Part shown: piece by piece, positions 1 to 64,000 of the stretch
Layout of the letters: every line of letters starts with the position of its first letter
Position numbering within the stretch: position 1 is the first letter of the stretch
From: Pseudobdellovibrionaceae bacterium
GTDB lineage: Bacteria > Bdellovibrionota > Bdellovibrionia > Bdellovibrionales > UBA1609
Length of the DNA: 64,000 nt
Assembly: GCA_023898385.1 (NCBI GenBank)
Contig: CP060220.1
Coordinates: 1,228,993 to 1,292,992, forward strand
Direction: 5' to 3'
Notes under the pieces: generated by a model
What the model saw: the letters and a program-made list of their open reading frames with translations, nothing else
The model's database searches: none
Told to the model about the DNA's origin: nothing
Made by a program: the position numbers and the translations under genes

Positions 1-771
1 GTCTACTTTGTTCTCTTTGAAAAGAGTGATTGAATCTTTAGCTCCATCAATTCCACTTGGAACCAGTTCGATTTCTTGTGGAACATTTTTTGAATAATTA
101 TAATGATGCTTATTGGCCAGAAGTTTGATCATTCCATTGCCATTATCATTTTCAACATAATAGGGGCCTGAAGTGTTGCGGTAATCAGTGATCTTAAGAG
201 TTTTTGGGTCAACAGATGATTTTGGCAAAATGGCAAAGTCTATCGATGATAGCATGGCCAATAGAAAGGCCTTTTCACCATTAGACTTTAAGATAACAGT
301 ATTACCATCCACAGAAATACCAGAGCAGGCACTTTCTATGGACTCTAGTGTTTCAACGGGGCAGATCAAATCTTTAAAGTTGCCGTGGGTGTTTTCTGAT
401 AAAATCAGTAAACGCTTTAATGAAAACTCCACATCTTGTGCCGTGATCTTGATACCATCAACAGTTTGAAGATTTTCCCTAATTTGAAGGTGGAGTTCTC
501 CATCTTTCCATTCAAAACTTTGGGCCACTCCAGCAATGGGAGTTCCATTTTCTTTAGAAAGTTCAACCAAGGGACTATAGACGTTTTCTAAAAATATGTA
601 CTCGGGTGCCAAGTGGATTTTGGTTGGTTCATAAGCACTTACAGGTCGATTATATGGAAAAGCTACTCTTAAAGTCATATTACCATCCCGTTTTTTGTTG
701 CTTGTTAGCCAAAAAATGGTCATTCCTAGAAGGACCATTGGCACTGCCAAGAGTACATACTTTTTTAACAT
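1..771 (-). CDS. ABC-transporter substrate-binding protein, family 5 (Opp/Dpp-like); N-terminal 257 codons only, gene runs off the window start
   Basis: Absent from the ORF track because there is no stop in the window. The reverse frame is open for all 257 codons from the ATG at 771. It starts with a signal/TM segment (MLKKYVLLAVPMVLLGMTIFW). This is followed by LRVAFPY..YEPTKIHLAPEYIFLENVYSPLVEL..GVAQSFEW..LQIRENLQTVDGIKITAQDVEFSLKRL, which matches the usual SBP_bac_5 N-terminal pattern. Confidence 0.7.
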   Translation of the reverse strand, partial: MLKKYVLLAVPMVLLGMTIFWLTSNKKRDGNMTLRVAFPYNRPVSAYEPTKIHLAPEYIFLENVYSPLVELSKENGTPIAGVAQSFEWKDGELHLQIRENLQTVDGIKITAQDVEFSLKRLLILSENTHGNFKDLICPVETLESIESACSGISVDGNTVILKSNGEKAFLLAMLSSIDFAILPKSSVDPKTLKITDYRNTSGPYYVENDNGNGMIKLLANKHHYNYSKNVPQEIELVPSGIDGAKDSITLFKENKVD

Positions 772-786
772 TGTGCTTCCCCTTAC

Positions 787-1077
787 TTAGAGACATATTG
801 TTCGGTCTCCCATCACTTCGATTTGTTCAAAAATGCCTTTGTCTTTAAGCTCTTCAATGAGTGAGGCTGTATCCTCACTCAGTTCTAGTTTTCCGTCCTC
901 AGAAAAACTCAATATTCCTGATTGGTAAAGCTGCAGAATTTGTCTTTGTGTTTCAAGCTTTGTAGCTTCCTCTTGAATTAATTTATCAGTTGCTTTGTCA
1001 TTTTTTGTGCATTCATCATGAGCAAAGCTGTTAAACGTGAGAAGTGTTAAAATAGCTGTAAGAATTTCTGCTTTCAT
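787..1077 (-). CDS. small secreted protein (signal peptide), function unknown
   Basis: 96-aa ORF with a hydrophobic N-terminus (MKAEILTAILTLLTFNSFA). It is packed between the activator gene and the SBP gene on the same strand. Confidence 0.55.
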   Translation of the reverse strand: MKAEILTAILTLLTFNSFAHDECTKNDKATDKLIQEEATKLETQRQILQLYQSGILSFSEDGKLELSEDTASLIEELKDKGIFEQIEVMGDRTICL

Positions 1078-2548
1078 AACGACTATCCTCCTTTTTACCC
1101 CCTAAGAGGTTGTTTAATATTAATTCCATCATGGTGCCCTTTTTACCTTGCAGTCCCAGGGCCTTTAATTTTGATGAGAGAGTGGTTCGGCTCACTCCTA
1201 AAATCCTTCCGGCCTTGGCCACATTATAATTACTTAACTTCATAGCCTTAATGATAAGGGCCATTTGTTGGTTTTTATGCATGAGTTCTAAATCTTCCAA
1301 TGTAATCAAATCATCATCGCTAGAGCTATAATAGGAAAATGATTTTTGCTCTAAAATATGTTTTGGAAGATCACTTTCTTTTATAATTGATTTATCAACC
1401 ACTACATAAAGTCGTTCAATTTCTCCGATAAGCTCTCTGACATTACCTGGCCAATTGTAGCTGACTAGTTTATCTAGTGTAGGCTTCATAATTTTTTTAT
1501 AAATACCTTTGTTTGCTTCAATTTTGTTTTGGGTGTAGGCAATGGTGGGAAGAATGTCCTCGGGTCTTTCTCTTAAAGGTAAAATTGTGAGATCTAGGTG
1601 TTTAATTCTAAAATACAAATCAGGCAAAAACTCGCCATTTTCTGAAAGCTCTCTTAAGTTTGGCTTTCCTGCGACAATCAATCTAAAATCAACAGGTATT
1701 GGATTTTTACCTCCTACTGGCTGCACTTGTTTTTCTTGAAGCACTCGAAGAAGTGAAGCTTGTTGCTCTAGGTTTAGGTGATGAATTTCATCCAAAAAAA
1801 TGGTTCCTCCATCAGCTTGTCTAAATTTCCCAGGCTTATCTTCTTTTGCATCAGTAAAAGATCCTTTTACATGGCCAAAAAGTTCACTTTCAAAAAGAGT
1901 ATTAGTAATGGCTGCGCAATTAACAACAACGAATGCTCTTGAAGCCCGTTGAGAGTTATCGTGAATGGCTCTGGCAATGAGTTCCTTACCTGTTCCTGTT
2001 TCTCCTAAGATGAGAGCTGGTTGGTCACAAGAAGCATATTTAATAGCAAGTTTTGAAACCTGCTTAATATTTTCAGACTTTCCCGCAAGCCCAACAAGCT
2101 TTTGCTCCTTAGAGGTGTATTTATTAGTTTGTTCTTCAAGTAGGTTGTGATTGTAGGACTCGATAGCATTTTCAGAAATGGCCCGAATCACTTCATTGGA
2201 GAGAGGCTTAAATAAAAATTTATCTACACCTGAGCCAAGCCAATCTTTAAGAGCCTCTTGTGAATCTTCACCAGACATGATGATTGTTGTTACACAAGGG
2301 TTGATGTCTTTAAGCTTTTTGGCCAAAAGATGTCCAACAGCATGAATTTCATTTTTTTCTTCAAACTGATAATCAATAAAGGCTACACAGTAGTTAAATG
2401 GATCAGCTTTAAATTTTTCTATGGCCTCATCATAGCTAAAGGCAAATTCAAACTCGGCCATGCTTTCAACTTCTGATCCGCGGTAGGCCAAAAGAAAGCT
2501 GCCATGCACAGACTGCTCATCATCCACGATTAAAATTTTTGGTTTCAT
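1031..2548 (-). CDS. sigma-54-dependent response regulator (NtrC-family enhancer-binding protein)
   Basis: Receiver domain (ILIVDDEQ, D in AFIDYQF, K in FLFKPL). AAA+ activator domain (Walker A GETGTGKE, ESELFGH, GAFTGA-loop variant GSFTDA, Walker B FLDEIH). C-terminal Fis-type HTH (NVAKAGRILGVSRTTLSSKLK). Confidence 0.92.
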   Translation of the reverse strand: MKPKILIVDDEQSVHGSFLLAYRGSEVESMAEFEFAFSYDEAIEKFKADPFNYCVAFIDYQFEEKNEIHAVGHLLAKKLKDINPCVTTIIMSGEDSQEALKDWLGSGVDKFLFKPLSNEVIRAISENAIESYNHNLLEEQTNKYTSKEQKLVGLAGKSENIKQVSKLAIKYASCDQPALILGETGTGKELIARAIHDNSQRASRAFVVVNCAAITNTLFESELFGHVKGSFTDAKEDKPGKFRQADGGTIFLDEIHHLNLEQQASLLRVLQEKQVQPVGGKNPIPVDFRLIVAGKPNLRELSENGEFLPDLYFRIKHLDLTILPLRERPEDILPTIAYTQNKIEANKGIYKKIMKPTLDKLVSYNWPGNVRELIGEIERLYVVVDKSIIKESDLPKHILEQKSFSYYSSSDDDLITLEDLELMHKNQQMALIIKAMKLSNYNVAKAGRILGVSRTTLSSKLKALGLQGKKGTMMELILNNLLGGKKEDSRYESRNSYSYFNTSHV

Positions 2549-2592
2549 AAAAGTTCCCCCTTTAGAAAACGCTTAACCTGCAAAGGGCTATC

Positions 2593-2608
2593 GCAAAGGG
2601 AGTGCCAA
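2593..2608 (-). promoter_or_regulatory. sigma-54 (-24/-12) promoter upstream of the activator gene
   Basis: The minus strand reads TTGGCAC-TCCCT-TTGC, an exact TGGCAC-N5-TTGC match. It lies about 45 nt upstream of the ATG at 2548, and an AAGGGGGA ribosome-binding site sits in between. Confidence 0.65.
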
Positions 2609-2702
2609 TGTGGTAACTATGTGGATTGCTTAGACTTCGGTGACTATCTCCCCCTATGATGCAGCATGAGATAAACAAAAAGAAGTGAAAAAGTCAAAGC
2701 TA

Positions 2703-2886
2703 GCGACGAGAATTCGTCGTTTAAAGTGGGAGCTTACAAATTACCAATAGTAAGTCCTTAAGATTCTTAGGGAAAGTTCCTTTAAATGAAATTTGAACGA
2801 GCGACGAAGGATCGTCGTATTTTTTTAATTTTCAATTTAACTGCCTAATTTTATTGCACAATAAGAACAGCGAGTTTTCGTCGTCT
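2703..2886. promoter_or_regulatory. three spaced palindromes AGCGACGA-N4-TCGTCGT (candidate enhancer/UAS sites)
   Basis: 2703-2720 gcgacgagaattcgtcgt; 2801-2818 gcgacgaaggatcgtcgt; 2870-2886 a degenerate copy, agcgagttttcgtcgtc. They lie about 110, 210 and 280 bp upstream of the sigma-54 promoter. Confidence 0.4.
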
Positions 2887-2953
2887 TATATTGATTTTGT
2901 AATATTTTTAGGAAAAAGTGGCCAAAACTAGAGCTGAAAGGGCTTTTAAGGAG

Positions 2954-3211
2954 TTAGTTATTCTTTTCAGATGTGCTTCCATTTCTCTCATCGGCTCCGG
3001 AATCGTGCCCACATCTTAGAATATCCTCCAAAATCTCTAATTCTTCGCCAATTTTCTTAATGAGTAGACCAACTCCATAAAGCTCACCATCCTCAAAAAC
3101 TGTATCTCGGTTTCCCTGTGTGAAAAGGCCACCGAGACCCCTAAGGGAACCATGGGCATGCCACAGCCTATTGCAAACTACATCAAGTTTTTTCTGGGTT
3201 AGATGTTCCAT
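2954..3211 (-). CDS. hypothetical 85-aa protein, divergent from the XRE regulator
   Basis: Internal start MEHLTQKKLD... of the 167-aa track ORF. It has an AGAGG RBS 6 nt upstream of the ATG at 3211. The longer form would overlap the XRE gene. Confidence 0.5.
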   Translation of the reverse strand: MEHLTQKKLDVVCNRLWHAHGSLRGLGGLFTQGNRDTVFEDGELYGVGLLIKKIGEELEILEDILRCGHDSGADERNGSTSEKNN

Positions 3212-3266
3212 ATTGACCTCTTTTATATAATATAATACATGTAATATAAAACTAATAACAAAGTCA

Positions 3267-3515
3267 ATGGAGCATAGTATTCTCTTTTGCATGTCAAAAG
3301 AGAAAGAGGCTTGGCTAAAAAATTTAGCTAAAAATATTAAATCACTGCGTAAAGAAAAGGGAATGTCGCAACAGGCCCTTGCTGAAAAATCGCGGTTATC
3401 TATTGCTACAATTGCAAAGATAGAAATCTGTGCTGTTGAAAATCCAACATTGGACACGATTGTATCTTTGGGGCGAGCTCTAGGAGTGAAAGATAGTCTT
3501 TTACTCTTGCGGTAG
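3267..3515 (+). CDS. XRE-family helix-turn-helix transcriptional regulator
   Basis: LKNLAKNIKSLRKEKGMSQQALAEKSRLSIATIAKIE is a classic Cro/C1 HTH. The true start may be the MSKEKE codon at 3291. Confidence 0.8.
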   Translation: MEHSILFCMSKEKEAWLKNLAKNIKSLRKEKGMSQQALAEKSRLSIATIAKIEICAVENPTLDTIVSLGRALGVKDSLLLLR

Positions 3516-3543
3516 TTTTTTTGAATCTAAATAGGAGTTGAAA

Positions 3544-4065
3544 ATGTCAAATGATTCATCGTTAAAGATAAGCAACTTTCTTGATTCTCCACTTGAGTCA
3601 GGCGTGCAAATTTTAGCAGCGGAATACTATATACCTGTTTTTTGGCTGGCAATGTTCACCACAGAGGATTTAAAAACTTTTTGGGATATAGATAACGAAG
3701 TGGAAGTGCCATACTTAGCCACCACTGTTTCTCGCGCTATAAAAACTTTTGAACATAGAGTTTCAAATCTAAAAAAGATGTTCACAAATATCGACGACTA
3801 CATACCTGAGTGGACTCAACTACAGAAAAAAATGACTATGAATTATGTGTTGGTAGATTTAGATGATGTTCTAGAAATGGATGAGGATGGTAGAGAGCAA
3901 CTTTTGCCGGCACTTAAGGCCATAGACGAGCCTGATGTTGACAGTATGGTTGCTTTTGCGAAGCTGACATGTTTTTCAGATATCTTTGATCAATCCTCAG
4001 GGACACTCAATGAAGTACATAATCGGCCATCTGTAAAAGAGTATCTTTGTGGATTTGAAAGGTAA
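3544..4065 (+). CDS. hypothetical acidic cytoplasmic protein (173 aa)
   Basis: Track ORF 3538..4065. The ATG at 3544 has an AGGAG RBS about 7 nt upstream. I recognised no motif. Confidence 0.6.
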   Translation: MSNDSSLKISNFLDSPLESGVQILAAEYYIPVFWLAMFTTEDLKTFWDIDNEVEVPYLATTVSRAIKTFEHRVSNLKKMFTNIDDYIPEWTQLQKKMTMNYVLVDLDDVLEMDEDGREQLLPALKAIDEPDVDSMVAFAKLTCFSDIFDQSSGTLNEVHNRPSVKEYLCGFER

Positions 4066-4127
4066 TCGAAGTCTTATTGCTACTTATCTTCGCTTTTTGT
4101 TAGTGTTTTACCAACTCTTAGGGGGGC

Positions 4128-5027
4128 GTGAAATTAAAAATCATAAGTTTATTTATTACTTTATTCTACTCATTATTTGGTTTTGCAGGAGAGATAAGTA
4201 TTACAATAGATGATCCAAATCAAACCTTTAAGTGGGATCTTTTTTCAAAGCCTGAAAGAGATAAAATGATACGTGCGGCGCTCTCAAGGTTTCAAGTCAA
4301 AGCTGCACTTTTTGTATGCGGAATGCGCGTAGACACTCCCCAAGGAAAAAAACTTTTAGAGGAATGGGACAGGGAGGGCCACCTTATTGCGAATCACACT
4401 TACTCACATAAAAACTATCATGGTGTGAGTTATGATTTTTTTAAAAACGATATCCTAGCTGTTGAGCCGTTATTAACAGGGCTTAAAAATTATGAGCGTT
4501 ATTTTAGGTTTCCACAATTAAAAGCAGGAAACTCTAAGGAGAAAAGAGACAGAATAAGGTCTTTTTTCGATTCTAACGGTTTTAAAAACGGGTATGTAAC
4601 TGTAGATGCGTCAGATTGGTATATTGATTATCGACTTAGAAATAAAATAAATAAAGACCCAAAATTTGATATTCAAAAATTTAAAAATTATTACTTAAAG
4701 CATATTTGGGAAAGAACAAAATACTATGATCAACTTGCAAAAAAACTCACTGGTAGGAGTATAAGGCATACACTTTTAATTCATCACAATTCAATAAATG
4801 CATTGTTTCTTGAAGATATACTAAAAATGTATACATCAAAAGGTTGGAAAGTCATTGATGCTAAAGACGCATTTCAAGACCAAGTATTTTTAGTACGACC
4901 AAATGTAGTTCCTGCTGGAGAAAGTATTATTTGGTCTATGGCCAAGGAGAAGGGCTTTTCTGACCTGAGATATCCTGCTGAAGATGCTCGTTATGAAAAA
5001 CCTGAAATGGATAGGCTTGGTTTGTAA
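4128..5027 (+). CDS. secreted polysaccharide deacetylase (NodB-homology domain)
   Basis: Signal peptide, then ISITIDDPN (TFDD-type Asp motif) and HLIANHTYSH (H-x4-H metal motif). Confidence 0.75.
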   Translation: MKLKIISLFITLFYSLFGFAGEISITIDDPNQTFKWDLFSKPERDKMIRAALSRFQVKAALFVCGMRVDTPQGKKLLEEWDREGHLIANHTYSHKNYHGVSYDFFKNDILAVEPLLTGLKNYERYFRFPQLKAGNSKEKRDRIRSFFDSNGFKNGYVTVDASDWYIDYRLRNKINKDPKFDIQKFKNYYLKHIWERTKYYDQLAKKLTGRSIRHTLLIHHNSINALFLEDILKMYTSKGWKVIDAKDAFQDQVFLVRPNVVPAGESIIWSMAKEKGFSDLRYPAEDARYEKPEMDRLGL

Positions 5028-5048
5028 TAATTATTTGTTTTTAAGGTT

Positions 5049-5366
5049 ATGAAAGGGTCATATTGTCTAATGAAACTTTTTGGAAATATATTATTTGTCC
5101 TCTCAATAGTACTAACCGTAGCAACTATTTATACGGCACAAGTTTCTTCGAACGGTTGTGATAATGTAGCCATGTTGAGTTTATTATTATTTTTGGCTAT
5201 ATTCTTTGCGACTATAGGAGCTGTATTTTTGTTTAAGTCCAGTAAAAAAAACTTGAGTCAGCGAATGGCTAAAGTTCTGCTCGTGGTTTTATTAGCTTCC
5301 TGGATGGGGGAAGGTGTTCAAATTTACCACCTTTCATCTGCAGCTATTGGGGATTGTTATGAATAA
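5049..5366 (+). CDS. small integral membrane protein
   Basis: 105-aa ORF with three hydrophobic helices. Confidence 0.5.
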   Translation: MKGSYCLMKLFGNILFVLSIVLTVATIYTAQVSSNGCDNVAMLSLLLFLAIFFATIGAVFLFKSSKKNLSQRMAKVLLVVLLASWMGEGVQIYHLSSAAIGDCYE

Positions 5367-5397
5367 TATTTATTACTCTATTGAAAGGATTTTTGTA

Positions 5398-5958
5398 ATG
5401 AAAAGAGTATTGTTTTTGTTCTTTGTTATTTTGCTATCATCTTGTGCCACTTCTACAAATAAGACATATGAGCAGGTTAAAATGCCTGAACATGATGGGC
5501 TTAGAATTATAATGTACCGAAAACCTGGTGCTTGGGGTTATGCAAATGAAACTTACCTAAGGTTAAATCAAAAGGATGTAGCTCATATTACTAATGGCAT
5601 GTATACTGTAGTAGATCTTCCAAAGGGAGGAAAATATATTATGGCGATTGCCAATATTCATGAATCTCTTTATGACAAAGGAAGTATTGAAATTAAGGAG
5701 AAAAATACGATTTATTTGAGAATCAAGCACAGCTCTGTTTCTCGGCAAATGGAATTTTCAGACTGGCAGACAGTATGGTTAGGCTCCGCTTTTAGTCCTA
5801 ATAAAGGTAAGAATGTTTACCAAGCAGAAAAAATTAAAGATGGATATGCTTTTTACAACTATGATGTAGTTGCTCCCTCTGCGGCCTTAAATGAAATACG
5901 TTCCTTAAAGTTGAAGTACAGTAAACCTAAGTTAGATCCGATACCTGTAAAACTTTAG
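5398..5958 (+). CDS. lipoprotein (DUF2846-like, tentative)
   Basis: Internal start MKRVLFLFFVILLSSC with lipobox LSSC. The remainder resembles short beta-rich lipoproteins. Confidence 0.6.
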   Translation: MKRVLFLFFVILLSSCATSTNKTYEQVKMPEHDGLRIIMYRKPGAWGYANETYLRLNQKDVAHITNGMYTVVDLPKGGKYIMAIANIHESLYDKGSIEIKEKNTIYLRIKHSSVSRQMEFSDWQTVWLGSAFSPNKGKNVYQAEKIKDGYAFYNYDVVAPSAALNEIRSLKLKYSKPKLDPIPVKL

Positions 5959-5965
5959 ACCTTTT

Positions 5966-6160
5966 TTATTTTCTTTTTGGCTTTGCCCAAGACTCTTGAA
6001 CTCCAGTTAATGCCCTCGAATATGCTCCGTAGCTAGTGAGTCCTTTTTTGTGAGCTTGGGCAGCTTTTTCAGCCATATTTCTAACTGAACAGCCGTTTTG
6101 TATAATTGCGAATATAGATAAAATCATCAATCCTTTAAACATATCAGTAATGATACTCAT
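5966..6160 (-). CDS. small membrane protein, unknown
   Basis: 64-aa ORF with one TM helix and a basic tail. Confidence 0.35.
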   Translation of the reverse strand: MSIITDMFKGLMILSIFAIIQNGCSVRNMAEKAAQAHKKGLTSYGAYSRALTGVQESWAKPKRK

Positions 6161-6175
6161 TTTTGCCCCCTAATT

Positions 6176-6490
6176 TTAAGCTGATTCCAGCTTTACATCA
6201 TATTTATAGCCCGCTTTTTTTACTGAATCTGATAAGGCCAATTCAATAAAAGCCGCTGGCGGATACCCCAATTTTTTCGCCATCTTCCCTGCTAAAGAGG
6301 GAGAGGGGATTCTTTTAGCAGTAATATAATCATGTAAAGACTGAGGGCTCATCCCAAGCTTTTTGGCGCAGGCAGCCCTGCTATCAAAATCCGTCTCAAT
6401 AACTGCTTCCAAGTGGCTAGCAAAGGTCACTTTTCCAAACTTTTTTGAAAGCTTGTCATAGGCTGGTGTTTTTTTCTTTTTAGTACTCAT
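6176..6490 (-). CDS. HTH antitoxin (HigA/XRE-like)
   Basis: Start MSTKKKKTPAYD overlaps the toxin stop by 11 nt. HTH: CAKKLGMSPQSLHDYITAKRIPS. Confidence 0.7.
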   Translation of the reverse strand: MSTKKKKTPAYDKLSKKFGKVTFASHLEAVIETDFDSRAACAKKLGMSPQSLHDYITAKRIPSPSLAGKMAKKLGYPPAAFIELALSDSVKKAGYKYDVKLESA

Positions 6491-6755
6491 GTTTATGTAC
6501 CTCCATAGCTTCAATATGAATTTCTTTTTCAATCTCCTGGTAAATCAAACGATAAGCTTTACTGAGCCTTATGGATCTTTGTCCAGATCGTTTTCCTTTA
6601 AGAGGCTCATCGTGATAACCAGGTTTTTTTCTCACTTCTCTAATTCCAAAGCCTTCCACCGTTTTTACCCAAAACAGAGCTTTTTGCTGAATGGCTTTAG
6701 GGCATCTTGATAACTGTTTTTCAAATAACTTTGTGTAGCCCACTCGTGTCGACAT
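6480..6755 (-). CDS. RelE/ParE-superfamily toxin (toxin-first, HigB-like arrangement)
   Basis: 91 aa; KGKRSGQRSIRLSKAYRLIYQEIEKEIHIEAMEVHKH is the typical RelE-fold C-terminal pattern. It is translationally coupled to the downstream HTH gene. Confidence 0.75.
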   Translation of the reverse strand: MSTRVGYTKLFEKQLSRCPKAIQQKALFWVKTVEGFGIREVRKKPGYHDEPLKGKRSGQRSIRLSKAYRLIYQEIEKEIHIEAMEVHKHEY

Positions 6756-6770
6756 ATCCTACCTCCATTT

Positions 6771-6822
6771 ATAAGGCAAAATGCCTTATGTTGCAAGTTC
6801 TTTTTAAGGCAAAATGCCTTAT
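6771..6822. promoter_or_regulatory. two copies of palindrome TAAGGCA-AAA-TGCCTTA (TA operator) overlapping a sigma-70-like promoter
   Basis: 6771-6789 ataaggcaaaatgccttat and 6805-6822 taaggcaaaatgccttat. On the minus strand, TTGCAA-N17-TATAAA brackets copy 1, followed by a GGAGG RBS and the ATG at 6755. Confidence 0.55.
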
Positions 6823-7166
6823 TTTTAAAAATGTGCCGTGAAAAGTTAATAGGTCAATAGAAGAGAGGATGATTTCTAACTGAGTGAGTTCGGGCAAAGA
6901 CCTATACTCACCATACTCACTTTACTCACCTTTTTTGTGAACTATCATGAAAAAGGATGAATGAAAGTGAAATTGAAAAATGTCTGAAAGCCCTTTAAAT
7001 ACTGCTATCTAGCGGAAACCCTTAGGTTTTTAAAAATCGTTAAATATGCCTCGGGTAGTTCGGGCATTTTCGGTCGGTCCTGCTGCAATTGGGTAGTTTT
7101 AAATTGGAAAAATCAAGTGGGCCCACTCGCGGCCCCATTTTTGATGTGCTGAACTATAAACCGGCA

Positions 7167-7358
7167 TTAAGCAATCTTTTTCTTCAAGGCCTTAATTTCC
7201 TTCTCCAACTTATCCAAACGGCTCTCCTCTGCCTTTTTTCTAATGAGGGCCTCTTTGAGTAACTTATTTAAAAGAGTTTGATATGGCGCACCGGTGATAT
7301 TGGGATTTAAAATTCGGCAGCGTCTGGATGCGGATATACTCAGTGAGAGTACATCCAC
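7167..7358 (-). pseudogene. possible BrnA/CopG-like antitoxin remnant
   Basis: The 63-aa ORF contains GAPYQTLLNKLLKEAL, which resembles the C-terminal GxPYQTLI motif of BrnA-type antitoxins. The N-terminal part and a partner toxin are missing. Confidence 0.3.
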
Positions 7359-7723
7359 CAGATAATAAAAATGCTGGTCAGGTGATGCACCATTTGATCT
7401 AAACCAAAAGCATTCCAGTAGCCCGGCTTAGATTTGTCGTCAAAACGCCCGAGATAGCGGGGCCCAGATTTGATTCGGTCCATAATAAAATGCACCACAA
7501 AATCCACTAGGCTCAACCACCACAAGTGCGGCGTGTAGTACAACAATATGGCCAGGGCTAATAATCCATGCACGGCACAGTGAACCGTGAGAGGGAGAAA
7601 AAAATCCCAACCCGGCAACACTTTTTTAAGCATGTATTCACGCTGTAGAGGAAAATCACCTACAAAGTGTTTTATTTGAAATAGAATTAAGAGTAAAAAC
7701 AAGGTCTCAATGCTGATCGTCAT
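7340..7723 (-). CDS. DUF3307-family membrane protein
   Basis: LLILFQIKHFVGDFPLQ...VHCAVHG...HFIMDRIK...MVHHL: His-rich TM pattern typical of DUF3307. Confidence 0.65.
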   Translation of the reverse strand: MTISIETLFLLLILFQIKHFVGDFPLQREYMLKKVLPGWDFFLPLTVHCAVHGLLALAILLYYTPHLWWLSLVDFVVHFIMDRIKSGPRYLGRFDDKSKPGYWNAFGLDQMVHHLTSIFIIWWMYSH

Positions 7724-7843
7724 GAATCCATCCCGTTCATTTTTTTATTGTCCCCCGATGCTGCCGTCTGGCACAAATAAAATTGTTAGATTTCAAGACT
7801 TTGTGCTTGGAAGTCGAACAAACAACCAAAGGCCCACACAACA

Positions 7844-8581
7844 ATGAAAACCACAAACCAGCGCGAAAACCCCTTTATCAATCTGCTTTTTAATATAGTT
7901 TTGCCTGTGGCTTTACTTAACCAACTGACCAAACGCCTGGGGGAAGATGGTCCGTTGATTGCCCTCCTTGTGGCTCTTGCTTTTCCCATAGGCTATGGCG
8001 CCTACGACTATTTAACGCGTCACAAAAAGAACTACATCTCCCTCCTTGGAGTGATTAACGTGCTGTTCACTGGTGGATTGGCACTGATGAGCCTTGAAGG
8101 CATTTGGTTTGCGGTGAAAGAAGCGGCCTTCCCCTTGATTTTGGGAATTGGAGTCTACTTGTCCGCCTACACCCGCCGACCGTTTATGCGATTTATGGTG
8201 ACCAATGAAAACGTGATGAATTTTGACTTGGTCACAGCCCGCCTTGAAGAAAAAAACCACCAACCGCAGTTTGATCAACACATCCGAACTTCAACTAAAC
8301 TCTTAGCCACTTCATTTTTTCTCAGCAGCCTGCTTAACTTTTTTTTGGCTCGGTCTATCTTTGTCGATATTGATCCCGCCTTGTCGACCCTTGAGAGAAG
8401 TACCGTACTTAACGAGCAAATCGCCGATATGACTTGGCGAAGTTTTATTGTGATCGTGTTGCCACTGATGGTGTTTATGGCCTTTGTGGGGTGGCATTTG
8501 ATATCGGGAATTAAGAAACTCACCGACCTTGAAATTGATGACATCATGCCGCATGTGGCCGAGAAAAAGCCCACAGCATAG
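7844..8581 (+). CDS. multi-pass inner-membrane protein, function unknown
   Basis: 245-aa ORF with about 6 hydrophobic helices. The antisense ORFs inside it (8012..8574) are judged spurious. Confidence 0.7.
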   Translation: MKTTNQRENPFINLLFNIVLPVALLNQLTKRLGEDGPLIALLVALAFPIGYGAYDYLTRHKKNYISLLGVINVLFTGGLALMSLEGIWFAVKEAAFPLILGIGVYLSAYTRRPFMRFMVTNENVMNFDLVTARLEEKNHQPQFDQHIRTSTKLLATSFFLSSLLNFFLARSIFVDIDPALSTLERSTVLNEQIADMTWRSFIVIVLPLMVFMAFVGWHLISGIKKLTDLEIDDIMPHVAEKKPTA

Positions 8582-8589
8582 GTCCCAGA

Positions 8590-9018
8590 CTATTGGCCCC
8601 CAGAATCAAGGCCCACTTCTGCGTCTTCAGGAATTCTTTTAGCCGTCCTTTTAAGCTTTTCAACATAGTCCCGGTTTTTCACATACTGCTTTCTGGCTTT
8701 TTCAAACTCTTTTTCCTGCTGGAGCTTTTTCTGCTCAAACTCTTTTGCACTTTGTATGACCGGCTTAGGGCGGACAAACTGCCGCCGGGCCTCATCCCTC
8801 TCCTTTTCTAGCTTCTCCCGCCATCGACGCTGTTCATCAGCCGCTTGTTGGAGCTCAAACCGCTGACGCTTTAGGTCCATCTGCCGTTGGTAAAAATCCC
8901 CATAGCGATCATCCAGATCGCGAATCTGATCCATAAGTTCTGGGTCACGGGCGGCATCCACCTGGGATGTCGGCATCAAAATCCCAATAGCTAGAAATAG
9001 GGAAACAAATGTTTTCAT
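8590..9018 (-). CDS. secreted coiled-coil protein
   Basis: Internal start MKTFVSLFLAIGILMPTSQVDA (signal peptide), followed by charged heptad-like sequence. Confidence 0.6.
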   Translation of the reverse strand: MKTFVSLFLAIGILMPTSQVDAARDPELMDQIRDLDDRYGDFYQRQMDLKRQRFELQQAADEQRRWREKLEKERDEARRQFVRPKPVIQSAKEFEQKKLQQEKEFEKARKQYVKNRDYVEKLKRTAKRIPEDAEVGLDSGGQ

Positions 9019-9141
9019 GAAATCATTTTCTCGCAAAAAAACCCATATGTGAATTTTTCTGTGCCTCACCCCCGTTTTTGCTCGACCAAAATCTCAACTT
9101 TCCTTATGGTATCTCCTTATTTAGCGTTAAAAGGAGATCCC

Positions 9142-10161
9142 ATGGACCAGCTGCTCGAAATAGCCGTCTTTGCCGGAAAGATAATTTTGATCGTAGTTGG
9201 TGTTGCGGCCATCGCGGGCATCATCGCCAGCCAAGCCATGCGTTTTCGCACTGACAATCGGTTGATCGTTGAGCACCTCAATAAAAAATATGACGCTTTT
9301 GCCAATGCCCTTCGCTCTTACATGCTGGATAAAAAAACTTTTAAAGGTCTAACGAAAAAACAAAAAAAATCCTCTAAATCGAAGAAAAAAGAACCTAAAA
9401 ATCGACGAAACATTTTCGTTGTGGACTTTCACGGCGACATCAAGGCCTCCGCCGTAGACTACCTTCGCGACGAAATCACTGCTGTACTGAGTGTGGCCGA
9501 AAAAGGCGATGAGGTGGTAGTTCGACTTGAGAGCCCTGGCGGCATGGTCCATAGCTACGGCTTGGCAGCCTCGCAATTGGCTCGAATTAAAGAACATAAA
9601 CTTCACCTCACCGTTTGCGTCGACAAAGTGGCCGCCAGCGGAGGTTACATGATGGCTTGTACGGGAAATAAAATTATTGCTGCCCCGTTTGCAGTCCTAG
9701 GATCTATTGGTGTCTTAGCGCAAGTGCCAAACTTTCATAAACTTTTGAAAAAACATGATGTGGATTATGAGGAATTCACGGCGGGCGAGTACAAGCGCAC
9801 CCTCACTCTGCTTGGCGAAATCACTGACAAGAAAAAAGAGAAATTTGTTTCTCAGATTGAAGACACGCACACCCTTTTTAAAGACTTTGTCAGCACTCAT
9901 AGGCCCCAGCTGGATATGGCCACCGTGGCCACAGGTGAGCACTGGTACGGGACACGAGCCAAAGGCCTTGGCCTTCTTGACGAAATCATGACTAGCGACG
10001 AGTACTTGTTCTCGCACAAAGACACCGCAGATATCTATGCCCTTAAAATGGAGCATAAGAAAAAAGCTGTGGAAAAAATATCAGAAGCTTTCAGCAAGGC
10101 CATCAGTGAGGGCGTTGAGAAAGCCATTGATTCCGCTCGGGGATGGAAAATCTTCAGTTGA
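9142..10161 (+). CDS. sohB: protease SohB (peptidase S49)
   Basis: The ATG at 9142 follows an AAGGAG RBS. N-terminal TM segment, then VVVRLESPGGMVHSYG and VCVDKVAASGGYMMAC (S49 active-site region). Confidence 0.85.
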   Translation: MDQLLEIAVFAGKIILIVVGVAAIAGIIASQAMRFRTDNRLIVEHLNKKYDAFANALRSYMLDKKTFKGLTKKQKKSSKSKKKEPKNRRNIFVVDFHGDIKASAVDYLRDEITAVLSVAEKGDEVVVRLESPGGMVHSYGLAASQLARIKEHKLHLTVCVDKVAASGGYMMACTGNKIIAAPFAVLGSIGVLAQVPNFHKLLKKHDVDYEEFTAGEYKRTLTLLGEITDKKKEKFVSQIEDTHTLFKDFVSTHRPQLDMATVATGEHWYGTRAKGLGLLDEIMTSDEYLFSHKDTADIYALKMEHKKKAVEKISEAFSKAISEGVEKAIDSARGWKIFS

Positions 10162-12391
10162 TATTGTCGTTGGCCGATTCTCCATCGCCGGGGTCTTTTT
10201 CAGGATGAGTCGGCTGGCCTTCCGGACTTTGCCCTACGGGTAAAAGTTTTTTTGCCGTTTCCACCACAGTTTCTTTAATGAGATCGAACCGTGAGCCTTT
10301 TTGATTGGCCAGTATTTCTGTCACAAACTCTTGTTTGAGTTGATCCGTAACTGACAGTGACAAATTTCTTTTTGGTTCTTTTTTGGCCAGCGTCTTAAAC
10401 ATTTTTAGACTGGGCAATAACACTGGTTTTTCTGCCTCGCCTGACAAATTCCAGGTGAGCAACTTTAGATGGGGGAAATCGACGGTGACCTCTCCTTCAA
10501 GAGCCCCATGGTTCCATTCTCCTTGAGAGGAAAACACTACGGATTTATTCAAACCATTGGCCGAAAGCTTCGACCACTGACCTTTTTGCCTCTCTACCTT
10601 GATCGTGCCGTTGATATCAGAAAACGACGTCTCAGGACCAAGACGTTCATAATCTAAAAACAGTGGGCGAATCACTTTTTGGTAAGGATTGTCTTCTCTT
10701 AATGTCAACTGACCCACTTGAACCTTTGCCGCAAGAATATCTTCTTTAAAGTCCGTCTTCACCTTCACTGTATCTAAATGCCATTGGTCGTTCTCAATAG
10801 TCTTAAAACCAAAGTTGCCTTGCCACAAACTAAACTCCCCAGCTGAAACTACTGCTTTTCCGTACAACTCCATGGGGGCGAGACGTCCCTCCACCAATAA
10901 ATTTTGAATTGATGGATGGAGTTCAAGCGCCGAAATTTTTGCCTGCACTTCTCCATCAAGAAATTTTTCATCCAAATCAAATGACAAGACCCCATTGAAC
11001 TGTCCTGACTCCAACTCAACTTCATCAATAATCCCTAAATACCGACCATGTAACCAATGAATTTGCCCATGTACACGGGATACATGTTGGCGGCCTCTCA
11101 CACCCTTATTGATAAAAAACATCTCTAGGTCATTCACAGCCCCCGTGAAACTCATATCCTGTGTTGATCGAACGGACACTTCGCCGTTTAGCTCTCCAAA
11201 CTGGCTGAGCGCCCCTCGTGGACCCTGACGTCCTAATGCGTCCACTATTTTTTTGATTTTTAATCCTGAGATTGTCACTAGAAAGGGATCAAACCTTTTG
11301 TTCGTCATAGGATACAGTCGCAAATCCTTGGCCACTATTTTGCCCGCATCGCCATTCACCACACAATCTGACAATGTCAAATCGGCCGCCTCCCAGGCAA
11401 CAAGCTGCCCAGAATAAACGCCAGAACACGATAACCATAAATAGTTCGGGCTCCAGCCCCACTCGGTCAAATTTCGATAACGGGCTACTTGCATAAGGGC
11501 ATTGACTGGTAAGTTTTTTGCCGAAAAACGACTGGAAAAGAATCCTGATTCAAAATTGTAACTGGCACTGGTTTCAAGATTCCCTTCTCTCACCTGCGCG
11601 GTCAGGGATAACTCCAAAGTTTGGGGCGACACCAACCCTTCAAAACGCAAATGATCAAAGGTGGATTCGGGCAACCATGATGGAACAGAGGCAATTTCTG
11701 AACGTAATGTCAATATGGGGCTTTCTTCAGGCAAAGTCAGGCGCGTGGATTGAAGTTGCAGAACGAGCGTGTCAGCCCCATCCTGGTGCTCAAACCACTC
11801 CAAACTTTCAATAGAGACCCGCGGCAAAATCTGGCGCAAATCCTCTCGATGGGAGCCCCAATTTTTTGAAAAATACCGACGCAATTCATTGGACTTCTGC
11901 GTCCACAACTCATGATCTTTCACCACCGTGGAGGATTTTGGTTGCTCTGAAGGTGCCGGCGTTTCCACCGGGGATGGCGATGTCTCTTGAGCCTCACAAG
12001 AGCCCCGCCAAGTGGGCTGATAGACTTGGGCATTTGAAATTTCCGCACGGGAAAGACCCACATAGCCTTGAAACAACTGGGCGAGTGCTATTGGAAAATA
12101 AACCTTAGAGATTTTTATCTGCAGAGGCTTTTGGCAAGAACCCGGCAGATCAATTTGTACTCCGCCCACCTCAAGCGCAATAGCTGGTTTAATCCCGTCG
12201 GCCAAACTCAATCGGATCTGATTCATCTTAATGGGTACAGGAATTTTTTGAAAAGCCGCTGAAGCTTCTATTTTCTCACGAATATGTCCACTTGAAAAAA
12301 TGAACCGGACGGTACCACCCAGCAACGCGCCAACAATAAGTGAAGCTAAAAATACATACCATCCGCGCTGTGGATTTACTTTCTGGTCCAT
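10154..12391 (-). CDS. large N-terminally anchored envelope protein (AsmA/TamB-like, tentative)
   Basis: 745 aa with a single N-terminal TM (WYVFLASLIVGALLGG) followed by a long beta-rich region. The family assignment is by overall architecture only. Confidence 0.5.
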   Translation of the reverse strand: MDQKVNPQRGWYVFLASLIVGALLGGTVRFIFSSGHIREKIEASAAFQKIPVPIKMNQIRLSLADGIKPAIALEVGGVQIDLPGSCQKPLQIKISKVYFPIALAQLFQGYVGLSRAEISNAQVYQPTWRGSCEAQETSPSPVETPAPSEQPKSSTVVKDHELWTQKSNELRRYFSKNWGSHREDLRQILPRVSIESLEWFEHQDGADTLVLQLQSTRLTLPEESPILTLRSEIASVPSWLPESTFDHLRFEGLVSPQTLELSLTAQVREGNLETSASYNFESGFFSSRFSAKNLPVNALMQVARYRNLTEWGWSPNYLWLSCSGVYSGQLVAWEAADLTLSDCVVNGDAGKIVAKDLRLYPMTNKRFDPFLVTISGLKIKKIVDALGRQGPRGALSQFGELNGEVSVRSTQDMSFTGAVNDLEMFFINKGVRGRQHVSRVHGQIHWLHGRYLGIIDEVELESGQFNGVLSFDLDEKFLDGEVQAKISALELHPSIQNLLVEGRLAPMELYGKAVVSAGEFSLWQGNFGFKTIENDQWHLDTVKVKTDFKEDILAAKVQVGQLTLREDNPYQKVIRPLFLDYERLGPETSFSDINGTIKVERQKGQWSKLSANGLNKSVVFSSQGEWNHGALEGEVTVDFPHLKLLTWNLSGEAEKPVLLPSLKMFKTLAKKEPKRNLSLSVTDQLKQEFVTEILANQKGSRFDLIKETVVETAKKLLPVGQSPEGQPTHPEKDPGDGESANDNIN

Positions 12392-12400
12392 TCCCCCTCA

Positions 12401-12880
12401 TCACTTAAAGACGAAATTCAAAACCTCATACTCTTTATCGCCTTTAGGACTGCTAAACTCTATCAGATCACCCTTTGATTTTCCAATCATCGCGCGAGAT
12501 AAGGGCGAAAAAATGGAAATCTTCCCGGCCTTCACATCGGCTTCGTCTTCGCCAACGATCTGATAAGTCACAGTGCCGCCGGATTCTTGGTCTTCCAATG
12601 TGACCGTGGCACCGAAAATGATTTTGTCTGACTTTAATTTACTGGGATCCACCACATCGGCAGCGGCCAATTTAGCCTGCAGGTCATTGATACGAGATTC
12701 ACAAAAGGCCTGACGCTCTTTGGCGGCATCGTAGTCAGCATTTTCACTCAGATCACCGTGTCCGCGAGCCTCTTCGATGGCTCGCACCACTTCAGGGCGT
12801 TCCACTTGAAGGAGGTGCTTTAACTCCGCTTCCAGTCGAGCTTTTCCTGTAATCGTCATTGGATGTCTATCGCTAGTCAT
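12401..12880 (-). CDS. greA: transcription elongation factor GreA
   Basis: ITGKARLEAELKHL...EARGHGDLSENADYDAAKERQAF...INDLQAKLAAADVVDP matches GreA along its full length. Confidence 0.93.
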   Translation of the reverse strand: MTSDRHPMTITGKARLEAELKHLLQVERPEVVRAIEEARGHGDLSENADYDAAKERQAFCESRINDLQAKLAAADVVDPSKLKSDKIIFGATVTLEDQESGGTVTYQIVGEDEADVKAGKISIFSPLSRAMIGKSKGDLIEFSSPKGDKEYEVLNFVFK

Positions 12881-13001
12881 AGAAATCTCCGCCTATCTAG
12901 GGTATAAAAGCGCAGTATTATTATTTAATTCTTTGACCCAGACAACTGCAAAGGCGAATATATAGAAAATATTGGTAAGTCCTTTAAATAATTGGTTATT
13001 T

Positions 13002-14351
13002 ATGAAGCTGAATCCGTCTAACATCGGCATTATCAAGCGATTATTGGTGGGCCGAAACAACCGACCCCTGCGATCCATCCTTAATCGCCTGGAACCGGCG
13101 GACATTGCCTCACTGTTTAACACGCTCAATCAAAGGGAGCAGAAGCAACTTATCCACGCCCTGATCACCCTCGGTAAATCCAGTGAAGTGCTGGTGGAGC
13201 TCCCTGAAACACGCCTAGAAGACCTTTTAGAATCTCTGGACATCACCACCTTTGAACAAATACTTGAAGAAGCTCCCATTGATGATGCCGCTTATTTTGT
13301 GGGACTGACGGCTGAGGAAAAACACGAATCTCTGTTAAACCTTTTACCTATCAAAAAGCAGACGAAAATTCGGCAGTACCTGGCCTACCCCGAAGACTCT
13401 GCCGGCCGAATTATGCAAACAAAGGTCTTTAGTTTGCCAGTTCGACTCAACGCCAGTGAGGGTTTGGCGGAGTTAAGAAGCCGCGCCCAAGAGGAATCGA
13501 TCTATTATATCTATTGTGTAGACGAAGATGAACGCCTTGTGGGTGTGGTATCGCTTCGGGCCATGGCCACCGCACCTTCAGAAAAGCCTCTGGTGGAGTT
13601 GATTAAAAAAGATGTGATTACGGTTTCACCCATGGATGATGCTGAGGACGTGGCAAAGATGGTGGCCCACTATGACTTTATTGCCCTTCCTGTTTTGGAT
13701 AAACAACATCGACTGCTCGGCATTGTCACCGTGGATGATGTGGTCGACATCATTCAAGAGTTAGCCACAGCCAACATTTATGCCCAAGCCGGTCTACAAG
13801 AGGACGACCGCGTTTACACACCCGCCTTACAAAGTATTAAAAACCGAATTCCTTGGATGTTTTTAAACCTTTTCTTGGCTGGCCTAGCCAGTGCGGTAAT
13901 TGACTCTTATGAAGAGACCATGAAGCACCTCATTGTACTGGCCACAGTAAAAAACATTGTGCCTGCTCTTGGCGGAAATACGGCCATTCAAACCTTAACC
14001 GTAGTCACTCGAGGTCTGGCCACCGGGGACTTCAGCTTTATCAGCTATGCTAAAGCGGTGACGAAGGAAGCCACTGTGGGCCTCACCATTGGTGTATTTA
14101 CAGGACTGGGCGCTGGCACATTACTTTATTTATGGAAAGGCGACACCCTTGTCTCTGTGGTCATTTTCATTGCCATGGTTCTTAACTCGTTTTTGGCAGC
14201 CATTGCGGGGTCTATTGTGCCCATTCTGCTTAAGCGCTTTAACCTTGACCCAGCCACGGGGAGCGGTGTGCTTGTAACAATGATCACCGACATTTTTGGT
14301 TTCTTTGCCTTTTTAGGAATTGCCACACTTGGCCTAAAATACATGAGCTAG
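13002..14351 (+). CDS. mgtE: magnesium transporter MgtE
   Basis: MgtE N-domain, two CBS motifs (LVGVVSLRAM, LLGIVTVDDVVD) and a C-terminal channel (GGNTAIQTLTVVTRGLATG...DIFGFFAFLG). Start is uncertain: the track gives 12972, the ATG is at 13002. Confidence 0.9.
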   Translation: MKLNPSNIGIIKRLLVGRNNRPLRSILNRLEPADIASLFNTLNQREQKQLIHALITLGKSSEVLVELPETRLEDLLESLDITTFEQILEEAPIDDAAYFVGLTAEEKHESLLNLLPIKKQTKIRQYLAYPEDSAGRIMQTKVFSLPVRLNASEGLAELRSRAQEESIYYIYCVDEDERLVGVVSLRAMATAPSEKPLVELIKKDVITVSPMDDAEDVAKMVAHYDFIALPVLDKQHRLLGIVTVDDVVDIIQELATANIYAQAGLQEDDRVYTPALQSIKNRIPWMFLNLFLAGLASAVIDSYEETMKHLIVLATVKNIVPALGGNTAIQTLTVVTRGLATGDFSFISYAKAVTKEATVGLTIGVFTGLGAGTLLYLWKGDTLVSVVIFIAMVLNSFLAAIAGSIVPILLKRFNLDPATGSGVLVTMITDIFGFFAFLGIATLGLKYMS

Positions 14352-14357
14352 CCGAAA

Positions 14358-14753
14358 ATGAAAATCTCACCCAAAGAATTAAATTTTACTTTTTCAAAAA
14401 GCTCGGGTGCCGGCGGACAAAACGTAAATAAGGTCAACACCAAGGTCACATTGCGCTGGAATATCTTTGAATCCTCTAGTGTTTCACAAAAAGTGATTGA
14501 CCGATTTTGCGAGCTCTTTCCCAATAAGATCCTTGATGACGGCACAGTGCAGATTTCAAGCCAGCGCTATCGCCTGCAAGCTCGCAACATTGCCGACTGC
14601 GTAGAAAAATTGCACGTCATGATAGAGAAAGCCGCGCGCCCCAAAAAGCCGCGAAGGCCCACCAAACCCACAACCTCTTCTGTGGAAAAGCGGCTCAAAG
14701 GAAAACGATTACAAAGCGATAAGAAACGCCAACGACAAGGACGAGACGACTAG
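14358..14753 (+). CDS. arfB: alternative ribosome-rescue factor ArfB (peptidyl-tRNA hydrolase, GGQ)
   Basis: SGAGGQNVNKVNTKVTLRW GGQ motif plus a basic C-terminal tail (KKPRRPTKP...KRLKGKRLQSDKKRQRQ). Confidence 0.9.
   Translation: MKISPKELNFTFSKSSGAGGQNVNKVNTKVTLRWNIFESSSVSQKVIDRFCELFPNKILDDGTVQISSQRYRLQARNIADCVEKLHVMIEKAARPKKPRRPTKPTTSSVEKRLKGKRLQSDKKRQRQGRDD
14706..14743 (+). repeat. direct repeat, left copy (arfB 3' end)
   Basis: cgattacaaagcgataagaaacgccaacgacaaggacg. It matches 16271-16308 at 37 of 38 positions, and weaker similarity continues for about 10 nt. Confidence 0.9.
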
Positions 14754-14833
14754 CTCCTGGATAATTTGGTTTTGGCAAATCCAGCGAGTAAATTTCATTA
14801 TTTTGGATAAATTTGTCAAAAAATGTTACATAT

Positions 14834-14876
14834 TGACATGTTTGTCCTTTCCGATTACCATGGGACAAACATGTCA
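14834..14876. promoter_or_regulatory. perfect 14-bp inverted repeat (candidate AbiEi operator) overlapping a TTGACA-N17-TACCAT promoter
   Basis: tgacatgtttgtcc (14834-14847) and ggacaaacatgtca (14863-14876), with a 15-nt spacer, directly upstream of the abiEi start. Confidence 0.55.
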
Positions 14877-14890
14877 GAAATCATAAAGGG

Positions 14891-15508
14891 GTGACAATAT
14901 TGTCATTTAGAGAGTTGAAGTCTATCTTAGAAAAAGAGTTGGTCATTAGTGCAAAAGATGCTTCCACAGTTTTAGGGGACCGGAAAAGAGTCTATGCTTT
15001 GCAGGACAAAGGTGACCTTAAAAGATGTGGCACGGGTCTTTATACCTTGCCTGGGATAGAAGAAGGAACTGCACAATTTGCTGCCCTAAATAAATACTTT
15101 CCAAAGTGTGTAGTTTCCGGAGTGACGGCCCTCTCTCTTTGTGGGTTGGGCCAAGAGTATCTGGATAAGATACACGTGGATATTCCTAATACTACGAATT
15201 TATCTAACTCTCTACTCGAAGTTCACCGAGTGACTGCAAAGCGGATAAGTCATGTAGAAAACAGAAAATTTGAAGAAAAAGGCATACCCTTTAAGATTAA
15301 AGTCTACTCACCTGAGCGGACACTGTTTGAGGCCTACAAGTACTATGGCGTTGGGACAGATGCATTTATACGGGCCATTAAAAACTATCGAAATCTTTAT
15401 TTAAATAAAAAATCACCTGGCAAACAGTACGATGTTATTTTGAGTATAGACAAAGAAGTGGGAAGGGAACTGGTTAATTTTTTGAGCATGGGAGATATCA
15501 ATGGATGA
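14891..15508 (+). CDS. abiEi: AbiEi-like antitoxin / transcriptional regulator (type IV TA)
   Basis: N-terminal wHTH pattern VISAKDASTVLGDRKRVYALQDKGDLKRCGTGLYTLPG. About 205 aa, as in the short AbiEi (COG5340) class. It overlaps the next gene by 8 nt. Confidence 0.7.
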   Translation: MTILSFRELKSILEKELVISAKDASTVLGDRKRVYALQDKGDLKRCGTGLYTLPGIEEGTAQFAALNKYFPKCVVSGVTALSLCGLGQEYLDKIHVDIPNTTNLSNSLLEVHRVTAKRISHVENRKFEEKGIPFKIKVYSPERTLFEAYKYYGVGTDAFIRAIKNYRNLYLNKKSPGKQYDVILSIDKEVGRELVNFLSMGDING

Positions 15509-16259
15509 GACCTCTCTTTTATCTCAATTTGAGAAATGGAAGAAGGAGCACGATCAACATGGTCGCATGGCCTTCTCTCGCTTTATCATGCTGACTTTTT
15601 TAGACGGCCTCGAAAAAGTCAGCGACGACTTCATTTTTAAGGGAGGAAATCTTCTGTGGCACTACATTCAAACACCGAGAGCTACGGTAGATCTCGATCT
15701 ATCGACCATAACTTTAAAATCTCATTTGGAGATTAAGCAATGCCTTGAACAGTCCTTTGCTATTCACAAAGAAATTCAATTTTCTATAAAAGAGTTTAGA
15801 ACCATTCATGATGAGGAAGAAATTGGTGCGGCCATTACTATCACTTATCAGACATATCATGGACAAAAAAATCAATTTGAAATAGATATCGTTTATACAT
15901 TGCCAACAGATTTGGTCAAAATAAAATCGACTGTTAGTGATAGAAGTTTAACTTCGGCAAGTATAGAAAATATTATTGCTGATAAAGTCAATGCGGCCCA
16001 CAGATTCGCGGGTGGCAACACCCGCATGAAAGATTTTGATGATTTGTGGAGAATTTCAAAATCAGATATTAGAATTAATAAAAGTAAGGTCAATAGGCTT
16101 TTCAAAAAAAGAGTGATTCCTTTCTCATTGGAGGGAACTTGGGTAGAAAATTTAAATCATGCCTGGAAAGGACATGTGAAAAGGTACAAAGACTTGCCAA
16201 GTGACATTTTAGTAATATTCGAAGATATCAATTCTTGGCTAAAAGGCTTAAAGAAATGA
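15501..16259 (+). CDS. abiEii: AbiEii/AbiGii-family nucleotidyltransferase toxin (DUF1814)
   Basis: FIFKGGNLLWHYIQTPRATVDLDL is the signature KGG...R.T.DLD nucleotidyltransferase motif. 252 aa. Confidence 0.75.
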   Translation: MDETSLLSQFEKWKKEHDQHGRMAFSRFIMLTFLDGLEKVSDDFIFKGGNLLWHYIQTPRATVDLDLSTITLKSHLEIKQCLEQSFAIHKEIQFSIKEFRTIHDEEEIGAAITITYQTYHGQKNQFEIDIVYTLPTDLVKIKSTVSDRSLTSASIENIIADKVNAAHRFAGGNTRMKDFDDLWRISKSDIRINKSKVNRLFKKRVIPFSLEGTWVENLNHAWKGHVKRYKDLPSDILVIFEDINSWLKGLKK

Positions 16260-16270
16260 AGGTTGGGCAG

Positions 16271-16308
16271 CGATTGCAAAGCGATAAGAAACGCCAACGA
16301 CAAGGACG
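16271..16308 (+). repeat. direct repeat, right copy (duplicate of arfB 3' end)
   Basis: cgattgcaaagcgataagaaacgccaacgacaaggacg. In the arfB frame it would read RLQSDKKRQRQGRDYWSRPLAN*. Confidence 0.9.
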
Positions 16309-16495
16309 TGATTACTGGTCTAGGCCTTTGGCGAATTGAATCGCTTTTGTGAACAGAAAATCGCCGCCGCACGTCAGGTGTCTTGCCCAATAGACCCATG
16401 CCACAGCAAAACCCTTAAACTCCACTTCAATGACCTTCGTCTTGTTTATGTTTTTGTTGTATAATCCGATAAGTGAGCACAGAGGTCATCAGAGA

Positions 16496-17521
16496 ATGGA
16501 CAGTCGGTACCTTAAAAATTTAGAATTGCGACGATTGGTTGAGAAAATCGAAACCGCTTCGTCTATTCTTCTCACCACCCACAAACAGTGTGACGGTGAT
16601 GGTTTAGGTGCCATGCTCGGGCTCTATCATGCCCTTAGAAAGTTAGATAAGAAGGTTCGGGTTATCACGGTTGACGGAGTTCCGGCTAAATATCGATTTC
16701 TGCAACCGGAACTGCACTTACAAAATTTTGACAAACCTCACGACCCCATTGAACCCACAGACCTTTGCCTTATCTTCGACACAAATGACAGGCGCCTTGT
16801 GGATCCCTTATTTTTCGAGCTTGAGAAACAATGCAAGCAGATTGCCTTCGTCGACCATCACCCAGTTTTAAATAAAGGCCCTGAACCCACTCCTGGATCG
16901 TACATAGATACATCAGCCGCAAGCACCGGCGAAATCGCCTTTTTTATAATAAAAGCCTTAGGCATTCGAATGGATCAAATGATTGCCCGCGCCCTCTACA
17001 CGAGCATCGCCTTTGACACGCAAATATTTAGGTATGTTAAAAACTCTCCCTCGAGCCATTTGATTGCAGCAGAACTGCTTGAACATGAGAAAAATGCTTA
17101 TTCGGTACATCGATTTTTATTTGCGACTTACACACAAGAAAAAATCGCCTTTCTTGGTAAAGTGCTCAGCGAAGTGGAGTACTTTGCCGAGGGTCAAGTG
17201 GCTGTGGTCAAAGTGAGCCTCTCTGACTTGAAAGATCATGACTTAGATATGGATGATTCTCGTGACGTTATTGATATGATTATGAACATCAACGCCTTGC
17301 AAGTGGCGGCCTTATTTCGTGAAGATGCCCCGAATGAGTACAAACTCAGCTTACGCAGTAAAGGCAGCATTGAAGTTTTAGGCATTGCTGAAAGCTTTGG
17401 CGGTGGTGGTCATATGTTTGCTTCTGGAGCTCCCCTACAGGGACAATATGAAGACTTAAAACTGAAGCTTGTGAACCAATTTTTAAAACGTCTTAACGGT
17501 ACCACCAAAGCTAAAAGCTAA
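16496..17521 (+). CDS. nrnA: DHH-family phosphoesterase NrnA (oligoribonuclease / pAp phosphatase)
   Basis: HKQCDGDGLGA, FVDHHP (DHH) and GGGGHMFASG (DHHA1) motifs. The ATG at 16496 (MDSRYLKN) is preferred over the track start. Confidence 0.85.
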   Translation: MDSRYLKNLELRRLVEKIETASSILLTTHKQCDGDGLGAMLGLYHALRKLDKKVRVITVDGVPAKYRFLQPELHLQNFDKPHDPIEPTDLCLIFDTNDRRLVDPLFFELEKQCKQIAFVDHHPVLNKGPEPTPGSYIDTSAASTGEIAFFIIKALGIRMDQMIARALYTSIAFDTQIFRYVKNSPSSHLIAAELLEHEKNAYSVHRFLFATYTQEKIAFLGKVLSEVEYFAEGQVAVVKVSLSDLKDHDLDMDDSRDVIDMIMNINALQVAALFREDAPNEYKLSLRSKGSIEVLGIAESFGGGGHMFASGAPLQGQYEDLKLKLVNQFLKRLNGTTKAKS

Positions 17522-17523
17522 GT

Positions 17524-17790
17524 ATGAACCGCTCAGGCCATAACAACAAAAAAGACCCCATTATTTGCTCCTGCAACTTTGTGAAGCAATCCACCATAGA
17601 AAAAGCTATCACTGAAGGATGTGACACTTTAAATAAAATTTATGATGAGACCGCAGCCGGTATCGGACCTTGCGGCGGCAGTTGCCGAGTCATGCTTCAG
17701 TACATGCTCGACACCTTTAAAACCACAGGCCAGTTTCCCGAAAATCCTCGAATCAAGCGGAGGCGAAAACCACCACCCCGCAGAGGTTAA
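17524..17790 (+). CDS. BFD-like [2Fe-2S]-binding domain protein
   Basis: C-S-C...GPCGGSC cysteine pattern of the BFD-like domain, plus a basic tail. Confidence 0.7.
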   Translation: MNRSGHNNKKDPIICSCNFVKQSTIEKAITEGCDTLNKIYDETAAGIGPCGGSCRVMLQYMLDTFKTTGQFPENPRIKRRRKPPPRRG

Positions 17791-17975
17791 CTCGAAACAC
17801 GGCCCCCGTCAGTATGGCCCGAATTCACATGAATTGTTTTTCGCAATCGGAACCAAGTTTCCATCTGAATCCCGCCTATTAAAACGGCAACACAGTTACC
17901 CTTTTGATTTGGAGCAAAAATAAAAATTTCGTACACGCGAACTATCTACGGGTATCGGAATTCGGTCACTTTTGA

Positions 17976-19415
17976 CTAATCAGCCCAACTTTTCTGTTGG
18001 GAGGCCCAACTTGTGCAGGGGCGGCCACCGCCATCGTCGTACTGTTCTGAAGTACACACTCGAAACTTCGCACCATACAAGGAAATATCAAGGTAGGCGG
18101 TTCCAACTCCCGCGCTGGCAACTCCTACATTTTGGGGAAAATAACCGCTTTCACCTTTTTTAAACTTGTGTTGCCCACAAGTGGCCAAATAAATGTTTGG
18201 AATAGGACTGCAACCTGAATACTTGGGCCATCCATTTTCAACAATCGCAAAATACTTAAAAGATCCTGACTCAAACGTGATTGACCTCCCATTGAGGTAA
18301 CTCGGGTAGGGTCCCGCACCTGGCGCGAGCCCTTGTTGGTCTGGTTTAGTGTCACCAGGCTTGGTACGGGTCGATGTGCAAATGGGCTCACCACTGGCCG
18401 TGTAACCTTCAAGCGTCTCATTTTTCTTACAAGTTGGCAGGACAGAAAATAGCGGAGCGCAAAGACTCTGCCCCTTGGCGTCTATTCCCGTCATGATCTG
18501 CCCCTGTGGGCATTGGCCTGCTGCTGATTTGGTAGGCAGGGTGCATGACTTTTCGCTACCATCCCACTTGCCTCCTAAGGCCAAACACGTTTGTCGCATA
18601 GCTGAGTTGATAGTTTTAGAAAGCGAACATTTGTTTTTGATAGGGTCATAATCCCCGCCGAGAGAGCGGCAGGTCTCCTTCACCTGGCTTGGCAAGTCGC
18701 AAGTTTGTGTGGCATCGTTGAATCGCCCACCTGCAGCTTCACAACTGGTTTTGACGTCATTCGGCAGTTGGCATTTACCTGAGGCATCGTCAAAGGTACC
18801 GCCAATGGCGACACAGCTAGCATCAAGGGATAGTCCTGTGCCGGGCTTGTGAATTTCAAAATCATAACGGCTAATGTTAAAAGGCACTTTATTGGAACTC
18901 ATTTCATATTCAAAGTTCACCTGAACTTTTACAGCTGGACGCTTACACGAAGCTTGATCACAACCACCCAAATCCGTATCGGGCAACCAAGTCACTTTGA
19001 CGCCAATAGGACATTTGTCACTAACACCAAACTCGGAGCATGATTCACCAGTTCGGGTGAACCCTTTTTTGGCGTCAGTGAAATCAAATTTAACATTTCC
19101 TTTAGCGTCTTTGACCTGCAACAGTTTGACTTTTTTGGCATCGCCACCTGCTTCGACGAGCGATTTACAATTAAAGTCGCCAGATAAATCTGTCAGGCAG
19201 GTGCCATCTATGGATTGATACCAGGACTCTTCGGCAGTGAGGTAAGAGCGAATGCTGTCACTGATGTTCTGCACTGTCATTCTAAGTTCAACGACATTTT
19301 GAGACTTTAGCATTTGGGTCATCATACCTGCTGTACCGGCAACGACAATCCCTAAAATGCCAACGGCCACTAAGACTTCAACAATAGTCATCCCGCGATG
19401 ATTTATATGTTTCAT
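17976..19415 (-). CDS. large type IV pilin-like protein (prepilin N-terminal methylation motif) with Cys-loop repeats
   Basis: Start MKHINHRGMTIVEVLVAVGILGIVVAG, giving a G/MTIVE prepilin cleavage-methylation motif and a hydrophobic alpha1 helix. 479 aa, with roughly 30 Cys by eye. Confidence 0.75.
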   Translation of the reverse strand: MKHINHRGMTIVEVLVAVGILGIVVAGTAGMMTQMLKSQNVVELRMTVQNISDSIRSYLTAEESWYQSIDGTCLTDLSGDFNCKSLVEAGGDAKKVKLLQVKDAKGNVKFDFTDAKKGFTRTGESCSEFGVSDKCPIGVKVTWLPDTDLGGCDQASCKRPAVKVQVNFEYEMSSNKVPFNISRYDFEIHKPGTGLSLDASCVAIGGTFDDASGKCQLPNDVKTSCEAAGGRFNDATQTCDLPSQVKETCRSLGGDYDPIKNKCSLSKTINSAMRQTCLALGGKWDGSEKSCTLPTKSAAGQCPQGQIMTGIDAKGQSLCAPLFSVLPTCKKNETLEGYTASGEPICTSTRTKPGDTKPDQQGLAPGAGPYPSYLNGRSITFESGSFKYFAIVENGWPKYSGCSPIPNIYLATCGQHKFKKGESGYFPQNVGVASAGVGTAYLDISLYGAKFRVCTSEQYDDGGGRPCTSWASQQKSWAD

Positions 19416-19438
19416 CGGAATCCCCCAAAAATTCGCCC

Positions 19439-19455
19439 TGCGAATATACTCCCCA
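19439..19455 (-). promoter_or_regulatory. candidate sigma-54-type promoter upstream of the pilin-like gene
   Basis: The minus strand reads TGGGGAGTATATTCGCA, with correct GG-N10-GC spacing but an imperfect -24 box, about 25 nt upstream of the ATG at 19415. Confidence 0.3.
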
Positions 19456-19596
19456 CACCTCAAAATTCTAGCATAGATTTTCAACCATCGACGAATCAAA
19501 TACACTGAGGCCCATAGATTTGATCTGACGTCTCAAAATGATACCCCCGCGTCCCGATCACCGTCGATGGTGATTGATGTACTGAGATTGATCGCA

Positions 19597-20043
19597 CTAA
19601 TTCCCCAATCGGTAATTGATTATCTCTCGCACATCAGGGCGACAAGTGCCACATGCCGTGCTGGCTGATGTCTGTCGGCTCACTTCTTCTGGAGTGTGGG
19701 CTCCGGTGATGATGGCCATATCCACCACACGGGCTGGAACCGCTCGACAGTGACAGAGTTCTTCTTCTGCAAATGGAAAATTCCACTTCCCTTGTGCTTT
19801 TAATACCACTTCACGCATCAGTATGGCGGCGGCAGAAACCCCTTGGGGCACTTCTAGTTTTGCCAAAGATCCAGTGAATTTAGGCCGCCAGTCTTCCAGC
19901 GCCTGCAATAACTCAGGTCCACCAACACCGGTAAGACGTGAACTCTTAATAACATCGCCACCATCTAGCTTAAGATTTAAATGAATTTCTTCTCGCCCAG
20001 GCAGGCCAACACTTATATCTAAGGAATCCATGCCACTCCTCAA
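19597..20043 (-). CDS. protein with a C-terminal BFD-like [2Fe-2S]-binding domain
   Basis: CHCRAV...ACGTCRPDV (C-x-C...C-x2-C). The N-terminal ~90 aa are unassigned. Confidence 0.6.
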   Translation of the reverse strand: MRSGMDSLDISVGLPGREEIHLNLKLDGGDVIKSSRLTGVGGPELLQALEDWRPKFTGSLAKLEVPQGVSAAAILMREVVLKAQGKWNFPFAEEELCHCRAVPARVVDMAIITGAHTPEEVSRQTSASTACGTCRPDVREIINYRLGN

Positions 20044-20678
20044 CTAAAAAAACCAGCGACAATACTCGCCGCCAACTGAATATTTGCTTCTAAGAGTATA
20101 CCTGATTTTGCCCTGGGTTTGAAACTGTGATCACCGTCGGGCAAATATTCAACGGAAATATGGGCTGAAAGGTCGTAACCCTGCACTTCTTCGGCCCCGC
20201 CGAAGGGATCTCGCTCCCCCTGCAGTATCAAGGTGGAGGTTTTGAGGCTTTTTAAGTGTTCCACCCTCAGAGTGCCTGGACGACCTGGCGGATGAAAAGG
20301 ATATCCCAAGCACAACAAGCCCCTGACCGATAACGAATCAGTAATCATACTGGCCACTCTTCCCCCCATGGATTTGCCGCCGATGATCAGATCTTCAGGC
20401 CCACCAACGGCGTCTATAGCCTGCAAAAAACTTGATCGCAACACCGGCATGCGATCAGGAGATCTTCTTGTCCCCCCATTGCGACGTTGACTCATATAGG
20501 GAAATTCAAATCGAACCACTTGGAAGTCAAATGCCGCCAGCTCACCGGCAATGTCGTTCATAAAGTCGCTGTCCATAGGGGCGCCTGCGCCATGTGCAAG
20601 TAAAATTTTTCGAGTGGATTTCGCAGGCCCATCAATTAAAAAATTCATATTCTCCCAATCAATGCAATTTGGCTTCAA
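20040..20678 (-). CDS. alpha/beta-fold hydrolase (COG3571-like)
   Basis: Nucleophile elbow GGKSMGGRVAS. HGAGAPMDS near the N-terminus, GDH near the C-terminus. Confidence 0.7.
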   Translation of the reverse strand: MKPNCIDWENMNFLIDGPAKSTRKILLAHGAGAPMDSDFMNDIAGELAAFDFQVVRFEFPYMSQRRNGGTRRSPDRMPVLRSSFLQAIDAVGGPEDLIIGGKSMGGRVASMITDSLSVRGLLCLGYPFHPPGRPGTLRVEHLKSLKTSTLILQGERDPFGGAEEVQGYDLSAHISVEYLPDGDHSFKPRAKSGILLEANIQLAASIVAGFFS

Positions 20679-21519
20679 TAAACAGCGGTTCGTGATCGGA
20701 GCTGTCTACATAATCAAGAATGTGGGAACGTTTTACATCCAACCCCCGCACAAAAATATGATCCAACTCAAAAAAACGATGATCCCTCGGCCACGTCACA
20801 TGCACTAAGTCCTGTGATTGAGTCATTTTAACTAAAAACTTTCGCCTATCCGCATTCCAGGTGTTAAAATCTCCACCCAACAATATCGGCCCTCTGTGTT
20901 GGGCGAGTTCGTTAAACAATTGGCGAATCTGCTTTTTAAAATCTGAATTGGCCACAAAGTTAATCCCGTGAATATTGGCCACCAAAAGGGGTTCTCTTTC
21001 GCCTTCAATGGGATACTCCGCAAGCAGCACCATTTTTGGCGTATTAATAATCGGCTCCCTTGGTTCACTTCGTAAAAATTTGAGAGAAGAAATAGCAAAT
21101 CGAGACCCTGTGGAGACACCCGTTCCTACTTTTTCGTCAAAAAAACTAATGGCCGAATGCCAAGCCATACCGTTCACTCTGTTAAATGCATTTGTGAAAG
21201 AAGTGCTGGTCAATGTCTCTTGCAGCAGAACAAAATCACTGGCTTCAGAATAGACCTGTAAGTCCGGCAACAGTCGGTCGCGTTGGCCCTTGTACACATT
21301 CCAAACAAAAATTTTTAAACTCGCGCTTTTTTCAAGAAGTTGCGCCACAGCGGGGCCGTCTTCACGCAACACCTCTTCATCCGGTGGGATATCATAAAAA
21401 AACCCCAACGGGTCGGCCGCATCCACCACTCCCTGGGGCCACACCGAAGTGGCCTGTACCGGTCCGCCAACACTTAAAATCCACCCAATAATCCAAACAA
21501 TAATCCACCTTAGGTTCAT
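20659..21519 (-). CDS. secreted endonuclease/exonuclease/phosphatase (EEP) family protein
   Basis: Signal peptide; VWNVYKG, LLQE, ANIHGINF, GGDFNTW and SDHEPL motifs. Confidence 0.8.
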   Translation of the reverse strand: MNLRWIIVWIIGWILSVGGPVQATSVWPQGVVDAADPLGFFYDIPPDEEVLREDGPAVAQLLEKSASLKIFVWNVYKGQRDRLLPDLQVYSEASDFVLLQETLTSTSFTNAFNRVNGMAWHSAISFFDEKVGTGVSTGSRFAISSLKFLRSEPREPIINTPKMVLLAEYPIEGEREPLLVANIHGINFVANSDFKKQIRQLFNELAQHRGPILLGGDFNTWNADRRKFLVKMTQSQDLVHVTWPRDHRFFELDHIFVRGLDVKRSHILDYVDSSDHEPLFIEAKLH

Positions 21520-21636
21520 CCCACCCCTCCCTGGTACTGGAACTAAAAATCAGATCCTTTATTCAAGATCAGTCTTGTAAAAAATGAAACCCATTTTACT
21601 TTTGCACCGGGTTATTTTCTGTGGCAGAAGAGAGGG

Positions 21637-22413
21637 GTGACTCGCCTTAGCGTAAATGTGAACAAAATCGCCACGCTGCGAAATGCGCGCGGACATGATC
21701 TTCCCCATCTCGAAACCGTGGCTCGTGATATCGTGGGCTTTGGTGCGGGGGGAATTACCGTTCATCCTCGTCCAGACGAGCGACATATTCGCTATGAAGA
21801 TGTTTACGTTTTATCGAAAATGCTCCACACCATTAACTTGCAAAACCATGGCCACTCGCTGGTGGAGTATAATATTGAAGGCTACCCGAGCCCGAAGTTT
21901 ATGCAATTGATGGCAGAAGTGAAGCCCACCCAATGCACGCTGGTGCCCGACCCTCCTGATGCGATCACCTCCAACGCGGGGTGGAACGTAAAAAAGGACA
22001 GGGATATGCTCACTGAGGTGATCAGTGAACTCTCTAAAAACGGCATTCGGAGTTCTTTGTTTGTGGATCCTAATGACATTGATACGCAACAAGTAGAAGC
22101 CTTGCTGCAAGTGAAACCCGATCGGGTCGAGCTCTATACAGAAGCGTATGCCAATGCCTTTGGCACAGAGTCTGAAGAATCGGTCACCGAACTTTATAAC
22201 CGAGTGGCTATTGAACTCTATGATCTTGGAATTGGCATCAATGCCGGCCACGACCTAAACCTACAAAACGTTGGCCCTCTTGTAAAAACCATACCCGTTA
22301 TCGACGAAGTGTCTATTGGCCACGCTCTTATTTCTGAGGCGCTATATTTGGGGCTTGAAGAAACCATCAAACGATACCTGCAAAGACTCGGCCCCAGCAC
22401 CCCTTCTACTTAG
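21637..22413 (+). CDS. pdxJ: pyridoxine 5'-phosphate synthase PdxJ
   Basis: LSVNVNKIATLRNARG...ITVHPRPDERHI...EVSIGHALI. GTG start. Confidence 0.9.
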   Translation: MTRLSVNVNKIATLRNARGHDLPHLETVARDIVGFGAGGITVHPRPDERHIRYEDVYVLSKMLHTINLQNHGHSLVEYNIEGYPSPKFMQLMAEVKPTQCTLVPDPPDAITSNAGWNVKKDRDMLTEVISELSKNGIRSSLFVDPNDIDTQQVEALLQVKPDRVELYTEAYANAFGTESEESVTELYNRVAIELYDLGIGINAGHDLNLQNVGPLVKTIPVIDEVSIGHALISEALYLGLEETIKRYLQRLGPSTPST

Positions 22414-22418
22414 AGAGC

Positions 22419-23186
22419 ATGGCCATGGACGTGCATCTGCTCCCCGCATTTAAAGATAACTATATCTACCTCGTTCACGATCCCCTTAAACATATAAATA
22501 TCGTGGTGGACCCTGGCGATTCCGACGTGGTGAAAATGTTTTTATCGGATCGACAATGGGACCTCCATGCCATACTCATCACTCATCACCATTGGGATCA
22601 TATTGATGGTGTCGAAGAACTTCAAAACTCCTTTAAATGCCAGGTCATTGGCTCGGTATATGATCAATCTCGCCTGCCGCCCCTCACTCAGAGGGTCCAA
22701 GGAGGTGACTGCCTTGAAATAGGCTCTGCGTCCATACAGGTTTTGTTTGTGCCAGGTCATACCACTGGACACATCGCCTACTATTTTTCTGATCAACAGT
22801 GGCTGTTTGTGGGCGACACTTTGTTTTCTATGGGATGTGGTCGCATTTTTGAGGGCACACCGGAGATGCTGTTTAATAGTCTGCAACAGCTTTTGCTTTT
22901 GCCTGATTCTGGAAAAGTCTTCTGCACCCACGAGTACACGCTCACAAATGCCAAATTCGCACTTCAGTTTGAGCCAAACAATCCAGATTTGCTTTTAAGA
23001 ATAAAGCAGGCCGAGGCTTTGCGCGCAAACCACCAGCCCACTCTACCGACGACAATCATGCAAGAAAAGGCGACCAATCCCTTTTTGCGACTTAAAAGCC
23101 CTGCAATCAGGCAAAGTTTAAACATGGCTACGGCCACAGACCTTGAAGTTTTCACCCGACTTAGAGAGCTTCGAAATCAATTTTAA
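22419..23186 (+). CDS. gloB: hydroxyacylglutathione hydrolase (glyoxalase II)
   Basis: DNYIYLV, THHHWDHIDG, PGHTTGHI and TLFSMGCGR motifs. 255 aa. Confidence 0.9.
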   Translation: MAMDVHLLPAFKDNYIYLVHDPLKHINIVVDPGDSDVVKMFLSDRQWDLHAILITHHHWDHIDGVEELQNSFKCQVIGSVYDQSRLPPLTQRVQGGDCLEIGSASIQVLFVPGHTTGHIAYYFSDQQWLFVGDTLFSMGCGRIFEGTPEMLFNSLQQLLLLPDSGKVFCTHEYTLTNAKFALQFEPNNPDLLLRIKQAEALRANHQPTLPTTIMQEKATNPFLRLKSPAIRQSLNMATATDLEVFTRLRELRNQF

Positions 23187-23539
23187 AGATCTGTGTACTT
23201 TTCAAATCGGCCTTTTGATTTTTCAATGGGGTACTTGGCTGTATTTTTTTGCAATTTATCATAGAAAGCTTGAGTTAAATCAAACTTGTTTCTTTGCGAG
23301 AACCGGAGCAAGAAAAACAAAATATCTGCCAACTCTTCACCCACCGCTTCTCGCTTATCAGAATCTTGCAGGAGGTCTTGTGCCCGCTGTTCGTCCAGAA
23401 ATCGAAAATGCTGTAGAAGTTCGCTTGATTCTGTAACAAGGCCAATAGCCAGATCTTTCGGACCATGAAATTGGTCCCAGTCTCGATCGGTGCAAAATTG
23501 AACCACAGATTCAGTCATTTCTTGTAGAGTTTTTTCCAT
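23183..23539 (-). CDS. MazG-like nucleotide pyrophosphohydrolase
   Basis: Start MEKTLQEMTE. FCTDRDWDQFHGPKDLAIGLVTESSELLQHFRF...EELADILFFLLRF is the typical small MazG/YpjD pattern. Confidence 0.8.
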   Translation of the reverse strand: MEKTLQEMTESVVQFCTDRDWDQFHGPKDLAIGLVTESSELLQHFRFLDEQRAQDLLQDSDKREAVGEELADILFFLLRFSQRNKFDLTQAFYDKLQKNTAKYPIEKSKGRFEKYTDL

Positions 23540-23669
23540 AGCTGGGCACCATAGTCGGGTACAAGCTAGAAGGCAATCCCGGCGTGGCAAGATGCACGAC
23601 TTCGGTCTTACGACTCGGCGGCAGTCTAGATTTCAAACAGCCTCCTAAAACCTATTACGTTTTAAACAC

Positions 23670-25847
23670 TTGCTACCGATAGAGACTATGAACCTGGAGG
23701 AACTCATGCGTCGAAATATTGTTCGCCTAGTAATAGCCATGTGCATATCAGCAGCCGGCTTTTTTGGCACCCATGTGTGGTATGAAAACGGCCGTGTGGC
23801 ACCTCTTGTGGATCGAAATCAAGCCGTTCTGGCCCGTCTTGTAGAGCACGTAAACGAAGTGGAACGACGCCCACTTTCGCAACTGATGTGGGAAGTTATC
23901 GGCCAAAACGAAAACCTCCACGCCGGTGAATCCATTCGAACCACATCTAACTCTGAAGCCCGCATTATGTTTTTAAGCACGGGCGCTGTTATTGAACTTG
24001 AACCCGACTCAGAAGTTATTATTGAAGAAAGTGCCGACGGTATCGCCCTTGATTTCTTAAAAGGTAACCTTTTTGTAAAAAGCGGCACCAAAGGTCAAGA
24101 TACTGGCAAAGGCATTACCCTCAAGTCAGGAAATAGTAAAATTGCTCTTAACAAAGCAGATATCAGTCTTTCAAAAGCAAAAGAAAGCAACAAAGTGGAT
24201 CTTCAGGTTTTTGGCGGAACAGCTGCCGTAACCCAAGGAGATAAAACCATTCAATTGGACGAAACCAAAGCTGGTACTCTCACCACCACAGGCGTTAAAG
24301 AAACTGAGGAGATCATTAATATTCTTGCTCCAACACCTGGTGAGCCTGTTTATTTTGATCCAGACAAAAAAGAAACTGTGACCTTCACTTGGGAAAAATT
24401 GCCTAAGGGCTACACAGTAGCTCTATTGGGTGGAGCTCGGCGCACAAAACTTAAAGAAATCAACAATGTTACTGCAAACGGCGAAACCGGAACTCTTTCA
24501 TTCTTACCTAAAAAAGTGGGCAAGTTTTATTGGCAGTTAGTGGCAAAGTCGTCCCAGCAAGATCTGCCAGAACGAAAATCTAAAACTCTTCCCATCGAAC
24601 TTGTCGCGAAAACGGCGCCAGTGCCTCTCTCACCCGCACCCAATGAAAAATTAGCTCTTGAGGTGGAACAGCCCAACGTGGAATTCAACTGGACATCTCC
24701 CATGCCTTTTGAAAACTACTTTATTGAAATCGCCACAGACTCACAACTTAAAGAACAAGTGGCCAAACAGTCTATTGAAAAGACTGTGACTTCGTTTTCT
24801 TTTAAGCCCAACAAATCGGGCAAGTACTTCTGGCGAATCACCGGATATATGAAAATAAAAGGACAGCCCGCTGGTATTTCTAGCGGCATTCAATCGTTCA
24901 CAGCTCAAGTGGGCATTAAACTGCTGCCTCCTGAGTTGCGCTCGCCCGTGGCTGACCAGGCACTGCCATTTCAACAGGTGCAAGCTAAGGGTATCACTTT
25001 CTCTTGGGACTCTGCTGCCGGAGCTGAAAAGTATCGCGTTGCTGTCCAGACCGTAACAAAAGAAGGTCTCTCTCAACCCGAAGTGAAAGAATTTTTCACA
25101 TCTCCTGGCAAATGGGAGTCAATGAAACCCGGCACTTATAGATGGACCGTAACTAGCCTTGGTGCAAAAAATAAAATTTCTGATCCCTCGCCGGCCCGCC
25201 AGTTTACAGTGAACACCCTACCTAAAGTCAATTGGGTGGGCGGCCCAGAACCCAGTGAATTTTTGTACTTTACAAACAAACCCTACTTGCAGGCCCGCTG
25301 GATTCCTGATGTAAAAGGAGCAAAAGCCTGGCGCGTTCGATTTGCAGTATCTGGCTTTCTTGATGAAGAAGGCAAGTGGATTAAGACCGACAAACCCTAC
25401 ATCCGAAAATACGTCAATGGCAACGGCACCTTTGATGTGGAAGTCGAAGCTTTAGATGACAATGGACAAGTGATTGCAAGAAGTAGTGTGAAACAAATTG
25501 TTGTTAAAGAAAAGCCCCTACTGCCACCACCCAGCTTTGCTAAAAATATCCCCGAAGTTATTAAATCAGATAAAAGCGGTAACTTAGATGTTCAGTGGCT
25601 GCCTGTGGACGGGGCTGAATCCTACCAAGTGATTTTGCAATCACCCGATGGCAAAGTGCTGCAAGAAAAAAAGGTCACGAGAAGCTTAGCCTCGCTGAAC
25701 AAATTAAAACCCGGTAATTATAAGGTCTCTGTAAAAGCCATTGATAAACACAACCGACCCAGTAAGGCCGGAGACACAAAAGAAGTGAATGTGCCAAAGG
25801 TCAGTAACATTGCGGCACCAAAGATTAGAAATATTAAGGTTAAATAG
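23670..25847 (+). CDS. membrane-anchored FecR-like domain protein with about 6 FN3/Ig-like repeats
   Basis: N-terminal TM, then a FecR-like segment (GESIRTTSNSEARIMFLSTGAVIELEPDSEVII). Repeated modules follow, each with x-F-x-W...G-A-x-x-Y-x-V (TFTWEKL, VEFNWTS, ITFSWDSAAGAEKYRV, LDVQWLPVDGAESYQV). Confidence 0.6.
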   Translation: MLPIETMNLEELMRRNIVRLVIAMCISAAGFFGTHVWYENGRVAPLVDRNQAVLARLVEHVNEVERRPLSQLMWEVIGQNENLHAGESIRTTSNSEARIMFLSTGAVIELEPDSEVIIEESADGIALDFLKGNLFVKSGTKGQDTGKGITLKSGNSKIALNKADISLSKAKESNKVDLQVFGGTAAVTQGDKTIQLDETKAGTLTTTGVKETEEIINILAPTPGEPVYFDPDKKETVTFTWEKLPKGYTVALLGGARRTKLKEINNVTANGETGTLSFLPKKVGKFYWQLVAKSSQQDLPERKSKTLPIELVAKTAPVPLSPAPNEKLALEVEQPNVEFNWTSPMPFENYFIEIATDSQLKEQVAKQSIEKTVTSFSFKPNKSGKYFWRITGYMKIKGQPAGISSGIQSFTAQVGIKLLPPELRSPVADQALPFQQVQAKGITFSWDSAAGAEKYRVAVQTVTKEGLSQPEVKEFFTSPGKWESMKPGTYRWTVTSLGAKNKISDPSPARQFTVNTLPKVNWVGGPEPSEFLYFTNKPYLQARWIPDVKGAKAWRVRFAVSGFLDEEGKWIKTDKPYIRKYVNGNGTFDVEVEALDDNGQVIARSSVKQIVVKEKPLLPPPSFAKNIPEVIKSDKSGNLDVQWLPVDGAESYQVILQSPDGKVLQEKKVTRSLASLNKLKPGNYKVSVKAIDKHNRPSKAGDTKEVNVPKVSNIAAPKIRNIKVK

Positions 25848-27494
25848 TTGAAAACATACAGTGCATATGTATTGACATTAATTTTAGGGATTGGGTTAGC
25901 GATGCTGTCGCTGAGTCCTGCCCATGCCGCAAAGGCCCGTCGCTATGTGAACTTAGAGTGGGAACCTGTGGAAGATGCCACACAATATGAAGTGACAATC
26001 ACCCGCATTCGCAAGGGCGGCGAGCGAGCTAAGCCCAGCACTTTTAAAGTGGGCGAAGCCAAGTGGCGAGGGCAAATTAACCCTGGCAAATACGAAATGC
26101 TATTACGCTCCTATGATGACCGCGGGGTGCCTGGCGGCTGGAGCGAGCCGGTCTTGTTTTTGGTAAAAAATCCGCCACCCGCACGCATTTACCCCACACC
26201 TGATCTCGTGATTGAAACTAAAGAGGCTTCCACATTCGATGTGGAATTTCAATGGCAATCAGAAGAAAATGACAGCGGCTTTCGTTTAGATATTGAGTCC
26301 ACCACGGGCGACTTTAAGAAATCTTATAAAGTATCTGGCACCTCTAAGGAAGTGGATTTGCCTGTGGCTAACACATACAAGTGGCGAGTGACCGCTCTAA
26401 TGGATGCCGATGAAGAAGTGGGCGAAATGAGTGAAGCCATGGACTCTTTCACTCTAAAAGGTCAAAGTCTTGATAAACCCACAATTAAAACTCCCATGTC
26501 CTCTATCGTTGAAACACTCAGCTGGAAGCGCCCTGAACACGCCGAACACTACTCTTATGTTTTAAGTACAAAAAAGCCAGACGGCAAATGGAGCGTGGTT
26601 GATAAAAATGAATCTTACCAGCTGAACAATCTCCCTTTTGATTTGTCTCGTCCAGCCGGCGAATACCGACTAAAAGTGATGGCGCACGCCCATAATCGGG
26701 AGACCTCGTCGGATTCTATAGAGTTTACCTCTGCCGGCAACTTAAGAAACCCTGCCGCCATTGAAGCGGCCAAACTTAAAGAGTCTTTAAATAAACCGAC
26801 ACCCTTTTATTTTATTGCCAGTTACTTTTTAACAAATATGGCCTACCGCGGAGCTAACTTTCAAGAATCCAGCGGCCCGACGGATTTCAGCGCTATTGGC
26901 GGAACTGGGCGTTTAGGGATGGGCTATATCCATCCCCGCTCATCTTGGGGTCTATTTGCCATTGCCGACATGAGTGGCTTCACCGTTGTGGGTGAAACAT
27001 ACACCTTTTTATCAACAGAAGTTCATGGGACATGGACAAAAGATCTTCCCGGCGCCAATCGTCTGCAAGTCACTGGTGGGTTCTACTCTAAAGATCTTCC
27101 TGAGGCCATTGGGACCGCCTCAATCGGTTCAAGCCAAGGGACATTCAGTAAAATGAACACCCTCACCGCCTACGGTGCCCATGGCGGTGTGATTTACCAA
27201 CGGCCCATATCGTCTCGCCTAGGAATAGAACTCAATGCCCGGGTATATCTACCCATCGAAGGTGACAACCCGAACGGAGTCACCCCCGAGTCAACGCTCT
27301 CTTACCAATTGGGTATATTAGGATCATTAAAACTGAATGACAGAACTACGGGTTATGCTGGATACTCAAGACGCCTCGACACACACTACTATCGAGCCCA
27401 ATCTACGGGCAGCAACCCCGTCACTGAAGGCACCAATAACGAAGTTGAGATAGAGGGCAACTACCTCAACTTAAAACTGGAATACTCGTTCTAA
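25848..27494 (+). CDS. outer-membrane protein: N-terminal FN3-like repeats plus C-terminal beta-barrel
   Basis: Signal peptide (AHA-AK); VNLEWEPVEDATQYEV, VEFQWQSE, LSWKRPEHAEHYSY repeats. The C-terminal alternating beta-strand region ends in the aromatic terminus ...LKLEYSF. The start abuts the stop of the upstream gene. Confidence 0.6.
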   Translation: MKTYSAYVLTLILGIGLAMLSLSPAHAAKARRYVNLEWEPVEDATQYEVTITRIRKGGERAKPSTFKVGEAKWRGQINPGKYEMLLRSYDDRGVPGGWSEPVLFLVKNPPPARIYPTPDLVIETKEASTFDVEFQWQSEENDSGFRLDIESTTGDFKKSYKVSGTSKEVDLPVANTYKWRVTALMDADEEVGEMSEAMDSFTLKGQSLDKPTIKTPMSSIVETLSWKRPEHAEHYSYVLSTKKPDGKWSVVDKNESYQLNNLPFDLSRPAGEYRLKVMAHAHNRETSSDSIEFTSAGNLRNPAAIEAAKLKESLNKPTPFYFIASYFLTNMAYRGANFQESSGPTDFSAIGGTGRLGMGYIHPRSSWGLFAIADMSGFTVVGETYTFLSTEVHGTWTKDLPGANRLQVTGGFYSKDLPEAIGTASIGSSQGTFSKMNTLTAYGAHGGVIYQRPISSRLGIELNARVYLPIEGDNPNGVTPESTLSYQLGILGSLKLNDRTTGYAGYSRRLDTHYYRAQSTGSNPVTEGTNNEVEIEGNYLNLKLEYSF

Positions 27495-27522
27495 ATCAAA
27501 TTCACACAGGAACGGCTCAACG

Positions 27523-30500
27523 TTAGTAAAACCGCACGCGGTTAGGTGATGGATAATTAAGAGGCGCATCTAATACACCCAACTGCCCCTGGCTATTAGA
27601 GCCCCAGCAGCGAACACCTAGGTTGACAATAGCACACGTGTGCTCAGAACCCGATGCAAAGCCATTCATTGGCCCAAGGCCACCCACCAATTCCGGGTAC
27701 AAGGATCGATGGTCATAGCCTCCGAGCTGGCCTCGGCTGTTATTTCCAAAGCAGTACAGGCTGTTGCCACCACCTTCTGCACGACTGATGCAGGTGTGGT
27801 TGCGCCCCAAGCTTAGATCATTTGCATTCATTACAGGTGTTTTTGAAATGGCATCCAAAACATTCACGGGTTGGTCAGACTGATTGTCGTTTCCATTGCC
27901 CAGCTGCCCATCCCAACCGGCACCCCAGCATTGTACACTTCCATTACTAAGCTGCGCGCAGGTGTGATAATCGCCGGTTTCGACATTAGATGCCGAAGTC
28001 ATCACATGTTGAGCGTACAATTCATCCATATTGTTATTAACAATGCCTAGCTGGCCATTCTCGTTACCGCCCCAGCAGTAGAGGTTACTACTTTCATCTA
28101 AAGCACAGGTGTAATTGGAGCCGGCGGATATTTTTGTGATTTGTTCGAGCTCCACAAATCCACTATCTTGGGCCCAATACGTACCGGGGTATTGTTCCCA
28201 ATAATCATTCCCCATTCCGTTGGCAAAACGCCCTTGACGCTGCTGGCCCCAGCAGGTGACGCCTCTATCAAGGGTGGGAAATCCCCAAGCTCGGTCGGCC
28301 ACCAAACAGGTGTGATCACGACCAACGGCAATGTCCTGAACATCCGTAAACGGCTCCCCGCTGGAATTTCGCACTAATCTTGGTGGCGACCACTCGTTTT
28401 CGTTGGCGCCACCAATAGATAAATTTTGGAAGTGGTAATATCCGTCATATTGTACGCTGACTAAATCGTCATTGGGCCCGACAGCGACGGCATCCTGGGT
28501 CGACATGGATACGGAGTAATAAATGGGTGAGGGTTCGATGTTTTGGAAAACTCCCCCTGACCCCAGCGTCAACTTAAATATTTCACCGCCAGACGAATAG
28601 TAATTCAAAATATCTTTGATGCCATTTTTATCAATATCGACAAGCTCAATGGTTCCCGAATTAGAGCCAAGCTCAATGTCTCCGCGAAATATCAGATTTG
28701 CGCCATCAAAATTGTACATTTTGGCTCGGCGCTGGGAGTACTCATTAGTTTCCGCAATTATCTCGATGACGCCATCACCATCTAAATCATTGGCAAACAC
28801 TTTGCTGATCGTGCCCCCCAAATCATCCAGATACGTGCCGACAACATCTACTCCGCTTGATGCGTTGTCGATTCGATAAATTCTCAATTGATAACCAGAC
28901 GAGTGATATATGGCTGCCACGTTGAGCTTTCCATCTCGATCAAAATCAGACATTACCATCCCGTCAAGATGCCCGCCGCCGCCACCGCCAAGGTCAATGT
29001 TCAGTATATTATTGCCACTTGACCCAAAATATCCGGTCCCGTCATTTTCCTGAATGGATATATAATTTGACTGATTAAACACGAAATCCAAATCGCCGTC
29101 AGAATCAATATCGCCAACTTGATGAAGGCCGCCACTACTAACGCCACTAGAAGTAGCTGCGCCAAAAGTCCCATCACCATTTCCCGTGACCAATTTGAAG
29201 TTCGAGCCCGCTATTGCAGCAATATCATCAACCCCATCATTATTGAAGTCACCCACATGAAAATCCATCACTGAAGAGCCAAAAGCTACAGGTATGGATG
29301 AACCCAAATTCGAAAAAGGTGCCAATTTGACATAGGAACCCGAAATCCACGCGACATTTGGATTTCCATCTAACGTGATCGATCGATAAAAGTTCCCACC
29401 CGATTGAGGAATGGCCCCGCCAGAGGGATAGATTCCATAATTTCCGACACCCAGAATGCGATTATTGTTGTAGCCCCAGCAATAGGCTTCTTTTGTACCA
29501 AAATTATTTGTAATAGCGCAGCCATGATCATAGCCGAGATCCAGCTTCTCCACATTGCCGGGCACTGATCCCACGACCACTGGAGCTGTGGGATTATCTG
29601 CATTGTTTTGCAGAGGTGAATGACTCATACCTTGGCCCCAGCACACAATTTCAGAATTTAAGGTCGCTGATTGATATTTCGCCACACAACCGCCATTATC
29701 ATTGGCTGCCACTTTTGATAATATCTCGCCCGGATTCAATAGGGCTGGCAGCTCGCGATCAGGGTTTCGGTATTCTTTCACGGCCCGACTTCCTACCTGC
29801 CCCTCGGTGTCACTGCCCCAGCAGACAACACCTTGGCTTTCACTGACAGCACAGGCAAAGTCAGAGCCCACAGCTAAATGAGTGGCGTCATATAAACCCA
29901 CAACGAGTTTCGGAAACTTTTGATTTTGGCCATCGGTATGGCCTCGGCCCAATTGGCCACTCCAATTGGCCCCCCAGCAGTAAACTTCGCCTGAGGATTT
30001 TCTTGCACAAGAGAAATTTTCGCCCGACGCCACTTGGACTGCGCCCTTAAACTCAGTGCTATTTTCTTCTTTCAGAGCCGTGGCGTACAACTGATGGTTT
30101 GAGGACATGGTCGACAGAACCACAGCCGTTGGCCCGGCTGAATACATCTCCCCGGATTGGCTGTTTTCATTGGCGCCCCAGCACAAAATACCAGAGTCTT
30201 GCGCTAGCGCACAGGTGTGACGGCCGCCGGCAGAGAAGCTCACTATTCCAGTCAAATTGACGAGATCGTTGTCTTGAACGGCACGAGGAATATAATCTTC
30301 GCTGCCATATCCCCCGTCACCAAATTGCCCCTCATAGTTTCCACCCCAGCACTTCACTGAGCTATCTTGAGCCATGAGTGCGCAAATATGCGAGTCACCC
30401 ACCGCAACCTTTAAGGCTTTTCCTGACAAAGAGTTCACTTTCTCAGGCACCCCGTGACTGGCCCAATTAGATGTATCTTGAGAATACAAGTAGCCCCAGC

Positions 30501-31005
30501 AATACACATCGCCCGACTCGTCCACCGCGCAACTGGCCTTATCACCCACATCTAAAGATATGACCCGTTCTAGACCTGCCACTTTTACCGGCTTGGAATA
30601 TCGATCTGGAAGCGTGGCTTGACCTACCTCACCACTGCCACTTTCGCCCCAACAGAAAATTTCTTTTGTATCGGTCAGCGCGCAAACATGGTGTTCGCCA
30701 ATACTGATCTGACTCACTCCTAGTGTGTTTAGAGTTTGTAGCGGAGCTAGCTCTACTGGCTCAGAGGAGTAATCGCTCAATTTATCATTGTGGCGACCGA
30801 TGATTTCACCCCAGTTAGATCCCCAACAGTAGGCCATTCGGTCTTCGGTCACCACGCAAGCCGTTCGGTCACCCGCCACCAGAGACTTCACTTTCACGGA
30901 TTGAGAGAACTGGGTCCCAAAGGTTGGAACCACATTCTCGCAGGCGCCAAAAAGAAGCGGCGCTAACAGCATCCCAAAAAGACGGGCAAAGTATTTTTTA
31001 TTCAC
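27523..31005 (-). CDS. giant lipoprotein: RCC1-like repeats flanking an FG-GAP/VCBS repeat block
   Basis: Lipobox LLFGAC. There are at least 9 N-terminal and 5 C-terminal repeats of the RCC1 signature (YCWGSN..G, CWGANWSGQLGRG, CWGGNENGQLG, RCWGSNSQGQLG). The central repeats DFNNDGVDD, DIDSDGDLD, DFDRDGKLN, DLDGDGVIE and DIDKNGIKD are FG-GAP type. Confidence 0.8.
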   Translation of the reverse strand: MNKKYFARLFGMLLAPLLFGACENVVPTFGTQFSQSVKVKSLVAGDRTACVVTEDRMAYCWGSNWGEIIGRHNDKLSDYSSEPVELAPLQTLNTLGVSQISIGEHHVCALTDTKEIFCWGESGSGEVGQATLPDRYSKPVKVAGLERVISLDVGDKASCAVDESGDVYCWGYLYSQDTSNWASHGVPEKVNSLSGKALKVAVGDSHICALMAQDSSVKCWGGNYEGQFGDGGYGSEDYIPRAVQDNDLVNLTGIVSFSAGGRHTCALAQDSGILCWGANENSQSGEMYSAGPTAVVLSTMSSNHQLYATALKEENSTEFKGAVQVASGENFSCARKSSGEVYCWGANWSGQLGRGHTDGQNQKFPKLVVGLYDATHLAVGSDFACAVSESQGVVCWGSDTEGQVGSRAVKEYRNPDRELPALLNPGEILSKVAANDNGGCVAKYQSATLNSEIVCWGQGMSHSPLQNNADNPTAPVVVGSVPGNVEKLDLGYDHGCAITNNFGTKEAYCWGYNNNRILGVGNYGIYPSGGAIPQSGGNFYRSITLDGNPNVAWISGSYVKLAPFSNLGSSIPVAFGSSVMDFHVGDFNNDGVDDIAAIAGSNFKLVTGNGDGTFGAATSSGVSSGGLHQVGDIDSDGDLDFVFNQSNYISIQENDGTGYFGSSGNNILNIDLGGGGGGHLDGMVMSDFDRDGKLNVAAIYHSSGYQLRIYRIDNASSGVDVVGTYLDDLGGTISKVFANDLDGDGVIEIIAETNEYSQRRAKMYNFDGANLIFRGDIELGSNSGTIELVDIDKNGIKDILNYYSSGGEIFKLTLGSGGVFQNIEPSPIYYSVSMSTQDAVAVGPNDDLVSVQYDGYYHFQNLSIGGANENEWSPPRLVRNSSGEPFTDVQDIAVGRDHTCLVADRAWGFPTLDRGVTCWGQQRQGRFANGMGNDYWEQYPGTYWAQDSGFVELEQITKISAGSNYTCALDESSNLYCWGGNENGQLGIVNNNMDELYAQHVMTSASNVETGDYHTCAQLSNGSVQCWGAGWDGQLGNGNDNQSDQPVNVLDAISKTPVMNANDLSLGRNHTCISRAEGGGNSLYCFGNNSRGQLGGYDHRSLYPELVGGLGPMNGFASGSEHTCAIVNLGVRCWGSNSQGQLGVLDAPLNYPSPNRVRFY

Positions 31006-31274
31006 GATGATAACCTCTTGTTCATAAGTTCAAATCACGTACTCACTCAACATTTTTGACCCCGATGTGATTGCTAGTTGTACGCACTTTGGCCTAGATA
31101 CTTGTCGGCTACTCACTCATCAACTTTAGTCTTAGGGATGAAAATCCAGAAAAAATGACGCGCTCGAATTGATTTCGAGCCAATTTGAGACAAAGGGTCT
31201 CAGTCCGACACATGCCGACATGCATTGAGCACATTCTCGCAACATCTGGGTTGTTTTAATTTGATACGGGAGGT

Positions 31275-31634
31275 TTAAAGCTTTAAATACTTTTTCAACT
31301 TTGCCTTAACAGCGATTTGGTCTTTTTTTTCTAAGTGGCCCACCTTTTTTTTGATGAGACCCTCGTCCAAGGTGAAGAGCTTCATTCTCACCTTACATGG
31401 CACGTAGAGACCTGATTTCTCCAAGTCAGAGATGGGTACGTCAAATTTCCAAGTGGCGTTGACTGCACTGGTGATCATGGCCAGTGTTCTTGTCTTCTGA
31501 TCAGACTCTGATATCACCAATGCCGGTCGATTTTTTGTCTCGCGTTTGTCTGTGAAAGGAAATGGGACCACGACAATATCAAATATTTTGTAAGTGCTCA
31601 AAGGCTTCCTCGTCTTCCTGTGAGTTCCACTCAT
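31275..31634 (-). CDS. mazF: PemK/MazF-family toxin
   Basis: IFDIVVVPFPFTDKRETKNRPALVISE is the MazF N-terminal signature. The true start may be the TTG giving MSTYKIFD, which would shorten the overlap with mazE. Confidence 0.8.
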   Translation of the reverse strand: MSGTHRKTRKPLSTYKIFDIVVVPFPFTDKRETKNRPALVISESDQKTRTLAMITSAVNATWKFDVPISDLEKSGLYVPCKVRMKLFTLDEGLIKKKVGHLEKKDQIAVKAKLKKYLKL

Positions 31635-31812
31635 CTAGCAGATCTGATACAGCCGAATGCCACTGCAGGTCCAGGCCTTGAGCCTTTCGAACCACCACTT
31701 TGTCGTTCTCAATCTCATACACAATGGAATCCCCTGGACCCACAGCCAGAAATTCTCGAATTTCTTTAGGCACGCTCGCTTGATTTTTTGAAGTCAGCTT
31801 AACAGGTTTCAT
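31579..31812 (-). CDS. mazE: AbrB/MazE/SpoVT-family antitoxin
   Basis: MKPVKLTSKNQASVPKEIREFLAVGPGDSIVYEIENDKVVVRKA (SpoVT-AbrB swapped-hairpin domain). Confidence 0.8.
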   Translation of the reverse strand: MKPVKLTSKNQASVPKEIREFLAVGPGDSIVYEIENDKVVVRKAQGLDLQWHSAVSDLLDEWNSQEDEEAFEHLQNI

Positions 31813-31824
31813 TTGGCCATGGTA

Positions 31825-31841
31825 TTACAGTATTACTGTAA
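31825..31841. promoter_or_regulatory. perfect palindrome TTACAGTA-T-TACTGTAA inside a TTGACA-N17-TACCAT promoter (mazEF operator)
   Basis: The minus strand reads ttgacattacagtaatactgtaataccatggccaaATG. Confidence 0.55.
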
Positions 31842-31872
31842 TGTCAATCCAGCCCATTTAAAAAGAAGATAT

Positions 31873-33729
31873 TTATGAAGCCACTTTCACTTTATCGGCG
31901 GATTCGGCTTCGTAATCAGAGTACTCCGTTTGCACTCGAACTTCTTCGCCGTTTTCGATATAGCCGCGAACTTTAAATAGCGTGAGAGGCTTACTTTTAC
32001 CCTTCACTTCGGCAGATCCTGCCTTTTCTAAAATAAACTCTTCGTGGACGGTGTCGGCAATTTCATCGCTCAAAAGTAAATCCGCACCAAAAGCTTTTGT
32101 TGAGGCTTCAATACGGGCCGCCTGGTTCACGGCATCCCCGATCACCGTGTACTCCATGCGCTCATCAGAGCCAATGGTACCAGAAATTACATACCCCGTG
32201 TGAAGACCCATACCGATTTTCAATGGCACTTCGCCTCGAGCGGTTCTAATTTTATTCAGCTCACCAAGGGCTCTTCGCATTTCTACACAGGCCCTAACGG
32301 CATTGTAAGAGTCTCGATCTGTGGGCTCTGGAGCGCCCCAAACAGCCATGATGGCATCACCCACAAACTTGTCCACCACACCCTTATGACGGTTAATAAT
32401 TCCCACCATGATTTGGAAATACTCGTTTAACATTTCCACAACTTGTTCTGGAGTGTGACCTTCACTGAATTTTGTAAAGTCACGAATATCACTAAAAAAC
32501 ACGGTCACTTTCTTTCGGCTTCCACCCAGTTGTAAATCACCTTTTAACATATCTTCAGCTACACTGGAGCCATGGAACTTATTTAGAACGTTTTTCATCT
32601 TGTCCCGCTCTTGCAGACCCAAGACCATCTCGTCAAATGCAGAAGACAACTGCCCTACTTCATCCCAAGAACGCACATTTGACTGCACAGAAAAGTCCCC
32701 TTGGGCTACTTTCTTGGCCGCATCCACTAGCCGCTCAATGGGTGATGTCAGCGTCAGCGAAAAAACGAAAATCACGAAAATCGCCGCCGACAAACCCCAG
32801 CCAGTAAACTTAATAGACGACCGCTTCACACTGCGGGCCACTGCGAGAAAGCTATCTTTTGAAGCCTGCACCACCACGATTGGACCAATAGCCGTTCGTG
32901 AATAAGCCGCTGTGTATTCTTTGCCCTCTTCTTCGATATCTTGTTGCTGAGATTTTGCCTCGGGATTTTTAAGGGCACGAGCCACCACACCCACTTCAGC
33001 CATGGACTTCATATCAAAAACCCACTCCTCTTCAGGGTGAGCCAACAATCGGCCGTCTTTGTCGACCAAATAACTCCAACGAACATCTTTTTTTCGAAAC
33101 ACCTTTTGTAGGCCATCCATACGAATGTTGGCCACAGCAATATGACTCACGTTATTGTAATCATCTTTTATAAAGGGGATGCCCACTGTAAATAACGGAG
33201 CACCATTTTTTAACGAAGCATTGCGAATCTCAATGGAGCCAGCAAACACGGCCGCTTCATGGAACGTCTTATATTGTTTCTGGTAGGCCTTGATTTGATC
33301 TATATAGTTAGCGCCCAAATTATAACGCTTAAGGAATTCTTCATTCACCACTCGAACAGGATCTTTACCATCTTTAGTAATAACCTCCACCGAAACCAAG
33401 TCATTGTCCCGACGAAACGTAAGGTCGAGGGCCTCAGATGACTTCTTACCCGATGTGGCCATTTGCTGCACCAGGGTGGCAATCACCTTTATTTTATCCA
33501 CATAACTGACAAACAAGCGCTCCACATCGTCAGCGCGAGCCCCGGCCTGAGCAATATTGGTCTGTTTTTGCGACTGCACAAACTCGGCCTCAAACTGCTG
33601 CACCGATTTTAGTGCAATGGGCACAGCCACTGCGGCCACGATCGCCATGGTTAGAGTGATTAACTTAAACGAAATTGGAATGTTGATATGCGCTTTGTGT
33701 TTCACAAGCCTTTGTTCGGACGGCCACAC
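31873..33729 (-). CDS. membrane-bound class III adenylate/guanylate cyclase (periplasmic sensor-HAMP-cyclase)
   Basis: Two TM segments bracket a ~270-aa extracytoplasmic domain. This is followed by a HAMP (PIERLVDAAKKVAQGDFS) and a cyclase domain (VTVFFSDIRDFTKFSE, GDAIMAVWGAP, IGMGLHTGYVISGTIGS). Confidence 0.85.
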   Translation of the reverse strand: MWPSEQRLVKHKAHINIPISFKLITLTMAIVAAVAVPIALKSVQQFEAEFVQSQKQTNIAQAGARADDVERLFVSYVDKIKVIATLVQQMATSGKKSSEALDLTFRRDNDLVSVEVITKDGKDPVRVVNEEFLKRYNLGANYIDQIKAYQKQYKTFHEAAVFAGSIEIRNASLKNGAPLFTVGIPFIKDDYNNVSHIAVANIRMDGLQKVFRKKDVRWSYLVDKDGRLLAHPEEEWVFDMKSMAEVGVVARALKNPEAKSQQQDIEEEGKEYTAAYSRTAIGPIVVVQASKDSFLAVARSVKRSSIKFTGWGLSAAIFVIFVFSLTLTSPIERLVDAAKKVAQGDFSVQSNVRSWDEVGQLSSAFDEMVLGLQERDKMKNVLNKFHGSSVAEDMLKGDLQLGGSRKKVTVFFSDIRDFTKFSEGHTPEQVVEMLNEYFQIMVGIINRHKGVVDKFVGDAIMAVWGAPEPTDRDSYNAVRACVEMRRALGELNKIRTARGEVPLKIGMGLHTGYVISGTIGSDERMEYTVIGDAVNQAARIEASTKAFGADLLLSDEIADTVHEEFILEKAGSAEVKGKSKPLTLFKVRGYIENGEEVRVQTEYSDYEAESADKVKVAS

Positions 33730-33851
33730 CCACAGCCTGAGGCCAGTTATTGAGATTTAGACCTATGATGAGTCTGGATTTAACAGCCATCTAATTTGAC
33801 TCGACTTAAGTTATGGCCTTTAATGGGAAAAGCTTAGCATTTGGAGGGCCA

Positions 33852-34928
33852 ATGAGATATTCCGCCAGTAAATTAAGTAAGATCTTCTCTGCCTCTGAAA
33901 ATCTCCTTTCCGCTGAAGAAATCCTAGAAGCCGTGAAAAACAACGGGCTCCCCATGCCGCCTGCAGGCAGCAAATCCTGGACGGTAGATCAGGTACCTCG
34001 CCTTGGTGAAAAACTGGGCTATCTCCACCGCCCCCTTCGCCCCCAAGTATTTTGCTTTTTCGTAACCAAGGGAGGGGTTCTTAAAAGTTCTCTCACCTTA
34101 AACTTCGCCCGAATTTTAGCACTTCATAATATTAAGACCTGTGTGGTGGGTCTTGATATGCAAGGGGACATCACCACATCCTTGGGTTACGACTTAAATC
34201 TTGAAAGCGATCTCGACCTTGAAGAAGCCCTTCAGCGTATCGGCAGCGTACGAGGCCTGCCCGACCTATTTTATGGTAACGTTGAGCTCAATGAGATAGT
34301 GCTACCCACAGAGCTGCCCTCTTTATATTTTATTCCTGAAACACCTGAGTTAGTTTCACTAGAAAGAAATCTCACTTACAGAAACCGGCGGGAGTTCTGG
34401 CTAAAAGACTTTGTTGTAGACCCGCTTAAAGAACAATTCGACGTGATTCTTTTAGACGGCCCACCCAACTGGAACCAACTGATCACAAATGCTTTGGTGA
34501 GCTGTGACCACTTGATTTCGCCCCTTGAGTGTAAAATCAATAACTTCCGTAATTTCAAAATGTTCGAGACCTTTATTAAAGATTTCCAAAGGGATCTCAA
34601 GCTTCAACTAAACCATATGTTTATACCCACTCGACTCAACCCCAATCGAAAATTGAGCCGCGAAATCAATGATTGGTACCACGATAATCTTACTGGTTGT
34701 GTTGTTGGCGCTATTCGCGAGAGCACCCAAGGCGAGGAGGCGACAGCCATGCACCTGTCTGTTGCTGAATACGCCCCTTCCTCACAGGCCGCCCTTGAGA
34801 TGAAGGACATCGTTGCACAGGTTTGGAAGTCAGCTGAGGCAACCATAAATGGCCTAGACAAAACTTTGCAATCTCACTCGCACCCGTCGCAACAAGAACA
34901 GACCAATACTATTGAAGGAGGTCTATAG
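33852..34928 (+). CDS. ParA/MinD-superfamily ATPase with N-terminal extension
   Basis: Deviant Walker A FFVTKGGVLKSSLTLNFA; VVGLDMQGD; ILLDGPPNWN. Start uncertain: track 33813, MRYSAS at 33852. Confidence 0.7.
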   Translation: MRYSASKLSKIFSASENLLSAEEILEAVKNNGLPMPPAGSKSWTVDQVPRLGEKLGYLHRPLRPQVFCFFVTKGGVLKSSLTLNFARILALHNIKTCVVGLDMQGDITTSLGYDLNLESDLDLEEALQRIGSVRGLPDLFYGNVELNEIVLPTELPSLYFIPETPELVSLERNLTYRNRREFWLKDFVVDPLKEQFDVILLDGPPNWNQLITNALVSCDHLISPLECKINNFRNFKMFETFIKDFQRDLKLQLNHMFIPTRLNPNRKLSREINDWYHDNLTGCVVGAIRESTQGEEATAMHLSVAEYAPSSQAALEMKDIVAQVWKSAEATINGLDKTLQSHSHPSQQEQTNTIEGGL

Positions 34929-35425
34929 TGGCGTTGGGATTAAATGACTTAAATCGCGGCAAAAAAAATAAGACCGCCGACCCGAAAAAATCATCAAAGA
35001 ATCAAAGTTCAACCCGTAAGGCGGAGTCTTCGACTGCGGGTGAACTAAAAAAAGTTGTGACCACTAAAAACTCGGCGGGCCCATATGCACCCCCACCCAG
35101 CCCCACCTCCCATGAGCCCCGTGCTGCGGCCAGAGAAATGAAAAAACCCTGGCAAAACCCTGAACCAGATACCCACATTGAAATGACAATGCCCGAGGCC
35201 AACGACCCCGCCTCTAAAGCAGCGGCTTCGCCCGACCTGCAAGATGCGGCGGAGTCGGTGATCGATGAGCTCATCGCTGAGGGCGTAATGGCCCTCACCA
35301 AGGGGTTTTTGGGATTCGGACAGTGGATTCACTCCATTGAAGTGCAACCGCGCCTGAGGATTCCCGTACCGCCAGTATTTACGCAAAGAGAAGTTACGCG
35401 CCCCTCCAAAAACAGCAAAAAGTAG
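34928..35425 (+). CDS. Pro/Ala/Lys-rich, predicted disordered protein coupled to the ParA-like gene
   Basis: The GTG start overlaps the upstream stop (taTAGTGg) with a GGAGG RBS. The composition is strongly low-complexity. Confidence 0.5.
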   Translation: MALGLNDLNRGKKNKTADPKKSSKNQSSTRKAESSTAGELKKVVTTKNSAGPYAPPPSPTSHEPRAAAREMKKPWQNPEPDTHIEMTMPEANDPASKAAASPDLQDAAESVIDELIAEGVMALTKGFLGFGQWIHSIEVQPRLRIPVPPVFTQREVTRPSKNSKK

Positions 35426-35498
35426 AAACACTTGACTTGGAGCAGTAATTTGCTGATAAACACAACCTCGCCGCAAGGCTGGTTTTGGAGGATTTGGA

Positions 35499-35681
35499 AT
35501 GGCTAAGAAAAAAGGCAAAATCAGAATTATCACCCTAGAATGCACAGAGGCTCGAAAAGAAGGCAAGCCGCCAAGCCGCTACACCACAAAGAAGAACACT
35601 CAAACTCATCCTGAGCGTTTAGAAAAGAAGAAATACAATCCCTTTCTTCGAAAACACACTCTTCACCGCGAAATCAAGTAA
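35499..35681 (+). CDS. rpmG: 50S ribosomal protein L33
   Basis: [22 protein letters not shown]...YTTKKN...[23 protein letters not shown]. Confidence 0.9.
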
Positions 35682-35719
35682 GCTTTCTTTGTCTTGATCG
35701 CGGGAAATGCCGCTCTTAT

Positions 35720-36523
35720 TTAGAGGCAGCGGCTTTCGTGTCCCACGCCAAACACTGTTACCTCCCAAAGTAGCTCAGCTGCTGGGGCCGCTGTTCGCGT
35801 GAGGGGATCAATCGCCAGTCGATCCGTACTCACCGCCTGCAACGTGAGTGCACCATCTCGGTATTCGCCCTTGGGGCCCGGATGATTTCGCTTCACACAA
35901 GCGGGGTCCACATTAATCACCTCACCTTTATTTAAAGCATCGGGCAAAAACAAAACACTTAGTTTTTTTAGCGGGATTTCACCTGGTTTTGGCGAGTCAC
36001 TCATCGTAAAAATGGGTACGCCTTGCAGACTTGAGCGATTAAGAGCCTTGAGCTTACTTGCATAATCTCTGGCAAAATGAATGCGCCCATTGATTTCCAG
36101 CATGGCCCCAGGTGAGTGTTCTTCGTTGGCCACCAAAAGCACAAACGACTTTGGTGTTTTCCATTGATGGGGTGTCAGCGCCGTTAAACCCTCTTCGACT
36201 CCAAGAATATCCACAGAACTTCGGTCAAGAAGACTATCAAAGCCCGCCAGATGCCTCAGCACCTCGCCGCTGCTGTAATCAAAAACTCGGTCCGCCACCG
36301 TCAGGTCCAATCGCCCCTGTTTCGGTATAGTCTCACTATCTAGTCTTGCCGACGTTTCACTCTCCTCTGCCTTGGCTTGCGCTGCCCCCGCCTCTGACAA
36401 CAAAGCACTGGTACTATCTGGTCTAATAAAAAAACCAAAACCACCACAGCCTTGATGTATAAAGGGAAAGGACAGAACGACAAATAACCAAGGTAGAGAC
36501 CACGTACGAAAGTACGCCACCAT
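35720..36523 (-). CDS. hypothetical exported protein (possible lipoprotein)
   Basis: Internal start MVAYFRTWSLPWLFVVLSFPFIHQGC. No motif recognised. Confidence 0.55.
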   Translation of the reverse strand: MVAYFRTWSLPWLFVVLSFPFIHQGCGGFGFFIRPDSTSALLSEAGAAQAKAEESETSARLDSETIPKQGRLDLTVADRVFDYSSGEVLRHLAGFDSLLDRSSVDILGVEEGLTALTPHQWKTPKSFVLLVANEEHSPGAMLEINGRIHFARDYASKLKALNRSSLQGVPIFTMSDSPKPGEIPLKKLSVLFLPDALNKGEVINVDPACVKRNHPGPKGEYRDGALTLQAVSTDRLAIDPLTRTAAPAAELLWEVTVFGVGHESRCL

Positions 36524-36654
36524 AAATCCCTCCTCGTTTTCAAACCTATATTTGTGCAAGGGTTAGGCCCGCCAAAGCCCGCTTTTTGCGTTAAAATTCT
36601 GGTCCAAGTGTCAATTGGCCACATTCTATACAAAAAATGACCCATTGCGACATA

Positions 36655-36993
36655 CGATTCTGTGCCAGGCCCTAAATCGGGTCACAGGGCGTCAAGATGG
36701 CGACATCCAAGGAGAGCGGCGATGCCAGCATCACGATGTGCATGGCGCATTGATTTGATGTAGAGACAACAGAGGTTGTCGAACAGCAAATCAATGAACT
36801 CAAGTTCGAGCGCTGGTGCGTCCGTGCCAATTGCACGGCGCAGAAGGGTTCGAACATTCCTTATATGGGGTTGCGGCACGAAAGTGACGCAATCCGAAGA
36901 CGACATGCGGCCACTCGTGCCGCTGGCATCGCCGCGCTCCTTGGATGTCGCCACCTTGACGCCCTGTGACCCGATTTAGGACCTGGTACCGAA
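36655..36993. repeat. ~340-bp GC-rich long-hairpin element (MITE-like; possibly a structured RNA)
   Basis: The arm at 36665-36729 is the near-perfect reverse complement of 36922-36986: a core CCAGGyCCTAAATCGGGTCACAGGGCGTCAAGrTGGCGACATCCAAGGAGmGCGGCGATGCCAGC, 65 nt with 3 mismatches. Weaker pairing extends both outward and inward. The ~160-nt centre holds three further hairpins, including a GAAA tetraloop. Confidence 0.7.
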
Positions 36994-37096
36994 AAGCTCA
37001 ACCTATTGGCCCCTTTTTCCGATCAAGAGCGCGAAGGGGACTGCTTTAAATTTCAAGAGACCCCGTTACGGCAAAAAACCGTTGAAAGGTTAAACT

Positions 37097-37993
37097 TTGA
37101 GTTTTTACTTAAGGCACTTATTTATTTTTGTAGCCAGTGTGGCCATCCCGTTCAGTATTATGGCTGAAGCGAGCGAGGTGCGGCCCTTGCGATCTGCTGG
37201 CACTGATGCCACGCGGAGCCCCGATAGTGAAGCTGAAGGGGGGAGGCCCTTACGGTCCATTGCCACTGAAGATTTGCTGCCTCAATGGACGCCCGCCCCC
37301 GTGTTTCCTGCTTTTGAGAAAACCATACCCGCACCGCCAACACCAATTCCATCAAGACAGCGTCGTTTGTTCACAGACAAGCTCATGACCGAGATACAAG
37401 AGCGACACGAAGAATTTTTTGGACACAGCTCCACCACTCACCTGAACTTGGAATTTCCTGATTACAGTGATTTTGAATTTGGACATGAAAGTCGCCTTTA
37501 TCACGGTCGCTTTATTTACGAAAATGAACGCACCCAAGAGTTTGGCACTTACTTGGCGCGACGAGTGGTGGAGTATGAGGCCGATATATTTCTACAAAGC
37601 CAATCTCACTTGCGCCCCATTTATAGAATCAAACGAGAAGCCACAAAAGTGGAAATGCAACTCACTGAAGATGTAGGCATCAAAGCTCAGTACTCAGTAG
37701 CCGGTCATTTTATTGTTCTCGACGTGGTAAACCCTTGGGTTACATCTTATGTTACCTGGGAGTTTACCGTCAGTGAGATTTCTGAAATCCTTTACACTGT
37801 CAAAAAACCCCTTCCCAACAACTATTCAGCAGAGCTAAAGGTGAAGCAAAAAGACGGAATTTTCGCTCTTGTTGGGAAAAAGGCCTTTTCTTCAAACCTT
37901 GAGGGCGTGTTGACCGCATCCACTTACTTTGAGCCCACAGGAACAACTGAAAGGGATCGGGTTCTACTTACCGGGATAAATTGGATTTTTTAA
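37097..37993 (+). CDS. hypothetical secreted protein (possible beta-barrel; C-terminal ...INWIF)
   Basis: TTG start, signal peptide, internal duplication RPLRSAGTDA / RPLRSIATED, aromatic C-terminus. Confidence 0.5.
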   Translation: MSFYLRHLFIFVASVAIPFSIMAEASEVRPLRSAGTDATRSPDSEAEGGRPLRSIATEDLLPQWTPAPVFPAFEKTIPAPPTPIPSRQRRLFTDKLMTEIQERHEEFFGHSSTTHLNLEFPDYSDFEFGHESRLYHGRFIYENERTQEFGTYLARRVVEYEADIFLQSQSHLRPIYRIKREATKVEMQLTEDVGIKAQYSVAGHFIVLDVVNPWVTSYVTWEFTVSEISEILYTVKKPLPNNYSAELKVKQKDGIFALVGKKAFSSNLEGVLTASTYFEPTGTTERDRVLLTGINWIF

Positions 37994-38144
37994 ACACGCG
38001 GTAAAACTTACGTCGATATCGTCGATCCCGCTGATAGGATTTATAGGCAATCACCAATACCAGGGTCAAAAAAGCCAGCAAAAATACCAGACTTCCCAAC
38101 CCAGCCGCATCACCAATTTCTTTAGGAAAACTATCTAAAATCAT
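37968..38144 (-). CDS. possible 58-aa single-TM protein (below the track size cutoff)
   Basis: MILDSFPKEIGDAAGLGSLVFLLAFLTLVLVIAYKSYQRDRRYRRKFYRVFKKSNLSR. Weak RBS. It overlaps the 3' end of the convergent gene. Confidence 0.25.
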   Translation of the reverse strand: MILDSFPKEIGDAAGLGSLVFLLAFLTLVLVIAYKSYQRDRRYRRKFYRVFKKSNLSR

Positions 38145-38306
38145 TAACCTACACCAATAACAAAAATCTTATGTAACACCTTTTCATCACTAATGATGCA
38201 AAAAGTCAAGGTCGATTGTAGCGCAAAAAAAAAACATTCAAGGCCGGGCAAATTTTCACCGATAGGAACTGTGAGTGGAACGAATCATATGAAGGGGCAC
38301 TAAACC

Positions 38307-38996
38307 ATGTCTATGCTGAGTCGATACAAAAAAGCGGGGGGCTTTGTCCAATTACTAAACCTGATTGAGACCCGCGGGCCAGAAAAGAGAGAAAAGTTCT
38401 TACAGATCATCGAAGAAGAAAGCCCCTACTGGGCCGAAGCCATTCGAGAAAAGCTTCTCTCCATCGACCGAATAATGACTTGGGATGAAAACACGCTGGG
38501 TGAAATTGCCGTACGACTGCCCGAACTAACTTTGGCTACTTTTTTACATGGCATACAAGAAGAACACCGCGAGAAAATTTTGTCCACGTTCACCCATACC
38601 CAGCGCAGGCATATTGATGATTTTTTCGATTCCAAAACCCCAAGCGCTGGGGAGATCAATGCCACGTTGGTTAAGCTCCTCGAGCTCACACGACACATGA
38701 TCACTGAGGGCGAAATCAAGCTCGACCGAGTAGACCCAGGCCTTGCCATTCATGAAGACATTGAAGAAGAACTAATCAAAAAAGACAACGAAGCAAAAAA
38801 AGGCGATGAAGACACGGCTCACTTAGCCAGTATAGATTTGCCTGATGTGGCCTCTGGCCAGAGTGGACCAGGCAACACTATTGATTTGACGAAAATCAAA
38901 CAAAAGCTGACTCAGCTAAGTAAAGAAAACCACACGCTTAAGCAAGAAAACCGAGTGCTCCAAGAAAAGATCGCGCAAATTCGAAAAATTGTTTAG
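38307..38996 (+). CDS. FliG C-terminal-like domain protein with C-terminal coiled coil
   Basis: The segment IMTWDENTLGEIAVRLPELTLATFLHGIQEEHREKILSTFTHTQRRHIDDFF...LLELTRHMITEGEIKL follows the FliG_C pattern (F.dl..ld...l..vlrev....la.AL.g...e.r.kil.n.s.r....GEI). The C-terminal part is heptad-rich. Confidence 0.45.
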   Translation: MSMLSRYKKAGGFVQLLNLIETRGPEKREKFLQIIEEESPYWAEAIREKLLSIDRIMTWDENTLGEIAVRLPELTLATFLHGIQEEHREKILSTFTHTQRRHIDDFFDSKTPSAGEINATLVKLLELTRHMITEGEIKLDRVDPGLAIHEDIEEELIKKDNEAKKGDEDTAHLASIDLPDVASGQSGPGNTIDLTKIKQKLTQLSKENHTLKQENRVLQEKIAQIRKIV

Positions 38997-39002
38997 ATGA
39001 CC

Positions 39003-42000
39003 CTAAACACCCGGCAGGGCATCTAATGGATCGGGACCTTCTGCGTTCCGACTAGAAAGTCCCGTATGAATCCGGCGCGACAAGCTCCATAGAGATTTAA
39101 TTCGGCTTGCGATACCCTCCTCATCTATGCGGTCACTTTGAATCCCCTCACTGCAGAATACTTCAATTTCAGAGGCCAATTGACTGACTAGAGGATACCC
39201 ATAACCACTACCGGCACCTTTAAGCTGATGCGCCACTGACTTGAGCTCCAACCAGTCATGGTTCAATAAAGCTTTATCCAAAGCATTCAGCCGTTTCGGA
39301 AGATTGGAAACAAATTTCGGCAAGATGGTCGAAATCACTTCATCTTCAGAATATTCTGACAGCAAGGGCTCTGCTGGATTTGATGGCATTAAAACGCCTC
39401 CTCCTGAAGATGCATTTAGTCCATTGTCTTTCGAGACAACAGTCAAGGGATAGGATGACGTTCGGCGCTCTTTGCGCACATGTTTTGCTATGGTTTTTGC
39501 GAGATTCATGGGTTTGACAGGTTTACTCAAGTAGTCAGTAAATCCCAGTTGCAGACACCGCCCTTTTTCTCCTTCCATAGCATGAGCGGTCAGCGCGATG
39601 ATGGGCAGGTGGCAGTGGGCGGACCGCAGCATTTTTGTGGCATCATAACCATTGATCACTGGCATTTGAATATCCATTAGGATCACATCAAAATCTGCTT
39701 CTAAATCCAGTGCTTTTGATACAGCTTCGCCACCGTTGCTGGCCACATCCACCTCTGCCCCTTCACGCTCCAGAATCGCTCGCATCAAGGCTTGGTTATC
39801 TTCGAAATCTTCTGCAAGCAACACGCGAACATCTGTCAATAAGCGCCCTGGAGAAGGGGCTTTTGGACTTGATGATGGTACCGCAGCCACATGTTCTATG
39901 GGACTCGCGAGAGATTCCACGCGAAGTGTGGTTGTGCGAGCTCCGGGATCTAACACCAATGAGAAGGTCGTACCCCGTCCTGGTCGACTCTCTTTGAGGT
40001 AGAGATCGCCACCCAGGTGTCTGGCTAGCCTTCGGCTGAGAGCTAATCCTAACCCGGTTCCACCATATTTACGCGATATCGAACTGTCAGCCTGAGTGAA
40101 GGGTTCGAAAAGCTTTTTTTGTTGGCTCAGGGTCATTCCAACACCCGTATCTGATACTTCAAAATAGACAAAGGGATATTTTCTGGCGCCACCAGCATCA
40201 TCTAAACGCACCAATATTCTAATCTCACCTTCATCTGTAAATTTGATGGAATTGCTGATGACGTTGGCCAAAATCTGCTTGAGTCGAACTGAATCGGTGT
40301 GAATGAACGTCGGAATCTCACCTTCAATATCGAGCTTTATATTTAAATCCTTATCCCGGGCTTTTAAGCTAAGTTCTGCGATCAGTCCCTTTAAGAAATC
40401 CGGAAAATCAAGCTTTCGCATATCTATAAACAGATATCCTGATTCCACTTTTGACAGATCTAAAATGTCATTGATCAAAGCCAATAAATTCTGGCCGTTT
40501 CTGCGAATAATATCTATGTACTTGTTGCGTTTTTCATCCATTAACTCTGGATCTAACAGCAAGTCAGAATAGCCAAGCAACACACCCAATGGAGTTCGAA
40601 TCTCATGGCTCATGGTCGCAAGAAACGTGGTCTTTGCCTTATTTGCTGTATCAGCGGATTCTTTTAGTCGAATCAATTCTTCTTCATATCTTTTAGATTC
40701 TGTAATATCGCGGGCAATGCCAGAATAATATTCCACCTGGCCCGCTGCATTTTTATGGGCCAAAATCAATTGGGATACTGCTACTTCTCGCCCTCGCCGA
40801 CTGAGCAGCGCCATCTCACCGTGCCAGACACCTTCTCGCTGAGCCTTTGGCAATGCCTCTTCATCTAAAATGTTACAGGCCCATTTGGGATAAATGTCGG
40901 CAACGGAAAGATCCGACAGCTCATGTGAGTCCTCAAGATCGAGCAGATCTCGTCCAGCTTTGTTGATAAACATACATCGGCCCCTCTCATCCATGAGAAA
41001 CACCACGTCTGTGGTGGCCTGAAGGATGGCCGCCATTCGGTTTTTCATTTCAATAACGCTGCTTTTGCTTTCTTTTTCTTGGCTCAAGGCTTCCATAGTT
41101 GCCGTCAACTCTTGCGTTCGTTCGTCCACAGCCACTTCAAGACTGGCATATGCCGTCTTCAGATCTTCTTCGGCCCGTTTTCTAACATCAATATCAAGCC
41201 AGTACCCAACCATCTCTACCGGTTGACCATTTTCATCGTGCACCACTCGTAAACTGTCACGCATCCATCTGTATGATCCGTCTTTGTATTTGTATCGATA
41301 CTCGTCTGTGTGCTCTCCCTTATCAAATAAAGTCTTCAGCCCCCCTTTCACTCGCAACAAATCATCAGGGTGCACTCGAGACTCCCAAAAATCGGGGTCA
41401 TTCAAAAAGTCATTGGCATCATATCCCATAATGTCTTTAATATTGGGGCTAATAAACGCGGGCTTAATGGTTTTACCTACGCTCAAAGTGTAAATCACGG
41501 CTGGACTATTGGTAATCAGGTATCGAAATCTCTCATCAGAAGAGCGCAGCGCCCGTTCTTGCTTTTTGATGTCCGTTCGATCAAGCACAAAGGCAACGCC
41601 CTTTGTTTGTGCAGCATCAATAAACCGCGCTCCAGCCACCACATCAAAAAAACTACCGTCAGCCCGACGGCAAATCTGTTCACAGGGATTAAGTTGCCCA
41701 TCATTCATCTGCAGCTTAAGATCTTCTATTGACTCAATCCAAATGAGATTGGGCCAAGATACTCCTCCTGCCAATAGATCATCTCGTGTGAATCCGAACA
41801 TCTCAAGAAAGCTATCATTGGCATCCAACACCTTTCCGTCAGCGGACCATACACAAGAGCCAATAATATTGGCGTCTATTAATTGCCGCGAAAGCTCCAC
41901 GCTCTCTCGAAGGTCTTTTTCTACTCGCTTTAGATCTGTGATGTCATGACCCACCGACTGGAATTCAATCACCTCACCCATCTCATTGGTGATCGCCGTG

Positions 42001-43232
42001 TCAGTCCACTGTTGCCAGCCCAGATGGCCGTCAGGATAAGTCACCTGGTGCTCAGCCGTTCTCTGCCCCGGATTGATTTTTAACTGCTCAATTAATCGCC
42101 TGAGGCCCGGCCGATCTTTTTTAGGAATAAGTTCAATGACGTTTGAGCCAATCAATTCTTCCCGGGATTTCGAGAAAAATCGGCAAAACGCATCATTCAC
42201 GTAAGTAATATGTGCTTCGGGGCTATATCGACAAATAAGCTGTTGCTGTGCTTCTAAGATGGTTCGATAGCGTTCTTCAAGTAGACTCATCCTTTGCTCG
42301 AGGCGACGCCGGGCCGTCATGGCAATGACCACTGCCAGTGACATCATACACACCATCAACAAAAACACCTGTAAACCCAATGAGCTTTCCACTGGATTGA
42401 GAGAGTTGTCTAAGACCGCATGCACGCCAGTGAGTTGATCAACCACAGCCACAAGCACCACAAGAGCTAGTCCTGTAGTACCTCCTCGCTCACCAAAGCG
42501 AAAGATTGACCAGAGAACCAAGGGCACCAACAGGTAAGGCCAGCTCAAGTCGGCCAATAACCAGTCACTCACAACCCATGCCGATACCAAGAAAAATACC
42601 AACAGAAGGATCATGGCTTCAACAAGGCCCCAGCGCCGCCACTCCGAGCGTTTGGCTTGGCTCCAAACTAGAACCAGAGGAGTAAACACCAATATACCCA
42701 AGCTGGTCCCAAATGTTCTCGATACAACGGATATCAAAAAAGAATCTGGCAAAAACTGGGGATTCAACGCAGCCACCTTCAATGTCCCCGTATAGATGGC
42801 CCAAACAACACTCACGCCCAATGTAAACAGCAACAGCCTAGAGTACTCACGCAAGCTGGTGATCAATTCCCTGGCTGCCGTGGCCCCAAATTGATGACCC
42901 AGCCAAGAGATAATGCCCGTAAAGCCCACAGCCCATAAAAGTGATACCGAACCAATTAACCACCAAACAGCATCTGAGTTGGCCCAATAAAAAAAGTACG
43001 CAGCACTGACAAAGCTACCCAGGAAAAGTCCCAAAATCACTCGACGCCCAAATAACAACGACGCAGCTAATGCCATCCCAAAACCCGGATAAATGGCCGA
43101 CGAACCCACATTGGGCATATACAAATAGGTACAAAGATAACCCGACAACCCCAAAGCTAAAGCTAAAAACAAATTAATTTGAAGATTCACCCGAATTGAA
43201 CTTATCGATAGAGATTTAAGAAATCGACTCAA
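39003..43232 (-). CDS. hybrid sensor histidine kinase (membrane MASE1-like domain, multiple PAS, HisKA, HATPase, receiver, Hpt)
   Basis: About 8 N-terminal TM helices, several PAS modules, H-box SHEIRTPL, G-boxes DTGVGM / [10 protein letters not shown], receiver [16 protein letters not shown], Hpt [11 protein letters not shown]. Confidence 0.9.
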
Positions 43233-43572
43233 TTTAGCCCCCGACTAGAAAAACGCATTTCTATGGATGAACCCAAGTGCAAACCCCAGTCCAACTGCGG
43301 GTGACAAGGAACACGGCTGGGACATCGGCTCTATCGTTTAACTTGTATCTGAATATGAAGAATGTTCACTTTCAGAACCGCACCGAAGCCAAACACACTC
43401 TCCCCTTCTGCAACACCCAGATACACCATGTAACACCCTGAACCAGCACGGGGCGATCAAGAGGCTTTCCTTTCGCCCACAGGTTTTTTTGCACTGGCAA
43501 AAAGATTGCCTCTCAAAGGTGGTGATGTATAAAACCAAGTACTACTTGTTGATTGCTTAAAAAGGTCGTCAA

Positions 43573-44544
43573 ATGGAACGTGTGTTGCAGACCAAAAAAA
43601 TCTGGGTGCCCCGGGTAAGAGACCTCTTTGTATTTTTGGCATTACTCTTACCACTTAAAACTCATGGCACTCCGATCCCGAGTCCGAAGGAGATCATCTG
43701 TTCGGCTCTGTTGAGCGGAGATGAGTCTCCTGAGCGAGCTCGATTCTTGAATGCCTACGAAGAACTCTTTCCGCAAATTAATGAATACAATCGAATTTTG
43801 CAGAATCAACGATATCTCACCTATGAACTCGCCGTCGCCTCTGTGGCCGCCCGCCCAAAAAACTGGATGGCGATGCTATCCCGAATTTCAGATAAAAATC
43901 CAAATATCAAAAAATTAAAAAATCGCATTCATCGAAGCGCCCAACTCCTTGAGCGGGCGCGGCCATTTGTAAACTCTACGGAACAGCAAATTCAAAACAT
44001 CGTGTCGACCTGGCTGATGGAGGATGTTCCGGACTTTCGATCAAACCACTGGAATATCAAACACCTCTCCTACCTCAGCGAAAAAACATTGGCACTTTCT
44101 GAAAAATTGAATCGTGTCTCTAAACACGCCTCCAATGTCTTAAAAAAAATGCCATTGATGAACTTACCTGAGATTCGCCTTTCTGAGGAACATCAGGAAC
44201 GCCTATCTACAACCCAATCTCATTTTGTTCGGCTGTTAACCATTGCAGAAAAAAAAGGGGCCCACAATATCGAGACTGAAGAACTAGTCGAGTATTTGGA
44301 GCAAACCCTATGGAGCCTCGAAGGGCTCAGCGAAGAACTCATGCTCGGGGTGAGAACTAATTCTCCGGGAGAGTCCTATAGCCGGATTCGAAGCGTCACC
44401 ATTGGCCTGCAGTTTTTACAACAACAAGCCGATCAGCTTCTGGGTGAATTAAACCAATCCATTGAAAAACTAAACCAAAAGCAACAGAAATTTCTGTGTG
44501 CCACCCTAGAGCTGTGCGCTGATTACGCTCCTTCATTGAAATAA
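43573..44544 (+). CDS. hypothetical secreted alpha-helical protein
   Basis: 323-aa ORF with a signal-like N-terminus. No motif recognised. Confidence 0.55.
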   Translation: MERVLQTKKIWVPRVRDLFVFLALLLPLKTHGTPIPSPKEIICSALLSGDESPERARFLNAYEELFPQINEYNRILQNQRYLTYELAVASVAARPKNWMAMLSRISDKNPNIKKLKNRIHRSAQLLERARPFVNSTEQQIQNIVSTWLMEDVPDFRSNHWNIKHLSYLSEKTLALSEKLNRVSKHASNVLKKMPLMNLPEIRLSEEHQERLSTTQSHFVRLLTIAEKKGAHNIETEELVEYLEQTLWSLEGLSEELMLGVRTNSPGESYSRIRSVTIGLQFLQQQADQLLGELNQSIEKLNQKQQKFLCATLELCADYAPSLK

Positions 44545-44593
44545 CAGCCATTATCGTTTAGGCTCAACCCTTCACATACAATGGAGGTTTCGT

Positions 44594-45397
44594 TTGAGCT
44601 TTAGTCACGATGTTACCAGCCAAAACTTTGACCAACTGGTTATTGAAAAATCTTTTGAAACACCTGTTTTAGTGGATTTTTGGGCCGAATGGTGTGCGCC
44701 CTGCAGGATGCTCAAACCCACTCTTGAAAAACTCGCCGAAGACTACCAAGGTGGGTTTATTCTGGCCAAGGTCAACACCGAGGACAATCCCAGCCTGGCT
44801 CAAAAATTTCAAATACGAGGCATTCCCGATGTGCGTCTTTTTAAAGATGGCAAAGTGGTTGATAGCTTCTCGGGTGTTCAAGGGGAGGCGGCCATTAGAG
44901 CTCTCCTCGATGCGTATGTGTCTTCACCCGTTGATGAATTTATAACCGCAGCTAAATCCAATAAGGATGTGTTGGCTGCCTTGCTAAAGGGTTATGCTGT
45001 ACACAAAGAAAATAGTAAATTTTTGTTATCTTTGGCTCAGGAACAACTTCGCCAAAATCAACTGCATGAAGCTATTAACACTTCCCGCCTTATTCCGGCC
45101 CATGATGATCTCTACCAGGATGCCAAAGATGTGGAAGTGCTAGCTGACTTTTTGAGTTCCACTCAGAGTTTAGAGAAAGGCACTCAAGCCAGTGCCCATT
45201 TCAAAGAAGCGGCAGCGGCCTACGAACGCGGTCAAATTGACGCGGCCATGGACAGCATCTTGGACCATATGAAGCAAGAAGGTGGGCAAACGGCCCCACA
45301 GGCCCGCAATGCCATGCTGGCACTCCTTAGGCAGTGTTCAGATCCCGTTAAAACGCGAAAATACCGCCAACAATTTGCAGCTATTATTAATTCCTGA
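44594..45397 (+). CDS. thioredoxin-domain protein with C-terminal TPR-like extension (YbbN/CnoX-like)
   Basis: VLVDFWAEWCAPCRMLKP (WCxPC active site) followed by a ~160-aa helical extension. TTG start. Confidence 0.8.
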   Translation: MSFSHDVTSQNFDQLVIEKSFETPVLVDFWAEWCAPCRMLKPTLEKLAEDYQGGFILAKVNTEDNPSLAQKFQIRGIPDVRLFKDGKVVDSFSGVQGEAAIRALLDAYVSSPVDEFITAAKSNKDVLAALLKGYAVHKENSKFLLSLAQEQLRQNQLHEAINTSRLIPAHDDLYQDAKDVEVLADFLSSTQSLEKGTQASAHFKEAAAAYERGQIDAAMDSILDHMKQEGGQTAPQARNAMLALLRQCSDPVKTRKYRQQFAAIINS

Positions 45398-45416
45398 TCT
45401 ATGTTAAAGATTGCCC

Positions 45417-45783
45417 GTTAGCAATGGCAGGCAATCGCCTGATCTCTCGGGATCAGGAGGAAAGTCCGGACTCCGCATGGCAACACAGGGGGTAACGCCC
45501 CTCCACCGTAAGGTGAGGACCAGTGGAACAGAAAGAATGTCCAGAGCTATGATCCTTTAGCCGGGAACGGGAGGCTTTAGGGGAGCTGCTGGAGTGAAAA
45601 CAGCTAAACTCTGTGTGGAGCAAGATCAAATAGGAAAGTGCTTGAGTGCGGCCAGCACAAGCTTTCGGGTAGATCGCTAAAGACATCAGGCAACTGAGGT
45701 CGTAGAGGAATGATTGCCCCAATCTCAAGATTCTCCAGGGCTTGAGATTGAGACAGAATCCGGCTTACAGCCACTGCTAATAT
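45417..45783 (+). ncRNA. rnpB: RNase P RNA, bacterial type A
   Basis: Plus-strand conserved blocks GAGGAAAGTCCGGACTCC, GGTAACGCCC, ACAGAAAGAATG, AGTGAAAAC, GCAAGATCAAATAGG, GGGTAGATCGCT, TAGAGGAATGATTGCC and ACAGAATCCGGCTTAC. P1 pairing joins TTAGCAATGGC (5') with GCCACTGCTAA (3'). Ends are +/- 5 nt. Confidence 0.9.
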
Positions 45784-45793
45784 ACTGGTTTTG

Positions 45794-45830
45794 TGGGGGC
45801 TTGTTCAAAAGGCAGGCCCCCATCTTTTTT
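45794..45830 (+). terminator. rho-independent terminator after rnpB
   Basis: tgggggc...gccccca stem followed by a T-run (atctttttt). Confidence 0.6.
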
Positions 45831-45966
45831 GTGAATGGTCACCTTCAGACTTATTTCGATTCATTAAAATAAAGATTTTATCGCTGTCTGTCTAAACGAA
45901 CTCTCTGTGGAAAACCGGCTGACAAGCTTAAGCCCCAAATCCCCACGAAGGCATCAAGGCTATATA

Positions 45967-46791
45967 CTATCGATCAACTGACTCTCTAAGTTGTCTAATT
46001 AGACTTCTTGACGAGGCAAAGTGAGTAGCCACAACGGCGTGCGGAATGAAACGCCCTTGCTGCCGCTCCATATGAACGGCCACCACCACATAGACTTGGC
46101 TCATATGACCATTGCCTGATGGGCCAAAATAAAAGTCTTTAGCCACTAACAACTGATAAATCTCTCTATTTCCATTTTTCTGCCGACTGATCACTCGAGC
46201 CACAGGAAGATGGCTTGAGAGAGTGTATTTTCTTTGCGTGGGCAAATAGCCTGTAAATAGCTCGAGCTCCTCGGCTAAAAGTCGGTTCATTTCAGCAACG
46301 GCATTGATCTGAGCCAACACTCGTGGGTTGTTAGAGGGTGTGGTGATGAGCTTTGGTTTTCCTTTCAAAATCGCAGCCCTTAAATTGATGAGTGGCAAAT
46401 GGGGCGGCCATATTTTGGACTGATGGATGGTCCCTACGTGCCGGGCCTCGAGCTGGCCCTTTAAGGATCGCACTTCAATGATTTCTATGGTCTCAGGATC
46501 AATAAAAATAAAATTATGGTTTAGTGGTTTTTCTTGAAAAGACGATGTTGATTCGCTTCCTGCATAAAATACGCTCACCTGATCCGGCAGGGCGATCGGA
46601 TGGTTTGAGTCTTCTAACAGGGCAAGCTGTTCATTATTTGCCTTTACTACCTGCGAGCAATCGACGAAGCGGCCAACGTAAAAGCTCTCAGCCTCCGCCC
46701 TAAACCGCGCCACTTCCGAAGCACTGATCAGATCGGCACGCCCAATGACAGAAAAAGAGAGGAAAACCCACAATAATGCGATGTATTTCAT
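45967..46791 (-). CDS. hypothetical secreted protein
   Basis: Internal start MKYIALLWVFLSFSVIGRA (signal peptide). Confidence 0.6.
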   Translation of the reverse strand: MKYIALLWVFLSFSVIGRADLISASEVARFRAEAESFYVGRFVDCSQVVKANNEQLALLEDSNHPIALPDQVSVFYAGSESTSSFQEKPLNHNFIFIDPETIEIIEVRSLKGQLEARHVGTIHQSKIWPPHLPLINLRAAILKGKPKLITTPSNNPRVLAQINAVAEMNRLLAEELELFTGYLPTQRKYTLSSHLPVARVISRQKNGNREIYQLLVAKDFYFGPSGNGHMSQVYVVVAVHMERQQGRFIPHAVVATHFASSRSLIRQLRESVDR

Positions 46792-46841
46792 AAATATGTG
46801 AATATTTCTGCAAATTCTGTACAAGAAATTTTTTGGAATTT

Positions 46842-47945
46842 CTAGTACTGATAGCACTTATATTGGACGTGAACCTTTGTTCCTGCCGGAAGGGCCGGTT
46901 CGAAGAACAATTTTTGTCCCTCAAGGCGGTAGGTGATACTACTTCCCGGATTGGGGTCTATCAGCACGACGGGCTCAACCACGGGCGGGCAATCGAGCGG
47001 GACGGCATCAAGCGAGCGCTCAGTGACTTGTCCCATGACCGTCAGCTGGTTGGCGTAGCTGGCTGCACAGATATCGCCTGTGACCCCACCAGTGGACTGT
47101 GCTAACTCGGCGTGAAAGAACCCGTAGAATGCCGGATCCTGGCTGTCTTGAATATCATAGCAGGCCTTATCCCCAGGTCGAATCACTATAGAATGGTTGG
47201 TGTACAGTTTTTCTGGGAACTGCTGACTCACAACCTGCAACAGATGGCCTGGATAGTTCTCGTCCAAAAGGGTCTTACATTGACCCAACTGCCGATCTTG
47301 AGTGTAAAGAGATTTATCACACTCACCACCGCTTCGCTCGTCTTCATCGGTGACTATAATCGTAGTCAAAGCCGCGTCGTCTCGAAAGCAATCTGCATTG
47401 GTGGATTCCTTTACAGCAAGGCCGATGGCTCGAATGGGTTGCTCATCACCACTGGACTGAGTGTTTTGAATATTCTGTGCTGTAGCTCGAAAAATTTCAG
47501 ACCGATTGGCGTCGGTCGACCTAAATACTTTGCTACCCAGCTGTTCCCAGGCCATGGCTCGGCCCTTTTGCCCATTCACATTGGAAGTGGTGTAACACAT
47601 TTGCCAGTCAATTCCGGCTGAATCTAAAATATTAGTGAAATTATCAAAGCGATCGCCAAGCTCCTTATTTTCATCGGACATAGACCCTGAGTTATCGAAA
47701 ACAATAAATATGTCGACCACATTTGAACTTAAATTAATCTCATAGCTAAGAGTCTTATCTATGATGATTCTATCGTTATTTACAGGAGGCAGCGGATCTC
47801 CCGATCTTCGCACGGGCGCACCCAAGGACGAAAACTCAACATCCGAACACGAGTTAAATACCATACCCAGCGCTAAGGCTGCGCTAGCAATACTCCATAT
47901 AATCGATTTTTTTGCACTTGGTCTGATAGGCATAGTTTCCCCCAT
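46842..47945 (-). CDS. von Willebrand factor type A domain lipoprotein
   Basis: Lipobox VFNSC. MIDAS motif IFIVFDNSGSMSDEN. Later IIVTDEDE. Confidence 0.7.
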   Translation of the reverse strand: MGETMPIRPSAKKSIIWSIASAALALGMVFNSCSDVEFSSLGAPVRRSGDPLPPVNNDRIIIDKTLSYEINLSSNVVDIFIVFDNSGSMSDENKELGDRFDNFTNILDSAGIDWQMCYTTSNVNGQKGRAMAWEQLGSKVFRSTDANRSEIFRATAQNIQNTQSSGDEQPIRAIGLAVKESTNADCFRDDAALTTIIVTDEDERSGGECDKSLYTQDRQLGQCKTLLDENYPGHLLQVVSQQFPEKLYTNHSIVIRPGDKACYDIQDSQDPAFYGFFHAELAQSTGGVTGDICAASYANQLTVMGQVTERSLDAVPLDCPPVVEPVVLIDPNPGSSITYRLEGQKLFFEPALPAGTKVHVQYKCYQY

Positions 47946-48230
47946 TGCTTACCCACATTGTTGTTATTTCAAATTCAAGGCCACCTCAGATGCATCCTGA
48001 GGGTTGCCAACCCCAGACTGTGATCAGAAGTTTCACACTTGTGCAAAGATTGAGGGAATTCTCTGAGGGTGCCAACTGGTGTTGGCAGTGATGTCACAGT
48101 TGGAACATAGATCCATCGAACGCAAGACTAGGCACATTCACTTAGAAATATGTTCATTAAAATTGGTCGTCCATGGACAACCCACATTGATAGGTATAGG
48201 GCTACGTCAATATATGCCCAGGAGGAAAAA

Positions 48231-48581
48231 ATGATGCCACGACTCCTTTTATTATTTTTGCTAGCCTTCCCCACTTTCACCTATGCGGGCGATTCTGAAC
48301 AGGCCTCGCTTGATGAACTTTATGAACGCAGCCATGTACTAGGTCAGTCGGCTCAACAGTCTCTGCATAAAGCCTATGATGAGTACAACGAGTTCTTGTC
48401 GGTGAATGCGAAAATTGCAGAAATAAAAGCCAAGCAGGCCAAAGAAGATCTTGATGAGGCCGCAACGAAACAACGTGAACAGTGGGATACTCAAATTAAA
48501 GAAACGCAACAACAAGTGGATGAAGGACTCGCCAAACTCAGCCGAGCCTGGGACGCATTCACAAAAGAATTAAACAAATAG
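48231..48581 (+). CDS. small secreted helical protein
   Basis: Start MMPRLLLLFLLAFPTFTYA after a GGAGGA RBS. The rest is charged coiled-coil-like sequence. Confidence 0.55.
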   Translation: MMPRLLLLFLLAFPTFTYAGDSEQASLDELYERSHVLGQSAQQSLHKAYDEYNEFLSVNAKIAEIKAKQAKEDLDEAATKQREQWDTQIKETQQQVDEGLAKLSRAWDAFTKELNK

Positions 48582-48814
48582 ACACACTGTATTTTATCTC
48601 ATCCTGAGATGTTTTAATCACTAACCCTTCGCAAGCAAAAAATTGCCTTTTTTCTCAAATCTATGAGATAGAGCATCGCCATCTCATTTTGAGCAGCTCT
48701 ACATAAACCAAAAATATTTTTTTAGAATTAGCGATCGAGCCTCAAGTCTTGGCTACCTTTGCCGATAGGTCTTTGAGCATAACTTTCACCTATTCCACCT
48801 TTAGGAGGTCTATA

Positions 48815-49291
48815 ATGTACGTGATCGAAAAATTGTCTTTGCCCGCGATAATGATCGCAGCCCTAGTTTTTACAGGTTGCTTACCGAAAGAAGCTGAAGA
48901 TGCCGCCAGTGGCGGTGGCGCAGCCATACCCACACTGTCCATTTCATGTGCTTCTCCCCCTTGCTCGGGTGGGCATGACGGAAGCCAGGCCTATTTTGGT
49001 TTAATTGATATGAGCTGCGCACAGTTTATGTCGGCACAAAATGGCCCTGTTATTGTGTCATCAGGAATTGCGGCCTGTGACAGCATGAACGGATGCTCAG
49101 CATCGTCTATGGCATGGGAGGTGGAGTCGACCCATGAGTCTGTTTCGTCTCTGCCAGCTGGAGTGGTTGGACAGGTCGGATTTATTGACTTTGATGATCA
49201 AGACGGCGACGGTCCTCAGCCGGGTGACTACCTCTGCTGCGATGATGCCGTGACTGGGCAGCTTTCAAACTGTGATCTGGTTGGACCGTAA
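48815..49291 (+). CDS. small Cys-rich acidic lipoprotein
   Basis: Start MYVIEKLSLPAIMIAALVFTGC after a TAGGAGG RBS. About 10 Cys. Confidence 0.55.
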   Translation: MYVIEKLSLPAIMIAALVFTGCLPKEAEDAASGGGAAIPTLSISCASPPCSGGHDGSQAYFGLIDMSCAQFMSAQNGPVIVSSGIAACDSMNGCSASSMAWEVESTHESVSSLPAGVVGQVGFIDFDDQDGDGPQPGDYLCCDDAVTGQLSNCDLVGP

Positions 49292-49318
49292 TTAAGATTT
49301 TAATTAGTTTTTACGTAA

Positions 49319-49354
49319 TAAAAAAGCGCAGGCTTCATTGCTTGCGCTTTTTTT
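49319..49354. terminator. bidirectional rho-independent terminator between convergent genes
   Basis: aaaaaaGCGCAGGCttcattGCTTGCGCttttttt. Confidence 0.65.
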
Positions 49355-49388
49355 GAGTTGGTTGTCTAATAAGAGCAGGTTTGTGAAT

Positions 49389-50585
49389 CTACTTTCCCTG
49401 ACCTATGATTTCACCACATGAACCTTTAAGAATTCCCAACATGTGCGATACCGCCTGATGCTGGATGACCAACTTGGAGTCAACAGTATTTGCCAATTTT
49501 TCTGCAAGCTTGGTTTCAAGCCTGACCACTTCTTCGATCACCACTGGTAACACGGAAACACTGTTTTCTTCTGGGTACACACCAAAAGAGTGAGCCCCAG
49601 CGCGGCGACCTTCTCTGACTAAGAAATCGGGAATTGGCAGTTTTTCGTTGTTTTTTTGATAGCTCCTCATGGCCTCAACTTCCTTCAGGGGAACATAGGC
49701 AATGGGGCGCTTAACGATTCGTATCCTTTTTTGATCGTGCCACGGCATAGGAGACGCTGTTATTGCCACTTTTTCAGTATTGACCAAATAGGCTTTAGCT
49801 GTCGTCGAGGTGATTTCAAACTTAATGTATGCATCTTCATTGGGCTCGGCAATTTGGATCATTCCGCTATCGGGCTTATCCACGGCTATTCGCTTGGCTA
49901 CGTCAAAACCCAACTCTGAAAGTCGAACAAGGAGTACTTTAACAACTTTTTTTGCCGCCACTAGTTTGGATGGCCGTGACTTTACTAACTCGAGTATGTC
50001 TGAATGATCTTTGTACACATCCTCGTGATTCATTTCACTGAGTGCTTCATCTAAGCTATCAAATTGGAGGTAGGCCGAAGAATAGTTTCCCACCACATAG
50101 AAGTCTTTTTTATCGCCAGTCACCTGAAGAATGAGTGGCTCTCCCGCTCGTTGCTTGACGAAATCTTCAAAGCTTCGCTGACGATCTGGAGTGTTCATTC
50201 CCCAATAGAGATTATCAATTCCACCACTTAACATAGCCTTTTTAATGAAATCGGGAACTTGACTGGCATCTTTCGGGAGCAAATAAAAAAGCCAAGGCTG
50301 TGGCTTTACCCAGTAGGCACCCATAGCTTCGGGATGTGCCGCAAGCGCCTGATACAGACCCTTTATAGTTACAAACTGGGCGGTCTGACCGTTTTGATGA
50401 ATGTAAGCGTTTCCATCAGCCCCTTTTTCTACTTTGGGAGGATAGGCCGCTCGAGCCGATTGGGCCGAAGTTAAGGCCAGAGTTGAGCCCAACACTAAGG
50501 CTGAAGCCGCAACTCCAAAATATCGAGAACAACGGTCTCTGTTATTTGATCGTATATTCAAAATAGATCTCCTCAGATGCCCCAC
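49389..50585 (-). CDS. hypothetical secreted protein (398 aa)
   Basis: Long ORF with a signal-like region (ALVLGSTLALTSAQSARA). No motif recognised. Confidence 0.6.
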   Translation of the reverse strand: MGHLRRSILNIRSNNRDRCSRYFGVAASALVLGSTLALTSAQSARAAYPPKVEKGADGNAYIHQNGQTAQFVTIKGLYQALAAHPEAMGAYWVKPQPWLFYLLPKDASQVPDFIKKAMLSGGIDNLYWGMNTPDRQRSFEDFVKQRAGEPLILQVTGDKKDFYVVGNYSSAYLQFDSLDEALSEMNHEDVYKDHSDILELVKSRPSKLVAAKKVVKVLLVRLSELGFDVAKRIAVDKPDSGMIQIAEPNEDAYIKFEITSTTAKAYLVNTEKVAITASPMPWHDQKRIRIVKRPIAYVPLKEVEAMRSYQKNNEKLPIPDFLVREGRRAGAHSFGVYPEENSVSVLPVVIEEVVRLETKLAEKLANTVDSKLVIQHQAVSHMLGILKGSCGEIIGQGK

Positions 50586-50800
50586 GGGGCGGCCATTAAA
50601 CCCTGAAAACTAAAACTGGGTTTTTTCCTAACATAGCAGCAAAATAGGGTCCAATGAGACCAGGGACAATGAAAAGGAATTACTTGGGTTTATGGATTTA
50701 AATCAGACAACACGAACCTCCCCACGAAATCAGCGCCCCTATTTGTCATCCGTTCGTGTGAACCCTATTCACAACAGACAAACAAAGTGCAAAGCCAAAA

Positions 50801-50967
50801 GGTGACGGCCGGATTTGAACCTCTCGAGAACGCGTCAAAAAGCCAAAGGCTTTTTGACGTGGCCCGTGGTCGAGAGAACGAAGCGAGCCTTGCGAGCGCA
50901 GGGCTCGGAAACCAACAGGGTTCGGCTCCTGTCGAACCCTCCAAATAAAAATGGCCCCAATGGGGCC
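50801..50967 (-). repeat. R1: decayed tRNA-Cys 3'-end core (50801-50821) plus a 146-nt hairpin-rich arm
   Basis: About 95% identical by eye to 51893-52063. The core ggtgacggccggatttgaacc matches the tRNA-Cys copy at 60220-60240 at 20 of 21 positions. Confidence 0.8.
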
Positions 50968-50968
50968 G

Positions 50969-51115
50969 CTTGAGTTTGTCCTAACCTCCCTGAAAAGCCG
51001 TAAACGGCATCGTGGGGCAACGAATATCCCTCAGCTCTACTTTCGCCTCAAGGCAAGCAAAGAGCCTAATCTGCCCACAATCAGAAGAGTTGTCTTTAAT
51101 TGTTCAAGCCCTTAA
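50969..51115 (+). pseudogene. truncated copy of gene X (homologue of 60472..61011)
   Basis: Translates to LEFVLTSLKSRKRHRGATNIPQLYFRLKASKEPNLPTIRRVVFNCSSP*. Compare X residues 26-73, LEFILRHLMDRKRHRETTNVPQLYFKLKAQDEPNLPPLWHFKEVFSLL. It starts immediately after R1 and lacks both the N- and C-terminal parts. Confidence 0.7.
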
Positions 51116-51172
51116 GGACAGCCTCAAAATAACGCCTTGACAATCGTACCAATATAAGGGTACACTGATCTC

Positions 51173-51526
51173 GTGAAATTAGAGGCCCGATTTTTTCAGA
51201 CATCATCAGGAGCCGAGCCCACTCGCACTTTCTTAAAGAAGTTAGCGAAGAAAGACCGTGCTCAAGTAGGAGCATTGATTCGCAAGCTTCAAGTAGAGCA
51301 TTATTTGGAGGCCCCTCACGGAAAAAATCTTGGTGGTGGCCTTTGGGAAATTCGAGCTATAACAGAAGGCGGAAAAATCCGGGTCTTTTATTGTTTTGTT
51401 GGTAAGAAATATGTGGTGTTGCTTCACGCAATTTTAAAGAAGACTCCGAAGACACCCAAAAAAGACATGGATCTTGCTCGTAAACGAAAAAAAATAGTGG
51501 AGGATGACTATGGCAACAAAAAATAA
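51173..51526 (+). CDS. RelE/ParE-superfamily toxin (phage Gp49 / HigB-like)
   Basis: GTG start. FLKKLAKKDRAQVGALIRKLQ...LGGGLWEIRAITEGGKIRVFYCFVGKKYVVLLHAILKKTPKTPKKDMDLARKR is the Gp49-family pattern. Confidence 0.75.
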   Translation: MKLEARFFQTSSGAEPTRTFLKKLAKKDRAQVGALIRKLQVEHYLEAPHGKNLGGGLWEIRAITEGGKIRVFYCFVGKKYVVLLHAILKKTPKTPKKDMDLARKRKKIVEDDYGNKK

Positions 51527-51830
51527 AAAATCGCCTTTGGGTTCTTCATTCGATGAATGGTTAGATGACGAACTTAAAGACGAAGAATTTCAAGAGCACT
51601 TTGACAGTTATAAGGGGCAGCTTGATCTTGGCAATAAGCTTAAAAGCATTGCAGAAGAGCAAGGCTACTCTGTCCGAGGGCTTGCAAAAGCAATGGGCAC
51701 AAGCCCCTCTCAAGTGCAAAGAATGTTTTCTATCACAGCAACGAAATGTACCCTTGAAACCTTAATGAAGTTTTCTGTGATTACAGGCGTTGACCTTCAT
51801 CAAATTTTAAAGACTAAGAAAGCTTCTTAG
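51504..51830 (+). CDS. XRE-family HTH antitoxin
   Basis: Overlaps the toxin by 23 nt. HTH: GYSVRGLAKAMGTSPSQVQRMF. Confidence 0.75.
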   Translation: MTMATKNKKSPLGSSFDEWLDDELKDEEFQEHFDSYKGQLDLGNKLKSIAEEQGYSVRGLAKAMGTSPSQVQRMFSITATKCTLETLMKFSVITGVDLHQILKTKKAS

Positions 51831-51892
51831 AACCGTATAGATCAAAAAAAAAAGGGGGGGGTACCAACAGTTAAGTGAGAATAGCCTTTATT

Positions 51893-52063
51893 TGGAGGCG
51901 GCGGCCGGATTTGACCCTCTCGAGAACGCGGCAAAAAGCCAAAGGCTTTTTGACGTGGCTCGTGGTCGAGAGAACGAAGCGAGCCTTGCGAGCGCCGGGC
52001 TCGGAGACCAACAGGGTTCGACTCCTGTCGAACCCTCCAAATAAAAATGGCCCCAATGGGGCC
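51893..52063 (-). repeat. R2: tRNA-Cys 3'-end core (51893-51917) plus hairpin-rich arm, adjacent to the integrase gene
   Basis: The core tggaggcggcggccggatttgaccc matches 60216-60240 at 23 of 25 positions. The arm matches R1. Confidence 0.8.
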
Positions 52064-52079
52064 CTTTTTTATTTGGAGG
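52034..52079 (-). terminator. long (~20 bp) bidirectional hairpin downstream of int
   Basis: CCTCCAAATAAAAAtGGCCCCaatGGGGCCcTTTTTTATTTGGAGG. Confidence 0.6.
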
Positions 52080-52145
52080 TGAGGTAGCAAGTCCAATTAT
52101 TACCACTACTTGCCAGCCTCATCCACCACGAATCCGCCAGGCAGG

Positions 52146-53291
52146 TCATTTTTGACTCCTATTGAAGAGTTCAACGACCCGTCCCATAGTTTCCTTTCCA
52201 CTGAGGAGCTTGAGGCCCTTGGTGGCTCCCTGAACCTCGATCCCAGCCAACCTGATATATCGCTGCATGGTCTTGAGATCCTTCCAACCACAGATTTTCA
52301 TAACTACGGCTGGAGCTACTCCATCCCGAATGAGCTGGGTGGCAAAGCAGGCTCTCAGGGTGTGAAATTTCACTGAAGGGATACCAGCTCCTTCACAAAA
52401 TTTGCGAAGAATCTGCGCTTGCCTGCCGTCTTTCCAAGACTGATACCTGGGGAGAACAAACTCCCCATGCCTCCGTTTGGTTTTCAGCTCCTTGAGCAAA
52501 CCTAAAACTTGGCTGCCATCAATGGGAACAGTTCGCCAGTATCTCCCCTTGGTTGGGCCAAAGCCATCCTTGTTTGTCCAATTTCGATGGACATAAATGA
52601 CGTTGTTGTCAAAATCCACTTGGTTCCATTGAAGAGCGTAGAGTTCGCCACTTCTCATCCCAGTGAACAAGGCAACAGCCCAAACGGGATACCAGCCATG
52701 ATTGATTTTGAAGGCATACTCCAAGAGGGTTCTAATCTCGGTGAGGTTCAAAATCTCAGGGAGTTTTTCCTCTTCTTTTCGAGTGGACTTGTATCCATCG
52801 GTAGGAATGTAACTGATTCCTTTTACAGTTCCTGAAAGAATGGCCCACTTGAACACAGAATCAATAGCTGTTCGCAATCGCTTGCGGCGACTCACTGAAA
52901 TTTCACGCTCCACTTCATCAAGAGCTGACCAGGCATCTGCCTTGTCAATTTCCTTCACTGGCTTTTCTGCCCAGTGACCAACAAAGCGAGTGAGCACGGA
53001 CCTGTATTCCTCAATCGTACCCTCTGAAATAGACCTTGAGTGCAGCCTGTCCTCTCTCGCTGACAATTCCCAACGGCCAACAAGATCCTTCCACAGAACA
53101 CCTCGATGTTCTAATCTCGATACTTCTTGCTGAGCCGTTCTCAAAAGCTGCTTGCTAATGCGTTTGGCATCTTGCTTAGTTTTTATTCCTGATCTTGACC
53201 GTTCAATACGAATCGTAGGATCGTATTGGCTGCGAACTGACTCACGCACTTGATATAATTTTTGACCTTGTTTTTCATATTCTCTAATCAT
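52146..53291 (-). CDS. int: tyrosine-type site-specific integrase
   Basis: 381 aa. The C-terminal catalytic region has ...FTGMRSGELYAL... (R), ...FHTLRACFATQLI (H-x-x-R) and ...LKTMQRYIRL (Y). Confidence 0.9.
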   Translation of the reverse strand: MIREYEKQGQKLYQVRESVRSQYDPTIRIERSRSGIKTKQDAKRISKQLLRTAQQEVSRLEHRGVLWKDLVGRWELSAREDRLHSRSISEGTIEEYRSVLTRFVGHWAEKPVKEIDKADAWSALDEVEREISVSRRKRLRTAIDSVFKWAILSGTVKGISYIPTDGYKSTRKEEEKLPEILNLTEIRTLLEYAFKINHGWYPVWAVALFTGMRSGELYALQWNQVDFDNNVIYVHRNWTNKDGFGPTKGRYWRTVPIDGSQVLGLLKELKTKRRHGEFVLPRYQSWKDGRQAQILRKFCEGAGIPSVKFHTLRACFATQLIRDGVAPAVVMKICGWKDLKTMQRYIRLAGIEVQGATKGLKLLSGKETMGRVVELFNRSQK

Positions 53292-53569
53292 CGAAAACCT
53301 CCATTTCGTGAGGCTTCAATCAGTCGGTCAAGATCGACACGTTTGAAAAGTAACTTACGTCCACTTCTGTATTGAGGTAGATCGCCACGGCGAGCTTTGG
53401 CCCGAACACTGGCAACCGTTGACCTCATATATACTGCGGCTTCAGTGGCAGTAAGATACTTTTGGTTACTGATTAAGTTGTCAAAGAGCACTGCTGATTT
53501 CAGCTCTCTTCTTTTACTACGAACTCTTTGTAAATCATTGTTTTTTTTCATTGGAACCTCTCTTTTCAC
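53288..53569 (-). CDS. xis: excisionase / AlpA-type HTH DNA-binding protein
   Basis: YLTATEAAVYMRSTVASVRAKARRGDLPQYRSGRKLLFKRVDLDRLI matches the excisionase-family HTH pattern. It overlaps the int start by 4 nt. Confidence 0.75.
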   Translation of the reverse strand: MKREVPMKKNNDLQRVRSKRRELKSAVLFDNLISNQKYLTATEAAVYMRSTVASVRAKARRGDLPQYRSGRKLLFKRVDLDRLIEASRNGGFR

Positions 53570-54296
53570 TTTTTTTATTTTTTACTCCTGGGAATCCATA
53601 GGACAGTCCTCTTGAGCCACTGATGATCCGAGTCCTCTTGGGACGTTCTGGATCGAGAAATGCCAAGAGAAAGTTGCGGTCAAAAAAGTAGCCGAGCAGC
53701 CCTTCCAAATCCTGAGCCACCTCGAACCGTTCTGGGAACACCAAGGTTTCTTGAGGGCCAAGCTGCCGAGCCTTCTTTCTGAACAGCCCAAAGGCTTCCT
53801 CTTGAATCAGATAGTGGACGTGAGGGGTGGCACATCTTTCACCAATGCCTATGGTTCTGATGTACTTGCCGATCTTCCCAGACATCGCCTTACTAAGCAC
53901 AGGGGAGTACCTCAGTAACTTTCCCCAAGGATTTTCACCATCCTGAAGCGGCCAACTCACAATGCAGTGGACATTGATTTCGTACTTTTCAGCAAAGCGA
54001 ACCCCACTGTTGATGAAGTGGTTACGCCTGCGAAAACGACAGGACGGACAGGTCATGCGTTTACATGGCCAGTTGTCACTGCACCTCAATGGTCGGCGTA
54101 GAATTTGTCTGGAATTAAGCGTACTCCCCTCCCTAAAATGGGTAGGGGAGTTTTTCGTTGGGACTTGGGGAGCATTGTTAGGCACAGCTTCCCCCTTCCT
54201 CGGTGGTGTTTTCCGAATTAGGCCAGCCCTCACCAAGCCCCAGCGTCGTTGCAAATTGCTGAATCTCCTCTTCAGAAATTTGTGTGCGGCCTGCAA
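53535..54296 (-). CDS. putative rolling-circle replication initiator (HUH endonuclease-like)
   Basis: CPSCRFRRR zinc-ribbon-like segment and TPHVHYLIQ (an H-hydrophobic-H motif). The start is uncertain because it overlaps the upstream HTH ORF. Confidence 0.45.
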   Translation of the reverse strand: MQAAHKFLKRRFSNLQRRWGLVRAGLIRKTPPRKGEAVPNNAPQVPTKNSPTHFREGSTLNSRQILRRPLRCSDNWPCKRMTCPSCRFRRRNHFINSGVRFAEKYEINVHCIVSWPLQDGENPWGKLLRYSPVLSKAMSGKIGKYIRTIGIGERCATPHVHYLIQEEAFGLFRKKARQLGPQETLVFPERFEVAQDLEGLLGYFFDRNFLLAFLDPERPKRTRIISGSRGLSYGFPGVKNKKSEKRGSNEKKQ

Positions 54297-54417
54297 CTAT
54301 ATTCACCAGGCGGTCATAACTCAGATTGTAGTGCTGTGATGCCTGCCACAGGCTTCCGAACTGAAATATGAGCTGCCTGCGTAGCTCTGGCAGTTTTGTG
54401 CTTCTTTGTTCTCTCAT
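54178..54417 (-). CDS. small HTH regulator (Cro/Ner-like)
   Basis: 79 aa; GSLWQASQHYNLSYDRLVNIVAGR is HTH-like. Confidence 0.5.
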   Translation of the reverse strand: MREQRSTKLPELRRQLIFQFGSLWQASQHYNLSYDRLVNIVAGRTQISEEEIQQFATTLGLGEGWPNSENTTEEGGSCA

Positions 54418-54518
54418 TGTACCTCCTTCAAAAGTAAATTTTCTGAAGAAGAGATACAGCCAACAGGTAGCGATTGTAATGTTCTCGAAATCGCTCTTTC
54501 TCGCCTTTTGGGAACAAA

Positions 54519-55460
54519 TTAGCTTAGCAGAAGAAGTATTTGCTCAAGCCTTTTAAGTTGTACGAATCCATCCAGGCCGAAGCCATGCAAAGGGTCACTG
54601 TGTTTCTTATAATTTTGGATTTTACGATTCCAGTCCAGATTTACACCAAGGCGACCCAATAATTTTTCACAAAACTCTTTGGCTTGACCTGCACTATCAA
54701 AGCATTTTTTTTCATAGAGTGCCTTCAACAGAAATAGGGATGGAATCATTTTCAGTTTTTTGATGTTTCCTTTTTTGCCATACTCCAAAGCTAACCCACC
54801 TTCTTCATAGAGGCTTAACAAGATTGATGATAAATAATCAGCAACGTCGTTAACTTGCTTCCCGAGGTGCGAAGATTTATTGAAGTGAGCGTCTAACTCC
54901 GTCCGATCTCCCTGAAGAGTAAAAACAAGGATGTCCTGCTCTAAATCAACCACCTTTGTAAACTGTCTAATTCTATCAAGGGCTGGTCTGAACTCGACGA
55001 GTCTCATACCTTTGTCTTTACCAACCTTAACACCCATTTCCTTTAGCTTCGCTCCAATGGCGGAGACTGCTTGATTCAGATCAAAATCGACAGCCATGTG
55101 TGCAATCAGATAGTACTGGATTAGAGCAAAACGGCTTGAGTCTATAGGCCAAATTTGTCTTAGATCAAATGTTGAAAGTTTACCCTCTAATTCTTTCAAA
55201 TCGACGACTGAATCTTCCATACTTAGTCTTGGGTGCATTGCAAGTAACTCCTCAGCAGCTTCTGATAGCTTGGACTTTGTAACAGCAACATCCAGATTCA
55301 ATGGTTGCCCCATTGAGGTGTGCATTAGCCTTTCTGAAACAGCTTTTAGGAGGTCAGCCACATCACTTACAGTTGGTGCTGCCTTCTTTATGACTCCAAA
55401 GAGAGCCTTAGAAAGATCAGTCTCAATATGGTCCAAATATGGAATGTCTGGTTTTCTCAT
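54519..55460 (-). CDS. hypothetical 313-aa protein, first gene of the leftward element operon
   Basis: Long ORF with no motif recognised. It is divergent from the TerS-like gene across a 70-bp region. Confidence 0.55.
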   Translation of the reverse strand: MRKPDIPYLDHIETDLSKALFGVIKKAAPTVSDVADLLKAVSERLMHTSMGQPLNLDVAVTKSKLSEAAEELLAMHPRLSMEDSVVDLKELEGKLSTFDLRQIWPIDSSRFALIQYYLIAHMAVDFDLNQAVSAIGAKLKEMGVKVGKDKGMRLVEFRPALDRIRQFTKVVDLEQDILVFTLQGDRTELDAHFNKSSHLGKQVNDVADYLSSILLSLYEEGGLALEYGKKGNIKKLKMIPSLFLLKALYEKKCFDSAGQAKEFCEKLLGRLGVNLDWNRKIQNYKKHSDPLHGFGLDGFVQLKRLEQILLLLS

Positions 55461-55530
55461 GGTCTTTTATCGGTAAAACGGCCTGAAGATAAAATGTCGA
55501 TCTCTGCGTAAAAAATTGGTACGTTGAGGT

Positions 55531-56034
55531 ATGGCGAGACCGACAAAATATCAGCCTATTTACTGCGAAAAAGTTGTAAAGCACTGTGCTAAGGGTCACA
55601 GCTTCGAGACCTTCGCTACCTCAATAGGAGTTTCGAGCCGTACAGTAAGGAACTGGGCAACAAACTTTCCAGAGTTTTCTGAAGCCTGCGAAAATGCCAA
55701 AGTGGCAGCCTTATATTTTTTTGAAAAACAACTCCTTTCTGGTATCAGTGGTCGGTCCAAGAAAAATGCGGCATTGCTGATCTTTACTTTGAAAACCAGA
55801 TTCCACGAAGTCTATGGGCAACCCAAATTAGAGATTGAGGCACAGGTAGGTATTGACCCTCCAGGTACGTTCGAGTTCAAGGGCAGAAAAGTAACTGGGG
55901 CTGAGCTTGGCGTTGAAGAGCTTGAAGAAGCCACTCAAGACCTCAAGGATCAAATCAAGGAAAAGGAAGCAAAAATCTATGCCCTTGAAAATGACCCCGA
56001 TCCACTTACTGAATGTGAGTCCTCTTTTTTATAA
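55531..56034 (+). CDS. terminase-small-subunit-like HTH protein
   Basis: MARPTKYQPIYCEKVVKHCAKGHSFETFATSIGVSSRTVRNWATNFPEFSEACENAK follows the common TerS N-terminal pattern (RPtKY.pe....i......G.s......igvs.rTv..W....peF). C-terminal coiled coil. Confidence 0.45.
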   Translation: MARPTKYQPIYCEKVVKHCAKGHSFETFATSIGVSSRTVRNWATNFPEFSEACENAKVAALYFFEKQLLSGISGRSKKNAALLIFTLKTRFHEVYGQPKLEIEAQVGIDPPGTFEFKGRKVTGAELGVEELEEATQDLKDQIKEKEAKIYALENDPDPLTECESSFL

Positions 56035-56095
56035 GCGGAAAAAACTCCAGGGAAGAGGTTTTTGGGGGAAATGATAAATTAGAAATAGGCGATGC

Positions 56096-56887
56096 CTATT
56101 TCTTAAAAGCCATCATAGGACTGTCAAGCAGGCTAAATGATAGAGGGCTTGACTCTTTCCCTGGAAAAATCAGACTCTTTGCGTCCTCGCCCAACCTATA
56201 AACCAGGTGTACGGGTTCTTTTTTGTTTTTCCACACCCCAGCGAAGGACTCGCAATTTGCCTTAGCCTTTTCAAGGTTACTGTAAAAGTCATAGGGCAAT
56301 TTTTTATCTTTTGGGAGCTCAGTGTTTTCAACCTCACTGCTCAGATAAACAAGTTCCGATTTCAAATTCGCCAGCCTCAGGTATCTATTCGAAGAATCGC
56401 CAAGCAATGTGTTGCGTTCTACCAAAATTGTATCTTGAACAGTTGCAGTAACCTTCAACGTACATTCACCTCTACCTACAGAAAACTGTGTACACTCTTT
56501 CTTACCGTCGTCATGCTCGTAGCAATCACAGTGTTCGGCATTTGCTGGGCAGCTTTGGACCTCTTCAGAAACGTAGTACTCAAAAAACTCTTTACTAAAT
56601 TCAAAAGTCAGGCTTTTGGACTCTTGCTCCAGGGACATATATGATTTGCCACACCTTTGCCCAAACACCAGACGAGTGATTTTGTCAGAGGGTTTCCCTG
56701 TGAAATAATCATGACAATAGCCTTCCCACTCACCAGTTAGTTTAGGGGTTTCTTCAGCAGTTGTGACAGTTGTCTTTTCTTTTGGGCTAAAATCAGGGGC
56801 AATAGGCTTGTCAAAAGTAGGTCCACACGCCATCAAAAGAGAGCAAGTCAAAATCCCCAAGAAAATTTGATTTCGGTTTACACTCAT
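56096..56887 (-). CDS. lipoprotein, Cys-rich, unknown function (element cargo)
   Basis: Lipobox LLMAC. 263 aa. Confidence 0.6.
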   Translation of the reverse strand: MSVNRNQIFLGILTCSLLMACGPTFDKPIAPDFSPKEKTTVTTAEETPKLTGEWEGYCHDYFTGKPSDKITRLVFGQRCGKSYMSLEQESKSLTFEFSKEFFEYYVSEEVQSCPANAEHCDCYEHDDGKKECTQFSVGRGECTLKVTATVQDTILVERNTLLGDSSNRYLRLANLKSELVYLSSEVENTELPKDKKLPYDFYSNLEKAKANCESFAGVWKNKKEPVHLVYRLGEDAKSLIFPGKESSPLSFSLLDSPMMAFKK

Positions 56888-56894
56888 TTAAGAC

Positions 56895-57833
56895 TCACCA
56901 TTCACTATGACGAAGCAAGCAGGATGCCTCTATTGCAACCTTTTTCTTTCCATCATCACTTGTACAATTTGTCGAAATCTGTAGAGCAGCACCCTTACGA
57001 TCAATCGTATGGATACAGTTAGTCACATCCTCCGCAAATGTGCCACCCTCAGATTTGACTCCAACTCTTGCCTTGGAATTAGAATTTACCGATTTTTGGG
57101 GTCCATTCAGGTCAAGGTTGACGCCGCTAAACGTGATAGACACATAGTCACGGCTCGAATCACTCCCCACAGAATCTCCATCAACCTCAAGGATCATATA
57201 GTAAAACTGAAGTTTATCTTCGTTGTTTAGCGAACAATTGATCGAATCATGCAACCCTTCCTGCTCATAGTTTGTTCGACCAGCAACTGTTTTGTCGATT
57301 TCAAGATTAGCAAGCCCTTCACGTTCAACACTGGCCTTAATACTCTGCTTGAAGGTCAGTGATTGGGCTGTTTTGGTTGCCAACTTGCTCTCGTTGATAC
57401 GCTTAAACACATGCTTAACCCCTTGGGGGCTATTCCCCTCAGAAAGAAATTCAAGGGTCAGAGAATTGCTTGAGTAGCTATGAACAACAAAGTCGGTCAT
57501 TGAGAAATTTTCTTCGTCTATCGTGATAACCTTATTGCCTTCAACTTTGTATGGTAGCTGTGGCTCTGAGAAATGAACAAAATCAGTGCTGATAAGAGTA
57601 AGTGTTTTTTCGTCGATTTGGAGCTGAGTCCACTCTGAAACATTTCTATCAGCATAAGGATTGTTGGGGTCGGGGCGATTTGGCTTCATGGATTGACCAT
57701 TGAAAAACATGGAGTCAATTTCCCAAGCACCAATAATTGCCTTGAAAATCCCAGCCTTACTGTTTCCCGATCCACCTTTTCCGCCGCAACCCACGGCAAG
57801 AATCGCTGTGAGGGCTATAAGTATTTTTTTCAT
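56895..57833 (-). CDS. lipoprotein with lipocalin-like N-terminal region (element cargo)
   Basis: Start MKKILIALTAILAVGC (lipobox). GAWEIDSMFFNG...TLTLIS...YKVEGNKVITI is lipocalin-like. Confidence 0.6.
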   Translation of the reverse strand: MKKILIALTAILAVGCGGKGGSGNSKAGIFKAIIGAWEIDSMFFNGQSMKPNRPDPNNPYADRNVSEWTQLQIDEKTLTLISTDFVHFSEPQLPYKVEGNKVITIDEENFSMTDFVVHSYSSNSLTLEFLSEGNSPQGVKHVFKRINESKLATKTAQSLTFKQSIKASVEREGLANLEIDKTVAGRTNYEQEGLHDSINCSLNNEDKLQFYYMILEVDGDSVGSDSSRDYVSITFSGVNLDLNGPQKSVNSNSKARVGVKSEGGTFAEDVTNCIHTIDRKGAALQISTNCTSDDGKKKVAIEASCLLRHSEW

Positions 57834-58107
57834 GCTTGCCTCCAATTTTGGCATAGGACTCACCCTGTACTGCTAATACAGTCCACTTTGATGAATACTC
57901 TTAATTCTAAGTGCTTAAATAGCAAAGGGTGTGCCTGATGACCAGGGCAAAACCTTTCCGCCAACTCTCCACCAGAAATCCGCCATTTTGATTTATGGTG
58001 AGTGATGTTCAGTAATGTAAAGTACGTGTCGATCCGACTAACTGATTGAAACCATTTGTTTATAATTTTAGTGATTTACCATTTTTTGAGCCTCGGCCAG
58101 GCTGTAA

Positions 58108-59996
58108 ATTACCGAGTAGCCGAGGCAGCTGGCATTACCACCAGCCCCTCAGCCCTCACCGAACCGTACGTACGCGTTCACGTATACGGCTCTCCCAGAT
58201 TAAAGCAAGCTACCTTGCTTGTGGTCGAGATGATTGGGTATCACACCTATAGGCTTTATAGGTCTCCATATGGTCTTGGCTACCTTCGTCAGTTTGCGCC
58301 ACGGCACCGGGCGACCGCCTCTCCGGTACTTCCGCTTGAGGTACTGGTAGATTTGGCGGCGTACGGAATGGAGTTCTCGGTAAATGATGCTGTTGCCGTT
58401 CGAATACCGAAAGTAATTGCACCAGCCTCGCCATACCGATTGCACCACATCCCGCGCCTCATTCATTGTAAGATGAACGTGGAGCTTCTCCTTGAGACTG
58501 GCCTTCAAACTGCGACGGGCCTTTTCTGATGGTTGCCTAGCAATCCAAAATCGCTCAGGGTTATCAGTGAAGGCCCGAAGGTGAATCTTAAACCCCAGAA
58601 AATCAAACTTCGATTGATGGCTACGCCGTTCATTGGTCATATCCACCTCTCGAGTCTTACTCTCTTTGAGACTAAGTTCTCCCTCGCGCATCCATATGTA
58701 TAAAAATCTTCGAGCCGTCTTGAGTTCAGCCTGCGTTTTTGCTGTAATCACAAAATCATCAGCATAACGGAATAGCTTCACCCTAGAGCTTTGCCCATAG
58801 ACTTCCATAAATCTTTCATCAAGCACATGGTGGAGGTAAACGTTGGCTAGCAATGGCGACAGCGGCCCCCCTTGCGGGGTCCCTTTACCACTGGGCTGCC
58901 AAGGCTTACCGGGCTCCTGAAAACCTGACTTAAGCATCTGGCTGATCAACCGGAGAATTCGGGGATCACAGATCTCTCTTGTCAGCATTTTTAAGAGTTT
59001 ATTGTGACTGACTTGATCGAAGAACTTCTCGATGTCAGCCTCCAAGATGTGTCGATGGCGGTAGACTTGTTGAGCCACTTTGGCTACACAATCTACCGCT
59101 TTCCTATGCGGCCGAAACCCATAGGAACAATCATGAAACCTTTGCTCGTAAACCACCTCCAATAGCAGTACGAGCACCCGTTGGACCACGCGGTCCTCCA
59201 GGTTAGGAATACCCAAAGGCCTTTGCTCCCCATTGCTTTTGGGGATGTAAGTGCGTTTGACCGGACCCGGTTGATAAGTCCTCACTCTGAGTCGCTCACT
59301 CAGATCTTTCACGAAATCCCATTCCTTGCCCTTAACCGACACTACGGTAACTTGGTCAAGACCCGCGCTACCGCGGTTCTTAATCACCAACTCTAGCGCA
59401 TCAGCCAGGAGGTATGGGTCTGTAAGATAGCGATATAGATCCCACTGCTTACGACCTTTCTTTGCATGCTCGGCCACCCGGATCCGAATGTGTCTTGTTT
59501 GTGGGCTAAGGGACATGTACTTCCTAGCCCCGGTTGGATGTTGGTTCATCTCAAGATCCTCATTACATACACAATTGCAAATCCAAGTTCCTTCTGGACC
59601 TGACAACCCCTTCCTCTGACTTCGTCCGTTGAGTCTCGACAGGTTTCCTTGTCTTCGTGAGTACTATGGGTGTCTCTGACTTCTTTTACGACACCTGATT
59701 GGAGCTTATTGACTTCACTCCTTTGGTTGTGAAGGCTTCAACCTCCTCCACTGTCTTAAAAGATCTCTCCGGTTAACTTCTATGACTCTCATTCACCCGC
59801 CCCCAGCCAGTGACAAGGATGCTGCCGTGAGGGCAAACCCAGAGTTCTCCCGCACAGTCTTGCCTTCTACGTCGCCAACCGCTTGGGCCTAGCATCGTCT
59901 TCCCAGCGAGATGAGAGCTTCGAAGGAGCGAGGCTCATCGAAGCCGCCTTATTAGCTGTTCACTTGTGTTGAGGCTGATGAATGTTACTTGCGCAC
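58108..59996 (-). mobile_element. group II intron (~1.9 kb, endonuclease-less, compact, class C-like size)
   Basis: 5' end GTGCGC at 59996 (GUGYG). Domain V at 58161-58192 is GAGCCGTATACGTGAACGCGTACGTACGGTTC, with the AGC triad. Domain VI has a bulged A at 58117, 9 nt before a ...AAT end. The RT ORF sits in domain IV. Ends are +/- a few nt. Confidence 0.8.
58200..59549 (-). CDS. group II intron reverse transcriptase/maturase (no HNH/En domain)
   Basis: Start MNQHPTG. RT motifs RPLGIPNLEDRVVQ, LEADIEKFFDQVSH, GTPQGGPLSPLLANVYL and RYADDFVI. Maturase X region WRGWCNYFRYSN. It ends shortly after domain X. Confidence 0.9.
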   Translation of the reverse strand: MNQHPTGARKYMSLSPQTRHIRIRVAEHAKKGRKQWDLYRYLTDPYLLADALELVIKNRGSAGLDQVTVVSVKGKEWDFVKDLSERLRVRTYQPGPVKRTYIPKSNGEQRPLGIPNLEDRVVQRVLVLLLEVVYEQRFHDCSYGFRPHRKAVDCVAKVAQQVYRHRHILEADIEKFFDQVSHNKLLKMLTREICDPRILRLISQMLKSGFQEPGKPWQPSGKGTPQGGPLSPLLANVYLHHVLDERFMEVYGQSSRVKLFRYADDFVITAKTQAELKTARRFLYIWMREGELSLKESKTREVDMTNERRSHQSKFDFLGFKIHLRAFTDNPERFWIARQPSEKARRSLKASLKEKLHVHLTMNEARDVVQSVWRGWCNYFRYSNGNSIIYRELHSVRRQIYQYLKRKYRRGGRPVPWRKLTKVAKTIWRPIKPIGVIPNHLDHKQGSLL

Positions 59997-60215
59997 AGTA
60001 CCTCGTGCCGCTTTTCGCCTGCTACTTAACTCCCGTGGGTCACCCCAACCGAAAGCCGCAGGAGGTTTTAGTCGGCGGGTCTGGGCCCTTCCGACACCAC
60101 TTGCCACAGCGAACGATCTTCGACAAATCGGCTGCGCCGATGTTCGACTCCCGAAGGGGCTTACATCTCGGAACGACTGTGAGTGGTAAAGTCATAGAGT
60201 CATCTTCGGACGAAA

Positions 60216-60284
60216 TGGAGGTGGCGGCCGGATTTGAACCGGCGTACACGGATTTGCAGTCCACTGCCTAGCCACTCACAGGGC
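60216..60284 (-). pseudogene. tRNA-Cys(GCA) lacking the 5' acceptor strand (att site / truncated gene)
   Basis: The minus strand reads ...GCCCtgtgagtggctAGGCaGTGGActGCAaaTCCGTgtacGCCGGttcaaatCCGGCcgccaccTCCA. The D-arm, anticodon arm (GCA), T-arm, U73 discriminator and CCA are present. The 7 nt that should pair with CGCCACC read tcaattt. Confidence 0.75.
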
Positions 60285-60471
60285 TTAAATTGAAAAAATC
60301 AAAGATTTAAAGGATTGCTAATTTAAGATTTCAACAACATTATATTGTTGTAATATTTACCTTATTTTAGCAATTTTGAGCAAAATAATCCACTTTTAGC
60401 TGTTAAATTATCAAATAAATGCTAATGTTATTTTAAATTGTTCCGATAGGTTGTTCTAAAAGGAGATTTGC

Positions 60472-61011
60472 GTGAAGAACCTCAGCGAAGTCGAAAAGAG
60501 CCTCCACGAAATTGTGGCCAACACCCACCCTGATCTAAGGGAGAGTCTGGAGTTCATTCTGAGACACCTTATGGACCGTAAGCGACATAGAGAGACCACC
60601 AATGTTCCACAGCTCTATTTCAAGCTAAAAGCTCAAGACGAGCCGAATTTGCCCCCTCTATGGCACTTCAAAGAAGTCTTTAGTCTCTTGGCAGAGGTTG
60701 GCGTGGGAAAACTGGATGAAACCACTCGTGATATGCGTTTTATGTTTCTCTATGAAGTTCAGTCCGTCGGGGCCTGTGGCCTGGGAAAAGGACACCTAAA
60801 ACTAACGCCGAACCAAGCCTCTGATGAAAATACTCAGCCCGAAGAGGAGTTGAGCCCCATGGCTTTGGTCCACAGAACTCTTTCTGTTGAAGTCCCTTTA
60901 AAAAACGATCGAAAAGCAAAGCTTACCCTTCCATTGGATCTAACCAATAGTGAATGGAAGAAGATCTATCAAATTGCGAGCAAAGCAAGGGAGAGCCGGA
61001 TTAAGAATTGA
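60472..61011 (+). CDS. gene X: hypothetical 179-aa protein (intact copy)
   Basis: GTG start after a AAGGAG RBS. Homologous to the pseudogene at 50969-51115. Confidence 0.6.
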   Translation: MKNLSEVEKSLHEIVANTHPDLRESLEFILRHLMDRKRHRETTNVPQLYFKLKAQDEPNLPPLWHFKEVFSLLAEVGVGKLDETTRDMRFMFLYEVQSVGACGLGKGHLKLTPNQASDENTQPEEELSPMALVHRTLSVEVPLKNDRKAKLTLPLDLTNSEWKKIYQIASKARESRIKN

Positions 61012-61087
61012 CAGCTGTACCACTTTAAAGACTCCAAAAATGAATCAAACCTTTGCACGTTAAAAAAAGAAAATTGCATAGATACAA

Positions 61088-61255
61088 GGCTATTCTGTGA
61101 GAGCTTTAGCTGAAGCAGTGGGGACCAGTCTTTCTCAGGTACAAAGAATGTTTTCAAGCACAGCAACCAAATGCACGCTAGAAACACTTATGAAGTTTTC
61201 GGTGATTACTGGAGTGGATCTCCATAGAATTCTTAAAATAAACAAGGCATCTTAA
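61088..61255 (+). pseudogene. 3' fragment of an XRE antitoxin gene (paralogue of 51504..51830)
   Basis: Reads GYSVRALAEAVGTSLSQVQRMFSSTATKCTLETLMKFSVITGVDLHRILKINKAS*, versus GYSVRGLAKAMGTSPSQVQRMFSITATKCTLETLMKFSVITGVDLHQILKTKKAS* in the intact gene. There is no start codon, and the toxin gene is absent. Confidence 0.8.
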
Positions 61256-61353
61256 GCCTCAACTCTTTTTATCTCCGCACTCCTCGAATTTATTTCACAG
61301 GGGAACTCTTCTGAGCCCTGACGAAACAAAGTTCAAGGGCCTTGGAGGTAAAA

Positions 61354-62334
61354 ATGAAACACTTAATTCTTCTCTTAACACTTACCATTCTGACAGGTTG
61401 TGGATCCAAGGAAAATTCACCACCATCAGCTCCACCTGTTGGCATCGAACCTTGTGTTGATTGCATTCCTGAAGATGACCCATTGGGGCGAATAACTAAG
61501 ACTGATTACACTCTTAATGACCTCTGGCAAGAGGGATTTCCGAAAGACAATCTTGATGCTGAACATCACACATACTTAAAAGGTAATGGTTTTGAGATTG
61601 CTCCTATTAAAAACGACCTGTATGGCAGAGCTTTTTACTTAGAAAAAGTTCATTGTGGTGGAATTACTGACCAAAGAACCTATGTTGGCTTCACTGATGA
61701 ATACACCAAAAACTCACAAATTCTTATTAGAATTACGGGAAATAGGATTGAGCAATTCTCCTACCGGACAACTATTAATTCCAATCCATCAGCCTATGCG
61801 CAAGTTGAGAAAATTTCCGAAGAGACTTGGGATTGCGTAGAGGGAGTTTTACATCGACCTGGGGATGTCAATTATGGAACTCCGGACAGCGACAACTATT
61901 TGGCTTTGGGATCTATTGCTGTTGGTAAAATAGGAACCTGGTTTGTATTGGCATTTCAAGATAACTCAATCAATCCGACACTTCCTGGCACCACAGAATA
62001 CTATCAGGTTCTTTATAAAAGTGGTTTTCTACAACCGACAAATAACCAAGAGATTACAATTGGCAAAAATAACCCAGCAAAGCTTATCTACTACGACAAC
62101 GGATTTATACAGTGTGAATACACAGCGAACTCAAACATTTTTAGCCAAATCATCTCAGGTAATATAAATACAAGAATTTTTACTGCGCACAGCGGGATCC
62201 AACAAGAGAAAGCTCACTTTATTCAAATCAAGAATCTTTCCGACAAAAATAATCAACCAAAAGAATGCATTTACGGGAATTTTTCAGAAGATTTAAACAC
62301 AAAATTTATTGATCTCGTCATGGCTTGCAAATAA
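61354..62334 (+). CDS. lipoprotein, unknown function
   Basis: ATG after a GGAGG RBS. MKHLILLLTLTILTGC lipobox. Confidence 0.65.
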   Translation: MKHLILLLTLTILTGCGSKENSPPSAPPVGIEPCVDCIPEDDPLGRITKTDYTLNDLWQEGFPKDNLDAEHHTYLKGNGFEIAPIKNDLYGRAFYLEKVHCGGITDQRTYVGFTDEYTKNSQILIRITGNRIEQFSYRTTINSNPSAYAQVEKISEETWDCVEGVLHRPGDVNYGTPDSDNYLALGSIAVGKIGTWFVLAFQDNSINPTLPGTTEYYQVLYKSGFLQPTNNQEITIGKNNPAKLIYYDNGFIQCEYTANSNIFSQIISGNINTRIFTAHSGIQQEKAHFIQIKNLSDKNNQPKECIYGNFSEDLNTKFIDLVMACK

Positions 62335-62344
62335 GGAGTGTGCA

Positions 62345-62941
62345 ATGTTTTTAGCTAAGCTTATTTATTTTTTATTACTTTTAAGTGAAATAATTCTAAC
62401 TGCAATAAAAATTCTCACCTTGATAGCCTTCACATTATTCCTAACATCTGTTCCCACTATTGGAGTCGGTCTATTTCTTGACCGAATTCCTTGGCCAGTA
62501 GACTTTCCTTTGCTTCTCATAATTGGGGCAGTAGCAACGGCCATGGCACTTTTTAAATTTACAATTGGTCAAGTGCGCAAGACAAAGAACCTTCTAATTG
62601 CCATCATATATAATAGAGAAGACTGTTTGATGAAAATTCAAAATCTATTTGAGCGAGATCAAAAACTTAGGGCTTCAATTGAATGCCTAGAAAATGAATT
62701 CCAAGCCAAAAAGGTCAAACTCGATGAACAATTGAAAAAGCAAGAGCTGGCCATAAAAGAAGCCAATATTAAAATGGCTCAAAATATAGAGAAGCATAAT
62801 AACCATATCATAAAGCTAAAAAACAACGTCGATCAGGAACTCCATGCTTATGCACTTAAAAAAGCCATAGAGCGTTTTGCCGGAGATAAGGCAATTGAAA
62901 AAGCGGCTCTGAAGAAAACTGGAAACGACTGGGATCATTAG
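62345..62941 (+). CDS. membrane protein (2-3 TM) with cytoplasmic coiled coil
   Basis: Start MFLAKLIYFLLLL after an AGGAG RBS. The C-terminal half is heptad-rich. Confidence 0.55.
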   Translation: MFLAKLIYFLLLLSEIILTAIKILTLIAFTLFLTSVPTIGVGLFLDRIPWPVDFPLLLIIGAVATAMALFKFTIGQVRKTKNLLIAIIYNREDCLMKIQNLFERDQKLRASIECLENEFQAKKVKLDEQLKKQELAIKEANIKMAQNIEKHNNHIIKLKNNVDQELHAYALKKAIERFAGDKAIEKAALKKTGNDWDH

Positions 62942-63162
62942 TGGGCATTGATCCAAATAGCAGCGTCGTCAATATGGGGCCAGAGCGGTCGAATTTTGAC
63001 AATTTTTGTCATTCCAGTCTGGCATTTTTTGTACTTATGATTTGATTGCCTTCAAAATCTTCTTCAGAACAAAAATATCAGCCTCTTAGACGATCTAAAC
63101 TAGGAATGGAATTTGTAATTACTGCAAGCGTAAATAAAATTGACACGTTTTTGGAGAAAACA

Positions 63163-64000
63163 ATGAAAAAGCTAATTCTTGCAGGAAGTTTAATAGCCTT
63201 ATCCTCAATATGGGTGGCATGTGATTCTAAATTTGTAGAATCCTCCCCTGATTCTGTCCAGCTCAGTGGTATAACACTTGATGAGCGATTAACTCAAAAG
63301 GCTGAGATTGATGAGAGAATCAATCAAATTGACCAAGGAGTTGAAAAGGTAAAAAGAATCATTGATCTGTTTAAAAAGATTCAAAACCCTGATCAAGCAC
63401 AAGATGTTTATACCCCGATAGATTTTGTACTTGATGTCAATGCAGAACTAAAAGCTAAAATCCCTGAAAACCGAGACGGTCGCCTTGTCCGATATAGCAA
63501 AATTGAACTTCCTCTCACAGTATTGTCTGAAGAATGCAGAACACTCCATACCTCCCTCGAATCAAGCGTCATCTACGAAGAGTCCGATGAGGAATCAACT
63601 ACTGAGTCTACAGAGAAAAAAGCCATCGGTGAGAAACTGACTTATTCTTTTCGTTCATGCGCTTCAGAAGAAAAGTACCTCGTTGCTGTTGAGGCTAACT
63701 GGATCGGTTCAAACTTAGAGATTAAGTTGAACAATGAAAATTTAGAAACAATTTTCAAAGACATCGTAGTTAACGAGGTTTTAAAAGATTCCGCATGTAG
63801 AATCACTCAAGACTCCGAGAAAATTATCGACACCATTCACTGCTCAAACATTAAGGTTCAACTTTCAAACAGTGAAGATGCCATGGTTAATGATATGATT
63901 TTCAATAATTCCGGTGAAGTTCGATTTGAAGCTAATGCCGATATTTTTGAGAATGCTCGCAAAAAAGCAACTTCAGAAATCACAGTCCTTGCGAATGGCG
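63163..64000 (+). CDS. lipoprotein, 5' part (runs off window end)
   Basis: Not in the ORF track because there is no stop. MKKLILAGSLIALSSIWVAC lipobox. The frame is open to the end of the window. Confidence 0.6.
   Translation, partial: MKKLILAGSLIALSSIWVACDSKFVESSPDSVQLSGITLDERLTQKAEIDERINQIDQGVEKVKRIIDLFKKIQNPDQAQDVYTPIDFVLDVNAELKAKIPENRDGRLVRYSKIELPLTVLSEECRTLHTSLESSVIYEESDEESTTESTEKKAIGEKLTYSFRSCASEEKYLVAVEANWIGSNLEIKLNNENLETIFKDIVVNEVLKDSACRITQDSEKIIDTIHCSNIKVQLSNSEDAMVNDMIFNNSGEVRFEANADIFENARKKATSEITVLANG

Follow-up and report, generated by a model that had tools for sequence, protein, structure and literature searches.

The AbiE operon directly downstream of arfB in the window (the whole 64-kb stretch of DNA analysed here) is compositionally foreign and bracketed by two copies of the arfB 3' end. 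On balance, we favour the reading that it is a horizontally acquired, CIME-like islet with attL/attR-like borders and no integrase, placed at the arfB 3' end by a tyrosine-integrase-type insertion. Bracketing by a gene-end duplicate is the usual footprint of integrase insertion, and the islet is a tidy and fairly ordinary one, stranded or hitch-hiking. The identity of the repeats as att sites, the recombinase responsible, the direction of the event and the present mobility of the islet are things that we infer from these features. The locus is made up as follows.

12972-14351, + strand: mgtE, Mg2+ transporter (Pfam MgtE_N/CBS/MgtE); its stop lies 6 nt ahead of the arfB start
14358-14753, + strand: arfB, alternative ribosome-rescue peptidyl-tRNA hydrolase (NCBIfam NF006718; Pfam RF-1)
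14706-14751, + strand: left repeat copy, attL-like (repeat search), with its core at 14713-14743
14754-14804, + strand: 51-nt stretch between the arfB stop and the conserved start of the cassette, absent from the alignment with the related locus L011
14805-14905, + strand: abiE promoter/operator, conserved in L011
14891-15508, + strand: abiEi, predicted antitoxin / transcriptional repressor (PADLOC AbiEi, 8.3e-24)
15501-16259, + strand: abiEii, predicted DUF1814 nucleotidyltransferase toxin (PF08843, 1.6e-20; PADLOC, 3e-24)
16271-16316, + strand: right repeat copy, attR-like, a displaced arfB 3' fragment 11 nt past the abiEii stop
16274-16351, + strand: hairpin formed by the right repeat copy and its downstream flank, followed by UUUUGUG (RNA fold)
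16496-17521, + strand: nrnA-like DHH/DHHA1 phosphoesterase (Pfam and NCBIfam profiles)

The two repeat copies constitute one direct-repeat family of 46 nt (42/46 identical, 91 %), spaced 1565 nt from start to start. The first 38 nt differ at a single position (A14711 / G16276) and contain a perfect 31-nt core (14713-14743 = 16278-16308). The 38-nt direct repeat with one mismatch described in the initial annotation is thus borne out. Its location in the arfB tail also stands, but arfB continues beyond these 38 nt to a stop codon (TAG) at 14751-14753, and the weaker extension of the left-copy similarity runs up to that codon and ends there. With as many as 3 mismatches allowed, the core occurs exactly twice in the 64 kb, with no third copy anywhere in the window; none of 100 dinucleotide shuffles yields a match, so that chance copies are not expected. 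A scan with a 28-nt core retrieves from metagenome contigs only the same filled arfB-abiE locus, and nothing from viral contigs; the repeat is not a common dispersed sequence.

ArfB is intact (131 aa, GGQ motif present, 135.8 bits for the NCBIfam equivalog NF006718, whose cut-off is 100, and 7e-18 for Pfam RF-1), and its final 15 codons and stop fall within the left copy. The right copy can still be read in the arfB frame with another C-terminus, as had been noted: it continues as ...RLQSDKKRQRQGRDYWSRPLAN (...GRDYWSRPLAN), the intact gene ending ...GRDD*. ArfB relatives end in ...(D/E/K)Y*. With GRDY retained in the right copy and GRDD* in the left, both are one step away from GRDY*. The right copy can be folded with its downstream flank into a hairpin of -25.4 kcal/mol (z = -3.3; none of 200 shuffles is equally stable), and the corresponding value for the left copy is z = -0.7. 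This hairpin is probably the native arfB terminator and identifies the right copy as the one that has kept its original surroundings. The repeat can be extended by a further 26 nt if a 12-nt indel is admitted, though only marginally (31 of 2000 shuffles do as well). A tblastn match to ArfB in the sequence ahead of the right copy (43 % over 60 aa) was not accepted: the 15 identical residues account for it, and the translated stretch is interrupted by a stop codon.

Between the repeats there is room for little else than the operon: a promoter/operator and the overlapping abiEi-abiEii pair, with 137 nt on one side of the genes and 11 nt on the other. Gene calls and profiles agree with the initial annotation that this is exactly what the repeats bracket. 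Only abiEi and abiEii are encoded there, with no recombinase or transposase inside the repeats; the absence of a recombinase holds for this interval but not for the window, where a tyrosine integrase lies at 52146-53291. No terminal inverted repeats delimit the cassette (the match between its ends is equalled or bettered in 25 % of shuffles). A predicted σ70-like promoter (TTGACA at 14833, a 17-nt spacer, and TACCAT to 14861) is overlapped by a perfect 14-nt inverted repeat (14834-14847 / 14863-14876) that is also conserved in L011; a second palindrome, TGACAATATTGTCA (14892-14905), spans the abiEi start codon. The 51-nt stretch ahead of the promoter holds a weak CTGGAT...ATCCAG hairpin whose fold is no better than that of shuffled sequence. 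AbiEi comprises 205 residues if started from GTG, or 202 from TTG at 14900 (public-assembly gene calls were consulted), and has no match in Pfam or NCBIfam, its match to the AbiEi/COG5340 family being the one in PADLOC. The 252-residue AbiEii is encoded with an 8-nt overlap, and the same gene pairing recurs in 50+ related loci. Its aligned nucleotidyltransferase (NTase) residues are invariant in the clade (G48 G49, R60, D64-L-D66, K162 and K177-D-F-D-D181), and its nearest solved structure is AbiGII (PDB 9hlo, 3e-8). The cassette is foreign in composition: its GC content is 0.376, compared with 0.465 for arfB and 0.475 for mgtE, and its GC3 is 0.37/0.36, compared with 0.508 (host-like) for arfB and 0.511 for mgtE.

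A survey of 56 genome loci with this AbiE clade, which has some 285 metagenomic AbiEii matches besides, places the window cassette among relatives. At L011, a promoter-abiEi-abiEii unit 86 % identical in nucleotide sequence, with similarity starting at window position 14805, has as neighbours an integrase fragment, NikA-like, HicB and reverse transcriptase genes and IS21, with no arfB sequence. At L023, a minimal cassette lies between 67+19-nt repeats that copy the 3' end of a DUF2779 gene, with spacing as tight as in the window (28 and 80 nt). In both of these protein-gene cases (the window and L023), the repeat similarity ends exactly at the stop codon of the target. Foreign composition, the 86 % copy in an unrelated context, the L023 parallel and the hairpin formed by the right copy but not the left uphold the proposal of a discrete insertion at the arfB 3' end, and regeneration of that end is likewise upheld, in that intact arfB ends in one repeat copy and the other is a displaced fragment.

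Where tRNA or tmRNA genes flank cassettes in the 56 loci, all 18 point their 3' ends at the cassette (binomial p = 3.8e-6), 13 of them from within 2.5 kb, and at L036 and L051 repeats are found at or beside the 3' end of tRNA-Gly. L063 has the order tRNA-Arg, tyrosine integrase (PF00589, 1.8e-29), abiEii-abiEi, and an exact 22-nt repeat of a tRNA fragment, the tRNA-integrase-abiE unit measuring 2.8 kb; beyond the repeat come a second islet, of two genes and without an integrase, and another tRNA fragment. An integrase adjoins the cassette at L044 and L071 also. Because cassettes lie downstream of tRNA and tmRNA 3' ends and integrases adjoin them at these three loci, the survey shows the AbiE clade of Bdellovibrionota as apparent cargo of tyrosine-integrase elements at the 3' ends of tRNA, tmRNA and protein genes. 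A bracketing repeat is not seen in most of the 41 cassettes for which both flanks are readable, and no relatives of the cassette were found in viral contigs or plasmids. Cassettes of this type often coincide with contig breaks in metagenome-assembled genomes. None of the 56 other loci has arfB next to the cassette; the adjacency of abiE to a ribosome-rescue gene is thus most likely incidental, and a functional arfB-abiE linkage was rejected on the same count.

The window itself contains a second TA islet, in which a 168-nt repeat (95 %) encloses a Gp49/HTH (higBA-like) pair; the right copy of that repeat is 83 nt from a tyrosine integrase and an HTH_17 excisionase-like gene. The position of this islet beside an integrase implies that the genome has att-flanked TA islets in tandem with integrase elements. 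The integrase at 52146-53291 goes with another repeat, which is tRNA-like, and was rejected as mobiliser of the abiE islet, its repeat being unrelated to the arfB core. A tblastn search with two integrases detects no other tyrosine recombinase in the window, and no cognate integrase for the arfB repeat was identified within these 64 kb.

In the reading that we favour, the segment 14754-16270 would be an AbiE (type IV TA / abortive-infection) operon gained by horizontal transfer. A site carried by the element would have recombined with the arfB tail in a site-specific, tyrosine-integrase-like event of Campbell type, the crossover falling within the identical 31 nt. In that case the left copy would be chromosomal arfB as far as the core and then an ending supplied by the element (...GRDD*), and the right copy would be the element-borne mimic as far as the core and then the ending that arfB had before, with its terminator hairpin. 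A companion integrase element may have integrated in tandem and later been excised, leaving the islet behind; alternatively, an integrase element may have moved the islet in trans or in cis. An addictive TA pair would favour retention of the islet: AbiEi is expected to act through the inverted repeats as a repressor of its own promoter and to neutralise the AbiEii nucleotidyltransferase, which would arrest growth upon phage infection or loss of the module. The predicted attB junction of the empty site is GGCTCAAAGGAAAACGATTACAAAGCGATAAGAAACGCCAACGACAAGGACGTGATTACTGGTCTAGGCC (in the form ...GGAAAACGATTACAAAGCG...GGACGTGATTACTGGTCTAGG) and the predicted attP junction of the circle is AAAGAAATGAAGGTTGGGCAGCGATTGCAAAGCGATAAGAAACGCCAACGACAAGGACGAGACGACTAGCTCCTGGATAA. 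All 12 public contigs that carry the exact ArfB (at least 9 samples) contain the abiE cassette, 100 % identical, and in these 12 filled contigs no excised circle is seen. Metagenomes with this strain include ERZ27309274, ERZ795048, ERZ28655229, JGI 3300010350 and SRR14234113. An empty arfB site was found neither in them, nor among other ArfB homologues (the next-best is just 60 % identical and has no synteny), nor among syntenic relatives located through NrnA, which lack arfB and hence have no arfB-nrnA interval to compare. Look-up of the exact NrnA adds one contig, which starts exactly at the 31-mer; this is a k-mer assembly break, and uninformative.

It is possible, if unlikely, that the islet is instead a dead relic: a larger island (integrase, abiE and cargo) at the arfB 3' end that was reduced by internal deletion to its TA pair, and is now immobile between fossil att sites. 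L063 displays what the intact form would look like (tRNA-int-abiE-att), TA modules are known to stabilise the DNA that carries them (PMC3985639), and the uniformity of the cassette in the 12 contigs is what one would see of a fixed element. Simple decay of a larger island nevertheless explains the islet poorly, since an integrase remnant could not be accommodated: the right repeat begins just 11 nt past the abiEii stop, and the unassigned sequence between the left repeat and the conserved promoter is just 51 nt long (28/80 nt at L023). No decayed ICE or IME remnant fits into 51 + 11 nt; the closest relative, L011, does adjoin an integrase fragment and a NikA-like gene. Moreover, it is improbable that two independent deletions would stop exactly at att borders. 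Trimming by site-specific recombination between tandem att sites could account for it, but that amounts to the history that we favour.

A rather more doubtful proposal is that AbiE operons circulate in Bdellovibrionota as true minimal cassettes (promoter plus two genes, ~1.4-1.5 kb), each with a short mimic of a host-gene or tRNA end, and are moved in trans by integrases encoded elsewhere into gene 3' ends, the gene being restored to its stop codon. If true, this would be integron-like traffic of defence cassettes without attC sites, and the window might itself hold two nested insertions, of arfB into the mgtE tail and then of abiE into the arfB tail.

RecA-dependent Campbell insertion, by homologous recombination, of a circular foreign fragment with ~40-65 nt of arfB-tail homology is more doubtful still. 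Its geometry would be the same as that of integrase-mediated insertion, and imperfect edges around the perfect 31-nt core, together with the possible 26-nt extension, do resemble diverged homology. On the other hand, an arfB tail would have to have been beside abiE in the incoming DNA, and the other cassettes of the clade have no arfB neighbour. Homologous recombination also leaves unexplained the uniform placement at tRNA/tmRNA 3' ends (18/18), the adjacent integrases and the fact that similarity ends with the stop codon both in the window and at L023.

The neighbourhood of arfB raises the further question of whether arfB belongs to the inserted block. In six contigs representing five distinct syntenic relatives, found via NrnA, mgtE or greA is followed directly by nrnA, and arfB is absent from the locus in all of them. 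The position of arfB in the window is therefore itself derived, and the history of the site must be more complicated than a single insertion into a conserved gene. The window MgtE also has a C-terminus (...GLKYMS*) that differs from that of the syntenic relatives (...GLR(F/I)FGDF*) in a C-terminal alignment, and a faint similarity to the end of mgtE in those relatives is seen in the 40 nt that follow the right repeat (equalled by 8-60 of 1000 shuffles in a restricted, post-hoc search). Arrival of arfB-abiEi-abiEii-arfB' in one piece, or by nested 3'-end insertions into the mgtE tail, with possible coupling of arfB to the toxin, is nonetheless very unlikely as the explanation of the locus: arfB is host-like in GC and GC3, and in this differs from abiE; the resemblance to an mgtE relic falls short of significance once the search is unrestricted; and arfB adjoins no other cassette of the clade. 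Even if it were true, abiE would still be read as having been inserted into the arfB tail.

That the TA pair is a minimal mobile unit, as the initial annotation suggested, in the strong sense of an autonomous one, or a non-autonomous transposon mobilised by a transposase, with the 38-46-nt repeat as its target-site duplication, is hardly credible despite the tight limits of the cassette and the two independent minimal examples (window and L023) with bracketing duplications: it has neither recombinase nor transposase inside and no terminal inverted repeats, the clade pattern is that of integrase-element cargo, the copies differ at their edges and not randomly, and a duplication that ends at the stop codon (window, L023) fits restoration of a gene end, not a staggered cut. 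To our knowledge, the target-site duplications of known transposases are far shorter than 46-95 nt.

The abiE case shows a defence/TA operon persisting as the smallest possible islet with putative att borders, free of recombinase, with the end of an essential-pathway gene rebuilt. Recognition of the AbiE clade as probable integrase cargo in predatory Bdellovibrionota should aid the annotation of defence islets in metagenome-assembled genomes. The arfB 3' end becomes a candidate new protein-gene integration target; a brief literature search found no report of arfB in that role.

The operon itself can be compared with AbiE of Lactococcus lactis and Streptococcus agalactiae, a type IV TA / abortive-infection system (Dy et al. 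2014, PMC3985639) whose nucleotidyltransferase motifs I-IV are hG[GS]...DhD with Arg, the motif III Lys, and +DxxD, and whose S. agalactiae operon is autoregulated through inverted repeats over the promoter (PMC3985639). The window cassette appears to share the overlapping bicistron, the motifs I-IV of a DUF1814, Pol-beta-type NTase and inverted repeats over the promoter, as judged from its sequence. In contrast, its clade is divergent and restricted to Bdellovibrionota, and its AbiEi lacks a Pfam or NCBIfam match.

As a unit, the islet is somewhat comparable with an integron gene cassette, the TA cassettes of chromosomal integrons included, in being a small one-operon entity with repeats at its borders and a recombinase proposed to act in trans. 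It differs in having no two-border attC palindromes, IntI or array, and in having its own promoter and gene-end repeats; an integron attC at the abiE borders was rejected, since a hairpin forms only at the right copy, with chromosomal flank. A transposon or MITE-like element was rejected too, for want of terminal inverted repeats and in view of an imperfect duplication of at least 46 nt. The likeness to tyrosine-integrase islands is closer (an imperfect repeat with an identical core, a gene 3' end duplicated and restored, foreign composition and defence/TA cargo), except that no integrase lies between the repeats.

The ICESt1/ICESt3 family, which occupies the fda 3' end in Streptococcus thermophilus, provides an example of CIMEs and of tandem ICE/IME accretion at att sites. 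CIMEs are elements without integration and transfer genes that keep attL and attR (PMC5704250; PMC6323972). The abiE islet would seem to be of this kind: direct repeats of putative attL/attR type from a gene 3' end flank it, it has no integrase or transfer genes, and the lineage has integrase-bearing and integrase-less units in tandem (L063, and the higBA-like islet of the window). No cognate ICE or IME has been identified for it, and at 1.5 kb and one operon it is far smaller and cleaner than the CIMEs described so far, in a Bdellovibrionota host and with arfB as target. The abiE islet adds, with modest interest, to a known kind of element and leaves current concepts unchanged.

The direct repeat at the arfB end comprises window positions 14706-14751 and 16271-16316, which a repeat search finds identical at 42 of 46 positions and spaced 1565 nt start to start. 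The initial annotation had described 38 nt with a single mismatch; that description holds for the first 38 nt, and within them lies a core of 31 identical nucleotides (14713-14743 and 16278-16308). A search of the 64-kb window that tolerates three mismatches returns the core twice and no more, and none of 100 dinucleotide-preserving shuffles matches it. Among 241 million metagenome records it is found in one contig only, which carries this same filled locus, and it is not found in IMG/VR viral contigs. The repeat is not a dispersed sequence, and the concern that it might be a common one falls away. The left copy spans the final 15 arfB codons, and its likeness to the right copy ends at TAG. 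The right copy does read on in the arfB frame with another C-terminus, as had been claimed (…RLQSDKKRQRQGRDYWSRPLAN and stop, against …GRDD and stop in intact arfB). Likeness may run ~26 nt further upstream (14678-14703 against 16232-16256, with a 12-nt indel); this extension is marginal (31 of 2000 shuffles), and in the right copy it reaches the last abiEii codons (…SWLKGLKK and stop).

The order of features between the copies bears out that they bracket the abiEi-abiEii pair with its promoter/operator:

12972-14351, plus strand: mgtE
14358-14753, plus strand: arfB (NCBIfam ArfB equivalog, 135.8 bits, cut-off 100; Pfam RF-1)
51 nt, plus strand: stretch without assigned feature, between the left copy/arfB stop and the promoter region
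14833-14861, plus strand: σ70-like promoter, TTGACA-17-TACCAT
14834-14847 and 14863-14876, plus strand: perfect 14-nt inverted repeat enclosing the promoter
Over the abiEi start codon, plus strand: second palindrome
14891-15508, plus strand: abiEi (PADLOC AbiEi, 8e-24)
15501-16259, plus strand: abiEii (PF08843, 1.6e-20), overlapping abiEi by 8 nt
11 nt after abiEii, plus strand: right repeat copy
16496-17521, plus strand: NrnA-like DHH/DHHA1 gene, 180 nt past the right copy

AbiEi has no match in Pfam or NCBIfam. The DUF1814 NTase residues of AbiEii (G48-G49, R60, D64-x-D66, K162 and K177-D-x-x-D181) are invariant in an alignment of 31 clade members, and correspond to NTase motifs I-IV of Dy et al. 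2014 (PMC3985639). Judged by its sequence, the operon is divergent for an AbiE system but otherwise regular.

The cassette is foreign to its surroundings. GC3 is 0.374 for abiEi and 0.356 for abiEii, against 0.508 for arfB, 0.511 for mgtE and 0.442 for nrnA, and the cassette's GC of 0.376 falls within the lowest 9 % of 1.5-kb windows. Its nearest relative among 5.8 billion proteins is on an ENA contig (L011) that is 86 % identical in nucleotide sequence to window 14805-16088, a span that starts at the operator and takes in three quarters of abiEii. There, the cassette lies downstream of a flavin reductase gene, with an integrase fragment, a NikA-like gene, HicB, a reverse transcriptase and IS21 around it, and the contig holds no arfB sequence. 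Insertion at the arfB end is thus upheld by composition and by this copy in an unrelated context. (At L011 4700-5037, abiEii is truncated at about residue 195 and runs into the N-terminal segment of another gene of the AbiEii family. It may be a genuine recombinant or an assembly artefact, on a contig built from 2x long reads that shows apparent frameshifts.)

The right copy can pair with its downstream sequence in a long hairpin, after which comes UUUUGUG (-25.4 kcal/mol, z = -3.3, none of 200 shuffles as stable), whereas the left copy with its flank does not (z = -0.7), as would be expected if arfB originally ended, terminator included, at the right copy. In this group, ArfB proteins usually terminate in an aromatic residue (…EY, …DY, …RY or …DF). 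The right copy retains GRDY, with TGG where a stop would fit, and the left copy reads GRDD-TAG. Because each is one substitution from GRDY and stop, the left ending seems to imitate the native one and to have been supplied by the element.

When one genome per GTDB species is scanned with a profile, 56 loci of the same AbiE clade (L022-L077) come up, all from Bdellovibrionota/Oligoflexia-type MAGs and almost all with the abiEi-abiEii pair. ARAGORN finds 18 tRNA or tmRNA genes in their flanks, 13 of them no more than 2.5 kb from the cassette, and every one has its 3' end toward it (binomial p = 3.8e-6). This uniform orientation is a signature of integrase-type island cargo. Many of these contigs end at the cassette or close to it, a hint that the DNA there varies between strains or is repeated. 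In L044 and L071 an integrase, 35 % identical to that of the window, adjoins the cassette, and L063 is the complete form of the island:

7987-8063, minus strand: tRNA-Arg(tct)
6759-7802: tyrosine integrase (PF00589, 1.8e-29)
Between the integrase and the 22-nt repeat: abiEii-abiEi
5158-5179: 22 nt identical to the 3' part of the tRNA
3587-3665: tRNA fragment closing a second two-gene islet without integrase

L063 3587-8063 is a textbook tandem array, in which a tRNA 3' fragment closes each unit: 2.8 kb with integrase and abiE, then a 1.5-kb integrase-less islet encoding a MarR-like 165-aa protein and a 233-aa protein without assignment.

Bracketing direct repeats were sought in the 40-41 loci whose two flanks could both be read; a reversed-flank control gave none. 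The clade is linked to tRNA 3' ends, to integrases and to gene-end repeats:

L023: 67+19 nt, 94-95 %, duplicating the 3' end of a convergent DUF2779 gene
L036: 34 nt, 94 %, 40 nt beyond tRNA-Gly
L051: 22 nt, overlapping the tRNA-Gly 3' end
L063: exact 22 nt, tRNA-Arg 3' part
L035: 348 nt, duplicate of the 5' part of a GNAT gene
L027, L031, L048: weaker cases

L023 is a close analogue of the window cassette, with only 80 nt ahead of abiEi and 28 nt past abiEii. In both, likeness between the copies stops exactly at the stop codon of the target gene, as expected of an element-borne site that restores a gene end. (The L023 copies, at 5209-5307 and 6762-6849, consist of blocks separated by an 11-nt indel; upstream there is a gene with a SocA/Panacea antitoxin domain.) At L035 4386-7122 the cassette lies between two copies (93 %) of the GNAT acetyltransferase segment, with a C-terminal remnant of a further abiEii ahead of it, an arrangement suggestive of tandem cassettes or of cassette replacement.

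The window itself contains a second toxin-antitoxin islet:

50800-50967 and 51896-52063: direct repeat, 168 nt, 95 %
51173-51526: Gp49/HigB-like toxin gene
51504-51830: HTH antitoxin gene
52146-53291, minus strand: tyrosine integrase (PF00589, 3.5e-23)
53288-53569: HTH_17 excisionase-like gene

The repeat brackets the Gp49-like and HTH genes (51173-51830), and its right copy is 83 nt from the integrase. Its first 25 nt, which resemble a tRNA 3' end in reverse complement, occur again at 60216-60240, adjoining a tRNA-Cys(GCA)-like remnant (60216-60284 region) that ARAGORN does not call. The whole (50797-53569 and 60216-60284) is probably a tandem array of tRNA remnant, ~8-kb integrase element, att, higBA islet and att. 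Thus, this genome already holds a toxin-antitoxin islet that is bracketed by att sites and lies in tandem with an integrase element, and excision of that element alone would leave exactly the type of structure seen at arfB. The integrase is no obvious mobiliser of the abiE cassette, because its att bears no relation to the arfB core. (The putative integrase element contains a group II intron, RF00029 in Rfam, at 58111-58194 on the minus strand, and an adjoining 468-aa RT-like ORF at 58200-59606, together 58111-59606. Bacterial class A RNase P RNA is at 45419-45783, plus strand.)

We propose a Campbell-like integration of the tyrosine-integrase type, in which a circular element-borne site with an arfB-tail mimic would have crossed over with the tail of the chromosomal arfB within the 31 identical nucleotides. 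This would rebuild arfB with an element-supplied ending and leave the native ending, with its terminator, beyond the cassette. The cassette would lack an integrase as a CIME-type unit (CIMEs keep attL and attR and have lost integration and transfer genes; PMC5704250, PMC6323972): it may have been carried, or left behind, by a tandem partner that has since excised. Its retention might then be owed to the addictive toxin-antitoxin pair; AbiE stabilises mobile elements (PMC3985639). Taken whole, insertion of a CIME-like islet in this way has, in our judgement, slightly better than an even chance of being right. The structure, its foreign origin and the links of the clade to tRNA 3' ends, integrases and gene-end repeats are shown by the data, and the att function of the repeats, the enzyme, the order of events and present mobility are what we infer. 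A wider traffic of minimal defence cassettes, mobilised in trans and rebuilding gene ends, is doubtful.

The strongest competitor, still rather unlikely, is a non-mobile relic of a larger island, which the very tight borders of the cassette weaken. RecA-mediated Campbell insertion through short homology leaves the tRNA/integrase pattern unexplained and is less probable again. That arfB was part of the incoming block is very unlikely: its host-like GC3 marks it as compositionally native, so it probably did not arrive with abiE. Its position is itself derived, nevertheless, since relatives lack arfB at this locus. Syntenic relatives reached through NrnA (67-73 % amino-acid identity; S49 peptidase - AsmA-like - GreA - MgtE - NrnA - BFD) have nrnA ~134 nt directly after mgtE (or greA), and arfB is absent there in all six contigs (five distinct relatives, L080-L086). 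In the window, arfB begins 6 nt past the mgtE stop, MgtE ends in GLKYMS against GLR(F/I)FGDF in relatives, and the 40 nt past the right copy have only marginal likeness to the relatives' mgtE 3' end. Window 14344-16352 may hold nested 3'-end insertions, arfB perhaps likewise having entered the mgtE tail. The proposed search for an empty site found none through ArfB homologues or contigs with the same ArfB: no homologue falls at 61-100 % identity, relatives at 60 % share no synteny, and this ArfB is encoded on 12 contigs from at least nine samples, every one filled and 100 % identical. Least probable is that the unit is autonomous or moved by a transposase, the repeat being a long target-site duplication, as the window cassette has no terminal inverted repeats that we could find and a staggered-cut duplication is not expected to end at a stop codon.

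By the features examined, the unit does not qualify as a transposon/MITE or as an integron cassette, and our literature search turned up no report of arfB as an integration site. The cassette is embedded in the manner of integrase-type islands at gene 3' ends and, closer still, of integrase-less att-flanked islets (CIMEs). It differs from both in being only one operon long, in having no decayed integration genes, in its target, arfB, and in that the minimal abiE unit recurs in at least one other protein-gene tail.

Follow-up and report, generated by a model that had tools for sequence, protein, structure and literature searches.

Genomic islands in tRNA genes (tDNA islands) are inserted by tyrosine integrases, and a direct-repeat fragment of the tRNA gene marks the end of the island (Islander, PMC4383910). 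Within the gene, integration is recognised at three sublocations: in the anticodon loop, in the T loop and at the T/acceptor junction (Williams 2002; PMC4383910). Tandem arrays of such islands arise by successive integration, and Islander counted only 4 tandems of at least three, compared with 3919 islands in 2168 genomes (PMC4383910). A different outcome is seen in the tRNA-dependent lysogeny of the actinobacteriophages Fionnbharth, Cluster L and Gaia, where the tyrosine integrase recombines at a common core of approximately 10 bp in a tRNA gene, so that neither junction holds a functional tRNA (Guerrero-Bustamante & Hatfull, mBio 2024, PMC10865867). Prophage Lj965 of Lactobacillus johnsonii is cited there as a further case.

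We analysed a stretch of 64,000 nucleotides (the window) from a Pseudobdellovibrionaceae bacterium. In the explanation that we favour, and consider probable as a whole, the window holds the downstream two-thirds of an integration hotspot at a minus-strand tRNA-Cys(GCA) gene, in which at least four insertions entered different sublocations of this one 74-nt gene. An initial annotation had already proposed a tRNA-Cys hotspot with several elements in tandem, marked by three direct copies of the tRNA 3' end. These copies are confirmed as real and non-random: the minus strand has the 25-mer GGTTCAAATCCGGCCGCCACCTCCA at 60216–60240 without mismatches (copy (c)) and at 51893–51917 with two, the third copy matches at 20 of 21 positions, and 0.00 matches to the 25-mer were expected in shuffled sequence. 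The third copy, core(a), adjoins the chromosomal flank and has TTT in place of CCA. The annotation also held good in placing a tyrosine integrase and an excisionase between the copies, in predicting a further island on the right, which is element C and runs off the window, and in seeing no functional tRNA-Cys: ARAGORN found no tRNA in the whole 64-kb window. The Rfam tRNA model aligned 60226–60275 only to model positions 7–64 (26.7 bits; gathering score 29), and the 5' acceptor strand is therefore absent there. Features are listed in Table 1. The 168-nt direct repeat, the group II intron and the element origin of 60251–60275 had been missed by the initial annotation.

Table 1. Features of the tRNA-Cys locus, with positions in the window
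Feature	Position	Strand	Basis
U(a), 168-nt repeat	50800–50967		95% identical direct repeat of 51896–52063
core(a), tRNA-Cys T-loop to acceptor 3' strand copy, GGTTCAAATCCGGCCGTCACC	50801–50821	-	20/21 match to tRNA 3' end
ORF188 homologue, 5'-truncated, internally deleted	50951–51115	+	
C-family element fragment, 861 nt	50970–51830	+	DNA 93% identical to L118
Gp49/HigB-like toxin	51173–51526	+	Pfam Gp49 1.9e-22
HTH/HigA-like antitoxin	51504–51830	+	Pfam HTH_26 8.6e-8
core(b), second displaced tRNA-Cys 3'-end copy, GGGTCAAATCCGGCCGCCGCCTCCA	51893–51917	-	23/25 match to tRNA 3' end
U(b), second 168-nt repeat (51896–52063) plus long-hairpin extension	51896–52079		
Putative B attR core CACCTCCAAAT, 11 nt: extreme tRNA-Cys 3' end plus 3 nt	52071–52081	-	
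Tyrosine integrase of B, same sequence as GenBank USN48577.1 (381 aa)	52146–53291	-	PF00589 3.5e-23; phrog_1 1e-56
Excisionase-type HTH_17 protein of B	53288–53569	-	PF12728 2.1e-9; phrog_66 excisionase 2e-4
B cargo: unknown-function ORFs, TerS-like protein, two predicted lipoproteins	53535–58110		
Terminase-small-subunit-like protein of B	55531–56034	+	phrog_309 TerS 9.4e-18
Group II intron, 2.1 kb, directly behind tRNA CCA, inside B attL	58111–60215	-	
Intron domain V–VI	58111–58194		Rfam RF00029 48.9 bits
RT/maturase ORF of intron	58200–59606		RVT_1 1e-38, GIIM
Host tRNA-Cys 3' half (35 nt), anticodon-stem 3' strand to CCA	60216–60250	-	ARAGORN on joined halves
C common core GGACTGCAAATC (anticodon stem and loop)	60251–60262	-	Common to both C junctions
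Element C, left 3.7 kb of 12.4 kb	60263–64000		DNA identity to other contigs; rest beyond window
tRNA-like stretch GTGGCTAGGCAGT in C P arm	60263–60275		
ORF179 of C	60472–61011		
Antitoxin remnant in C	61097–61255		
Lipoprotein gene in C	61354–62334		

The initial annotation was right that the 5' acceptor strand is missing from the window. It has not decayed, as the gene is split by element C and the host 5' half lies approximately 12.4 kb to the right of 60216–60250, where contigs from other samples, identical or nearly so, show it. Positions 60216–64000 of the window are 100% identical to contigs L001, L003, L004 and L007, and 99.8% identical to L002 and L008. The window does not reach the right end of C, where the 5' half and an element-borne tRNA lie; this end was taken from the other-sample contigs and from accession spacing: one 3.33-Mb genome encodes the integrases of C (USN48601.1) and B (USN48577.1), and the 24 accession numbers that separate them are as many as the genes counted from one to the other. 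At the far end of C in L007 and L008, the host 5' half is followed by a tRNA-Cys called by ARAGORN and then by a PF00589 integrase gene. In these two contigs, two different host 5' halves (GGTGGCG...GGACTGCAAATC) abut a single element sequence, TCCTTAGAG; across the window, L001, L002 and L003, the host 3' halves that border the one C arm are of two different kinds. Only the 12 nt of GGACTGCAAATC are common to both C junctions in the two different hosts. When the L007 5' half and the window 3' half were joined, ARAGORN returned a canonical tRNA-Cys(GCA), which neither C junction alone nor the window 3' half by itself provided. What had been described as a nearly complete tRNA-Cys at 60216–60284 is a chimera of the 35-nt host 3' half, joined at the anticodon loop to the C arm, and its D-arm and anticodon-stem portion (60251–60275) is element rather than host sequence. 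The host 3' half includes copy (c) of the 25-mer and the B attL core, CACCTCCA (60216–60223).

Seen within the window alone, the lack of a 5' acceptor strand would also fit a decayed tRNA pseudogene at 60216–60284 with its 5' end deleted, unrelated AT-rich DNA to the right and a functional tRNA-Cys elsewhere. This is extremely improbable, and already contradicted, as L007 has the 5' half that completes the gene at the opposite end of its 100% identical element, and in a second host this element interrupts a different tRNA-Cys at the identical nucleotide.

C appears to have recombined at the 12-nt core within the anticodon loop of tRNA-Cys; its attP does not include the remainder of the tRNA, and the host gene was therefore split. 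We infer the order of events and the activity of the elements; C, which would be the newest element, halves the host gene and carries a replacement tRNA-Cys. This intact gene, found approximately 150 nt from the junction and directly upstream of int, would supply the cell. A tRNA-Cys lies directly 5' of int in 5/5 loci of the Int-C family that were examined, including L116, where only the 3' end is present, cut by the contig start. C further encodes an FtsK-like protein, a Rep_trans-like protein (weak match) and a C5 methylase; phage structural genes were not detected. Its behaviour matches tRNA-dependent lysogeny, in an apparently non-phage element: C combines a tyrosine integrase with a short common core, and neither junction is predicted to be a functional tRNA. 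In both cases a close integrase uses a canonical long core, and Boilgate is to Fionnbharth (PMC10865867) as L118, a canonical relative that has an identity block of 47 nt and a rebuilt tRNA, is to C. C differs from those phages in its gene content, in its host, a member of the Bdellovibrionota, in its target, tRNA-Cys, and in its compact module of core, tRNA and int, which is conserved throughout the family. A need for the tRNA is putative.

The integrase of element B has 1994 homologues, most of which are from Bdellovibrionota, and some lie at ICE ends. Its relatives carry only ...CACCTCCA, 60–120 nt past the int stop codon, and match the very end of tRNA-Cys over no more than approximately 8 nt. 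Motifs of this type lie at that distance from int in L033, L035 and 8/11 metagenome loci at ≥56% identity, and downstream of int in L097 as well. The two ends of L097, a complete relative of B, share just 8 nt, CGCCTCCA. Occupancy of the site is polymorphic: L001 has a different 8.6-kb integrase element, D (int, AlpA and DUF5906 primase genes), where the window has B, and the adjoining DNA is 100% identical to the window. A 42-nt block with 100% identity between B and D starts with the segment 52071–52081, exactly at CACCTCCA, past integrase genes that are only 47% identical. In D, CACCTCCA is preceded by further tRNA-like sequence, GGTTAAGCCGCCACCTCCA. As the relatives carry only a core of the CACCTCCA type, we placed the distal end of B at 52071–52081; this 11-nt core, rather than the 25-mer at 51893–51917, is most likely the end. 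B (6.0 kb, or 8.1 kb with the intron) would then extend between 60216–60223 and 52071–52081, with its P' end at 58110; contig L013 corresponds to window positions 52052–58136 with 100% identity. The large B integrase family would recombine at the extreme tRNA-Cys 3' end with the core CACCTCCA[AAT], and a circular form of B would have the junction ...CTACCTCACCTCCAAATTTACAGCC, without the stacked hairpins (R) described below. A search of the JGI metagenomes did not find the host tRNA in intact form, a genome search matched only the occupied site itself, and neither an empty site nor a circular junction was recovered.

In the initial annotation, a single T-loop-targeting integrase (52146–53291) had built a simple tandem array, with an 8.3-kb element between the 25-mers at 60216–60240 and 51893–51917, and a 1.1-kb piece as its decayed sibling; on this reading R (51918–52063) would be the P arm of that integrase. 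Indeed, no tRNA identity in the region is longer than the 25-mers, the succession of int, terminator, R and core is what a normal attP would show, R is common to both lower units, and core(b), with 23/25 matches, is closer in sequence to the tRNA than the proposed 11-nt attR of B. However, the relatives of the integrase have neither R nor T-loop identity and only an 8–16-nt ...CCTCCA core, the switch between B and D from unalignable to 100% identical is sharp at CACCTCCA, and it is a C-family element, not B, that the 1.1-kb body matches at 93% identity. We therefore regard this array as unlikely, and the T-arm boundary is probably not the crossover of the B integrase. An integrase element is present where the 8.3-kb element was drawn, but 2.1 kb of it is a group II intron and its distal end is likelier at 52071–52081.

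The boundaries of the intron were set from contig breaks at 60189 (end of L006) and 58136 (start of L013) and from the end of a related intron in L001, and its GC content is 0.51–0.57, compared with 0.44 for the B cargo. The 5' end is uncertain because the putative start, UUUCG, has no GUGYG; a GUGCG is present at 59995, 220 nt inside this start. CCTCCA has a complement in TGGAGG, a candidate EBS1. The intron may have retrohomed immediately behind the CCA and, sitting between the B attL core and the P' arm, probably immobilises B. Bacterial group IIC introns insert behind terminator or attC hairpins. Similarly, this intron lies just 3' of a stem-loop (T arm plus acceptor end) with a short exon-binding match, and the related L001 intron adjoins another hairpin with a CCTCCA|AAT motif. 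The absence of GUGYG from the 5' end and the target, a tRNA CCA end within an island att site, differ from group IIC, and the likeness is one of position.

Core(a) and core(b) are embedded in the 168-nt repeats. U(a) consists of a terminator hairpin (GGCCCCATTGGGGCC plus a T-run), a series of stacked hairpins spanning approximately 120 nt (R) and core(a). The long hairpin of U(b) has 21-nt arms (52034–52079), and the RNA fold of U(b) has a z-score of −6.3. No homologue of R was found elsewhere. The 1.1-kb remnant between them, previously taken for a decayed copy of B, is instead the C-family fragment, which matches L118 at 7191–7085 plus 6764–6011 and whose toxin and antitoxin are 93–99% identical to the pairs in L029 and L118. 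We read the repeats as older scars without an integrase, and their origin as tentative: older T-loop integrations would have left them as attR-type scars, each a P arm with its core, and the integrase genes would since have been deleted. A less likely origin, still worth weighing, is that a small circle (U plus the toxin-antitoxin fragment) integrated by a Campbell event into a pre-existing U, or that a partial tandem duplication of a 1096-nt unit took place. The length of the repeats (168 nt) and their 95% identity, their spacing of exactly one 1096-nt unit and the lack of any integrase belonging to them all suit such an origin, as does the likeness of the first U(b) hairpin to a native terminator directly behind the tRNA, by analogy with the terminator that follows an intact relative tRNA in L040. 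Against it, the source of the first U is left unexplained, and each repeat ends precisely in a T-loop-to-3'-end tRNA copy in direct orientation, the signature of tDNA-targeting integrases under the Islander principle (PMC4383910).

Integrase scars remain our preferred reading of the repeats. In Streptococcus thermophilus, ICESt1 and ICESt3 accrete with integrase-less cis-mobilisable elements (CIMEs) at tRNA or fda sites. Here too an integrase-less cassette with att-type repeats is in tandem with an integrase-bearing element. However, the cassette repeats are 168 nt, and their crossover sublocation is other than that of Int-B; cis mobilisation by Int-B is therefore unlikely. AICEs, such as pSAM2 of actinomycetes, integrate in tRNA genes, and C resembles them in this and in its int, FtsK-like translocase and Rep-like genes. 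B (int, xis and a TerS-like gene in approximately 6 kb) and D (int, AlpA and DUF5906 primase) recall PICI/P4-type phage satellites or AICEs; for B, C and D these are likenesses of genes alone, from a few weak or moderate profile matches.

Compared with described tDNA islands, a single gene here appears to be targeted at all three sublocations together, the B identity block is unusually short (8–11 nt), two tRNA fragments have no integrase, and one element, C, does not rebuild the tRNA gene. The locus is of a known kind with unusually dense layering, and mobile DNA has used three different positions of a single tRNA-Cys gene, repeatedly. The provision of a replacement tRNA, as by C, is a recently described trick that had not previously been seen outside phages.

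ARAGORN detected no tRNA or tmRNA in the 64 kb window. The minus strand from 60284 to 60216 reads ...tgtgaGTGGCTAGGCAGTGGACTGCAAATCCGTGTACGCCGGTTCAAATCCGGCCGCCACCTCCA and represents a tRNA-Cys(GCA) from which the 5′ acceptor strand is missing; positions 60226–60275 correspond to positions 7–64 of the Rfam tRNA model, with a score of 26.7 bits against a gathering score of 29. The initial annotation had noted the lack of the acceptor strand, and it is indeed absent; the truncation needs another explanation, as the gene is split by a 12.4 kb island, here called element C. The same annotation proposed an integration hotspot marked by three direct copies of the tRNA-Cys 3′ end, with an integrase and an excisionase between them. 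All of these features were recovered (see the table), and shuffled sequences are expected to contain 0.00 matches to the terminal 25-mer. The hotspot reading is upheld. What had been overlooked is that the two lower copies of the 25-mer are the ends of a 168-nt direct repeat, that a group II intron adjoins the tRNA fragment, and that the DNA to the right of 60285 is homologous to the segment between the lower copies.

Features of the tRNA-Cys locus and its surroundings (window coordinates)
Feature	Position	Strand	Details
RNase P RNA, bacterial class A	45419–45783	+	Full length; RF00010, 222 bits
168-nt direct repeat, copy U(a)	50800–50967		95% identical to U(b)
tRNA-Cys 3′ end, third copy	50801–50821	−	20/21 positions match
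Body between the repeats	50970–51830		5′-truncated, internally deleted ORF188 and intact Gp49/HigB–HTH/HigA pair
A10 G8 homopolymer tract	51844–51861	+	Between antitoxin stop codon and the tRNA 3′-end copy of U(b), core(b)
tRNA-Cys 3′ end, second copy	51893–51917	−	2 mismatches
168-nt direct repeat, copy U(b)	51896–52063		95% identical to U(a)
Integrase Int-B	52146–53291		PF00589, 3.5e-23
Excisionase-type gene	53288–53569		HTH_17
Terminase-small-subunit-like gene	55531–56034	+	phrog_309, 9.4e-18
Group II intron	about 58111–60215	−	RF00029, 48.9 bits (gathering score 40); RVT_1, 1e-38; GIIM, 1.9e-6
tRNA-Cys 3′ end, terminal 25-mer	60216–60240	−	Continues into the truncated tRNA-Cys(GCA)
Antitoxin remnant in element C	61097–61255	+	C-terminal 52 codons; 85% identical to 51504–51830 (+)

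The right side of element C was read by looking up window proteins in public assemblies. Contigs that are identical to window positions 60216–64000 (100% in L001, L003, L004 and L007) or nearly so (99.8% in L002 and L008) run approximately 8.7 kb further right. In L007 and L008, read in the orientation of the tRNA, a 5′ tRNA-Cys half (GGTGGCGTGGGAGAGCGGCTATCCAGCGGACTGCAAATC in L007, GGGTGGCGTAGCCAAGTGGCTAGGCACTGGACTGCAAATC in L008) is followed by element sequence that is identical in both (TCCTTAGAGATGG...), then approximately 150 nt on by an intact tRNA-Cys(GCA), and then by a gene for a 364-aa tyrosine integrase, Int-C (PF00589, 6.6e-9 in L007). The flanking genes differ, being ComM-like in L007 and encoding a hemerythrin in L008. 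On its opposite side the element has the arm ...aagccctgtgaGTGGCTAGGCAGTGGACTGCAAATC, which adjoins two distinct host 3′ halves: CGTGTACGCCGGTTCAAATCCGGCCGCCACCTCCA (window, L001 and L003) and CATGAACGCAGGTTCGAATCCTGTCGCCACCTCCA (L002). Element C was thus found in two different hosts, and comprises 12,436 nt plus a 12-nt core. With the window-type host (the 5′ half in L007 and the 3′ half in the window and L001) it shares only this core, GGACTGCAAATC, and with the L008 host approximately 25 nt, one of them mismatched; both hosts are joined to the element at the same nucleotide. As this two-host pattern holds at both ends, C integrates at GGACTGCAAATC in the anticodon stem–loop without rebuilding the gene. 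Joined together, the 5′ half from L007 and the 3′ half from the window form a canonical 74-nt tRNA-Cys recognised by ARAGORN, which called no tRNA in the window chimera alone or in the L007 attL junction alone. The D-loop-like GTGGCTAGGCAGT at 60263–60275 is element sequence. The predicted junctions are ...CCAGCGGACTGCAAATCCGTGTACGCC for attB(C) and ...GGCAGTGGACTGCAAATCTCCTTAGAGATGG for attP(C).

The element-borne tRNA-Cys(GCA) lies outside the window (ARAGORN; 20129–20202 in L007 and 14943–15016 in L008). The window integrase Int-B is identical to USN48577.1 (‘MAG: Pseudobdellovibrionaceae bacterium’), and the exact Int-C (USN48601.1) is encoded in the same 3.33 Mb genome, 24 accession numbers later, which equals the number of genes between them. 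The full element C is therefore present in the source genome. The working tRNA-Cys is most likely the element-borne copy approximately 12 kb to the right of the fragment, and annotation of this genome should not list tRNA-Cys as missing. The displaced tRNA fragments sit in direct orientation, as in Islander-type islands, but the intact regenerated tRNA expected at one end of such islands was found by neither ARAGORN nor Rfam, because C splits the gene. Before the arrival of C, the island to the left (element B, which encodes Int-B) would alone have had an intact tRNA and a displaced fragment.

Only eight homologues of Int-C were present among 5.8 billion proteins, and no relatives were found in IMG/VR. 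A kinship of Int-B and Int-C with a common site was considered and rejected, as the two are unrelated beyond the catalytic fold. In all five Int-C family loci examined (C, L029 with 62% identity, L118 with 61%, L030–L032 with 41% and L116 with 39%), a tRNA-Cys lies directly 5′ of int, though only its 3′ end is visible in L116, where the contig starts inside the gene. L029 has the same architecture as C, with the tRNA-Cys inside the element. Its displaced host tRNA-Cys 3′ half (17076–17115; ...AAATCCGCC followed by TGTCACCTCCA) has lost the variable loop and T arm, so excision could no longer restore the host gene and the element-borne tRNA-Cys is the sole intact copy at that locus. In L118, from the NCBI Bdellovibrionales MAG GCA_020435005.1, a ComM-like gene is followed by an intact tRNA-Cys (2375–2448) and a truncated int, and the far end (7463–7523) carries the P arm and a 47-nt block identical to the tRNA. 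By this arrangement L118 is a canonical sister of element C, and the Int-C family therefore holds both tRNA-rebuilding and tRNA-replacing forms. L030–L032 are phage-like contigs (with SLT, PA14 and RNA ligase genes) in which a tRNA-Cys precedes the gene for the 41%-identical homologue (9660–11080 in L030), and an anticodon-loop-like site, AGACTGCAAA, lies approximately 100 nt further upstream. This site may be the attP of a phage with the same strategy.

This behaviour, known as tRNA-dependent lysogeny, was described in 2024 for actinobacteriophages, and involves a core of approximately 10 bp, a tRNA that is not rebuilt and a tRNA of matching isotype supplied by the element (PMC10865867). Element C shares the short core, the unrebuilt host tRNA and a same-isotype tRNA of its own, but comes from a different phylum and includes no recognisable phage genes. 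Among ten C proteins, none matched phage structural or lysis genes in PHROGs; an FtsK-like protein and a C5 methyltransferase (PHROGs) and a faint Rep_trans match (Pfam) were found, and neither database gave C the character of a temperate phage. The locus extends tRNA-dependent integration to another phylum and to an apparently non-phage element. How canonical and tRNA-dependent forms relate was a question raised by the authors of that study (PMC10865867), and both L118, the canonical sister, and L029, with its decayed host half, bear on it.

Element B lies to the left of the tRNA-Cys 3′ half. Int-B belongs to a family with 1994 homologues at E ≤ 1e-30, mostly in Bdellovibrionota, and its relatives, accompanied by an HTH_17 gene, occupy the ends of ICEs that carry a T4SS. 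In L001 the position of B, behind an identical tRNA 3′ half and beside DNA identical to the window, is occupied instead by the 8.6 kb element D (77–8721), so occupancy of the hotspot is polymorphic. Element D includes an int 47% identical to Int-B, HTH_17, a DUF5906 primase–helicase, AlpA, SNase and DUF1828/1829 genes, and its ends share the 16 nt GCCGCCACCTCCAAAT.

The DNA 3′ of the B and D integrase genes could not be aligned up to the start of a 42-nt block of 100% identity, CACCTCCAAATAAAAAAGGGCCCCATTGGGGCCATTTTTATT (window positions 52081–52040), which in D is preceded by GGGGTTAAGCCGC, further tRNA 3′-end sequence. About 115 nt after int, L035 reads ...GGTCACCTCCA followed by AATTTTGC, and L033 reads ...CAGCACCTCCA followed by ATTTTTTG. 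NCCTCCA was found 66–120 nt after the match in 8/11 metagenome loci at ≥56% identity. L097 is a complete 6.6 kb element with ...GTCGCCTCCA followed by ATTT at its tRNA-Cys end and ...CTCCGCCTCCA followed by TATTT at attR, and its ends share only 8 nt. From these alignments we conclude that the crossover site of the Int-B family is probably the very 3′ end of tRNA-Cys, which Islander classes as the T/acceptor ‘J’ subsite. With the core in that position, B would extend from 60215 to 52082 with attR at 52071–52081, leaving the 25-mer at 51893–51917 outside it. The initial annotation had placed the crossover inside the T arm and ended the element at that 25-mer, and both need revision. Our boundaries predict an attP(B) of ...CTACCTCACCTCCAAATTTACAGCC; the earlier ones predict a circle junction with R, the hairpin part of the 168-nt repeat, reading ...CTCGAGAGGGTCAAATCC...CCTCCA and then TTTCGTCC with the intron or AATTTACAG without it. 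The hairpin directly behind the attR of B was probably the tRNA-Cys terminator before B arrived; in L040 the intact relative tRNA likewise has a terminator immediately behind it.

The terminase-small-subunit-like protein of B, whose 6 kb island also encodes int and xis, is a hint that the element may live as a satellite. With these three genes B resembles PICI-type phage satellites; no replication gene was recognised in it by Pfam or PHROGs. To our knowledge, satellites of this type are undescribed for Bdellovibrionota.

The group II intron ends, with domains V–VI, at 58111 (Rfam). Logan contig L013 starts at 58136 and L006 ends at 60189; with k = 31 assumed for Logan assemblies, the multi-copy unit would end at about 58107 and about 60218, in the order CCA, intron, AAT(T). 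The 60215 boundary was drawn from these contig breaks and from target comparison, and the putative intron 5′ end there reads UUUCG, against the consensus GUGYG, with GUGCG found at 59995. The 220 nt of 59996–60215 could be part of the P′ arm of B, a possibility disfavoured by the contig break at 60189 and by a GC content of 0.57, closer to that of the intron (0.51) than that of B (0.44). If the outer boundary at 60215 is right, the intron would sit between the attL core and P′ arm of B and should block its excision.

Positions 1–71 of L001 show, in reverse complement, the 3′ end of a related intron (...CCCTGGCTACTCGGT) adjoining AATAAAAATGG; the window has CCCTCCA directly before AATAAAAATGG. 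The related intron of this sister strain adjoins another CCTCCA/AAT motif, in the hairpin behind the integrase gene, which suggests an intron lineage whose homing targets are the 3′ end of tRNA-Cys or the att cores of islands. TGGAGG at 59745–59750 is complementary to CCTCCA and could be the EBS1, though the match alone is not significant. A second intron copy was found neither in the window nor in the fetched loci, and look-up of the reverse transcriptase with an ATG start returned no record; plasmid reverse transcriptases are only about 34% identical to it. The MFE fold of the intron 5′ 566 nt (z = −1.5) was uninformative.

Three parts make up each 168-nt repeat (U): a terminator hairpin, R (some 120 nt of additional hairpins) and the T-loop-to-3′-end 25-mer. 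The RNA fold of U has z = −6.3, and the differences between the two copies are not compensatory. We rejected R and the repeat as a tmRNA, permuted tmRNA or tRNA-like gene: ARAGORN found nothing, Rfam in E-value mode returned noise (the best tmRNA match was 6.6 bits over 11 nt), and the T-loop-like GGTTCGAC motifs belong to palindromic hairpins. An exact 35-mer of R was absent from IMG/VR, and when the 118 fetched loci were all searched with R by BLAST, the only contigs to contain it came from this same region of the genome.

The initial annotation named the segment between the repeats (50822–51892) a 1.1 kb remnant. Its body is C-family DNA, 93% identical to the P-arm-proximal end of the C-family element in L118. 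The toxin and antitoxin encoded there are 93–99% identical to their L029 and L118 counterparts and form a HigB/HigA-type pair, with matches to PF05973 (1.9e-22) and PF13443 (8.6e-8) and genes that overlap at 51504–51526. This cassette contains no integrase gene. In the tRNA-derived cores of U, identity runs in direct orientation from G52/G53 to the tRNA 3′ end, a signature of T-loop-type integration, and no cognate integrase remains. On our reading the repeats would be scars left by two or more earlier events, with deletions afterwards; Campbell-type duplication via homologous recombination in U is a serious alternative.

Element C itself has lost the toxin and keeps only the antitoxin remnant, 9 kb from the intact same-family pair in the cassette. 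In the region 51887–52079, considered together with 50938–50967, the 12-mer CCTCCAAATAAA occurs three times around U(b) (52068–52079, inverted at 52034–52045, and 51887–51898). U(b) thereby has perfect terminal inverted repeats of 12 nt, and a hairpin whose arms are 21 nt long. Integrase core sites, intron targets and chance are all candidate explanations. The A10 G8 tract borders the fragment derived from the C family and might be prone to slippage or sensitive to assembly.

Neither GTDB genomes nor JGI metagenomes yielded a truly empty site. The host 3′-half 47-mer matched GTDB genomes only at an occupied site, in the Bdellovibrionales MAG contig JAGRAG010000009.1, and an intact anticodon-spanning 46-mer had 0 matches in JGI metagenomes. 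Contigs reached via the chromosomal 390-aa neighbour or the toxin all end at R repeats. JAGRAG010000009.1 (L003; 12,495 nt) starts exactly at the tRNA CCA (window position 60216) and, by coordinate transfer from L007, ends exactly at the right-hand core of C. Its assembly graph was therefore interrupted at the two att sites, which would be expected with several junction variants present together in the sample.

Elsewhere in the window, the RNase P RNA gene lies 5 kb from the hotspot. Positions 1–7000, which include genes for a sigma-54 activator and a polysaccharide deacetylase, are AT-rich (GC 0.34–0.38 against about 0.46 elsewhere) and may be another island; an apparent second small toxin/HTH-antitoxin pair was seen by eye at about 6190–6760 on the minus strand.

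The components of this locus, namely tDNA islands, tandem arrays, tRNA-dependent integration, a group II intron and a toxin–antitoxin cassette, are all of known kinds. What is unusual is their combination on one gene, and the presence of a tRNA-dependent module in an apparently non-phage Bdellovibrionota element that has a canonical sister. A single 74-nt gene here holds every known use of a tRNA landing pad (anticodon loop, T loop and acceptor/CCA end), plus an intron behind the CCA, and so tests the assumptions of island-finding software. An Islander-type search, which looks for an intact tDNA and one fragment per integrase, would get every boundary here wrong or overlook it.

One speculative and rather doubtful scenario is that Int-C family elements act as a one-way ratchet for tRNA gene replacement in Bdellovibrionota. 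The starting point would be canonical integrators at the anticodon loop which, like L118, restore tRNA-Cys. Some lineages would then have gained a complete tRNA-Cys with its promoter, with the core cut to 12 nt, so that integration would destroy the host’s possibly only tRNA-Cys and leave the cell dependent on a non-phage, possibly conjugative, element. With the orphan host halves either decaying (L029 has already lost the T arm) or covered by other insertions (the intron and B here), loss of the element would become lethal. The attP core–tRNA–int module would then be a portable addiction or stabilisation device that reaches beyond phages.

Follow-up and report, generated by a model that had tools for sequence, protein, structure and literature searches.

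The question raised by this locus is what kind of mobile element combines, within a few kilobases, a tyrosine integrase, a putative replication initiator and a homologue of phage small terminases (TerS). The window, that is, the whole stretch of 64,000 nucleotides that was analysed, belongs to a Pseudobdellovibrionaceae MAG, so that the host guessed in an earlier note was the right one. The same note had proposed a candidate phage satellite or minimal integrative replicon, and a new satellite lineage if the host guess held.

Boundaries of the element and its integration site

The features of the element and its neighbours are presented in Table 1. The interval 51893-60240 is a real mobile island of a Bdellovibrio-like predatory bacterium and is variable between strains. 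Two copies of the tRNA-Cys 3' end enclose it, its genes include those for an excisionase and an intact tyrosine integrase, and its length is 8.3 kb, or approximately 6.2 kb without its group II intron. The limits suggested previously are confirmed by the 25-nt direct repeat, whose sequence is complementary to the T-loop, acceptor and CCA end of tRNA-Cys(GCA). The two copies are identical at 23 of 25 positions, and they alone match the repeat in the window at up to three mismatches, with 0.00 matches expected by chance. No tRNA was called in the window by ARAGORN. The contigs L014 and L016 begin or switch identity exactly at position 60216.

Table 1. Coordinates of the element, its parts and its neighbours in the window.
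Feature	Positions	Strand	Evidence or remark
Left neighbour, integrase-less 1.1-kb remnant	50797-51892		flanked by att cores
Integrase-proximal att core, 25-nt direct repeat	51893..51917	.	TGGAGGCGGCGGCCGGATTTGACCC; complement of tRNA-Cys 3' end
Integrase-proximal non-coding arm	51918..52145	.	two perfect hairpins and bidirectional terminator (52049-52063)
Tyrosine integrase (Int), 381 aa, full length	52146..53291	-	Pfam Phage_integrase 3.5e-23; phrog_1 1e-56
Excisionase (Xis), AlpA-type HTH, 87-93 aa	53288..53569	-	HTH_17 2.1e-9; TIGR01764
Putative HUH-type rolling-circle Rep, 216 aa, N-terminal Cys4 knuckle	53535..54185	-	motifs and predicted fold
79-aa small protein, first operon gene	54178..54417	-	8-nt overlap with Rep
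313-aa orphan protein, variable slot of the family	54519..55460	-	
TerS-like protein, 167 aa, divergent from the operon	55531..56034	+	phrog_309 'terminase small subunit' 9.4e-18
Cargo, 263-aa protein	56096..56887	-	lipoprotein signal (…LLMAC); sequence
Cargo, 312-aa protein	56895..57833	-	lipoprotein signal (…LAVGC); sequence; gene call in L001
tRNA-side non-coding arm	57834..58107	.	would adjoin att core once intron removed
Group II intron, ~2.1 kb	58108..~60215	-	directly after tRNA CCA
Intron domains V/VI	58111-58194	-	Rfam
Intron RT/maturase	58200-59516	-	RVT_1 1e-38; TIGR04416 341 bits
tRNA-side att core	60216-60240		TGGAGGTGGCGGCCGGATTTGAACC; last 25 nt of the tRNA-Cys fragment
tRNA-Cys(GCA) fragment, 5'-truncated	60216..60276	-	D-loop to CCA
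Right neighbour, third element (element C)	60277 to beyond 64000		

The element is one unit of a tandem array, which had been overlooked, flanked by a remnant on the left and by a third element on the right. The att core and the integrase-proximal arm form a 168-nt repeat, the second copy of which (50800-50967) is 95% identical. The same core is followed in L014 by a different element (int/HTH_17/DUF5906 primase/AlpA) and in L015 by other genes, so that the occupancy of the att site varies between strains. Motifs similar to the short sequences AAATCACTAA and TTTCAATCAGTTAGT of the tRNA-side arm also occur in the corresponding arm of the L014 element, a weak likeness, as chance alone would give the first of the two 0.16 times.

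Gene content

All the genes listed in the earlier note (Int, Xis, Rep, the 79-aa, 313-aa and TerS-like proteins) are present, but 3.9 kb, or 47% of the interval, had been left out of that list: two lipoprotein genes and the 2.1-kb intron. The genes for the 79-aa protein, Rep, Xis and Int overlap and form a single leftward operon, the xis/int overlap being 4 nt. The integrase shares 71% identity with that of the tRNA-Cys element of L005 and 47% with the one encoded by the alternative occupant in L014. Xis scores 35.1 bits for the excisionase domain TIGR01764, whose cut-off is 28.8. The 79-aa protein, previously described as a small Cro-like HTH, is conserved in position in L005, L024, L025 and L004. 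It has an HTH-like pattern and is probably an HTH regulator, although its profile match is weak (phrog_2967, E 0.07).

The 313-aa protein has no match in Pfam, PHROG, NCBIfam or PADLOC and a single homologue in a set of 1.84e9 representative proteins. At this variable slot the relatives encode proteins of 216-250 aa that show no relation to it by blastp. The two lipoproteins are cargo; no family match was found for the 263-aa protein in Pfam, PHROGs, NCBIfam and PADLOC, and no significant one for the 312-aa protein. The group II intron is a later passenger at the junction of core and arm, outside the family architecture, and may impair excision. Its 3' limit was set by the first copy in L017 and the break of contig L001, and its approximate 5' limit by the second copy in L017. 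As had been claimed, searches of the element with Pfam, PHROGs, NCBIfam and PADLOC found no genes for capsid, tail, portal, TerL or conjugation, nor any for lysis.

The replication protein

The likely start of Rep is at 54185, giving 216 aa, rather than at 54296 as proposed earlier, while the HUH-like character then suggested is borne out by motifs and fold. No family match was found in Pfam, PHROGs, NCBIfam and PADLOC, and the family is rare, with nine homologues among 5.8e9 proteins. In the family the residues C35, C41, C46 and C49 and the motifs TPHxH and LGYxxDxN are invariant. The order is that of Rep proteins: motif I, HUH and then Tyr, located C-terminal to HUH. The AF2 model (pLDDT 78.7) matched AAV2 Rep, NS1 and SIRV1 ORF119 in the PDB by Foldseek with E of 0.025-0.09. 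Against BFVD, 103 matches were found at E<=1e-3. The best are Microviridae replication initiators (E 2.6e-6, probability 1.0), and the named matches in the top 50 are all replication proteins of Microviridae or uncultured viruses. The modelled protein thus has the HUH fold, and would be expected to act by rolling circle.

The likeness to the initiators of Microviridae VP4 or phiX174 gpA type lies in the predicted fold and the HUH-then-Tyr order. However, Rep is shorter, has one conserved Tyr in place of a YxxxY pair, and is set in an integrase island without microvirus capsid genes. No sequence similarity to the Microviridae initiators was found by tblastn against 50,697 phage records, and no relatives of Rep were found in IMG/VR viral contigs by a pattern-based scan of limited sensitivity. 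We know of no described satellite that uses an HUH Rep as its replication module.

The TerS-like protein

The TerS-like protein is homologous to phage small terminases at three levels, profile (phrog_309), sequence and full-length fold, as the earlier note had supposed; a function in packaging would be consistent with this. The predicted architecture is a Sf6 gp1-type HTH followed by long helices, a beta hairpin and a C-terminal helix. The family profile finds Sf6 gp1 in the PDB with E 0.04, and the best five Foldseek matches in the PDB are all Sf6 gp1 (probability 1.0, TMt 0.52-0.56, ~129 columns). By tblastn 160 phage records are matched, and most among the matches listed are annotated as TerS. 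These matches include Alcaligenes CASP1 (1e-15, annotated as hypothetical), Salicola CGphi29 (2e-14), Brucella Tb ORF01 (6e-11) and gp43 of Bdellovibrio phage phi1422 (3e-14, with 34% identity over the N-terminal 101 residues). The last is a bona fide TerS, encoded directly upstream of TerL and portal, and is the closest from a phage of this host group.

The island protein shares the N-terminal DNA-binding HTH with Sf6 gp1 and phi1422 gp43, and with Sf6 gp1 also the long helices of the oligomerisation core and the beta hairpin after them. In contrast to phage TerS, its gene adjoins no TerL or portal gene. The sequence similarity to phage TerS is limited to residues 1-101, and a C-terminal helix of ~30 residues lies outside the aligning region. 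A pattern-based scan of IMG/VR viral contigs, of limited sensitivity, found no close relative.

Related elements

The order Rep-Xis-Int is kept in about ten related loci. L019 is a collinear relative, 81% identical, and there are further relatives with a Rep identity of 44-57%. Most of those with enough sequence adjoin a tRNA gene (Cys, Arg, Glu, Val or Ser), and four (L005, L008, L013 and L025, 4.4-10.5 kb in size) have matching direct repeats of the tRNA 3' end. Together with the other occupant at the same core, these relatives at several tRNAs, each with its own repeats, indicate that the element is not fixed. The TerS-like gene occurs in 7 of 10 contexts (the window, L019, L005, L024, L025, L003 and L013), including all four tRNA-Cys members, where its position is the same. 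A recognisable TerS was not found in L008, L012 and L020.

Nature of the element

A replication protein of microvirus type is joined here with a small terminase of phage type, and the island is therefore probably a new kind of phage satellite. To the more specific reading, a satellite akin to PICIs, tycheposons or VEIMEs with rolling-circle replication, we give about an even chance. The proposed cycle begins with the element integrated between the two tRNA-Cys 3' ends. The trigger would presumably be a helper-phage infection, sensed through the 79-aa HTH protein, the fast-evolving 313-aa protein or both, and the overlapping operon would be switched on. Xis and Int would then cut out a circle, and Rep could nick a putative origin and produce multimers by rolling circle. 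A ring of the TerS-like protein may bind the element DNA and recruit TerL of a tailed helper, and the concatemers would be packaged by the headful. After delivery, Int would return the element to tRNA-Cys. No contig with the circular junction was found.

The island could instead be an integrative replicon or cargo shuttle that uses rolling-circle replication and is independent of a helper, similar to cargo-carrying tycheposons or integrative plasmids. It would replicate as a small plasmid after excision and spread through transformation, vesicles or generalized transduction, with the TerS-like protein as a DNA-binding regulator or accessory factor that has no role in packaging. The universal core of Int, Xis and Rep, with the TerS-like gene missing in three of ten relatives, agrees with this. 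So does the cargo, which differs from member to member: lipoproteins in the present element, proteins of 401-446 aa in L024 and L025, and repressors together with an invertase in L013. Most tycheposons also have no packaging genes (10.1101/2020.12.28.424599), and a gene divergent from that of the 313-aa protein across a 70-nt intergenic region would suit a repressor. However, the likeness to the Sf6 gp1 fold reaches past the HTH into the oligomerisation helices and beta hairpin, and the nearest relatives among the matches listed are mostly genuine TerS of tailed phages, including the Bdellovibrio phage. In addition, the position of the gene differs between subfamilies (L003, L013), and it is therefore not tied to the operator region. 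A helper-independent replicon is accordingly considered rather unlikely.

Somewhat more doubtful is an integrative mobilizable element, in which the HUH protein would be a relaxase acting at oriT and transfer would be provided by a conjugative element such as the neighbouring element C. The layout would then be comparable to tandem accretion as in ICEs, IMEs and CIMEs. Element C has an ICE/AICE-like set of genes (a faint Rep_trans match, a FtsK/SpoIIIE-like ATPase and an integrase), and the integrase-less remnant between att cores looks like a CIME. Rolling-circle Rep-like proteins can act as relaxases, as in the MOBT family, which also counts for mobilization. On the other side, the motif order is of Rep type, no relaxase or MOB family was matched in Pfam and NCBIfam, and the fold of Rep is matched best by replication initiators of viruses. 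The recurrent TerS homologue would be left unexplained, and relatives at other tRNAs lack a neighbour of this kind, the tRNA being followed by host genes in L003, L008 and L013.

This copy may no longer move, because the tRNA is 5'-truncated, the repeats have two mismatches in 25 positions and the core is separated from one arm by the intron. A decayed, immobile relic of such an element, or an inactive remnant of a microvirus-like prophage, is nevertheless very unlikely: these defects, the in-frame TAG that breaks the integrase of the L005-7 lineage in three samples and the VP4-like fold of Rep would fit it, but all six element genes are intact with their operon overlaps preserved, the architecture is conserved in L019 and in the more distant relatives, L025 is complete with an undamaged 381-aa integrase and both att copies, the att site is differently occupied in other samples, and no family member has a microvirus capsid or scaffold gene.

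Comparison with known satellites

Small satellites with int, alpA and replication genes that are packaged as concatemers, some with terS, are documented (PMC10803314; 10.1101/2022.07.26.501625; 10.1101/2020.12.28.424599). Since small elements of analogous function that target tRNAs and carry int, xis, replication and terS genes (PICI-like tycheposons, VEIMEs and PICMIs) have already been described, the satellite reading does not create a new category. Of what the earlier note proposed, the combination of TerS and HUH Rep is supported, while satellite behaviour (induction, packaging and a helper) is purely an inference.

The PICI-like tycheposons of Prochlorococcus and the marine VEIMEs are likewise small and tRNA-targeting, with a tyrosine integrase and an excisionase (10.1101/2022.07.26.501625; 10.1101/2020.12.28.424599). 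They share the compact replication module beside the integrase, the optional terS, the absence of structural genes, and the tRNA hot spots with their tandem arrays and remnants. They replicate with a primase, helicase or polymerase, whereas the island has a 216-aa HUH Rep without Pfam match, a host in Bdellovibrionota and a smaller core unit (4.4-6.2 kb).

The classical PICIs and SaPIs also have an integrase, an excisionase, an autonomous replication initiator and their own TerS redirecting helper packaging, and no structural genes. The island is about half their size and has no pri-rep or primase-helicase, ppi, cpm, rpp or recognisable Stl-type repressor. The gene order also differs, Rep-Xis-Int being one operon that ends at the att site.

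The phage-inducible chromosomal minimalist islands (PICMI) of Vibrionaceae have the same minimal size (~6 kb), a core of int, AlpA/excisionase-type HTH and replication protein, no capsid remodelling genes, and an expected packaging of concatemers after rolling-circle-like replication (PMC10803314). They differ in a DUF3987/DUF5906 primase, integration beside fis and the absence of TerS, where the island has HUH Rep, the tRNA-Cys site and a TerS homologue. The DUF5906 primase and AlpA are, however, found in the element that occupies this att site in L014.

Gene content of the element

The features of the element and of its flanks are presented in the table. The minus-strand genes for the 79-aa protein, Rep, Xis and Int are packed tightly as one operon. 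The 313-aa ORF has no family match in four libraries (Pfam, PHROG, NCBIfam and PADLOC) and a single homologue among 1.84 billion representative proteins. Scans for promoters, terminators and repeats revealed no origin, pac site or operators above background. The genes listed in the earlier note are all present, but that list left out nearly half of the content, namely the lipoprotein pair and the group II intron.

Features of the tRNA-Cys island and its flanks (window coordinates)
Feature	Position	Strand	Remarks
Diverged att core	50797-50821		third copy
Left unit	50797-51892		1.1 kb; att cores on both sides; no integrase
HigB-like gene	51173-51526		in left unit
HigA-like gene	51504-51830		in left unit
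att core, left copy	51893-51917
Int	52146-53291	-	381 aa; Phage_integrase 3.5e-23; phrog_1 1e-56
Xis	53288-53569	-	4-nt overlap with int; HTH_17 2e-9; NCBIfam excisionase domain above cut-off
Rep	53535-54185	-	216 aa as called in the identical Logan contig L001
79-aa ORF	54178-54417	-	8-nt overlap with Rep
313-aa ORF	54519-55460	-	upstream of operon
TerS-like gene	55531-56034	+	divergent from 313-aa ORF
Putative lipoprotein ORF	56096-56887	-	lipobox signal peptide predicted from sequence
Putative lipoprotein ORF	56895-57833	-	lipobox signal peptide predicted from sequence
Group II intron	58108-60215	-	RT/maturase in domain IV; domains V/VI
att core, right copy	60216-60240
Element C	60277-64000 onward		about 12 kb, continued in contigs L014-L016

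The replication initiator

The family of the Rep protein is tiny; searches found nine homologues in a set of 5.8 billion clustered proteins, while 185,579 species genomes gave three loci and the JGI metagenomes two. The alignment of ten sequences has as invariant features a Cys4 knuckle (C-x5-C-x4-C-x2-C), a VSW strand and the motifs TPHxH(Y/L)L and LGYxxDxN; the HUH motif TPH122xH124 and Y166 are the same in all ten. In the AF2 model (pLDDT 78.7, pTM 0.72) the HUH motif is located on the central strand 121-128 and the catalytic Tyr on a later helix, 160-176, on the C-terminal side. This is the arrangement of the Rep class of the HUH superfamily.

The matches of the model in the PDB are weak (E 0.025-0.09) and are led by HUH nucleases (AAV2 Rep, parvovirus NS1 and SIRV1 ORF119), with unrelated ferredoxin-like folds mixed in. 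In BFVD 103 matches reach E<=1e-3, of which the best has an E of 2.6e-6 and a probability of 1.0; in the best 50 of these 103, all named matches are Microviridae replication initiators or putative VP4 replication proteins of uncultured viruses. No sequence relatives were found in GenBank phages or in a pattern-based scan of IMG/VR, and no conserved nick-site hairpin was found. From the motifs and the predicted fold we conclude that Rep is a putative rolling-circle initiator of the HUH type, from a clade not classified before, with microvirus VP4 as its nearest structural counterpart.

The TerS-like protein

The TerS-like protein matches phrog_309, "terminase small subunit", over residues 1-119 (9.4e-18) and four further TerS PHROGs. 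The Pfam family Sf6_terminase matches 11 of the 13 family members (best 4.9e-6), the protein from the window falling below the cut-off. A tblastn search matched 160 phage records, and annotated TerS make up most among the matches listed. The similarity extends to Alcaligenes CASP1 (1e-15; the gene is annotated simply as hypothetical), Salicola CGphi29 (41% identity, 2e-14), Brucella Tb ORF01 (38% identity, 6e-11) and gp43 of Bdellovibrio phage phi1422 (34% identity over residues 1-101, 3e-14), which is encoded directly upstream of TerL gp44 and portal gp45. Bdellovibrio phage phi1402 shows no similarity; the match belongs to phi1422.

The AF2 model (pLDDT 74) consists of an HTH, a long helix, further helices, a beta hairpin and a C-terminal helix. 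Its best five PDB matches are all Sf6 gp1 (probability 1.0, about 129 columns, TMt 0.52-0.56), with an rmsd of 8 Å for the monomer model; the matches that follow have E>1. The N-terminal HTH DNA-binding domain is homologous to that of phage TerS. The TerS homology is based on three independent levels, profile, sequence and predicted fold, and therefore the similarity exceeds that of a generic HTH. No TerL, adjacent to this gene or elsewhere, was found with Pfam and PHROGs in the element or the examined region of the window, an absence that is to be expected of a satellite TerS. Pattern-based scans of IMG/VR gave no close relative of the TerS-like protein.

The earlier note had called 53535-54296 an HUH-like Rep and 55531-56034 TerS-like. 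The first call is borne out by the invariant motifs and by predicted-fold matches to HUH Reps, the second by the profile, phage sequence and predicted-fold matches to TerS.

Element boundaries and integration site

The element is framed by two 25-nt att copies, identical in 23 of 25 positions, with no other match in the window at <=3 mismatches (0.00 expected in shuffles). On the minus strand the repeat reads ...GGTTCAAATCCGGCCGCCACCTCCA, which corresponds to the T-loop, acceptor strand and discriminator U of tRNA-Cys followed by CCA. With a tyrosine integrase and repeats of a tRNA 3' end at both ends, the element belongs to the integrative elements of the tyrosine-recombinase type. The repeats of its relatives are located at tRNA-Cys, tRNA-Glu and tRNA-Val.

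The likeness to tRNA-Cys at 60216-60276 runs via the GCA anticodon arm into the D-loop, while the 5' acceptor strand and the D-stem are missing, and an intact target tRNA is not regenerated at either junction. In keeping with this, ARAGORN calls no tRNA gene across the 64-kb window, where Rfam likewise has no tRNA hit that reaches its gathering score. An intact tRNA-Cys at 60216-60290 was considered and rejected, given the missing ARAGORN call and the incomplete likeness. The segment 60216-60276 is probably a 3' fragment of tRNA-Cys displaced by element C, the right-hand neighbour, and an intact tRNA-Cys may lie beyond the window.

A 168-nt repeat (50800-50967 and 51896-52063) was considered as a tmRNA or tRNA-like gene and rejected, Rfam giving nothing at gathering score. 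Its sole Rfam signal is a 14-16-bit match to the tmRNA 3' end, which arises because the core is tRNA-like; what resembles the 3' end of a tRNA on the plus strand is a perfect 10-bp hairpin and nothing more.

The family of related elements

The relatives of the element are compared in the second table. The order Rep-Xis-Int is kept in all members, while the slot upstream of the small regulator is variable and codes for a protein of 216-313 aa with no blastp similarity between subgroups. The TerS-like gene occurs in seven of ten family contexts, and that of HCB337 belongs to a different TerS PHROG (phrog_4102, 2.2e-22). The tRNA-Cys members, four in all, are built alike: tRNA-Cys, cargo, TerS-like gene (reversed), variable gene, 72-79-aa gene, Rep, Xis, Int and repeat. 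The element of the cultured strain HCB337 also encodes a serine invertase, an Arc-like repressor and a CI-like repressor.

Loci related to the element
Locus	Source	tRNA	Repeat	Size and remarks
L005-L007	Logan, three samples	tRNA-Cys	10 nt	4.4 kb
L025	Logan	tRNA-Cys	10-11 nt	5.3 kb, complete, int intact
L024	Logan	tRNA-Cys		incomplete; contig stops within int
L008	JGI metagenome	tRNA-Glu	17 nt	6.2 kb
L013 1816-12309	Bdellovibrio sp. HCB337, CP178621, complete genome	tRNA-Val	20 nt	10.5 kb
L003/L011	MAG	tRNA-Arg		incomplete; contig ends
L020	JGI metagenome	tRNA-Ser	none found	size undefined
L012	MAG	tRNA-Asp and tRNA-Phe, about 4 kb downstream	none found	size undefined
L019	JGI metagenome	none in short contig		81% nt identical to and collinear with window

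The integrase genes of L005, L006 and L007 have the same in-frame TAG at 11133-11135 in three independent samples, so this lineage appears to be decaying and its copy fixed. The 5.3-kb Logan contigs L024 and L025 were considered as circular forms and rejected; their ends do not overlap, and both are integrated copies. A look-up of the integrase for an extrachromosomal form returned the same contig only, with no circular junction.

Comparison with phage satellites and alternative readings

The gene set would allow the element to integrate, excise and replicate autonomously and includes a putative packaging-specificity protein, with no other transfer genes. It fits the logic of phage satellites, and therefore a satellite is the favoured reading, to which we give an even chance and in which we infer every functional step. 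Rep would produce multimers, for which the TerS homologue would enlist TerL from a phi1422-like helper. That the family is the first satellite lineage of Bdellovibrionota, with concatemers made by an HUH Rep and loaded by a phi1422-type TerS, is slightly less probable than not. The earlier note had proposed a satellite, a reading that was to fall if the Rep fold and the TerS homology were lacking or if the element was fixed across relatives. The proposal has withstood these tests, although the behaviour as a satellite is still something we infer. The pattern-based IMG/VR scans gave no virome relative, and neither a circular junction nor a helper turned up.

The first alternative, a helper-independent integrative replicon in which the TerS homologue serves as a regulator, is rather unlikely. 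Somewhat less likely again is an integrative mobilizable element in which the HUH protein acts as a relaxase, perhaps together with the adjoining ICE-like element; the protein has no match to a relaxase family and its motif order is of the Rep type, but Rep-like relaxases do exist. It is improbable that the element is an inactive relic. It could also be proposed that the family parasitises ssDNA microviruses instead of, or besides, tailed phages, because of the VP4-like fold of Rep and the minimal members of 4.4-6.2 kb. Microvirus VP4/gpA couples rolling-circle synthesis directly to procapsid loading, the sizes of 4.4, 5.3 and 6.2 kb fall in the range of microvirus genomes, and gokushoviruses such as phiMH2K are known to infect Bdellovibrio. 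We consider this parasitism very improbable; if true, an ssDNA phage would for the first time have an integrative satellite.

The element was also compared with the described satellite families. PICIs, as defined in SatelliteFinder-type models, consist of int, alpA/xis, pri-rep (primase/replicase) and one or more packaging genes in about 10-15 kb, with no structural genes. Like them, the element has int, xis and terS and no structural genes. However, it has the HUH Rep in place of pri-rep and a size of 6.2 kb. PICMIs consist of int, AlpA and a DUF3987/DUF5906 primase and are integrated next to fis (PMC10803314), whereas the element has no primase and is located at tRNA-Cys. It lacks the primase that defines the two families and thus belongs to neither. 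After replication of the rolling-circle type, PICMIs and VEIMEs are packaged in the form of concatemers (PMC10803314; 10.1101/2022.07.26.501625; 10.1101/2020.12.28.424599). The element is especially near these two and the PICI-like tycheposons, the latter compared by architecture alone (10.1101/2020.12.28.424599). It is best filed as a variant among small tRNA-targeting satellite-like islands, set apart by the unclassified HUH Rep and the Bdellovibrionota hosts.

To our knowledge, the phage satellites described so far use primase-helicases or RepA_N-type initiators to replicate. A 4-6-kb unit of int, xis, HUH Rep and TerS would add microvirus-type rolling-circle initiators to the replication modules of satellites and would rank among the smallest self-replicating ones. 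It would also give the predatory Bdellovibrio-like bacteria their first candidate family of satellites; the phage biology of this group is, as far as we know, almost unexplored. The question is testable, as the cultured Bdellovibrio sp. HCB337, carrying the 10.5-kb relative at tRNA-Val, is a possible experimental model, and the sequenced phage phi1422 with its homologous TerS adds to this route.

The group II intron

The intron sits between the att core and the tRNA-side arm of the element, which is about 6.2 kb without it. The RT/maturase matches RVT_1 (1e-38), GIIM and TIGR04416 (341 bits, cut-off 300), and domains V/VI at 58111-58194 match Rfam RF00029 (48.9 bits, gathering score 40). The 3' end is fixed at 58107/58108, where the copy in L017, a contig of GCA_020434665.1, diverges from the window; the 100%-identical contig L001 stops at 58136, which is roughly one k-mer into the repeat. 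A degenerate second copy in L017 agrees with the window as far as the base that follows ...CCACCTCCA (...CCTCCACCA in L017), and therefore the mobile unit starts at 60211-60215, directly after the tRNA CCA. The unit common to the copies opens with UUUCGUCCG and not with the canonical GUGYG; its only GUGCG is found 219 nt further in, at 59996. Searches for the 5' splice site with the Rfam D1-D4 models and by EBS/IBS pairing were both ambiguous. Other copies of the intron are located at L017 1-1767 and 3524-4625, and it is multi-copy in the source population. The 5' flanks of two copies share CC(A/T)CC(T/A)CCA, and one copy adjoins an AbiEi/AbiEii pair.

Neighbouring elements at the tRNA-Cys site

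Besides the HigB/HigA-like pair, the left unit contains a 95% copy of the 168-nt integrase-proximal arm and a piece of the 179-aa gene. Its appearance is that of a CIME-type remnant left by tandem integration. At about 51843-51861 it has ten A residues and then eight G residues.

On the right side, three contigs, L014-L016, are 99.8-100% identical to window 60216-64000 and extend by about 12 kb, carrying the rest of element C (8783-20840 in L014). Its genes code for the 179-aa protein, a 326-aa lipoprotein, an FtsK/SpoIIIE-like ATPase, a DUF2958 protein, a DNA methylase and a 364-aa integrase, with a faint Rep_trans match, and the G+C content falls to 34-40%. Judged by its predicted genes, this set is ICE/AICE-like.

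On the left side of the same att core, L014 1-8721, from another sample (Logan SRR12358675), is occupied by a different element. It codes for a 383-aa integrase (47% aa identity to that of the window), HTH_17, a 694-aa DUF5906 primase and AlpA, and further for DUF6978, DUF1828/1829, SNase and HTH_3 proteins, a predicted P4/PICMI-like architecture with a related integrase. In L015 unrelated genes are found left of the core. The element is thus strain-variable, with its right boundary exactly at the core. The genome that carries it is a MAG of the Pseudobdellovibrionaceae. The T-arm of tRNA-Cys reads GACAGGATTCGAACCTGC in L015 (2686-2750) and GGCCGGATTTGAACCGGC in the window (60216-60280), a difference that fits the exchange of the 3' end for element-borne copies after successive integrations. 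At this hot spot at least three unrelated types of element alternate or stack: HUH/TerS, primase/AlpA and Rep_trans/FtsK.

The region to the left is ordinary chromosome, with a class A RNase P RNA at 45419-45783 (plus strand, 222 bits). A 41-nt direct repeat at 14706-14746 and 16271-16311, 95% identical and 1.5 kb apart, is unrelated to the element.
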